NCBI GenBank assembly: GCA_001687465.1
Contig: LVLI01000550.1
Location: forward strand, 1 to 51,557
Direction of reading: 5' to 3'
Source: Halocafeteria seosinensis
Lineage: Eukaryota
Length of the DNA stretch: 51,557 nucleotides
Below, one piece after another: positions 1 through 51,557 of the stretch. The number at the start of each line of letters is the position of its first letter. Within the stretch, counting starts at the first letter, position 1. The notes under the pieces are model-generated. The model did not search any database and was not told the DNA's origin. It worked only from the letters and a program-made list of their open reading frames with translations. Made by a program: the position numbers and the translations under genes.

Positions 1-11749: not shown

Positions 11750-14420
11750 ATGCCTAATTGGGATATGAAAGGTGCTCAATCCAAGCCAACAATGGAATCT
11801 GATAGAGCCCAGTACTACGAGCAGGAACTGCTGGAAGCTGAATCGAAGTACGACGAGTTTGTCCCCGAAATAGCCGAAGAAGGCGAGGGAAAGGAAGATG
11901 GAGAGTATGATCATGGATTCAGCATTCGAGACTTGGACTCAGGGCAGCAGGTACAGATCTATGATGTTAATACAGGAGAAGGGTAAGTCTTTTTCTTGGC
12001 ACATTTTGAGAGGGTGCGGCATTACACGTCACGCGCCTCTGGGCAACGGAAGAGAGAGGGAAGGCGTAGTGGAATGAGGGTGGTAACTGGCAGTCGCTCG
12101 CATGAATATAAATGTGTTGGGTGGTTGCCCAAAAACGAGCATGTAATTCTCTGCTGTACGTGTGATGGAGGCGCGTGTGTGAGAGTGTTTGCCCCCTTGT
12201 TTGTCCCTACCACTGACACTGCCCTAACTTCAACAAGGATCCCAGGATGGCTCTGCCGAGGAATGAACTGGAGTATCAGCAACATCGTCGAGAAAATGAT
12301 AAGTGGTACTACCGTCTTTGGTTGCAAGATATTACTGCCACTAGAGGCTGCCGTCCCTCTGCTCATTAATGCGGGAAATCCGTGGGCGGAGTGCCGGTTT
12401 GGGGTTTCCGGGATACTCCTTTTGTGTCGACGCGTTCGTATTAGTTGTATATACCATATTTTACCATTTATGTTACCGGATTCGATGCAGTGGATTGCCT
12501 GCGGAGACTGAAACAGAACAGCAAGAGCAATCTCCCGCGGAGAGACAGCGTGCGGAGTCTGTCATTACCCAGGAACTGGACCAAGCGAAGGAAGTCCACG
12601 TTGAAATAGTGTCCCACTCAAATATGAAAGAAGGGAAGACATCCTACGTGGCTTACGAGATAAGCATAACGCCGCGTATCAAGGATGCTGGGTATGCTTG
12701 GAAAATCTATAGGTATGGTTGGGGTGTCTGGTCATGCTTTCGCTTGGGGGGTGTGCTTACGGCCTATTTATAGCGCAGGAGGTATAATGACTTTAGGGGG
12801 CTATATGACGTTCTGAAAAAGGAGGGATTCGAAATGAGTCCTTTTCCCGGCAGGAATTTGCTGGGTGTATTCAGCTCAGATTTCCTCGAAAAACGCCGAG
12901 TTGCACTGAATCACTGGCTGAAAGGTGTCATGGCTTCTGCATCTCCCGATGCTTTGGACTATACAGTGGTTCGTAATTTCTTAACTGAAAATGCGGAACT
13001 GACAGAGAAAATACCGGGGAGTCGTGAAGGACGTTCCAAGCCACCCGTTCCCCCTAAGAATCCGCCCCGGAGCTCGAGCAGCGGTGCGGGTCTTTCCAGT
13101 ACGGTGCGAAAGAACAAGCATATAGGGCTAGAGGATTTCGAACTCGTTAAGGTCATAGGAAAGGGGAGTTTTGGTAAAGTACTGCTAGTTCGGAAAAAGG
13201 ATGATAGAAAGACAATGGCTATGAAAATACTTTCTAAGCCGAACATAATAAAAAGGAAACAGGTAGAGCACACCAAGACTGAGAGACGAGTCCTCGGGTA
13301 TACGAAGCATCCGTTTTTGGTTCAGCTTCACTACGCGTTCCAGTCTCGAGATAAACTATACTTCCTACTGGACTATTGTGGCGGTGGGGAACTGTTTTTC
13401 CACCTGGGACGTTTGGGAAGGTTCCGAGAGTCAATGGCTGCATTTTACACTGCTGAGTTAGTTCTGGCCCTGGGACATCTACATGCAGCAGGTGTAGTCT
13501 ACCGGTAGGTTTGAGTGCTAATTGAGGCTGAATCGTCAAGTTAGAAATTTAGTCACCCTCTCTGCAGAGATTTGAAGCCGGAGAATGTGCTTCTCGACAG
13601 TGACGGTCATGTGAAACTGGCTGATTTCGGATTGTCGAAGGAAGGGGTTACGGATGCTGTGGAAGGTACAAAGAGTTTCTGTGGCACCCCAGAGTACTTA
13701 GCGCCAGAAATCCTCGATAAGAAAGGGCATGGCACCGCAGTAGATTGGTGGAGCTTGGGTATGTTGCTATACGAAATGCTCACTGGACTGCCACCATGGT
13801 ACACAAGAGATCGGAAAAAGTTATACGAAAGGTTACGCTATGCACCTCTTGAATTCCCCGATTATGTCAGTGATGAGGCACGTGACTTATTGAGTGGGCT
13901 CTTGCAGCGAAACCCAAAGAAGAGGCTTGGTGCCTCTAACGACTCAGCAGAAATTGTCACACACTCATTTTTCTCGGGCATCAACTGGGCCAAGCTCAAA
14001 TCTAGACAAGTAACCCCTCCGTTCTGCCCACGCTTCCGGGGAGGGAGCGTCGATACTAAATATTTTGACCAGCAATTTACAGACTTGCCCGCAGATGTCA
14101 CTATGCAAGATAAAGATAATGTTGCTGACCGTCGTTCGGGAAGTGAGTATGGAAGAAGCTGGAGTGGTAGTAATATCTTTGCGGGATTCACGTTTGACGG
14201 GACAAATGAGCTCCGAATCCGTGCTGGAAGCGCAAGCAGTAGAGGATCAATCACGGGCTCCTTTGGAGGCCGCGGTTCTTTCACGGATAGAGCAGCCGCG
14301 TCGCAGCTGCCGCGACAAAAAAGCAACAATAGTGGAGCCGCAGGTTTTGGCAGCAACAAGTCCTCACCCTTGTCTCATTACCAGTTGTCTCCCAAGAGCA
14401 CTCACGATGAGAATGACTAG
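11750..14420 (+). CDS. PX-domain AGC Ser/Thr kinase (SGK3/CISK-like architecture)
   Basis: PX domain: VEIVSH...YVAYEI...WKIYR|RYNDFRGLYDVL...FPGR...FLEKRRVALNHWL. Kinase domain: GKGSFGKV, AMKIL, YR|DLKPEN, DFGLSK, SFCGTPEYLAPE, VDWWSLG. AGC C-tail with hydrophobic motif FAGFTF. Confidence 0.93.
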
Positions 14421-14706
14421 ATAATTGCATGGTTGCATTCCACCGGCCAATGATTTAGTGTCCACCAGCGACGAAGATTGCAATTTCTGAAGATTTCCAG
14501 CAGTACCGCTGGTATCATATTGGTAATACAATTTGGTATGCTTCTTACTTTCGGACGAACCCTTTAGGATGGTGTTTTGTTCCGACCATTTCGCCGAGTC
14601 TTCACAAGACCGGTAATCCAACGATAGAATTTCATAGAAATACCGTTGTTTTTGTTCATGTATTGAAATTACGTTGCCATTCAAGAGTTGAAAACATAAT
14701 ACAAAA

Positions 14707-15630
14707 ATGCCGTCTACGTATACCATACCGTTATCCGAAAGGAAATCGGACTGCATCTTTCTCGGGTAAGCTGTGGCTACGTCAACGCCCTTGACTTCAT
14801 CTCTTAAATCCCTCTTCCTGAGTATGCTACTTCAGGTTTTTTATTCTCAATGTTCTGTAAGCAAGCGGGGATTGCCTTGGTTATGAATAACGGGATCAAA
14901 CGAGACCATGTTACTCGCTGGCGCAGAGCCATCACGTACATCGTGGATCTGGAGCAGCTGGTGATTACTGATCCAAGTAACTTTGACTATCCAGTGTGGC
15001 CCCCTCAATGGTGGTAAGCTTGAGTAGATTGAGGAAACTCAGTTACTCTCTCTGTCTGTCTGTCTATCTCGTTACGATGGCCTCCTATTTGGGGACATCG
15101 CAGTGTTGATATTGTACATTGGTACGCGAGAAACTTCGATCCGCTTCTGCTTGCAAGGCCACCGTGGTGGAAAGCGACAATATGGGTGGATAATGTGTTC
15201 TTTGGACCCTTCTATATCGTGGCTATATACTGCTTTTACGTAGGGAAGAACTGGATACGGTAAGAAACATTGCTCAGAGGTTCCCGCGCTTCAAGGATTC
15301 GATCGAGCAACTGAGGTGTTGTTGGTCGTATGGTGCTGCAGCATTCCTTCTATCGTCTACTCCACGACTCTCATTACGATTGTAACCATCATTCTCTCGG
15401 AGGAGATTTGGGGAAATACGCCAGCTTTGAATCTGCCTCTGGTACTCATGCTAAACGCACCTTGGTTGCTTATACCATCTCTGTTGCTTTTGAAGTAAGT
15501 CGTTGCACCGTTTTTAGTCTAGCATTCTTGCAAGCAATAAGCCCAAATCACCATCTGGCGCAGGATGTGCCTACGAGAATGTCCGTTTACCGATGAAAGA
15601 ACCCCAACAACGAAGGTGAAGTACACTTAA
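14707..15630 (+). CDS. EXPERA/EBP-family (TMEM97/TM6SF-like) ER membrane protein; about 6 exons
   Basis: Spliced product: MPSTYTIPLSERKSDCIFLG|FFILNVL|AITYIVDLEQL...WPP...|VHWYARNFDPLLLARPPWWKATIWVDNVFFGPFY...GKNWIR|IPSIVYS...ILSEE...NAPWLLIPSLLLLK|...TKVKYT*. It has four hydrophobic segments and a C-terminal KxKxx ER-retrieval signal. Confidence 0.82.
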
Positions 15631-16158
15631 AGTGTCGGTTCAATTCCTGAGTTCTCTACTGCCAGGAATCCTGAAGGGTGAGTGCCAGAAGATCGATGCG
15701 TCTTTTGGTGTCAATCAGCTATTTATCAAGCATTGAGGTATATGTAACTAAGGAGAGGAATTGTTGTATCATGATACATATAGATAATCAGCCGAACAAC
15801 ATGGATTGTCGATGGCCTCGCTCCGACTCGAGGCTCCGAGGCCATCGCACTGCGCGCGCTGCGGCAACTTCAACCTGAGGAGGTGCATGTAATATGCTGC
15901 AGCACTACTGCCAGGTAGGAGTGTTGAATCAAGTAATATCACTGGTTTTATTTATATTGATCTCATACCCCGTATATGGGCGTTGTCTGTCGTAAGAATA
16001 CTTATCTTGCTCCGTGTGTGTATGCTGTAGCGACCTCGAGCGTTTATTTCAGTCGCATGCACATTCGCCGCCGCGAATCGCCGGCGATTGCGAACACTAG
16101 GACCATCCAGGAGCCTTGCACGTAAGGTACTCAATACGCTTGAGTTGACGGGGGAGCA

Positions 16159-19100
16159 ATGAACGATAAAAGTGCTCCTGCCTTAGGAGAGGAGGAAACT
16201 GGCGCAGTCGCAACAAACACAAGCAGCACTGCAACCAACGGCCAGCAATTGAGCAACGACGACGATGGCGTAGGTACAGATAGTGTAAATACCAGCAGGA
16301 ACGGTGTAGAGCAAACGACGGAGACCATTGATGTTACTGAGGCTGCCAATACGCAGCATGAAGCTGCTGTTGAAACCAATCGTGCTGAACAGGCCAGTGG
16401 GGCTTACTCCAACGCCGACGGTCACGGTGCCAAACATGGACGTAAGAGATATTTATGTCAGGGTAGCATGCCGAGCTTCGTCACCTTACTTCTCCGTTTC
16501 CAAGCTGCAGATGACAAACAACACTGGCACGTCGTGAAGAGCAGTCCTCAGGATAAACGCCTGCCATTTATGCATCAAGATGACGAGAGAATGCATCTTC
16601 TCGTTTTCAACGAAGGGATGGTGTACCGTGACTATTATAAGCAGTTAGCTTCAGAGGCAGGTGGAATGTTCAAGGTAACCACAATTGGAGATATCGATTT
16701 CGCGCTTACCGTTTTACGCGACCCTCTCTGCCGTATTGTAGCCCTGATAGTCGACTTACGAGATGGCATTAAACGAGTTGAAAGGATGTTGAAGGAACTG
16801 GATAAAGCGGGTGTCCGCATTCCCTGTACCCTCGTAGTCAAAGATGCAGCGCGAGCGGAACGAGACGAACACACCGCATCGTGCATAGCTGCATGGGCAT
16901 GCCGCATGCCCTGCTTGCTAGCTGAATTCCCGTTTCCTGTCAGTCCCTTGGCGACGAAGTTACACATACTGATAGAACAATATCGTAAGGGCACCGATAT
17001 CTACGAGGGAGTACGATCGAAGAGTATCTTACGAAATATGGGAAGGTGAGTGGGTCGAATGTGGGCATAATAGTTACACGGGATCAATCTTTGATCGCTT
17101 GCAGATATAAGAACCAACATCGAGAAAATTGGATGCGAGAGCAAGTTAAGTATGCCAGCAAAGATGACACTTCCAATCTGGCAAATTTCGTGAATATGCG
17201 GCTATCTCCAAGAAGTGCCGCGTCACGAGCCGGATCTGCAGCTAGTAGAAGGTTCGGCGACTGCGAGGAATCTGTTTTGCCGGGGAAGAGTTCTTCTGTA
17301 CTGGACACTCCTTCTATTTTCGAAATATCAATACAGGAAGGAGAAGACGGAAAGGCCAACAAATTTCGCAAGAAGATACGTAAAGAAGGGAAGACCAAAC
17401 GGGGACCAATCGATTTAGACGAACTGGAGAGTGTTCCGCATGATGTGGAAGGGACAAGACGGGAATACGCGGTGGAAACCTACCTAAAGTATAGGAGCAG
17501 CGCGCCACATACTTCACGGCCTTCTAGCCCCATTAGTGAAACTGAGGGATCTTCAGAGCCTACGCAAGTAGAGACGGAGAACCAGGCTCAAAGTAGCCTC
17601 GACGCGCAGTGGATGGATCCTTTAAGATCCAATGCCGTTAGACTGAGGCGTGTGGTTTCAGCCAAGGACATGCGGAGGGGTTTTAGAAACACGAGCGTAA
17701 TTGGTAACTATGAAGCGCCCATCAGAGACATCTTCAATGCGTCTCAAGAAGGAAAAACGGATCCAAGACTCTCAGGCAATTCCGGTGCCGGAATAATTTA
17801 TGATAGATTTGCTTCCGAAAACAACACAGGAAATGAGGTTGAGGACTTCGTGAAACTGATGCAGGCCACTGATGAAGACGCAATGAAACAGACCCGAGAG
17901 GTGCTTTCACGACTTTCACATACTAGGAGCAAAAAGGAAATAATTAACAGGTAACGTATCCGGAAACTTCATCGCTGGAAGCGCCCCGCTGACCGAGCAC
18001 TTGTAATTTGTTGTGCGCAGCGAGGGAAGGACACAACGAGGAGAGGTTTTCCCAACAGAAGAAGCTGATACTACGCCAATGAATCAGGCGTGGCAGCAAT
18101 GGATGGCGTTCGGTGAGTCTCATATGTATAAAAGTTCCTTGTTCACGTTGGATGTACCAAAGTCTCTGATGTATCCCAGATATGCTCAAAGGAGATACTG
18201 TTTCGCCCTCGCTGGACAATGTCAATGATTGCTCCCCTGCCTTCCGGTGGATAATGCGAGGTGTTGGAAAACTCTATGCAACAGATCGGCAAGAAGATGC
18301 GGAAACGCTGTTTAGCCAGGCGATTCGCGCTGACCCCTCATGTTCCACAGCGTTTCACATGAGAGCAGTTGCTAGAATAAAATTGGTGCGTACATTATAT
18401 TCCCAATAAAAAAGTTTGCCTCGGGAAGACGATCATTGCGCTTCCGTTGTTTGCTTGAGTTGCAGGGACAGTATGAAGCTGCGCTCCAGGATTTGGATGC
18501 GGCCCTACTGAAGGACCCAACCCCCATTGCAAAGACTTTGTTGAACTCTACTTCGGCAACGGATCAAGGTTCAATGTACGTAACGGAATCCGGATTCACT
18601 GAGAGAAGGATGCCCACGGGGGTCATATCTGCCAACATTGCTAATCCCAATGATCCTCTCTCAAGGTTGGTTGGGATCCATTTTCCGGCTGGACGAGGTG
18701 GACTTCAGCGATCCCATGAACAGTCGGAAAAGCTGAAGAAATGTAAAGAATTTGGATCGGCTATAGCAATAGCCACGTCTACCCTCGGGGAGATGGAAAG
18801 GTCCAGTAACAGTAAGCCCGGGGGCAACAAGACGCGTACCGATGGCGATTTGAAAAGCCTGTCATCAGTATCCTCGCTTTCGCGCAAGAAAATGTTGCCA
18901 AGTCAACCCATTGATTCCATCGTGAGGGCACTTTACAATAGAGCATACGTATTTACCGGTATGTTAGTACATGTATGCTTAAATTACAACTGAAAGTGAA
19001 CAAGAATCCCAATGGCATGGGCATGCTATGATCGGGCTGCAGCTTTAGGAGATCATTTTGCCGCTTTGGATGACCTCAACGATGTGCTAGAGCTGGACAA

Positions 19101-21844
19101 TGCCTTCGGTCCGGCCTTATCATTAAGAGCCATTTTGAAACGGAGGCAAGGAGATGAGTTTGGGGCTTCAGAGGACTATCTTCGCATCCAACGGAATCAA
19201 TGGAACACAAACTCTAATCCAAGTACAAGTGGTTCATCGAACGATTTATCTGACCCTGAAAAATTGATGAGCGCTCTGCATACTTTAAACATATCGTTCG
19301 ATGACCGTTTTATTGATATGTTGGGACTGAGGCGTTTCTTGCAGTACCAACCTAAACGGACGCAAGACGCTCGCAAAGGCAGCGACCTGTCTGGAGATTA
19401 CCCCACATCTTCGGGGCATGGGCTTCCAGATATCTCCGATACCGATTTGAAGTCCATCGAAAAAGCCACTATGTTCAGAGATCTTATCCTCTCGGCGGCA
19501 CGGGAACAGGAGCAGGCGGATCCGGCGTACACTGTACAGACTCCTAAGGAGATTTTGATGAAGGAGGCGACGTCTGACCAACGAAGGATTCTTGAATCGC
19601 TACCCCTTCATGGCAAAATGCGTGTGCCAGCAGGTGTGCCGCAAAATCTGCCTTGGAACGTTCGGAAGAGCTCTGGTCGTGCATCTATGAATAACGCGGA
19701 GAACAAAGTTGGTAGACCAGGGGAAAATCATGTGGATCAAAGTGGCAGCACAGCCGAAGAAAGAGAAAACAATGCGATAGCTTCCCAAGCAGAAAGTCTT
19801 GGCAGTTCATTGGACTTGTCCGATGTTGTCTCAGGTTCGAAAGATGTGTACTCGGCGATTGTCTGTCGGCCTACAGATGCTCAGGTAGCTCTGCAAAAAG
19901 CGGCAAAGGAACGGAAAAAGCACGATCTCGAAGTTATTGAAAGTTTGATGCAGTCCTTGCTCTTCTTCCGAACATTAGATAAGACTGTACAACGTGAGAT
20001 AGCTCAGTGTCTACAATATCGTTCTTACAAGGATACGGAAACGATATGTGAGGAAAACGAGAACTTCCCGTATTTCTGCATCGTTATGACAGGTATGATG
20101 TTACTATTATGGTACAATGCATACAACTTCTTTAGTTTCGTTAAATCTATTTGGCTGCTTCTTTCCATCCAGGGCAAGTGCTAGTTAGGGTAAGCGTCCC
20201 AACAGGGGACGTCAATACTTTCTTTGTGGTAGACCATTTAAGGACGGGGGACTTTTTTGGAGAGTTAACAATGCTTTACGGAAGGCACAGGACCCTACTC
20301 TGCACCAGCGAAGGGCCTTCTACGGAACTGTTACTTCTTCATGCTGAAGACTTTTATCGAGCCGGCCTGGATAAAAAATTTCAAGAACATATTGACTTTA
20401 AACAAGATAAACTACGCCGCTGCAACGCTTTTGCAAAATGGAGGGATGACGAATTACACTGGGTACGTATTCTGATGTCGATTTTGGTTGGAACTACATA
20501 TGTATTCCTTAGTTTCCTCGGTCCACCGCAGCTTGCATGCATAGCAAGAGTCAAAACGTTTCAGAAGTACCAGACAATTATCACTCAAAATGCCTTGCCT
20601 TCTTATTTTTTCGGTAAGAGTTGAGTCAAGAGGATGCTAAGATATTGTACTGACAATATCTGGTATCTCGCAGTTCTCACGAAGGGCATTTGCTCCGTTT
20701 ACCGGAGTGGGGACGCTCTGGACCTGGAGAAGAGAATCGCAGATATGGAGGAAGAGCTTAATGCCTTAAAGTATGCAGGGGCTTATCACCGAGGAATGCG
20801 GCGTTCGACTACACTAGGAGGCAGCAAAGCGCAGTATCGTGACCCCAACACTGCCACGAGCTCGAAGAAGTCGTTCACTACCGCATCAAAGGGTAAGGCA
20901 GGAAGCGTTTTTGGGCTCTCAACGGCTTCGTTACGGGAAGAAGGAAAGGTGAAGGAACTAGAAGACGATGGGACACATCACCGTTTACTCCCAGCAACGT
21001 ATGAAGCTAGTACCGCAGTGGAGGAAAAGCGCAAGAGAACGGAGGAGCAACTGCAACAGCTCATCCGGCAGCGCGACAAAATGCATGCCAAAGCCCAGGG
21101 GAAGCAGCACAGAGTATGCTCTGGAAAAAGCTTTGGCTCGAAAGCAGCAGAATCCCCTAGTCATGTTGGCAATCTTTCTCGACGAGAAAACCGACTCAGA
21201 AGAAGCTCTTCCAGGTTGCTTCGTAGTGGTGATTCGTTCCCTTCCAAGAGTTCTAGACCACGGAGTCGCAACGACAACGATTTTGATAGCGCTAGCTTTG
21301 ACAATATAGCGCGACCTGTGGAGGAGTACCAAGACACTCGTACGGAAGGCTCAGGGACATCACCCGCGCGAAATCAGCACTCTGGTCATTCAAATGCCAG
21401 AGAAGGTGCGGATGCTCGGAATCGAAGACTGCTGATTGAAACATTGTACCCACCTGCAATCTTCGGTGAAGTGAGTGCGCAGCGATGATACTCTTGCAGC
21501 CATACAGTTTTGATTTTGCTTCGTCTATTTTGCAGCTCGCAATACTCGCTCCTTGGGATGGCTTTGAGAGAGCTAGCGTGGTCGCGGAAACCTATTGCGA
21601 AGTGCTGTGCATTCCACGGTCCGAGATCGATCACTCATTGTTTACGGATGAAAGAAAAGAAGATATTAAACGGAGAGCCATGGTATATCCTGGAGATGAT
21701 GATATTCTTAAGCAGTACAAAGATAAGCAGAAATGGACGTCCTTTAGGCAAGAAATGATGGAGACTATAAACAAATCTAAGTGGCCGATTGACAAGAACA
21801 AACTCAAGCAAAAATCGGGCGGAAAGCAAGTGTTGGTAGAATGA
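16159..21844 (+). CDS. Large multidomain signalling protein: receiver(CheY)-like domain, TPR repeats and two cyclic-nucleotide-binding domains; multi-exon
   Basis: TPRs: AETLFSQAIRADPSCSTAFHMRAVARIKL|GQYEAALQDLDAAL and ALYNRA...ALDDLNDVLELD. CNB1: LFFRTL...YFCIVMT|GQVLV...LRTGDFFGELTMLYGRHRT. CNB2: NAFAKW...YFF|VLTKGIC...IFGE|LAILAP...RASVVAETYCEVLCI. Consecutive same-strand ORFs are joined by GT-AG introns. Confidence 0.8.
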
Positions 21845-21884
21845 GGAATTTCCACAATAAGTTGAAATGCATTCTTTGTAGCCC

Positions 21885-24800
21885 TTACAGTTTATCTGGT
21901 TGAGTCTTAAAAACTTCGTATAGATTCTGGAACGCGTCCACCCATTTGGGCACGTCTGTCTTCTGGCCAGTTTCAAGGTCCAAACTGAATTTCTCAGCGG
22001 TGATTGAAAGGCAACATGTAGGATCTACTTCTTTCCGGGAGAGCAGTTTTTTCTTATGATTAGGTCCTTTGCCTTGTTTTATTTCGGACACAGAGCGCAG
22101 ATCAACGGCCCCCAGTTTGGCTTTCGTCTTGGGGTCTTGCCAGATGATCGAGCGAAAATCTGGTGAAACCAAAACATGAGCACGTTTAGGAGTACCTTTT
22201 TTCCATACACTCATGATCTGTCCAGAACGTAACAATTGGCGGTATTCTCGCAACGGATCTTCTTCTCTCTTTGTAGTCGTTCGTACTTCTTTCGGCTCGG
22301 TTTCAGCTTCCTCAGCCTGAGCAAGATTCTCTAGCGACGAAATACTCAGGAGAGCTGACTTCCCGTAACGCTGAATTTCCTCGTCCTCCTTGTAGGTCTC
22401 CATAATGGTCTCAATTAGCTCTTTACCCCCTTCATCAATTACCACTTGAGCATTTTCTTTACTTGCCATTGCTACGTTGTCCAGTGTCTGTATACTCCGC
22501 ACCATAAGGTTTCGAGACTTGGGGTGAGTGGATATCGCCCGGATTATCGCCTGAATACCGTTGTACTGGACAAGGATCTTGATGTTACTCTCAACGAAAG
22601 CCAAATGTCCCAGCAGGCGAAAGGCCGACGTCAGAAAATCGGGGTCGTCGTGGTATCTTTCAATAGTTTGCATAATGGTGTGCAAACCATTTTCCGCGAT
22701 TATCTTGGAAAGCTCGTCATCTCCGGCTAAGCGGGTCAATGTTGCGAGACATTCAGCGCAAAAGTCTTTGCTATTCTTGTGATTGTTCAACAGCAGCAGG
22801 ATAGTGGACACTCCATCGAGATCCCGGATATTCTTCTGGGCATCCCCATCAGCAGCAAGATTCGTCATAGCAAGCTGCCCCGCAGTGAGAACGTCTTCAT
22901 TGTTCCCATGTGCTTCGATAGTAGAGAGCAATGCTTGTACACCGTTAACTTCCACGATCATTTTGACGCAGTCTTCATTGTATGTCAACGTGGCGAGCAA
23001 TGGCAAGCAATGGGCTACTATTTCTTCATCCCAGTCGTGTTGCTGCAGTATATCAATAACGACATTGACGAGACCCTGTTCCAACGCAACCTTCTTGGCT
23101 GTTTCCATGTCGTTACAGATATTGCATAAAGCATTCAGTGCCGATTTTAGAATTGAAGAATTCTGGAAGTATTTCTTCATATACCTTAAAATGGCATCCG
23201 TTCCGCCCTGTTCGTAAATGATGCTGGGGATGCTGCGATAATCGGGAGCCTTCGTCGCTCCTTCATCCTCTTCCATACTCGCGAAATTACCGAGCACTTC
23301 CATCGACAATTGGATGGCCTCATCATCGTCTGTTGCCGCGTCCATTCCCTGGACGATCACTTCAGTCGCACCGTGGTTATCCGCAATATACCTTATATTT
23401 TCATCTACATAGGACAGATTGCCCAAAGCTCTCAACGCCATCTTAAACAAATTGGTATCTCCGTAGTGCACTCGAATGATATGCGTCACTTCATCACCGC
23501 ATGTCTGACCAACAATACGCTTGTTTTCATTAGAGCCGTACATCAAGTTACTTAGCGCGCAAGTCGCATTCTCGAGAATTCTCGGGTGATTTGGATACTG
23601 CTGCATTGAATTCTCTATCCCAGTAACTCCGTCTGCCGACATGATGCGCTTTATGTTCTCGAACGAATTGAACGCCAGGTTAGCCAACACAGACAAGCAT
23701 TTCAAGATAATTTCCTCGTCGTCGATATGATTGCGTAGACCCGTGTGCGTTACTATAGGAATGCCACCACTTTGAGCAATTTGCTCTTTAAACGCATCAT
23801 TGCGGCTAACCCTTTCGAACAAAGCAAGCAGGATGCGAAGCAACGCTCTATTGTCGGGATTCGTGTTGATAGCTTGGATAATAGCGTTAATTCCGCCATT
23901 CTTTGCGATTTCTACGCAGTTTCCGGAGTTCATTGCCAATGTGTTCAAGCTCTGAGCAGCAGCCTCCAAAACCTCTGCTTGTTTTGGGTTGTTGTTCATC
24001 ACTGTTATCATCCCCGACAAAGCTTGCGAGTCGACGTTCTGCACGTTGTCCTCCTGTTGAAGGGTCGCAGCCTCTGCCATTGCTCGCAGGGATTCCTTCA
24101 TTTCGTTAAACCCTTCGGGCTCTTCCCAAGTAGTGGACCCCGTACTCATATCCACATAGTAGAACTGTCCAGAGTCTTCATCATAATGAGATTGATAGTT
24201 TGCTACCGCGGAGACAGTAGAGACCGAAGACTGAACTTTCGACTGCATAATTTTTGCCTGTTCATCAGAGAACTCATCAGCAAGACCTTCGGTGAGCTCT
24301 TCGTAGATGGAGGAAGCTTGCTCATCCTCCATAAGGACTTCCTGACACTTAGTAATTGTCCGCATCGATTCTCTATCTATCCCGCTCTCTGGTGCCCCCA
24401 TGGCGTTGACGACGTTCCGCATTACGGTTGCACAGCTCTTAACGATGCCGCGATCGGGTTCGATTACGTTGTCTTCATCCTCTAGGCCGTCTCGATATAG
24501 TTGCATTGTCTGAGCAAGGATCTGCATACTCTCGTTGTCCGCGATTGGACTACAGGTTTCCTTTGTCTGATGAGAAGTCACAGTATCGACGACTTTCATT
24601 ATTTTCTGTACTGTTTCTGCGTCGGTGATATTGGCTCCGACCATTTCTACAGCTGCTTTCAAACCGCCCTCCTGAGCAAGCAAGACACTTCCCTCAGGGT
24701 CTAATTTTATGGCGTATATGACGGACAGTGTGCTATCAGTCAAGCGGAATGCTTGTAACTTCGTTCGGTTGTCGGATTCGGCTGTCAGAGCCTTCTGATT

Positions 24801-27800
24801 CTTCACCGCGATACTCATACATTTCGCAAGACCTGTCACTTGCTTCGGCCTCGTGGAGACTTCTTCAACACTGTTATCCTCAATTCTTGCAGCAATACCA
24901 CGCATTATCTCGGTGGTCATGTCTGTGGACACGCTTCCCGAACTACCTGTGTCCCCTTGAGAAGCCAGGACCGACCATAGCGCTGTCTCGCCTCCTTCAG
25001 AAGAGCATATGCTATTGACAACACTCTCCAGTTTACCCGCGTCAGATGCATTGGCTTGAAGGACCCCACTGAGCGTCTCCGTTCCACCTTCGGAAGAGAC
25101 CATTTCGCCGGCACGCTCTTGGGCCTGGGCTGTGATTGCATTCACTGTATGCGATACCAAGGAATTCAGATTCTCATCTCCTGGGTTCTTCTTAGCAATG
25201 TTGATCATGAAGTCAAGTGCCCCCAAATCCACCATTGTGCGAACGGCGGCAGGAAAGTCGCTCAGCATTCCGAAACAACGAATAGCCGCCTCTCGTATTT
25301 GGGAGTTATCCGTGTGACTGGATAACGTGTCCATTATTACACGAACAGCGTCAACCTTATCGCTATCGCTTCCCTCCGCAGCAACACGGGATATTGAGGC
25401 AAGGCCTGAGCTAACCACATGATCGTCTGCGGTGTGCGATTCTGATAGAAGTGCCACAGCATTGACGAGCGAAGATACGACGTTCGAAGCATTGCTTTCG
25501 GTGACCACACCTTCCACCATCAAGAAATTCCCGAGCTTCTGCACGGAATCGCCTAAAGCTGAGAACATCTCCTCGGTCGTTTCCTCTGCATCCTCAATTT
25601 CTGCCGCTCTCCTGTCTACTTCATCCGCGTACTGTACTCCAAGTTCCGAAGTAGCCCCCATGCTTTGCAGAGCCTGTGTTCCCGCATTCAACACCTTGCT
25701 CGAAGTCGCATTGCTGCTCATAGCTGCCATTATTAGTCCCGATGCACCACTTTCTTCAAGACTATTGGAGAGATCCTCAATTCCGTACGCTTTACTGAGA
25801 ACAGTCAAAACCAGTTCCATGCAATCGGGATCATTGAGATATTCTTTATTCTTTTGGACAGCTTTCATTATTCTTCGCAGAGTTCCTTCGTCATGCAGAA
25901 GTCGCAGATTGTCTGAATTCCTTTCTGCGAGACCCAGTACAACCGCGGTAACCGCCCTAAACACTGACGTGTTCGTTTCTTCAGAATCGACACAATAGCT
26001 CGATACTATAGTCTTCAGCATGTTTCCAGTCCCGATCTCACGGAAGTAAGCCGCAGCTTCTGCGGCATACGCGAGTTTCGACATTAGGGTCAGAGCTGAC
26101 ACGAGTGTCTCCACTGGAGCATCTTCCCAGTTGTCGTCTACCCATTCGTTTACGACACGCTTAACTCTTGTGGTGGCTACCTGGTCCACCGTTTCTGGAT
26201 AGGTAGAAAGGGAGGCCAGAGCATCAAAGCAGCTCTTCAAATTTTGACTGTCCTTCTGCTTCTCTAATTGTTCGATTAGCCTTTCCAAAAATGCGTAATC
26301 GTTGAGTACGGTTGAAGCACCTGAGAAGGATTGTTTGGCGAAGTTGGAAATAAAATTCATGGACTCAATTACAGCAATCTCTTGATTAAGTGCAGTGCCA
26401 ATATGACTGAGCACCTGCTTTTGCTCCGGGAATTCTCCAGATGCAGCCAGGCGAGACAAGGCTAAGATCGCAGCTGGCAAGAAGGAACGCTGCTGTGCTT
26501 CCTTCGCCACTTTCATAAAGTCATCCATGATACCCACTATGGTCTTTCCACCATCTTCTTCCAATATGTCTTTACCGTAAGTGCTGACATTCGCAAAGTG
26601 GCCAATTCTCCCAATGGCAGATATCAGTTGGTAAGTTCCATCTTTCGATTTAGCCAGGGAACTTGTTGATTCAGAGAGTTCTTCAAGGGTGTCTAATGAC
26701 TGTTCGATATCGTCCCTAGTTACAAGTTTTGCCAAAAGAGAGGTACCCGCTTGAACTAGTTTGGCATTCGAGGAAGTAGCAGCCATTGCCTCCGTTACAG
26801 CATCCACGGCACCTTGCTTAACCAAAAGGTCAGAGCCTTCTGACGTCAAGGATATTCTCTCTAGGAGAGCAATGCATTTCTGGAACGACGCGGTAAAATC
26901 AGGAGTTTCTCGATTACTCTCTAACGCTGTTATAATCTGGCGAGTAGCTCCGTGCTTGGCGACCGCAAGGGCACCTTCATCTGTAGAAGCAATTCGCAGG
27001 AGGGTATCAACCGACGAACGGACAACGTTCTTTTCACTCTTGTTTGCTCTTAACGCAGCTCCACACGCTTCGATAGCACCCTTCCGCCCCAGCAGTGCTG
27101 CCCCCTCCTCACTGTACGCGACCTTTTCGAGGAACGAAACACAGTTGTTAACATGGTTCACGTTTCGGGGGTTGCCTTTCAATGAGGAAACGACTGCATG
27201 CACACCACCAGAGTCGTCCAGGGCGCGAACGTCTTCTTCACTTTTCATGGCAGTTGCAACATCATACAATGCTTTTGAGCACGAAACGAGCAGCTCCTCT
27301 CGTTTAGGAACATTGTGAGATTTCGTGACCCTCTTCAGACCATCGACCAGCGCATTAATACCTTCATTGCGCATAATCTGGGCAAATCGGGGAACAATCG
27401 AAAATGATGCGGCCTTAGTTATCATGTTTGAGGCTTCCACAGAGTTTTCTTCCGAGGGAGAGGAGAACAGCTTTGCAACAGACTTTGAGGTCGTAGTGAT
27501 CACGTTCTCCACTGAATCACCATCGACCAGTCCCCCCATTAACTCCCCGACTTCTCTTCTGACTGACTGCTCATTGTTATGCCTTACAACAGCACTCAGT
27601 GTCTTGCTTAACCCATCATGCTCTTGAATGTACTGCCTGTATTCCGGAATGAGACTTAGTGAGGTAAGCAGATAGCAACCTGCTTCGGCAGCTTCTTTCC
27701 TGTCGCTAGACTCTATAACCTTCAATGCTTTTTCGATTATGCCCTTTTCAACCATTTTCTCAATATTCGCTTCATCATAGCTCATGTAAATTAAGCAGCG

Positions 27801-29309
27801 CAGAGCATTAAGTTGAATAGACTCCGAATCCTCATGGGTCTCCATGGAGGCCAGAATCGAATCAATAACACCAGCGCTTACCAAACGTTCCATGTCATAG
27901 TCTACAGTGGCAAGGTGTTCAATAAACGCAAGACTGTTGTCAACAATGCTCTCGTCGGTAGAATCCTGTGCAAGGATTTCGATTACCTCACCGATTCCAC
28001 CGATTTCCTCAATATGCGACACGTACTCCTCGTTGGTCGCAAATTTCGTAAGGACAGACAATGCACATTGAACAACCTCTGCGTTATCTTCGTGTTCTGA
28101 TAGCATTTCAACAAGGTCCGTAGTCGCTCCTTCTCTGATGAGCCATTCGAGATTCCCCTTGCTAGTGTCTGCAATCCTACCTAAGGCTCTCGATGACGAA
28201 GTGACAGTTTTCGTATTGCCAGACTTTAAGCCTGACAAGAAAGCTTGCTGACCGCCACCTTCGACTATAGGATTGACGTTCTCCTCTTCTACAGCCAGGT
28301 TTGCAAGGAGACCGGATAAAAATTCCCTCTCTTTCTTGTTGTCTGCATTGTTCATCTTCTGCACCAAACCGGGAATATCACTGCTTGCCATTTTTGATAG
28401 AACTCGGCTTCCTGCTTTGCAAATTTTTTCGTCGCCAGCTTGCGTCTCCAGAGCTTGAGACAGTGCCCCCAATCCATCGCATCTTTCACGGATATATTCG
28501 GCATGTTCCTTATGACGGCACAGACGGTCCAATAAGCGAAACGATCCTTCTACCATGCTCCGTATATCCGTAGCCTCCGAAGATTCGTCTTTCGAAAGTG
28601 GAGAGTTTAGACTGGAGAGAACGCAGTTCACGGCTCCGGAATCCACCAGCTCCTTTGAACCACCAGGGATTTTGTTCAAGCGCTCCATCGTCCGAATCGC
28701 AGAGGCGCGTAGCCTATAGTCACTCGTGGACTCTCCACAATTATGGAGTTTTTTTAGAACGGAAGAAAAACTCCCTTGCAGCAAGGATTCGGGGCTGTAT
28801 AAGAACAGAAAAAGCATGTACATCAGAGTTCCCATAAAATACTGTATATCGTAGACTGCCACCTACTTGTACATGGAAACTGTTTCGAGCAAATCCAGTG
28901 TATCTTTGGAGCCCTCGCCTTCCGGATTTTCGATTACGCTCTCCAGCATTGACCCCATTGCACCGCTGGCGACCAGTTCTCCGGCCATTTTCGGACGCGT
29001 TGCCATCGCCGCCAAGGTTTGGTTGCAAGCTGCCAGGACCCCTTCATCACCCTTGTGTCGATTCAACACATCCGTGATAGCGTCGACAGCCCCAGCGTCA
29101 AATGCCGCGTCCAAGTTTTCTTCCCATCCCACTTGGGGAGGAGTGACGACCTTGCACAAGCACTGGACCGAATAAGAAGCGAGCTGTTTGAACTTACGGT
29201 GCTTGCGAATACTGGCGACCAGATCCACAACAGCTGCGCTGGTGCCAGCTTCCTTGCTCGCCGGTGCATGTGACGCACGCTTCTTGGCACCAATGTTCTT
29301 AGGCGGCAT
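21885..29309 (-). CDS. GAC: Giant armadillo-repeat protein (2450 aa) with internal WW and C-terminal PH domain; putative glideosome-associated connector homolog
   Basis: Two exons (29309-28867 and 28794-21885) with phase-2 intron 28795-28866 GTAGGT..ATACAG, 7353 nt in frame. Continuous ARM repeats (e.g. GGINAIIQAI...ALFERVS, CLSVLANLA, ALRALGNLS). WW: YQSHYDEDSGQFYYVDMSTGSTTWEEP. PH: LRSGQIMSVWKKG...IIWQDP...VDLRSVSEIKQG...CCLSI...WVDAF. The ARM+PH call is firm. The GAC assignment rests on architecture and on N-terminal similarity recalled from memory. Confidence 0.72.
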
Positions 29310-29325
29310 TTATCTCGTTTTGACC

Positions 29326-29342
29326 CTCTCTCTCTCTCTCTC
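29326..29342. repeat. (CT)n microsatellite just upstream of the ARM-PH gene start codon
   Basis: ctctctctctctctctc lies about 17 nt upstream of the minus-strand ATG at 29309. Confidence 0.85.
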
Positions 29343-29906
29343 GACCTACGCTTTGTAATGTCTGGTTCCGTTGGGCTCCAAGAGTTCAGGGTCCATCAAC
29401 AGGGGTAGTCCGAAGGGAGCAAAAAAGGTTGGACCACAATCGTTCGACGCTGTGCTCCACAATCTCAGCCCACTCAACCGAGACCGAGCAGTTGGATTTC
29501 TCTTGACAGGAAGTAACGTCAACACAACTAGTGCGACAAAACCCATACAATGCTTGTACACACTACTTCGATCGAGCTGCTCGCCACCCGTCCGTCGCAA
29601 ACTGCCGGCTCGCAGGTCGCAAGCTACAACCAACGATTCGCAACGAAGGATTCAATTGAGTGACCTTTTACAAGGGACGTAGTTCAATATACCACGGGAA
29701 GTGGGTATCTTTAACAGAGTATAGGTCTCATCCTACTCTGCTGTGACAGTGCATGTTAAACGAGCGGAAAGCATTCAAAGTGCTACTCAATGGTGTGGGT
29801 GTACGATTCCTCATTTCGGGGAATTAATCCCTTGGGAGGACTCGCAAAAAGAGAATTAAGGAGTCTGTACTCTCAAATAAAACAATCGCGTGGAAACTAC
29901 GGCTAA

Positions 29907-32900
29907 TTACAACTCTGCTATTGACCGAGGGTTCGCCTTGAATGCCGTCAGCAGCTCCCACAAGCTTGAGACACACCATTGTGCCACCGAGGAGCTTTCC
30001 GCTTCGCAAGCTAAGTACGACTTTTCCGAAGACAATCGTCCATGATACAGTACAAAGCAACATTCCGGATAAACAGACTTCCTTAAGTACCACTTTTTCT
30101 TGTGGCATGTTTCAACAGTCTGCTCGACTTTCCGTAACGACTTCAGATCGACGGTAACATGGTGCACCGTTTTCGTCGTATCTCTCCATCGAAGACAGTC
30201 GTTTCGCTCGCCAAGAACCATAATACGAGAAAAGGGCTTACCTTTCCACCAAACGTTCATCCTAACTCCTCTCTTTAGTTGATTTACGATGTAACTTAGG
30301 CTCTCTCTGTCAGTCTCCCCTTGGGTGACTGCTTCAGAGCTTCCACTATGCTCCTTCTCACTTGCAGGATTCTCTTCGGTGGCGTCAGACGGGGATGTTG
30401 AGGAGAATTGAGAAAGCACACGATTGGCAATTTCAGTAATTTTATCATGATCTTTATGGGCATCAGCCACATGCTCGACCATCTCCACACCTCCGGCTTC
30501 TCTCAAGAACTCTGCGTTCTCTTCCGATGATTCGGCTATGGTACCGCATATCCCAAGAGTCCAAACCAGCACGTCCGTTGCCTTCGGATGCAACGACACT
30601 GTTTCAGTTAGTAGAAGCATCCCGTCAAGTTCGATAAACATTGGAATCACGTCGCAACTTGCATTGAGGACGTTATCCAAGAGACAAAAAAGGCACCTCA
30701 AGAATGTTTTGTCTGTTTTGTGTAAACTGAATAACTGTTTCACCACCTCAAAGTTGTTTTGCAAAAGGCTTTCGGCAAGTGATACATCGTCTATCGAAAC
30801 AGTAAGGAGCACCATCGTTTCGATACACGAAGGGACGTTTTTCTCGAAGCGTTGAAGCGAAGCCATTAAAACGTCAAAAATGGAGGAATTTTGCAGGCTA
30901 CGAGCGACCACAGGAGAAAACGACAAGTTTGCCAAGACTCGCTCAACCCACGTTATCGTTTCTTCGGAGCTGCTGAAGTGATGCATTGCTTCAATCAAGC
31001 ACTCGACCCATCCGGTTTCTACTATTTGGACACTCACTGAGCGAGCAACGGATAAACAATCTAGAAGCTTCATCACATTCAAAATGATAGACTCGTCGTG
31101 TCCAACGTATTCCTTATAAACCGTGATCAGTACCGCCGCGAGGTTCTCTGCTTTCTGCACTTGTTCCGCGACTTGTGCATCGGTACACACGTTGTATAAA
31201 CTCGCAAGAGACATCAATGTTAAGGCTGAATCCTCTGTATTCTCCTTTAATAGAGAAATGACCACCCTTGGGCCTCCTTGCTCCTGAACCAGTAGCGGAA
31301 TAGGAGTCTCACTCGGGTCTGGTTCAGATTCCGGTATTGATAAGTTGCCGAGCAAACCTATACCCGTTTCTACAACTTCTCTTTCGTATTTATTCGCTTC
31401 GACTACTCGGCACACATGCTGCACTAGGCACAACTCTTCCACCATATACCGGTTATTTTCAGAGTACAGTGAGACGCAACCGATGGTACGGAGCGTCAAG
31501 AGGACCAGGTCTTCATCTTTGTAGTGTGCACGAAGCACGGATACAAAGATCTCACCGCAGGACCCCAGCACTAACGAAAGTGTTTCAGCAGAGCCGAGTA
31601 TCAAGTTGGATAAGACACACATACCCCTTCCCACGATTTCTTCGTTTCCTAAATGATTTTCCACGCAAGCACGGATCACATCTACTCCTTCTTCAAGGAA
31701 CTGGCGCTGCCCTTCTTCTGTATCCAGTGTCAAAACCGAGAGAATACCAACACAAAGTTCAACGGTTTTTTCTACATCAGTTGCACTTGCGAGACACGCT
31801 GTCACACTGTTAATGCACTTAGACTCGACAATGATATCATGAGAAGATTTCTCTCGAGTCTCATGGATGAACTGGAACACGCTAGACAGAATGTCCCCAT
31901 TCTTCGGGTTCTCCGCAATAAGGCCTACGATTGGCTCGATGATCCACGGTTCCGAAAAAATGTAGCCGTTGTTGTGGTGTCGGCTTAGAGAAACCAGATG
32001 ATCAATGGCATCTACTGTAAACTCGTTTGAGGCAGCTTCCTCCGTTAACCGGTTAACCACAAGCTCAACGTACTCTCTTTCGACAGACACCAGTTCACTT
32101 TCATTCCATGAACAGACAAGTTTAAATTTCTCCCTGCATTTTTCATCCGCGTATTTGGGGAGTGTACTCAAGTCACGCGTCTCCACCAGCAATGAATAAA
32201 TGTCGCTTAAGACCTTAGCAGGACGCTGGCTTCCGGGTTTAGCTGCAGTTGAGGGTGCTCCTTTAGGCGGTGGTGGGGGGATTGCCTTTGCATTGCTATT
32301 CCCTCTTTGGGATGAACGATGTTTGGATACTTTAGACTTCTTCTGAGCGCGGTAACCAGCATCGACGCTCGTGATTCTTCGCAAACGTTTCTGGACCATT
32401 TCGTCCAGGCCATCTTCTGTGGTTTGAGCCTCGTGCTCCCCGTTCGTATTCTCTTTATTCGAAATTTGTTCAATTGCCTGACTGCGATTGTAAATTGACG
32501 TGACGGGAAGCAGTCGTTGTGAGTGAAAGCAGGAAGTGCAACAGAATAGAAAACGCAACGTACCTGCAATTTTCCAGGAGTCCTTTGACCACCGACGCTC
32601 TGTTTGCGAAGGCTTCATCCTCGTATATAGCTTCAATAACTTCGTCAACGATACCCGAATGTATGATCGCCCTCGGTCTAGAAACCATAGGCTCTATGCA
32701 CTGCATGCACAAGTTGAAAACGTCGTCGTCCGCTTGATGCCGATTCATTAATTTTCTAATCGAGTCTAAGACTCCTAGATTCAGACACGCGTCTATCTTC
32801 TTCTCTCTGTCTAGATTCGAGGAAGTCTGAATCATGTTCAGAATGCATGATACCGAGTACAGAGCTAGTTTTTTAAACTTTCGGTGCCGATTAAGGTTGT

Positions 32901-32964
32901 TGACCTGGGTACGGGCCCATTCCAGGTCATCCGCCGTGGGTGTTTGCTGTTCCATTGACGCCAT
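29907..32964 (-). CDS. Shorter ARM-repeat+PH protein (991 aa); tandem paralogue of the 21885-29309 gene
   Basis: Exons 32964-32564 and 32481-29907 with phase-2 intron GTACGT..CGCAG, 2976 nt in frame. It aligns by eye to the neighbour at the N-terminus (RHRKFKKLALYSVSCI vs KHRKFKQLASYSVQCL), in the late ARMs (CVLSNLILGSAET...SCGE...RAHY vs CALSNLMYGSNEN...TCGD...RVHY) and in the PH domain (VWWKG...VDLKS...HKKK...CC vs VWKKG...VDLRS...HKKK...CC). Confidence 0.88.
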
Positions 32965-33402
32965 AATTCGCCCTGCCTCTTCATGAAAGTGTACAAAGTG
33001 ATACGGTGAACTGATATCTGGAATTAAAACTGCACAAAAGAGCCCGAGAAAGATATTACAGGGATAGCATGAAAAATCAGAACTGCGTCCCTCCCGCTTC
33101 AACTTTACTTTACCACGCCATGGAATTTTACACGTTTTTTCAATATCTATGGCAGTAGAAGGGAGGAGAGCCGGTATCCACAAGGGAGAGGCAGTGGTAC
33201 ACGTACCCGAGCAAACCCTTGAATTGTACTACGCTGGCAACCAGTGGCAAAGGGAAGAAGACATGGTTCAAGAATTGCGCCACAGCCACAAGGTCGCTAA
33301 GCCTCGCTTTCCGCATGCGACCGCAGCCACCCCGGGTGACCCGCCTCGGTGGGGAAGGAAGAAGATTTTGATGGGAAGTATACATAAAAAGTATGTCGGT
33401 AT

Positions 33403-36400
33403 TTACTTTTGCTGTTTTAGAGAGGTAGATGATGAAAAGCTAAGCATTGTAAACGCGAAAGCGACAAGCCCGGGAGAACTCCAATAAGCGCGATGCGCAT
33501 TTCGAGCCGCAATGTAGTCAAGTTTCTGCGGGGAAAAGAGTGCAGAAGCCAAAATACGGTGGACTAGGTAACGTAAAAACTTCGAGTTGTAGAAAGGCAA
33601 ACATACATCAAAGTGACTCTGTCCGCGCGGGATCTCGAAATCGATAGGCTCACCTTGCTTCCATGCCTCTACTAGTTCGTTTGCCTCCTCCTCGACTTCC
33701 GCAAATGGGTCTGAGGTTAAATTCGATGACGCGAAATAGCGTTGCATCAGGTCAGGCTTTCCTGATTCTGAATAGCTTTCACTCTCCGAAGCTTGCGAGT
33801 TCTTGCTGCTACCCCTTCTGGGAGGTGGTGGGGGAGGACTGTCCGTTTTCGAAGACGCCCCTCTCAACAGACTCTTGTTAGCCATCGATGACAACTCATC
33901 CCGTGACATTTGAAGTGCGACTTTAAGAAAATACTTTGCATCCGTACTTTCAGGCTCCATTACTGAGAAAGGGTAAGGGGAGGCCAAGTCCGCGATACCT
34001 TTCCCTGACGACACTTCTTGTAACGAGGCAGCTAAGAGTGGAGATAACCTCATGGCGACAGGGTCGCAGTCATGATACAAATTGAAATACTTAATGCCTG
34101 CCTTGCGTAGTGCCTTATACTTTCTCTTTATCTCCTCGGGAACAAGGCCGCGAGTTGTCAAATACAGTGCAATAGGACTCCCCATAGAGAAAAAGCACCG
34201 CGGTGAAAAACAGAGTCTTCCAGACTTAGACGACAGTAAATCGAATGCAATAACTGCACAATCATATAAAAAGCAGGAGCTTGGACGAGCTTGGACGAAT
34301 ACAGGATGAGTATTGCTATGGAAGGAAATAGCAAACTCACCTCCGCCGAGACTGTGACCAAATATTGCAAGGTTTAAGTGCTCCGTTTTGCCAACACAAG
34401 GGTGGCCAATCAAGTATTGCTTGTATTGCAAATTAAGTTGTTTAGCTACATGAGCCTGAGAAAGCAGCGGAGAAAATAGTGCAGGGAGTAGCGACAACAT
34501 TGCGGGGCTTATTTTACTTACTCGAATTCGATCTCCAAAGGGTCCGAAATAATTTGCACCGTTTACAAGGGTATTTGAAATGAAGTTTCGTAGCCGAGGT
34601 AGAGTTGACAGTTTTACAGTTGATAAGAGGGAAGATACTTGATGTAATTTACTTTGGGTTTGATCATCAGATTCACCGGGAAGATCGTTCGGAAGAATCT
34701 CGGTCGTAACTGTGGTTTTGCTAGCGGCTGATCTACCGACACTGCCCAGTGGGCTGATAGGACCACTGAGGGATCGCTGCATTTGAAGCGGAGTTTGGGG
34801 TAAATTCCCCATGCTGTCGTCACTGTCCGAATCTTCATCTGCTTCCACGGAGCTCCTCCCACTAGCCCGATTGCTGCTTGTGTAGCGAAGCGTTTCCTTG
34901 TTACTTTCTATATCGGTATCTGTTCTAGAGTGCCATGAAATGCCTTTGAGATCTATCCGTGCCACCCTTGCATCCACGCTTTCCTGTTCCACCGCTTCGT
35001 AGAAAGCGGAGTACATACGATTTACCTGTGCAACAAGAAGGAATACAACTCACAACAGTTGCAAACCTAGTAAAACCTCCTGCACAAGTCATACCTTTCT
35101 TGCCATCTTTTCTTTACCATGGTTTCCGACTCCGTGTAGCAGGAATACTAAATGATTTGACGAGTGCAACTTAACACGGGGTAGGGGAAACCTCAGTGAA
35201 AATGTTGCAGAGCCCGGGTTTCCTTCGACCAGGAGAAATCCCGCACCATAAAGCTCTTTCATCTTATGCGGTGTGGCGATTACCTTTCGGATCCATTTTC
35301 GGCGCCTGACGCGTTCCCCTCCCAATGATTTCTTAAACGAACCGATTCCGATACTACTTATTGTTGGCGGTCTCGGTCGAAATGTAAACGGTTCGTCCCA
35401 TGCAGTGGCATATTCCCAACCTCCACTGGAGGCAATCTTCTCATATTCCCACTTCGTCCTATTAACGTGCCTGCTATTGGAAGCTTGCGATTCATTACCT
35501 TTTCCCGGAAGCACGCAGCTATCTGGAAGCTCCACCTGCCACTCCGAGTGAGGATCCCAAACCCATCCAGTGGAGTCAACAGACGGAGAAAACTGAAAGC
35601 TCGTGTCTGATCCATATCTTCTACCAGAAGAATATGGACTTGAGGTATCGTGTGGGACGCACAGGCCACCAGCGATGGCTAGCTCTGCGGCTACTAACTG
35701 CGTAAGGGAAGTTGAGCTGGCTGGCCTAACGTCGCCTTCAGTGTGCCGCGAGCAACTAAGTGTAGGATGCAGTTCCATAGCAATTGCTCCTCTGGTATCA
35801 ACTTTCTTCGTCTTATCTGGCTCATTTGAGGCTTCTGCTTCTCCATCGTTGAATTCTACAACTTTTAAGGGTACAGGATGTTCAGCGCCCTTCTGTTGAC
35901 GCGGGTGCTGTGGTTGAGCACTGCTATCGCTTACCCACATTGATGAACCATGCAGTCGCGAATGCCAGCACTCAGTCGTTTCGTCCTTGTGTGCGTCGCT
36001 GTGTAATGGGTTTTCTTGTTGGAAGGGTACAAAACTTCGAGGGCCTCGCCACGCGTTTTCGGGTTCTTCGTCAGGATACGGCTCACTACACAAGCTATAC
36101 AGGGGAAAATATCCATCTGGGTCGCTTGAAAAGGGACAAAAGTTCTTCGGGGACGGCCTCCAGTTGTTGATCTTGGAATCAAAGCGCTGCCGTTGATAGA
36201 CTTCTACATATGCCGTCACCGTGTGTTGGCTCAAGTCATTGCTGTATTTGGCCACTTCTTCCTCCGACATCCAATGTTTGATTGTCGATACAGTTGCATC
36301 ATCTGCATTAGTGTGGTCCTCTGGGCCACCCACATCCAAGGAAAGATCTGGAAGATTGTCTTTATTTGAGTCTGCCTGGTACTGCGTGGAACTCACTGTC

Positions 36401-36453
36401 GCATAAGCACATGAAGCTGGAGGGGGGCGGGCACCCTCGTTATTTTTCTCCAT
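33403..36453 (-). CDS. DDHD-domain intracellular phospholipase A1 (PA-PLA1/DDHD1-2/SEC23IP family) with an N-terminal DysF-like domain
   Basis: HLVFLLHGVG; lipase elbow GHSLGG|VIAFDLL after removing intron 34254-34340; FFSMGSPIALYL; YFNLYHDCDPVAMRLSPL; terminal AHRAYWSS. Upstream WVWD..SEWQVE...GGWEYA..W...VRRRKWIR fits the DysF pattern. Confidence 0.87.
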
Positions 36454-36691
36454 TGTTGCCACCTTTGAGCGACCGGCTTCGGATAGAACAAAAATGGCAC
36501 AATCTGCCAGGCAGATTCATGGATCCTACAACAAGCCACGTTTTTCAATAGACTGTAATGGCTCCCACCGTGGAGGCGAAGAGATATCTTCGCAATTGTT
36601 CACGAAGGATTAAAGCGAACTGGCTAGGCTATACGATTGGGTCTAATATGGAGTGATCGGCGGTCTTATTATTCACCATTGTCTACACTCA

Positions 36692-39600
36692 TTACTGTTG
36701 GTTTTCTATCTTCTTTCGGCCGGGCGGTCCTCTTCGTACGTTCCGATCGGATTGCGGACGCACACGTGGCTTTGCTTGAGGGGTGGACACTTTTCGCCCC
36801 GCAGGCGCCTGTGAGGGGTTGAAGAACATGGGGGGCGTGGGATTTGCTTGACCCGTCGTCGTGTTTGTGTGGGGTGTGTCATCATTAGCGGCATCAAGGC
36901 CTGCGCCCTCAACAACGGCAGCGTCGCCACCGGACGTTTTCGTAGGGTCACTGTGAGATCCTTGATTCTGATTATCTGAAATTGAAGAATCGAAGTTGGC
37001 AGTTTGGTTATCAGGAAAAGCATAATCTCCAGACGCTAGGGTATGATGAACATAAGATTCCTGCGTAGGAACACCTGGGCCGGACTGATTTGAAGTAGCT
37101 GAATCATCCCCGGCAAATTCTTCGTTGTGTGCAAGTTGCTCCGGATTTGTGTTTGCAGAATGGAAGGGCTGTTCGTCTTCGCCTGGCCACTGAGCTTGAA
37201 ATGACTGGTCAGTTGGCTGGTAAACAGACTCACCTCTCATATCTCCCATGTCAGCACCGCTCGGGTTTTGATACACTTGCTCATTCTCTCTTTTCGCCTC
37301 GGCTGGATAAGACAAAGCTGCATTGGGCAACTCTCCTGAATCATATTCTTGGGCCAAACCTTCAGATACAGTTTGCATGCCTGCTTGCGAATGACGCACG
37401 TTCGGTACGACACCATTACGGTCAATATCATAATTGAAGGCAGGTGCGCCGCCAGTATCAGGATGAGAAACCGGATATTGATTTATTCCATGCACCGAAT
37501 CCGATGGGACTTGCTCCGCGGCTGGTGGCACATTGTCGGGGGAAAAGTGCGGGAAAACCTCCCCATTTTGTGCATTGTTGAGAGCCGAAGGTACTTCGCT
37601 GGGATATTCCAGCGACGACTCTTTGTATTGTCCCTTCACGGGATATTGTAGATTTGGAGGGCTTGCATGTGAAAAACCTGAGGCTACTTCAGGGGAACCG
37701 TGCACGGCGGAATCTCCAACGTAGCCAAGAGCACTGGTTGGCTCAGGAATAGGTCCAAAGCCCCTAGGCAACATAGATAACGACGGGTAGTTCGGCCCAT
37801 TTGCTTGTTCAGAACCACTTCGCTGGTGTGAAGCTGTAGACTGGCTCTTTGACACCACTGTAAGCTTATACAGCAGTAGAGTGAAGTTCAATCCCGTCAA
37901 AACTAGGGGTATTGCACCGGAAACCTTTAACAAACCGAGTACGGGAAAACTCACGTGCAGCCCTGAACTAACAATAGCCCAAAGATATGCCTCACGGCTC
38001 ACTGGTGGTCACACCACTCACATGATACGTACCTGAAGGTTGGTGCTCCCAATACGAGATAATCACATGCATTTTGTACAGGAGGTTAGCCTGCTCGTGG
38101 TAGCCTTCCACGCCCATGAGAGCGGAAATTCCATTTGCTTGCACTTCCCTCAAATCTTGCAAGGCGGCTTGCACTCCAACATTGACCATGTATGCCTGTA
38201 TGTTGTTGGTTGCTATAATCAGGTTAAAATTCATCCACAACGAAACTCGACACTCACCTTATAAAAAGGCAGTAATGTAACAAAATTAAAGAGCCAGCCT
38301 ACAAGCCCACACATGAAAGAGTTGCTTGCGTAAGAAATAACGAAAACCAAAGCATTAAGAGCGAGCAATGACCCCAAATACTCTGGCCCCGACACATCGT
38401 CGACATTTCTCGACGAGCAAAATCGAACAACATAATTGAGAGACTGCCGAATCCTGCCTTTAATCTTCAACACGGATTGGCTTATGTTTGACCACTTTAT
38501 CGCCATAACCTTCTTCGAGAGCCTCCGAAGAGCAATCTCTATATCGCCATTTGCCAGGTTCGCCTCAGCGATTGGCAGGCTATCCCCATTCTGATTTGGC
38601 GTGGAGGTGTTTCGCTCCTCCGAACCAGACTTTAACGCAGTCATATTAGAGTGCCTTTCTTTAATATGTCGAATACGAGCAAGAATGTCATCTCTTTGAT
38701 CTAGGATGGGCGATGTTTCCTCATCATTGCGACAGTCATAAGTGTGTATGGAAGATCCGTTGCCAAGGCGTTTCATCCCGCATAGGCGACGCCCACTAAT
38801 ATCAAGGGCTTCAGGTAAGGGTGAAGATTCACTTACACCGTCTTGCCACTCGCATACGGCTCCCTCCTCCGATAGGAAAGGATTCAAGACACTTAGGGGC
38901 TTCAATGAGAAGCCTTCATCCACGGGCGGGGCGTCACTCGAACTTGTAGAAGCATTGGTAAATGTTGTATCGCCCAGAGGCCTTCCCTGGGAAATTTTGG
39001 CACCAACAGGTATTCCCACGCGATCTTTATCGAAGCCATTCTTCACAGCAGCATCTACATCATGTAAGTATGTGGCCGTCTTTGCTTCCGCTGTATGCTC
39101 AAGTCGGTCGGCCGTGTCGGTTGCATTGTCGGTAACGGAGGAGATCGCTGCTTCGTCGGAACCTGCGTCTGATAGTCCTTGAAGAGTGGCCGCAAAGTTG
39201 GGATCTTTTGAAATAGAGCTATCCTCTCCACCCTCTTTGGGTAAGAGATCGGTATTCAACATGTTCCTCTGTGCGCTCAGATTAGCCGACACTAAGTCAT
39301 CCTTCTCCACGTTTGTGAGATCTGTTCTGGATAAGAGATCGGCATTCGACATGTTCTGCTGCCCGCTCAGATTAGCAGAGACTAAGTCATCCCTTTCCAC
39401 GTTTGTGAGATCTGGTCGATTAAGATCCTCATTAACAGATCTGTTGTTTCCCATTCTGTCGTCCAAGACTTCTTCAGGATATGTATGATCTGCTCTGCTG
39501 GAGACTTCCCCTGTGTCTTCCTGTCCTAGGCTACTAACGTCCTCGTGGCTATCTGAATCTGTGGTGGTCTTGTTGTCTGTAGCGCTTCTCCCTTGCAAGC

Positions 39601-40387
39601 TGTAATCATCAGTGTCGTCTGTCGAGCTATTGTGTTCGGAGGTGATGGAGACATTCAGTAAGGAATCAGTGTCCCCTCCTACGACTTCGTGGTCTCTCGT
39701 AGCCGCCAGTTCGACTTGTTCCAAGGAGCCTTTCAGAGACTCTGTGACGGTGGACGTCAGGTTACTGTAACTTAAGGGGTCATTTGCACCTGTGCTTTTC
39801 TCTGTATCCGCGTTACTACGACCAGAAAGTTCTTGCGGTTTGTTGTCACACTTGCAACACTCGCGCCATCGACTTTGCTTCCGGGGAACCTCCGATACAA
39901 GAGATTTAGAATCTTGACGTATTTTTCTCTGCTTCAGCATAAACAAATTAATAGGGATTCATATTGGTCAGGCAAGAACCAGTTCCTTCAAGAAAACAGT
40001 ATCATAGCTTACTTGTAGCTCTTGAAATCCTTCGTGCCATCGCACCACTGATTCCTCTATCCACCGGTAGTCCAGTTGGCCGGAGGCCGAATGGTTTCCT
40101 GACGATCCACTTTCTTCGTAGAACGACTCCACTGGAATTGCGTATTCTTGTCTGAAAACATCCACCTCCTTGGAAAGGAGCAATAATTTGGACAGTAATA
40201 GCGCTGCAAGGGTTCAAAAACAAATTGTCAAGAGCTCCCTTCTGCGTGGTTGTGTCCAACATCACGTACAATATGGTCCCATCAATACCGGCGTAGAAAG
40301 AGTCAGAGCCAGTAGAAAGCATGCTGAAAGACATGATGATATTTTACCGGAACTTTGAGACTTGTCATGCTTTCTACGGTGCTCCAT
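36692..40387 (-). CDS. Hypothetical membrane protein with N-terminal signal/anchor, acidic low-complexity region, several TM helices and a Pro/Gln-rich tail; about 5 exons
   Basis: In-frame splicing gives MEHRRK...CLSACFLLALTLSTPVLMGPY|SLLLSK...FQELQ|RKIRQ...LLALNALVFVISY...WLFNFVTLLPFYK|AYMVN...|...YLWAIVSSGLHVSFPVLGLL...LVLTGLNFTLLLY. No family recognised. Confidence 0.65.
39242..39414. repeat. Intragenic tandem duplication, 90-nt unit x2 (30 aa)
   Basis: DLTNVERDDLVSANLSGQQNMSNADLL / DLTNVEKDDLVSANLSAQRNMLNTDLL; taagagatcgg recurs at 39242 and 39332. Confidence 0.9.
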
Positions 40388-40655
40388 CTTCGCCGATCTT
40401 GTACACCGTGTTACACCAACCCTAACGTTGATACTTGCGTCGCCCGAAGGAATACCGCATTGGCGAATCAGTAGGAAGCTATTGTGTATATTACAATTAA
40501 TTAAAACAACTATGGCAGTCGCTGAGTCGAAGAAAAAACAAGGGGAGAAAATCGAGCTCGGATCGTAAGCCAACAAAAGATTGTCCCCTTGTTTGTTGAG
40601 GACCAACTTGAGGTATTCGACCGGTGAGCCTCAGGGCCTGAGCAAGTTGCCGAAC

Positions 40656-42377
40656 TTACTCCCGTGAGTGGGCTTCTGCGGCTTCCGAGAAAGAAGCTAC
40701 ATACCCACTGGTCCCTGTTGAAGTATGTTCACCACTAGTTTCTAATGAGCCGGAGGATGATCCATCAAACTGTTGCCGTACTTCCTGCTTAATTCTTTCT
40801 AACTCCTCATCATCATCTTCGTACATAACGTTTTCATAGGAATACATATCCTCCCCTTCCAAACGCTCATGCTCACTGGCGTTAGTAACTTTTTGCTCCT
40901 CCTCTTGAATGCCCTCATTTAACTGGTCTTCCTCGTCTTCTTCACTATATTCGGATGCATCAGCTTCATCCTCTTCATCGTTGCCACTTCGCTCGCCAAC
41001 CGACTCCTCATCTGAATATTCGTTTTCCTCCTCCTCCCTTATTTGGTCGTCATCGTCATATTCGGCTTGGTGATTATCCGCATACCTTTGAATTTCCACC
41101 TCCTCTGTCTCATCAGGTTGCCACGAACCGATGGGTTCCTCGATATCCACTTCAGCCAACTTTCTTGGGTGGGGGGGTCTTGGTGGCCTCGTGTGATGCG
41201 GAGTCTTATCAGTCATGGGGAGGACTAATCGTCGATGTCCCGAAGCAATACCTTGTTGCGAACTATTCGATGCTTCGGCATCTGTAGCAACAGGTGCACT
41301 GCGCTCAGGCTCCTGTAATTCACGACTGGGGAGTGGTCTTCCTGTCAATTGTGCTATGAAATGCTTATGCGAGAGGCACATGTTATCAAGATGCTCCATG
41401 ATTCTCTTCTGTCTTTCATTCTTTTGCCGCAGCATACGGTTTTCTCCTTGGCATTTGATTAGACCCTGCTTTAGTCGGTCAATTTGCTGTAGATAATCGT
41501 TTTCAAACGGATTTTGGCTCACGGGCACGGTCTGCATTGCTTCCTGTTGTTCCGTTTTCTGTTTTTCCCGTTCAGAAGCCTTCTGCCTAGAGTCCTGAGC
41601 CAATTCATGTACCGTCTTCAATAAATCTTGCCGCTCGTTTTGAAGTGAGTGGCATTTTCTCTCGTTATCCTCCAGCTTTTGACGGAGTTCTTTGACGAGA
41701 GACTTGTAGTCGTCCTGTGCACGAGCCCAATCACTAACATGCTGGAGGTAACACCGGGATTCTGAGCAACAACCATACCTTTTGCTTTTGTACCTTACTG
41801 TATGCTTCGTGTTGTTGTTTTATCGTTTCTCGCTGGGATCCTGTCACTTCCACAAGTTCTTGAATTACACTCCGTGAATGCTGGAGATCCTGATGGCAGA
41901 GTCGTGCCGCCTGGAAATTCAATCGTAGCGTCGACCTCAGCTTGCATTAATTCAGACTGTATAGAAAAGACATACCTTGGCAAGCTCTTGTATTTGGTAT
42001 AACGCTGAGTGCAACACGGCTGGTACACTACCCAATGCCGACACTGCGGAAGGCACGTTCGTAATTTGTTGCTGCTGTGGCTTGGAACTCTCTTGTTCAC
42101 GACTCTTTCTACTTCGAGGATGACCACTCGTAGTAGTTTCCTCACTATGGCTCCGCGTCGATGTTGCACGCGAAGAGTGGGATTTCTGTAGGAATCTTAA
42201 AGCATGTTGTGTAGTGACAATGGCTAAATTGACGAGCTCCACGGCTTTCGGTTGATCAGGGAACCAATACTGCTCTTCTTCCCCATTAGAGTGATGTTTT
42301 TGTTCTTCCGTGGCCTCTCCTTCATGGTGCGAAGAGTACTGTTGCGATTGTGCTCCTTGCATTGGTCTGTGACGCAT
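40656..42377 (-). CDS. Hypothetical coiled-coil protein with a very acidic C-terminal region; about 3 exons
   Basis: Adjacent ORFs join through GTATGT/GTATGG introns. Heptad segments (LVKELRQKLEDNERKCHSLQNERQDL, YLQQIDRLKQGLIKCQGENRMLRQKN) are followed by D/E tracts. The start codon is uncertain. Confidence 0.65.
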
Positions 42378-42588
42378 GTGCTTGTTTGTAAAATCACAAA
42401 TAATCCCGTCAACGTTGTCGACTTTATTTGAATTTGGGCCGCCGTTGAGTGCTTCACAGGCGCTTGGGTAAGCCAAGCTGCTCAAGCACTAAGCTATTCG
42501 GTTGTAGGTAGAGATTGAAAACTTCATGTAGCTTAGATAGGAACAAATAATCATGTAGTACACAAATGTATTGTTGGAGGATAGCAAG

Positions 42589-43600
42589 ATGACTGCAACT
42601 GGTCCGAGGGAAGCCGTGCCTGCAGTGGAACTACCATCCGAAGTTGCGAACGCTGAAGTAGGGGATGAGCAGTGTCAGCTGCTAATCGTGAGACATGGAG
42701 AAACGGTAAGGTACTAGAGCTGCATTCTGTGGTTTTCTCGCCGAAACTCACTAAACATTGTGTTTGACCTCATGGCATGCCAGGATTGGAATGTTAAGCA
42801 TATTCTCCAAGGCCAAGAGGATGTCCCGCTGAATGATACAGGCAGAGAGCAATCCCGAAGATGTGGAAAATACCTCAAAGAGAAAATTCGCGCTACTAAG
42901 GATGTACAGATAGTTACGTCAGACCTGAGTCGCGCTTACGAGACAGCACGGCTGATAGCAGAGGAGGCGGGTATTCCGGCAGTAAACATACTAAAAGACC
43001 CTGGATTTCGGGAACACGATTTTGGTATCGTCGCTGGGCACACTTGGCGGGAGGTAAGCCATATCGCTCCGTCACATGAAATGACTCTGAAAAGCTGAGT
43101 GGGGGGCGTTTGGAGTGCAGGCTCATGAAAAATACGATAATCACATCAAGAGATGGAGCGGTGACGCAGATTACCCACTTCCTGAAGGCGAATCTATAAA
43201 TCACCGTGTTGCTCGGGTTTGGGATGCTGTATTCAGGACAATACAAAGCAATCTTGGTAATCGGGTGGTTGTAGTTGCTCATGGGGCTGTTATCAAGGAT
43301 ATCTTCAAACTAGCATATGCCCACAAACATGTTCCGAGGTCAAACTTGCGGGCGACCAACTGCAGTATTTCGGCTCTGCGCTGCCGTTCTCTGCGCGAAA
43401 GTTCCAGAACTATTGGTTACTCTGAGTTGCTGAACGACCCTGTCTCAGAGAATGAGTCTTTTCTGCAAGAAACAAGTCCAAAGTACGAATGGAGCATCTT
43501 AGTGTTAGGTGTAGTTTCTCATTTAATTCAAGACGATGGAACAACCATTCTGTCGTCTACTCGTAACTTGCTTCCAGCAGACGACGCGAAGCAAGGATAG
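42589..43600 (+). CDS. Histidine phosphatase superfamily protein (phosphoglycerate mutase-like; GpmB/TIGAR type); 3 exons
   Basis: LLIVRHGET|DWNVKHILQGQEDVPLNDTGREQ, TSDLSRAYETA, FREHDFG, EGES, VVVVAHGAVI and NCSIS. The catalytic RHG lies in an exon missing from the ORF track. Confidence 0.92.
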
Positions 43601-43700
43601 TTAAGACGAACCTGATTTGGCCTCTCACTAAATATTATAGGCACCGGAGGTTGCAACAATACGGTGTTGCTGGTAGCCGACACTGAACCAACTGATTGCA

Positions 43701-45017
43701 TTACTGTGTATATTTAGTTTGGTTGCAGTCCTGCAACAGTTCAGTAGCCTCCTCGATTAGCTCCAGCAACTTCTCCACAAATGGAATGTGATCACTCTTC
43801 AGCATTGCCGCAGTGCCACCACCTGTACGCAACACAGGCACCATTCCTGGCTTCGTGGAGCAAGTCCGAAGAATACGACGGCATTCTTCACTTGTACTTG
43901 ATCGTTGTTTTTCTTCATTTTGTTGTTCATCCTCTGATTCTACAGGAGCTGTCGGTGTCTCAGCGCAAGGACGAGGTCCACACGCCGACGATTCAGCCAA
44001 CTGAGCGAACGTGCAAGTAGGGGCACGTATTGTCAAACCCGCTGGCTTTGGCGGCATGGGACAATCTGCCGAGTCCGAGCACTCGGATTCATTTGCAGAA
44101 TCTGCCTGAGGATCGCTCGAACATGCACTGCTACTGCTGCTGTCTGAATCACTTCTCTGAGGCAAATCTGTTTGCTCGTTTTGCGCACACTGATTATACT
44201 TGCGATTGTCATTATCGCTTCGTGTGCAACGGCAATCTTCTGAGGGATCCCACCGTTCCATGAACGTGATGGCACTGCTCCTTTCTTGATTCTCCGCCAT
44301 CGGAGGGGCCGAAGGGGCACTTGGGTCACTGTCCCACAGCTCACGTAACCTGTTCTCTACATCACGAGCCTCAGTAAGACGTGAATAGAGTTCTTCCGTC
44401 AGTCTCTGAATTCCCGTCAAAACATGAAGCTTCCACCCTACATGCTGACAAACATCCCTGGCATCCTTAATATCCATTTTGGTACAATACCTCCAAACCA
44501 AAGCATCATATGCCCATGATACCTGAAAGGAAGTAGCCGATGAATTATTCTATTTTAGGTAGTCTTGCTCTTAGAGAACTTAACTACATACCTCGTCTAG
44601 GCCGTCGTGATTCTTCGTAGCAGCAGAGAAGCGTACTCTGCCTTTTTGACACCGTTTCCTCGATTGTTTCAACGCTGGCTTTGCAGGATTCCGCTGCTTG
44701 TTCGTGGACAGCTTGGAGAAGTCACTTCGAACCCTTTTCTGCTGGTCATTATTGCGTCTGAATTTCCTGTTCAACGATAACGAAGGGTACATTTTCGCAT
44801 CGTCAGAGCGAGACATCATATTGTATAGGATCTCCTGGTCCTCACGATTCTTTATCCCATCTTCCGCCGTCGAATCCACATTAGTTTGTTCATCACAATG
44901 CAGCATGCTTAGTTTTAACAGGGCTTGGCGAACACCAGCGTCGTCGGCTTCCACGCTGGCATCGCCATCTCGCTGCTGGTGATCATCGTATGGAATAGGT
45001 GACTGTGAGGAGGGCAT
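43701..45017 (-). CDS. Hypothetical protein; 2 exons
   Basis: ORFs 44580-45017 and 43701-44501 join via GAG|GTATGT...TTTCAG| (…KNHDGLDE|VSWAYDALVWRYC…). No family recognised. Confidence 0.65.
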
Positions 45018-46646
45018 ATTATAACAACACCCTACTGAACAGGTTTTCGTTTCGAAGAACGTCTAAATGCGTTAAAATTAGCATGTGGGTCCAATGAGAG
45101 AGACACCCAACTCAGCGCCCGAGGGCAAATTACAAAAAATATATAAAGGGGAGAGCGAGGGGAAGAGGGAAAGGGCGGCGAAAGATATTCCAGGCTAACG
45201 TCGGTAAAGCACCACGAACACTAGCTAGTCCAAAGGCCTGATTCGCAAGCCGAGCGTTGCAATAGAGATAATACAGCGCAAAGATAACACATTCATCCGT
45301 CCCATAACAATCCACTCTTCACCGTATCGCTGCTTTTATCTCGGTATTCGCCGGCTTCTTTACGGTTCAAACAACATGTTGAAGCGGAGACGCCGACTTC
45401 AACATGGTCATGTCCGAGGCGAGAATACCACTTTCCGCGCGCTGAATGGCACGCACCCACTCTGGACCTCGATAATGCACCACCTCAGGATCCTGACGGG
45501 ACACACAGACACAATTACGAATTGATACCTCGTTGATGGAGAAGAAATGCCTGTTGGAGGGGATAGAGAAGTAGTTCGTGTGCGCGAAATCGCCACCAAG
45601 AACAGCCGCCCATGAACCCGCAACACGTTCACGGCGAACTTCACGCCTACACTTCCCGCAACGGGGTTCAATCAACGTGGTACAACGGCACTGTTTCTTA
45701 CTGAAATTCTCATGTTTCGCCTGGAACCAACAAACAACAGAGTGTTTGTATTGGCTCGCTCTTTCATGCGCGTTCCAGTGACGAACGGAGCAACCGGCAG
45801 TACGGAATCGTACTCCCTCAGCGAATTTCAATGGATTCAGGCATGTAGTTCCGGAGCAAGTCTCGAGGGAACGTCTGGATTCCGGAATGGGGCAGTGCGC
45901 TGACCAAGTGAGTCGATCGAGGAATTGCATGGCTACGAAAGTATAGAGCACTTGTGCCCGATTCACGAGTTGTTGACGTGGACACAGCTGACTCCTGACT
46001 CCTGTAACGCCATAGATTCAAATTGATCATCCAATAAATGCGGTGCTCAATACTGTGGGGAGGAACTGTATCTTGTTAATTGATTCTTTATTCGATGCCT
46101 TCTGTATGTCAGTTCATACCCAATTACCCAGCCGAGTCAATGGTTCTACCAAACCTCGCCGTGGTTGGACACAAGAACGAAGACTTCGTTCACGCTGTTC
46201 CAGCTAATTTCCTAAATAAATAGGGAGTCCCAATGGTTAAGCTTTTTTGCTCGCCACCATAATGTAGCCCGATTGGGTCTGGGAATCTCACTTTTTTGGG
46301 GTCAGTGCGTCACCACACTGTATGTATGTAGCCAGCCTGCCAGCCACCACAGAAAAACAAAATCCAAAGTACCGATGAAAAATTGTTTTCTCCATGGAAG
46401 TTCCAATTTTTTTTCTCAGTCTACTTGATTCGACATTTTTTTTATTACTTTTTTCTTTTCTTCTTGGCTCAGCTTGGCTCAGCAAGTTGGCTGTTGGTTC
46501 TAGCGACTTCTCTTGCCCTCACAGTTAGCATTCCAAAACGAGTTGTTCGGATTAGTCTACATTTATTGCTCAAGACCTTTTTGTTCGTTTCGTTAAGGTC
46601 TGTTTGGCTTGTTCAGTAGTCTTAATTCATCTTCTTCCTCTAAAAA

Positions 46647-48704
46647 ATGTCAAGCGAGGAGACTTCCACCACTGGAGCCGCGACGGCCGTGGCTGATGCC
46701 GGCGCCTCTGCCACCTCTACACCGGCACTGTTTGGTTCCAAGTTAAGTGCAAATGCACCCGCATTTAGTTGGGGTGATGCTACCACTAATGGGGACGATG
46801 AGGATGCTGAAGCAGCTCCTGACACGGAGGGAAACGAGACACTAGGTCGTAAGTCGCGGAAACCGGAGTATGCTTTTTTTTCCATTACCACCGAACAAGA
46901 TGATACAACGCTCTTCGCAGGCCATCGAGAAGAACTTGATCCGAATCAGGAGGAAGCCGAAGTAGTGGTTAAAGCTGAAAAAGTATGCTTCTGCTCCGAT
47001 GGAGTTGGTTGACGGCACGATACGTGAATAATCTCGTTTGAATGCAGAAGCCACCAGGGTTTGAAGAAGAGTTTACGAGTTCCAAGACATGGGAGTCGCT
47101 CAATATGTAGGCTTTGGTCTGGATGATTTTCACAGAAGTCCGTGTTTGAGTGGTATGGGCTTGGCATGCAGGTCTGAAAAGATAATTCAGGGTGTCTACA
47201 ACAAGGGTTGGGAGAAACCCAGCCGGATTCAAGCCGAGTCACTTCCTTATATTTTGAGCCCGTGAGTGCCTAGACCCAATTTTTGTAGTGCGAAGGGTAG
47301 CTCTTTTAAAGCGTGTTTCATTATTCAGTGAACGTCCAAATATTCGCGCACAAGCTAAGAATGGCAGCGGTAAAACAGGCTGCTTTGCCATTGGAATGCT
47401 CGAAGCTGTTGACCCGTCTAAAGACTGTGTTCAAGCTCTGAGCATGGCACCTACAAGAGAGCTCGCTAAGGAAACAGCAAAAGTGATACAGGAAATTGGA
47501 CAGTTTGCGGGAATCCGCGTGAGCTATGTTGTAGGGGGAACGCACTATGACAATAATATTACGGACCATGTCCTCGTAGCAACACCAGGAAAGTTGCTAA
47601 ACCTCTGCAAAAAGAGAATAATCAATTTGAAGACAGTGAAGGCCTTTGTCCTAGACGAAGCCGATGAATTTGTCGAGTCATTCTTGGGAAATATAACGGA
47701 AATCAAGCGATTTCTCCCGAAGGAAGTACAAGTGATGCTTTTCTCAGCCAGCTTTATGTGTCTTGACTCAGCTGACAAGAAAGCCGTACGTTTTCCGTAT
47801 ACTCGAAGGTCATCTTATTTACACTACCCGCCATTCTGTTTGCAGAAAAAATTTGCGGATAAGTTGTTGCGCGCTGAGGTCAAGCAACCCGTGGTGATTG
47901 AGGTCAAGAGCGACGAGGAGCTGAAACTCAAACATCTCACACAATTTCGTAAAGAAATATCGTCTCAAGGTGCTGATGAGTACACGGCTAAACTCAATTA
48001 TTTGCGGCAGTTGTTCCCTCAATTGGTTAGAATTGGCAAAACTATTATCTTTACGAACTATCGGAAGCGCGTTAGTTCAATTGTGAAGACTCTAGGCGAT
48101 GAAGGCTTTGCTGTAGGAGGTTCGTTCGCCGTTTGCGCTTTAAGGAAGGAACGGTTGTGTATAATGGTTGGTGTGTTGAACTGAATGTACAGGGATTGAC
48201 AGCAGCATGGAGCCCGCTAAAAGGGACGAAACGTTTAACGATTTTATGGCCGGCAGATCGAATGTAAGCAAGAGTGTATGGTATATTGTCGCTGTACCTG
48301 CTGGACGCTTTACCCGCTGTGAATGCAGAAACTTGTCTGCACTGATATGATGTCTAAGGGTATAGATGTACCCGGACTCATGCTTGTTATTAATTTTGAT
48401 GTGCCCTATGCGAAAGCAGATGTCAACGGGGTTGCTCGGCCGGTGAGTGTTTTTGTACTGGCGGTGGAGAATTGTGCTTCCAATTCATACCAGGAGTTTG
48501 GTGCAGAATACCGAAAGTTTCTTGCACAGATGTGGAAGAGTGGCGCGGAAAGGCACCACTGGCGGTGCTATAACCCTCCTATACGGAAGCAATGACGAGC
48601 AATCATACAACCAGCTCTGTAGTCGCTTCAATTATGTTCCCATTGAATTGCCTGATGACCTGGACGAGGTAGTCGAACTCATCGAGGAACGGCTTTCGTA
48701 TTAG
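46647..48704 (+). CDS. DBP5: DEAD-box RNA helicase, DBP5/DDX19-like; multi-exon
   Basis: Q motif TWESLNI...GVYNKGWEKPSRIQAESLPYIL, then AQAKNGSGKT, APTRELA, ATPGKL, FVLDEADE, MLFSASF, TIIFTN, LVCTDMMSKGIDVP, VINFDVP and FLHRCGRVARKG. The KPSxIQ/IxAQA pattern favours DBP5 over eIF4A or DDX6. Confidence 0.8.
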
Positions 48705-48788
48705 TGATTTATGCCTAAACCTGCTACAAACGGAAGCATTCTCTAACTTTGAATAAATACACTATGTTGTCATGAACGGACGCGCAAT

Positions 48789-50363
48789 TTAGTACGAGCG
48801 GTGTTTGCGCTGCTCAATCCAGGATATTGTGTGTTGCAGTACATCCGCAGCGATAGCTTCACGCTCGCGAAGCAAATCATGATGAGCCCCATCGTACTCT
48901 ATCAAATACTTGTCTTTGGAATTGCTGAGAGCTATTAGCCGACGAGAACCTAAGATGTGACACACGCGATCTGCTGTCCCATGCTGTATAAGCAAAGGAA
49001 ACTTGTATCTTCCAAGACACCCCTCAATGTGTGTAACAGCTTCTCTAATAGCTAAACCCTGAATGCCAGCAACGCACGAATACATATGAGCGACGATGTA
49101 TGTCGCAATTACAACGGCACTCTGGTAACTTACTGTTCCAATACGAAGCTTCCCACTATAAACAAGTGGGTCTTCTATTTCCTCTGCTAATCGTTCCTCT
49201 GATACAGATTCATGATAGCTCTTACCTCCAGAACCTTCAACGAAAGGAGCTCGAGAGAGTGGCGTTAAGTTCAATGCCTTACCCAAGGCTTCCACAAACC
49301 AATTTGGTGTGCTCTGTTCAGAAACGCTTATCAAGGGACTGTGCACAATTACCCCGCTAACCAAAGGTAAATCTGGTTCCGTTTCCTCATCCAGACCCTC
49401 GCAGTCCCTGCTACTTCCGTCGCTGAATTCCCCGTCGGAGGACGTTGAGGCGTTAGTCGATACTGAAGGGTCATCTTGAACCAAGGTTGACTTTGGATTT
49501 CCCGTTAATTCCACCATACTGGGTTTATGATAAATGGTCTGAAGAAACTGAGGGAGCTTCTCTTGGTTCTCTTTGTCATTAGCTTCTTCGCCTTCCGCAG
49601 GAATGAGATTAGTGTGGCCTACATCATCATCCTTGGTGGATGCTGATTCATATCGACTGATCGTAGCAAATTTTTTATAGTGATGTTCAATCTCTTCATC
49701 CGAAAGTTTATCTTTAGTGTCCTCAGTGTTTTGAGTTTCGTTACGATATGCGTCCTGAGTGCATAAGCGTGCAGCTTCTAGAGAAAGGTAACCTCCCAGT
49801 GAGTGGCCGAGATATATTATCGGAACGCCAGGATGCCGAGAACGACAGTATTTTGTGAATAAAACAAGATCCTCAACGCACTCCTGTACATCTTTGAAAT
49901 ATCCGTGCATTCCTTCGCTTCTACCGTGGCCTGTATAAGCAATCCGCCGCTTAACAACAACAAAAAGAAGCAAATTATACTAACCAGTCTTACCTCGGTG
50001 ATCTAAACCATATACTCCCATTGCATTGTTCGTCATCTCTCTAGCCCAGGGAGCGAACCTTCCCGCATGTTCGTGAAGGCCGTGGACGAATATGACGATA
50101 GCCTCCACTGATGCACTCTGAGACCCTCCAGTGGCAGCCCCTTTCCTGTAATGTTCTACGGCGATGTTTTCGCTGACTGGCCTTTCGCGTGGAAACCAAG
50201 CATGGTAGTGCAATGACGAACCGTCCTTCGTTCTGAAATGACCACGATGGTGTTTTACACCTGTGGCTCCCTTCAATTCTACAGGATTAAGTGGCTCTTT
50301 GTGCCTATCGTCAAGTTGAAGGCTTCCCAACGGAGGGAAGACTTTCGTCAAGAGAGTTTCCAT
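48789..50363 (-). CDS. Alpha/beta-hydrolase, monoacylglycerol lipase/lysophospholipase (Hydrolase_4) family; may extend further 5'
   Basis: VIFVHGLHEHAGRF, GLDHR|GHGRSEG, nucleophile LGHSLGG, LLIQHGTADRVC (Asp) and YDGAHHDLLRE (His). The frame stays open upstream of METLL to a possible acceptor near 50617. Confidence 0.9.
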
Positions 50364-50913
50364 TGTCCTCCGACGACTTCCACTCTTCCGTAAAGAAGTA
50401 TGCCCCTGTTTCTTGAAACGACGCTTTCGATAAAGTCTACTTCTATTGAATAGAACCGATACATGCGGTGTGGAGGGCGTCCAGGAGGGTCTTAGACTTC
50501 GTCGCTCCCTCCCTTTGCTACTGTGTCTCTGCTTCCACGCTCTTAATCGACTATCCACTTCCGAAAGGTACGTTTTCTCTTTGGATTCCCGCGATGAGGC
50601 TTTCTCAGCTATTTTGTCTGTAAGGATGAATACTTGTCAGAAAAACAAAAAAGCAAGGGTTATTCCGTCTCGTAATCAACTCGTCAACAGCATTTGCGTT
50701 TCCCCTGGCATATCTCCATACTGGTGATACTGACAAGAATCACTGACATTTTCTACAACACCTCTTTCCACTCTTGGCAACCCCCTCGCACCTCTGTAGT
50801 GTCTACACCGCACGTGACAGTTGAATGACGTGGTTTCAGAACCGTCGAACAAAGGTTTGGCTGTTTCCCGCACCCCAACCTCGAAGCGAAGGAATCTCGA
50901 CCTCTTCGAGATC

Positions 50914-50945
50914 GAGAGAGAGAGAGAGAGAAGGAGAGGGAGAGA
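50914..50945. repeat. (GA)n-rich microsatellite
   Basis: gagagagagagagagagaaggagagggagaga seen directly. Confidence 0.85.
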
Positions 50946-51557
50946 CAACTTCCCCTCTGAATGAAGTAGAGGGATTTTGCAACACCACGTGCGTAAGACA
51001 GTATTATCTTGCGGCGAGAATACCCAGTTGTCTAACCCTTTTGAGACACAACCGCATAAGTATTCGATGATTCATTGCCATTTCCGGATACAAGGAGAAA
51101 ATATAGTCAATTGATGAACACTTACTGCGAAACCCATTCAGTCTTCGACGCTGCACCGTTTGATGCCATTCTCTTGATGGTGAATTCCAACCATCACCTT
51201 TTCCAGAACTCGAGGAAAATGAGACACTTCCACATTGGATTCGGGCAGGCTGTGCTCGTGAGACGAGTAGACAAGGGTTGGTGGCATGAATAATGCTTGT
51301 GATTCGGCGAACGACATTGAAGAGCCGCGGGTCCATCCCCTTATCAAAGATCGAGAAGTCCGACTGTCCAAGTGAAAGTTAGCCGGTGATAGAGGATCCA
51401 ATCGCAGAACTCGAGTTATCTTGAGATCTACTGCAACAGTCTATGTCTAGGGCTTGTAAGGTACGAGTATACGCAGAGCTTCTGTTGACGCCTCAGCAAG
51501 GAGGATAGCTAAACCACTCTTCACTCTTAGATCATTTGATTGTGAAATCTTGGGGGG

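What the first reader, a model, noticed from the sequence alone, without database searches (positions are those of the whole stretch)
21885..29309. Putative glideosome-associated connector (GAC) homolog in a non-apicomplexan protist
Seen in the sequence: a 2450-aa protein made almost entirely of ARM repeats and ending in a PH domain. Established: apicomplexan GAC is a ~280-kDa ARM solenoid with a C-terminal phosphatidic-acid-binding PH domain that bridges F-actin to adhesin tails during gliding, and it is usually treated as an apicomplexan/alveolate innovation. Inference: the N-terminus (LVASIRKHRKFKQLASYSVQCLCKVVTP...EENLDAAFDAGAVDAITDVLNRHKGDEGVLAACNQTLAAM) matches my recollection of the Toxoplasma GAC N-terminus (ASIxK..F....YS...L....P.....N...A...G.........DE.V......L.AM). 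If orthologous, an actin-membrane connector of this type predates the stramenopile-alveolate split and may serve attachment, gliding or feeding in a free-living lineage.
Basis: partly seen in the sequence, partly recalled or inferred. Interest (0 to 1): 0.88.

Follow-up and report, generated by a model that had tools for sequence, protein, structure and literature searches.

The report
Parasite gliding connector relative in stramenopiles
This spliced gene encodes a 2450-residue armadillo-repeat protein ending in a PH domain that is a distant, full-length relative of GAC, the actin-to-membrane connector described as unique to malaria-type parasites; it likely comes from a stramenopile and likely links actin to membranes there too, so this connector would be older than those parasites.

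Summary
It belongs to an undescribed family (named members: Cafeteria, Cantina, Hondaea). The family profile ranks Toxoplasma GAC first in the PDB (E 1e-55), aligns to apicomplexan GAC end to end (score 727 against at most 600 in 20 shuffled or permuted controls), and the predicted fold of residues 1-936 ranks GAC first in Foldseek. Homology is therefore well supported. Strict orthology is less sure: a shorter family (Paulinella) scores as high with the GAC profile, two middle modules do not match on their own, and only the N-terminal tree joins this family with GAC. GAC's insertion and some lipid-binding residues are absent. The gene directly upstream is a spliced 991-aa tandem paralog that keeps the N-cap, arch and PH but lacks the ring. 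Function (actin-membrane link) is inferred, not tested. No paper found reports stramenopile GAC; one supplement lists candidates in other alveolates.

The parts
21885..29309 (-). GAC-like gene, 2450 aa: N-cap, kinked ARM ring region, WW, ARM arch, PH
28867..29309 (-). exon 1 (residues 1-148), holding the N-cap that matches TgGAC repeats 1-2
28795..28866 (-). 72-nt GT-AG intron with an in-frame stop
24195..29246 (-). ARM/HEAT region equivalent to GAC region I (about residues 22-1680), with kink motifs near residues 284, 570, 838 and 1192 (window about 28388, 27530, 26726, 25664)
24117..24194 (-). WW domain near the region I / region II hinge; absent from apicomplexan GAC records
22302..24116 (-). 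canonical ARM arch equivalent to GAC region II (about 13-14 repeats against 16), without GAC's helix-loop-helix insertion
21903..22241 (-). basic PH domain (net charge about +7), PLC-type by sequence
29907..32964 (-). tandem paralog, 991 aa 'mini-GAC': N-cap, proline-rich linker, ARM arch, PH; lacks about 1550 residues of the ring; 82-nt GT-AG intron at 32563-32482

Best explanation
This is a spliced, full-length homolog of the apicomplexan glideosome-associated connector, likely from a stramenopile and likely descended with GAC from one ancestral SAR gene, and it likely works as GAC does, tying cortical F-actin to the membrane. Shown here: the gene, its splicing, the ARM-WW-ARM-PH layout and homology to GAC at both ends with a near-constant register between. 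Predicted: a kinked ARM ring like GAC coil 1. Inferred from GAC biochemistry: the ring binds and stabilises F-actin, the basic PH domain binds anionic lipid (not necessarily phosphatidic acid), and the chain opens and closes about the hinge. Inferred from domain knowledge: the WW domain at the hinge recruits a proline-rich partner. The cellular job is most likely force transfer in surface attachment or feeding rather than apicomplexan-style gliding. My odds: homology 0.93, orthology 0.65, actin-membrane link 0.55.
For: Family profile A1 ranks TgGAC first among 177,635 PDB sequences (E 1e-55; next 6e-40, a designed ARM protein). Profile-profile alignment covers 2261 columns, residues 22-2442 against 9-2624, with only four gaps of 20 or more. 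Native score 727 against 337-581 in 14 block shuffles and 361-600 in 6 circular permutations. Model of residues 1-936 (pLDDT 88) has TgGAC as Foldseek ranks 1-2, TM 0.52-0.54, all other listed rows 0.46 or less. Straight designed ARM proteins fit that model mainly between residues about 285 and 571, the first two kink positions; four kink motifs fall in register with GAC, near where repeat counts in the two structure papers put them (residue numbers are my arithmetic). Bridge protein P0224 aligns collinearly with this family (score 968) and has TgGAC as its only PDB match at E 1e-15 or better (2e-28). N-terminal tree splits this family plus GAC from family B plus the Ploeotia record (99/95; both alternatives rejected, p-AU 0.023). 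PH domains of all 24 family members with a PH are net basic, +3 to +13. An earlier AI note reports a myosin fused to a GAC-like tail in Plasmodiophora (a lead, not tested).
Against: Pairwise identity to GAC is only 10-23% per 200-residue block and ARM repeats align easily (second-best registers score 436 and 378). Windows of 250 residues pick the diagonal in 7 of 19 cases, none between residues about 520 and 1770; modules 3 and 5 match other GAC modules better than their own. Residues 149-2450 alone did not list GAC among the 60 PDB rows shown of 61; the Plasmodium GAC search returned 18 proteins, none of this family. Family B members score up to 291 bits with the GAC profile against 240 for this protein and share as many conserved sites with GAC (30 against 21). 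The C-terminal tree rejects neither GAC+A nor GAC+B. The C-terminal model ranks GAC only 11th (Foldseek) and 34th (VIA), and GAC is not among the 50 VIA rows for the N-terminal model. The KER motif and the beta-1 lysine used for phosphatidic-acid binding are not conserved in this protein. No functional data exist.
Confidence: 0.6

Rival explanations
1. It is an ancient paralog of GAC, not its ortholog: the long and short ARM-PH families arose by an early duplication, and GAC descends from the short (B) type or a lost copy.
For: Families A and B are far closer to each other (score 1370) than either is to GAC (727, 631). The C-terminal region and the PH helix motif of B resemble GAC at least as much (330 against 254). 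Several lineages carry extra copies or truncated forms.
Against: B lacks about 500 residues that A and GAC both have at the same place. The N-terminal tree rejects GAC+B (p-AU 0.023).
Confidence: 0.25
2. It is a GAC homolog by descent but does another job, such as a membrane-bound signalling or trafficking scaffold whose WW and PH domains recruit partners, without binding actin.
For: WW domain not seen in GAC; PH closer to PLC-gamma by sequence than to GAC; GAC's insertion and KER motif absent; mini forms that lack the ring exist.
Against: Size, N-cap, kink positions and basic PH are kept over a very long time; all coils of TgGAC bound actin, including vertebrate actin, in one study, so binding may not need lineage-specific residues.
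Confidence: 0.3
3. The likeness is generic ARM-repeat similarity, with no special kinship to GAC.
For: Low identity, off-diagonal windows in the middle third, C-terminal model fits many ARM proteins equally.
Against: Start-to-start and end-to-end register including the PH domain, native order beats all 20 permuted controls, GAC ranks first by profile and by N-terminal fold, bridge protein.
Confidence: 0.05

Closest known systems
Glideosome-associated connector (GAC) of Apicomplexa; Toxoplasma structures 8c4a and 8bt6
   Same: Giant ARM/HEAT solenoid of similar length, same N-cap sequence at the same place, four kink motifs in register, canonical ARM arch, C-terminal basic PH domain, acidic overall composition.
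   Different: About 15% identity; WW domain near the hinge; arch about 2 repeats shorter; no helix-loop-helix insertion in repeat 50; KER and beta-1 lysine not kept; host is not an apicomplexan by gene tree; a ring-less tandem paralog lies beside it.
Putative GAC orthologues in non-apicomplexan alveolates (Koreny et al. 2021, PMC7951837, S3 Table)
   Same: Already places GAC-like sequences outside Apicomplexa: my reading of the GAC column gives Chromera 1, Colpodella 2, four Tetrahymena species 1-3, two colponemids 12 and 6, Vitrella 0, Perkinsus 0 (10 of about 157 rows seen for this), Tiarina 6.
   Different: Counts only, alveolates only, not discussed in the text seen; no architecture, no stramenopile or rhizarian rows; the GAC FASTA lies in the cut part of the archive and was not seen.
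Short ARM-PH family 'B' (about 1820 aa; two Paulinella chromatophora records), undescribed
   Same: Same N-cap, first kinks, arch and PH; collinear with this protein.
   Different: Lacks about 500 residues before the arch and the WW domain.
Generic ARM proteins (Vac8, beta-catenin, importin-alpha, LRRK2 ARM region)
   Same: Repeat fold; source of the misleading label 'Vacuolar protein 8' on the Hondaea member.
   Different: Far shorter or other domains; no shared N-cap, kink pattern or terminal PH; lower profile scores.

Membership tests
Apicomplexan GAC | About 2600-aa ARM/HEAT solenoid ending in a PH domain | tested here: met
   2450 aa; Pfam and two models
Apicomplexan GAC | N-terminal cap homologous to TgGAC repeats 1-2, at the N-terminus | tested here: met
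   top PDB hit, start to start; His24 equivalent kept as His37, Asp11 not kept
Apicomplexan GAC | End-to-end collinearity | tested here: met
   modules 3 and 5 rest on register, not on their own scores
Apicomplexan GAC | Four kinks that coil region I into a ring or pyramid | tested here: inconclusive
   motifs in register; model of 1-936 ranks GAC first in Foldseek but at rmsd 16-17; not in VIA top 50; the fourth kink lies outside the model
Apicomplexan GAC | Helix-loop-helix insertion in repeat 50 that stabilises the closed form | tested here: not met
   gap opposite Neospora residues from about 2271; feature from PMC10125020
Apicomplexan GAC | PH residues that bind phosphatidic acid (beta-1 Lys, RK, KER) | tested here: inconclusive
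   basic loop kept at the RK place and net +7; beta-1 Lys is Ser and KER is TDV in this protein
Apicomplexan GAC | Reciprocal best match and one clade with GAC | tested here: inconclusive
   forward yes; reverse word search no; N-terminal tree yes, C-terminal tree unresolved
Apicomplexan GAC | Closed form latched by an N/C interface | not tested
Apicomplexan GAC | Binds F-actin, phosphatidic acid and adhesin tails; needed for gliding | not testable with these tools
   needs bench work
GAC-like ARM-PH superfamily (defined here) | Shared N-cap motif, kinked ARM modules, conserved arch and PH of one type | tested here: met

The most novel reading that the evidence does not exclude
Probability: 0.35. 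Interest if true: 0.88.

Novelty: new variant of a known kind. Interest (0 to 1): 0.72.

Why it matters
Two papers state that GAC is unique to Apicomplexa (10.1101/2022.12.09.519741; PMC9250747). A slow-evolving full-length family in stramenopiles, with a shorter one in Rhizaria, would move the origin of the central force-transmitting part of the glideosome back to the SAR ancestor. It makes a standing question testable in harmless, culturable organisms (Cafeteria, thraustochytrids): what did this giant spring do before parasitism, and does it serve actin-based attachment such as the labyrinthulid ectoplasmic net. The natural deletion forms also mark out which modules can be spared.

Tried and rejected
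No whole genome is held for the window, so copy number beyond the window is unknown. No listed run is on record as RNA; splicing rests on contigs that skip the introns and on transcript-derived records. The 18S piece could not be classified. The ESM Atlas gave only generic ARM clusters for residues 149-580; a query with the C-terminal part did not complete. Foldseek and VIA on the C-terminal model do not separate GAC from other ARM spirals; VIA on the N-terminal model lists no GAC in its 50 rows. No named oomycete, diatom or other ochrophyte appeared among hits, but word searches scored only about 8000 candidates each and most hits are unnamed, so absence is not shown. The Aurantiochytrium ectoplasmic-net proteome paper (PMC12221091) had no occurrence of my terms in its text or four supplements, so no expression data were found. 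The original GAC paper and the journal version of the Labyrinthula genome paper are not held. Rejected: frameshift or pseudogene (the stop lies in a real intron); Vac8 orthology (size, N-cap and PH differ); treating the record labelled Batrachochytrium as a fungal member (it nests among stramenopile-type sequences; likely mislabelled, my inference).

Full report
Observation. The minus-strand frame from 29309 to 21885 is interrupted by one stop, inside a 72-nt GT-AG intron at 28866-28795; splicing gives 2450 aa, letter for letter the transcript-derived record P0003. Contigs of 3 of 4 public runs skip exactly these bases and the fourth holds them (one study). Pfam finds ARM-type families along the chain, a WW domain above cut-off at about residues 1682-1707 and a weak PH match at the end. 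AlphaFold2 models of residues 1-936 and 1660-2450, each folded with an alignment of relatives, are confident (pLDDT 88 and 91) and show ARM repeats, a three-stranded WW and a PH fold.

The family. A word search found 12 proteins at E 1e-5 or better: the protein itself, 9 full-length relatives at 26-60% identity, one 1823-aa protein and a Plasmodium GAC. A search of cluster representatives with exon 1 gave 232 hits, 150 listed, and a profile search added more. In all I hold 53 sequences of 2200-2900 aa that score over 800 bits with the family profile (11 are members of clusters already counted, and 25 built the profile). Most carry no name. Named ones are Cafeteria roenbergensis/burkhardae, Cantina marsupialis, Hondaea fermentalgiana, one MMETSP record whose name is cut, and one record labelled Batrachochytrium salamandrivorans that nests among the others and is likely mislabelled (inference). 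The window's protein sits in a supported clade with Cafeteria, with Cantina next and Hondaea outside, so the host is likely a heterotrophic stramenopile; the 139-nt 18S piece could not confirm this, and the lifestyle is unknown.

Relation to GAC. Exon 1 alone ranks TgGAC first in the PDB, start to start (E 2e-7). The ten-member profile ranks it first at E 1e-55. Profile against profile, the family aligns with 12 apicomplexan GACs over 2261 columns, residues 22-2442 against 9-2624, with offsets of -2 to -52 up to residue 1600 and +93 to +182 after 1800, and four gaps of 20 or more (one search gave the same with other sets). The native order scores 727; 14 block shuffles score 337-581 and 6 circular permutations 361-600. 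The N-terminal model has TgGAC at Foldseek ranks 1 and 2 (TM 0.52-0.54, rmsd 16-17; other rows TM 0.46 or less). TgGAC has four kinks between repeats 6-7, 13-14, 19-20 and 27-28 (10.1101/2022.12.09.519741, section read); at about 44 residues a repeat (PMC10125020) these fall near 265, 575, 845 and 1200, and kink-like motifs at 284, 570, 838 and 1192 align with Neospora 263, 561, 816 and 1186. Straight designed ARM proteins fit the model mostly between 285 and 571. P0224, a transcript record whose organism the tool does not give, bridges the gap: collinear with this family (score 968), with TgGAC as its only PDB match at E 1e-15 or better, and a PH that scores with all three profiles.

Limits of that case. 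Identity is 10-23% per block. Short windows choose the diagonal at both ends but not in the middle (7 of 19), and modules 3 and 5 do not prefer their own partners. Residues 149-2450 alone did not list GAC among 60 PDB rows shown, and a Plasmodium GAC search returned 18 proteins, none of this family. The C-terminal model fits many ARM spirals as well as GAC and VIA does not list GAC for the N-terminal model.

Ortholog or paralog. A second family (B, about 1820 aa; 13 in my tree; 2 of 8 looked up carry an organism, both Paulinella chromatophora) has the same N-cap, arch and PH but lacks about 500 residues before the arch. It scores as high with the GAC profile and shares as many conserved sites with GAC. 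A 2045-aa record labelled Ploeotia vitrea is B-like and starts with an IQ motif (weak likeness to the myosin V neck); contamination is not excluded. In trees A, B and GAC each form one side of a branch. The N-terminal region joins A with GAC against B plus Ploeotia (99/95; alternatives rejected at p-AU 0.023); the C-terminal region rejects none of four groupings tested (p 0.10-0.32). There is no outgroup, GAC is on a long branch, and these trees used 21-22 chosen rows (62). One ancestral SAR gene is the simplest reading; an early duplication remains open.

Differences from GAC. WW lies near the region I/II hinge: the model residue after it aligns with TgGAC 1668, the region II start; WW-like sequence is visible in most of the 25 aligned members and degenerate in a few. 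The helix-loop-helix insertion of repeat 50 is absent. The PH is basic in 24 of 24 members that have it, PLC-gamma is its best PDB match, and of the lipid-binding sites mapped in PMC10125020 the basic loop is kept while the beta-1 lysine and KER are not. I therefore file it as GAC-like, not as an apicomplexan-type GAC.

The neighbour. The gene directly upstream (ATG 32964, stop 29907, 82-nt intron skipped in 3 of 4 runs) gives 991 aa, 99% identical to record P0138. It matches family profile positions 12-129 and 1691-2414 only, with a proline-rich linker between, and its best relative among the proteins held is the window's own full-length protein (24% over 703 residues). It is a diverged tandem copy that kept the N-cap and arch, the parts that latch closed TgGAC, and lost the ring that binds actin. 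A regulatory role is a guess. Four unnamed B-type proteins of 866-980 aa show another deletion: first modules plus PH.

Mechanism. By analogy with GAC (abstract, passages and named sections of PMC10125020 and 10.1101/2022.12.09.519741 read), the ring would bind F-actin, the PH would hold anionic membrane, and the hinge would let the chain act as a spring; WW would add a proline-rich partner (general knowledge of WW domains, recalled). None of this was tested. An earlier AI note of this scan on a myosin-GAC-like fusion in Plasmodiophora points the same way but is a lead only.

Novelty. Searches for the connector with stramenopile, with ancestor and free-living, and for GAC with gliding, origin, free-living, actin and stramenopiles gave 0 papers; searches listed none on this family (listings seen). 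Passages in two papers call GAC apicomplexan-specific. Two caveats: the S3 Table of PMC7951837 counts putative GAC orthologues in other alveolates (419 SAR proteomes were searched but only alveolates are reported; the GAC FASTA was not seen), and the Labyrinthula preprint mentions an unnamed glideosome protein in a supplement I could not see (passages), which may be this gene. Subscription papers, including the original GAC paper, are not in the library.

Verdict. Real, spliced gene; a distant full-length GAC homolog in an undescribed stramenopile family, with a WW insertion and a ring-less tandem paralog; likely ortholog; function inferred. New variant of a known kind; interest 0.72.

Noticed in passing
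window 29907-32964 (-): Spliced 991-aa tandem paralog of the GAC-like gene lacking the ring; on record as P0138 without annotation.
   Followed up: yes
P0085 (record labelled Ploeotia vitrea), residues 19-38: B-like ARM-PH protein that begins with an IQ motif, possibly the cut end of a myosin fusion; would extend the family to euglenids unless it is contamination.
   Followed up: partly
P0116, P0137, P0183, P0208: Unnamed 866-980-aa B-type proteins with the first ring modules and the PH but no arch.
   Followed up: partly
P0224 and P0206, near residue 575 of P0224: Long-type homolog with a copy of the N-cap motif inside the chain, hinting that the ring grew by module duplication.
   Followed up: partly
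P0230: Family member labelled Batrachochytrium salamandrivorans that nests among stramenopile-type sequences; the assembly may be mixed or mislabelled.
   Followed up: partly
P0105, P0161, P0195, P0209: Proteins of 3500-4160 aa with the same N-cap and scattered matches to the family, much expanded; no names.
   Followed up: no
window 1-139 (-): 5' end of an 18S rRNA gene at the contig edge, next to protein-coding genes.
   Followed up: partly
window 1248-4114 (-) and 6475-10092 (-): MutS domain III and V fragments; a 1205-aa frame with no Pfam or PDB match upstream may belong to the same gene.
   Followed up: partly
window 12774-14420 (+): PX domain plus protein kinase with C-terminal extension, SGK-like layout.
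   Followed up: no
window 16144-21844 (+): Multi-exon gene without Pfam hits per exon; by eye it holds TPR-like and cyclic-nucleotide-binding-like stretches; its transcript contig runs into that of the convergent GAC-like gene.
   Followed up: no
window 33403-35049 (-), 47258-48184 (+), 48789-50636 (-): DDHD-domain protein (a family that includes phosphatidic-acid-preferring phospholipases, recalled) just upstream of the two GAC-like genes; a DEAD-box helicase; an alpha/beta hydrolase.
   Followed up: no

Follow-up and report, generated by a model that had tools for sequence, protein, structure and literature searches.

A short GAC-like protein encoded beside its full-length homologue in Halocafeteria seosinensis: a new architectural variant with a predicted membrane-adaptor function

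The short gene B from H. seosinensis encodes a new architectural variant of GAC-like protein, observed in one organism and with a predicted function, in which an N-terminal cap is followed, after a short linker, by the last block of ARM repeats and a PH domain. The adjoining gene A encodes the corresponding full-length protein. B may be a deletion derivative, old and confined to its lineage, that by analogy with the Toxoplasma glideosome-associated connector (TgGAC) works as a short membrane adaptor, a reading that we hold with about even confidence. Both genes lie within the window, the whole stretch of 51,557 nucleotides analysed (contig LVLI01000550.1), which is eukaryotic, with short GT-AG introns.

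The two genes occupy the minus strand, with B upstream of A and 597 bp between them. Gene B (991 aa; 32964-29907) comprises (i) exon 1 (aa 1-134; 32564..32964), encoding an N-terminal cap, roughly three ARM/HEAT repeats long, in which the family motif HRKFKKLA occurs, (ii) a single intron of 82 nt (32482..32563), and (iii) exon 2 (aa 134-991 and the stop codon; 29907..32481). Gene A (2,450 aa; 29309-21885) displays the same organization, with exon 1 encoding the N-terminal cap (aa 1-147; 28867..29309), a single intron of 72 nt (28795..28866), and exon 2 (21885..28794) encoding the remainder of a full-length GAC-like ARM-WW-ARM-PH protein. Both introns are GT-AG and, as the original prediction had it, in phase 2, but their placement after the LLE motif differs by three codons, the intron following at the third codon in B and at the sixth in A; the intron sequences themselves are unrelated, 212 of 500 shuffles scoring as high.

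The spliced joints, 32481/32564 in B and 28794/28867 in A, are present in contigs of the same three of four runs, and the contigs of the fourth run are unspliced; splicing was read here from contig joints, and all runs belong to one study, the kind of run not being on record. In the three runs, single spliced contigs cover 29929-33260, across the B junction, and in the fourth run an unspliced contig of 19,956 bases starts at about 29929 and extends beyond 33000. In addition, the protein collection contains both products as complete ORFs: P0001 (991 aa) is B with 8 substitutions relative to the window, and P0002 (2,450 aa) is identical to A. The joints and the two complete ORFs together identify B as a real, spliced gene with the intact frame that had been predicted.

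Comparison of the two proteins highlights two colinear blocks. BLAST aligns B21-116 with A31-128 (33% identity, E 2e-16) and B292-985 with A1760-2447 (172/703 identities, 24%, with 24 gaps; E 7e-62). When 21 full-length family members are combined in a profile, it matches B at 21-135 and 260-987 only, in agreement with the proposal that B keeps the first ~130 aa, the last ARM block, and the PH domain. The whole segment B259-987 is colinear with A1728-2447. With these two blocks, and with the genes co-oriented and adjacent, the predicted paralogy stands, although no similarity between A and B is left at the DNA level (best E 0.064). The C-terminal block comprises (i) an ARM arch of about 14 repeats (aa 259-827; 30402..32108), colinear with A1728-2300 and aligned to coil 3, or region II, of TgGAC, and (ii) a PLC-delta-like PH domain (aa 852-990; 29913..30329), which is basic (23 K/R and 17 D/E in aa 850-991).

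Between the blocks, about aa 145-1727 of A (~1,580 aa) has no counterpart in B; the portion within exon 2, from about aa 148, maps to 24054..28794 and includes the WW domain (Pfam PF00397, E 2.5e-06; 24117..24194), which is absent from B. These residues are replaced by 123 unrelated ones; the loss of the WW domain was correctly foreseen, whereas the supposed central deletion of ~1450 aa corresponds to the net difference of 1,459 residues and not to the extent of A without a counterpart. The replacement segment (B aa 136-258; 32109..32477) shows no detectable similarity to A, with no match to A's middle in 28 windows (best 1.8 bits). Described beforehand as a short basic, Pro-rich linker, it is indeed basic at aa 166-200 (32283..32387; 11 K/R, 1 D/E) and Pro-rich at aa 201-222 (8 P), with a run of five prolines at aa 202-206 (32265..32279), but it opens with an acidic stretch at aa 136-165. 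Its last ~40 residues (aa 219-257) are modelled as the first two helices of the ARM arch. An RxRxxT motif occurs at aa 166-171 of the linker. The segment B205-262 was also considered as a remnant of the helices flanking the WW domain and rejected for lack of sequence support, 454 of 1,000 shuffles scoring as high.

The relationship with TgGAC required profiles: TgGAC was missing from the phmmer results against the PDB, whether B or A exon 2 served as the full-length query. The whole-family profile retrieves TgGAC (8C4A/8BT6) as the top match with E 2.5e-71, the next natural protein following at 7.5e-25, and reveals the A family as colinear with TgGAC (profile 6-1199 to chain 3-1218). The C-block profile also gives TgGAC as the top PDB match, with a whole-chain E of 5.9e-49 and in register (profile 60-468 to 8BT6 1878-2287). 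The N-cap profile, which includes B, finds residues 5-130 of the 8C4A chain first (E 1.7e-22), at the N terminus, and A exon 1 alone matches the TgGAC N terminus with E 2.5e-07. The GAC-like identity is thus supported by three family profiles (whole, C block, and N-cap), each with TgGAC as its top PDB match. The PH profile has PLC-delta1 as its top PDB match (1MAI, E 2.5e-10); it did not reach TgGAC at E 10, and the lipid-binding residues of the TgGAC PH domain could not be mapped onto B. PLC-delta1 is also the nearest homologue named for the TgGAC PH domain (10.1101/2022.12.09.519741).

The predicted structure of B (pLDDT 81, pTM 0.56), built from an input of 22 sequences with a misaligned portion at B101-250, displays the N-cap, a long low-confidence helix, disorder at 184-218, the ARM arch at 219-827, and a PH fold with strands modelled at 873-960; the C block modelled alone gives pTM 0.67. 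The top Foldseek match of the B model is 8BT6 (E 6.7e-12, TM 0.32), which ranks third for the C block alone (TM 0.55). In VIA-align, B215-831 superposes on TgGAC 1788-2479 (Z 25.8, rmsd 7.0); at 597 residues, this alignment to 8BT6 is the longest among those listed, and it leaves out the N-cap. By structural Z, 8BT6 (25.8) is equalled or surpassed by other ARM proteins, which reach 27.8.

What B could do is best discussed against TgGAC, as described in two reports. TgGAC comprises 53 repeats, with region I spanning 1-1665 and region II 1670-2489; in the closed latch, AHR1 and AHR17-18 contact AHR48-50, the PH domain binds phosphatidic acid, and the fragment 1-1114 binds actin while 1-619 does not (PMC10125020). 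Every coil co-sediments with actin, though coils 1-2 do so better than coil 3, which is rigid and forms a cradle for the PH domain (10.1101/2022.12.09.519741). B would have arisen by local duplication in A's lineage, followed by in-frame loss of the region from just after intron 1 to the WW domain or just after it, and then by rapid change, with selection acting on the fold and not on the surface residues of the family. By analogy with TgGAC, the PH domain of B would bind an acidic membrane lipid and the ARM arch would hold a partner protein. Lacking the coiled pyramid, B presumably cannot serve as a long extensible actin-membrane spring; the part with the stronger actin binding, as mapped in TgGAC, would be gone together with half of the N/C latch, and weak actin binding by the arch is possible by the same analogy. 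Counting against a role as adaptor, B matches the family consensus at no more than 42% of the columns that are most conserved.

B would be of use as a natural deletion: it sets coil 3 and the PH domain apart from the spring-like coils, the role of which is under debate. Together with A it offers a ready pair of constructs for assays of lipid, actin, and shape. The weight that B can carry is limited, because its function is predicted, its sequence is very diverged, and it has been seen in a single organism. Upstream of B, an ORF at 33403-36516 on the minus strand encodes a DDHD domain (Pfam E 9.3e-15), a family which we take to be phosphatidic-acid-preferring phospholipases A1; its adjacency to a putative phosphatidic acid-binding B may be chance. 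Elsewhere in the window, 12774-14420 on the plus strand presumably encodes an AGC-type kinase with a PX-like N-terminal part, as read from its translation.

A different role, in which B regulates A in trans, is unlikely; it could act by competing for a membrane or receptor site, by swapping its N-cap into the N/C latch of A, or by binding the WW domain of A through the five-proline run. B retains precisely both ends that meet in closed TgGAC (AHR1 and AHR48-50), but an internal gene deletion leaves both ends by default. The latch residue H24 of TgGAC aligns with H37 of A and H27 of B, and B27-40 is the best-kept stretch of B; nevertheless, R629, K672, and R716, which take part in three of the five named latch pairs, belong to AHR17-18 in the lost part, D11 of the TgGAC latch is not kept in B, and E2436 is not mappable. 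B lost the WW domain and gained PPPPP, and runs of at least four prolines occur in 2 of the 40 proteins with N-cap and PH, yet PPPPP is present in 2 of 20 long ORFs, including the gene immediately upstream. Finally, the spliced contigs of A and B come from the same three runs, whereas at 23% identity the surface of the B arch is unlikely to bind the partners of A. In a broader picture, GAC would be an ancient protein rather than the apicomplexan invention it is held to be, connecting actin with the membrane in free-living stramenopiles and rhizarians, and B, a springless mini-GAC with latch and membrane ends kept, would tune full-length A in trans; this strikes us as distinctly unlikely.

The pattern of divergence bears on whether B functions at all. 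Over a branch of 2.6 substitutions per site, B has acquired neither stop nor frameshift and has kept its repeat register. Hydrophobic family columns are still hydrophobic in B in 171 of 198 cases (polar columns, 74 of 321), the consensus is kept at 34/81 of the most conserved columns vs 46/303 (15%) of the least conserved, and the PH domain remains basic. For an open frame, few gaps, and a hydrophobic pattern to be retained through 2.6 substitutions per site, purifying selection must have acted for long, and the whole fits long selection on the fold of B with weak constraint on single residues. Differences between the two haplotypes, counted at 37 classed sites among those listed, add a recent view. 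Among the sites listed, B carries 8 non-synonymous and 3 synonymous differences, which matches the neutral site ratio (p 0.72), and A carries 1 and 2, respectively; replacements per site are more frequent in B (8/2301) than in A (1/5672; p 0.0003). The neighbouring ORFs, whose exon limits are uncurated, show at least 13 non-synonymous and at least 11 synonymous differences among the sites listed (p 0.46). Clusters of haplotype differences and small insertions or deletions at 29875-29928, 48600-49900, 40596, and 45651 reflect a heterozygous genome with uneven divergence.

Recent relaxation of selection on B is possible. It is rather improbable, on the other hand, that B is slowly decaying, a redundant copy that is still transcribed and open but now subject to little selection. 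Such decay would agree with the compatibility of the 8:3 allele ratio with neutrality among the sites listed, with a branch at least six times that of A and an odd letter make-up that was flagged, and with the failure to find a B orthologue although the A gene of the nearest relative is in the collection. Against it stand the 991-codon frame, the mere 24 gaps in 703 columns, and the hydrophobic pattern, all kept after so many substitutions; moreover, 11 differences between two haplotypes afford little power, and the neighbours are similar.

The origin of B is best approached through its placement in the family. A is the best match of B in both the N block (32.5%) and the ARM block (23.4%). Quick trees leave B unresolved near A, P0003, and P0004, with a branch of 5.5-7.9 under a mixture model. 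The placement tree comprised 18 proteins, 831 columns, and 33 branches, with one protein per close group, very long rows omitted, and P0081 joined to P0003. It keeps 7 of the 33 branches for B, among them the A+P0003 stem (AU 0.70) and the branches to P0004, P0029, and P0031, and it rejects B as sister to A alone (AU p 0.019), along with Cafeteria and most other groups. The strict sisterhood with A alone assumed in the original prediction is not supported. Simulating B as the true sister of A recovered that branch 11 times in 12, so that under a uniform model the B split predates the split between A and P0003, which are 60% identical. B falls near A's lineage but apparently split off before A's nearest relative, and rate shifts in B could still bias the placement. 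Where A and P0003 differ, B agrees with A 33 times vs 19 (p 0.07), and shared derived residues do not favour A (2/20 vs 1/26). The branch of B, 2.6 substitutions per site against at most 0.45 for A, and the absence of DNA-level similarity do bear out the predicted age and strong divergence of the copy. P0081, read with P0003, ends at the end of A's exon-1 frame; the position of the A intron thus appears conserved in the nearest relative. Since A is the best match in both blocks and most other placements are rejected, the sequence data make a duplication of B from A's lineage likely.

There is little probability that B is not a local duplicate of A but a short and older relative within the family that ended up next to it. 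The rejected sisterhood, the retained placements near P0004, P0029, and P0031, and the derived residues without preference for A would agree with such a history; the family, in addition, varies in size from 907 to over 2,700 aa and includes a third divergent copy, P0114. Local duplication is nonetheless indicated by the co-oriented adjacency, by a phase-2 intron within three codons of A's, a position that the ORF breaks of other members do not show (L003, L008, L017, and L023 break near A50-66), and by the best matches to A in both blocks, with a B-like short form found nowhere else. That B is an assembly artefact or a pseudogene is scarcely credible: a look-alike false join does occur in L023 and all runs come from one study, but the spliced contigs of three runs and the long unspliced contig cross the junction, and B is unlike A along its whole length and hence no chimera of A reads, so this explanation is already refuted as far as the contigs allow. 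In L023 (1190-1300), the junction of GAC-like N and C parts falls at a short repeat and breaks the frame; the locus is probably an assembly chimera and was rejected for that reason as a second mini form.

Outside Apicomplexa, the GAC-like family is broader than its published range. In the literature, GAC is called unique to apicomplexans (10.1101/2022.12.09.519741) and apicomplexan-specific and absent from chromerids (PMC9250747). A table restricted to alveolates, however, gives putative orthologues for Chromera (1), Tetrahymena thermophila (2), Colponema vietnamica (12), and Symbiodinium goreaui (8), and none for Vitrella or Perkinsus (PMC7951837, columns counted here), so that GAC-like matches outside Apicomplexa are not wholly unrecorded. 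We found no account in the literature of a stramenopile or rhizarian GAC, nor of a short form. Named homologues of the A family come from Cafeteria roenbergensis (FNF31_07374), Cantina, Platysulcus, and Paulinella (at least two); to judge by these matches, the carrier of A and B would be a protist of stramenopile type. The proteins of the 2,400-aa group mostly carry a WW domain ahead of the last ARM block; P0017, P0018, and P0019 are full-length members whose WW insert is degenerate or shortened. A further subfamily of ~1,800 aa, with an N-cap-like start and a PH domain, comprises P0048, P0054, P0057, P0065, P0068, P0069, and P0093 and includes Paulinella records. Colinear full-length homologues across free-living protists make the origin of the gliding connector testable.

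The distribution of B itself is narrow. An HMMER search with B against 1.84 billion representatives gave 97 matches, with no orthologue of B among them; the best match after B is P0003 (203 bits, 23%). Word-based searches with B exon 2 and the C-block alignment returned P0001 alone, but they exclude little, because only ~8,000 candidates were scored and known fragments were missed. No second copy was seen in 33 related metagenome loci, only 4 of which have at least 7.5 kb upstream, none of them from a close relative. Gene copy number was judged from protein records; by that measure, P0114 (3,165 aa), which shares its record prefix with P0001 and P0002, is a third, strongly diverged, and expanded GAC-like copy. 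Of 119 proteins, 40 have both N-cap and PH, and only two of these, B and P0111, are under 1,000 aa. The suggestion that B marks the minimal modules of the family is not borne out, B being one gene without orthologues and P0111 keeping a different set of modules.

Compared with known systems, B shares the ARM solenoid fold with ELMO and other ARM-plus-PH adaptors, beta-catenin, importin-alpha, and Vac8 (structural Z 23-28), and the Atlas feature score for ELMO reaches 0.79, scores below 0.9 being leads only. B has no ELMO domain, however, and no in-register sequence match to these proteins appears at the N-cap. P0111 (907 aa; a single Logan record and a putative gene) resembles B in combining N-cap and PH in under 1,000 aa, but it is an independent short form that belongs with the ~1,800-aa subfamily and keeps different modules: its first ~600 aa lead through a charged linker to the PH domain, and the last ARM block is missing. 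The full-length ARM-WW-ARM-PH proteins of free-living protists are homologous to B over both retained blocks, but they span 1,584-2,761 aa, and the architecture of B is matched by none of the 40 proteins with N-cap and PH. Compared to TgGAC, B comprises 991 vs 2,639 aa, comes from a non-apicomplexan, displays 10-12% identity in structural alignments, and has lost nearly all of region I (coils 1-2), including the actin-binding part 619-1114 and AHR17-18, and with it the giant 53-repeat solenoid with its region I pyramid; A, in turn, carries a WW domain, of which the available parts of the two GAC papers (PMC10125020 and 10.1101/2022.12.09.519741) make no mention for TgGAC. Besides these differences, B preserves the N-terminal repeat with its conserved His, the C-terminal ARM arch equivalent to coil 3 or region II, and the PLC-delta-like PH domain, in the same order as in TgGAC.
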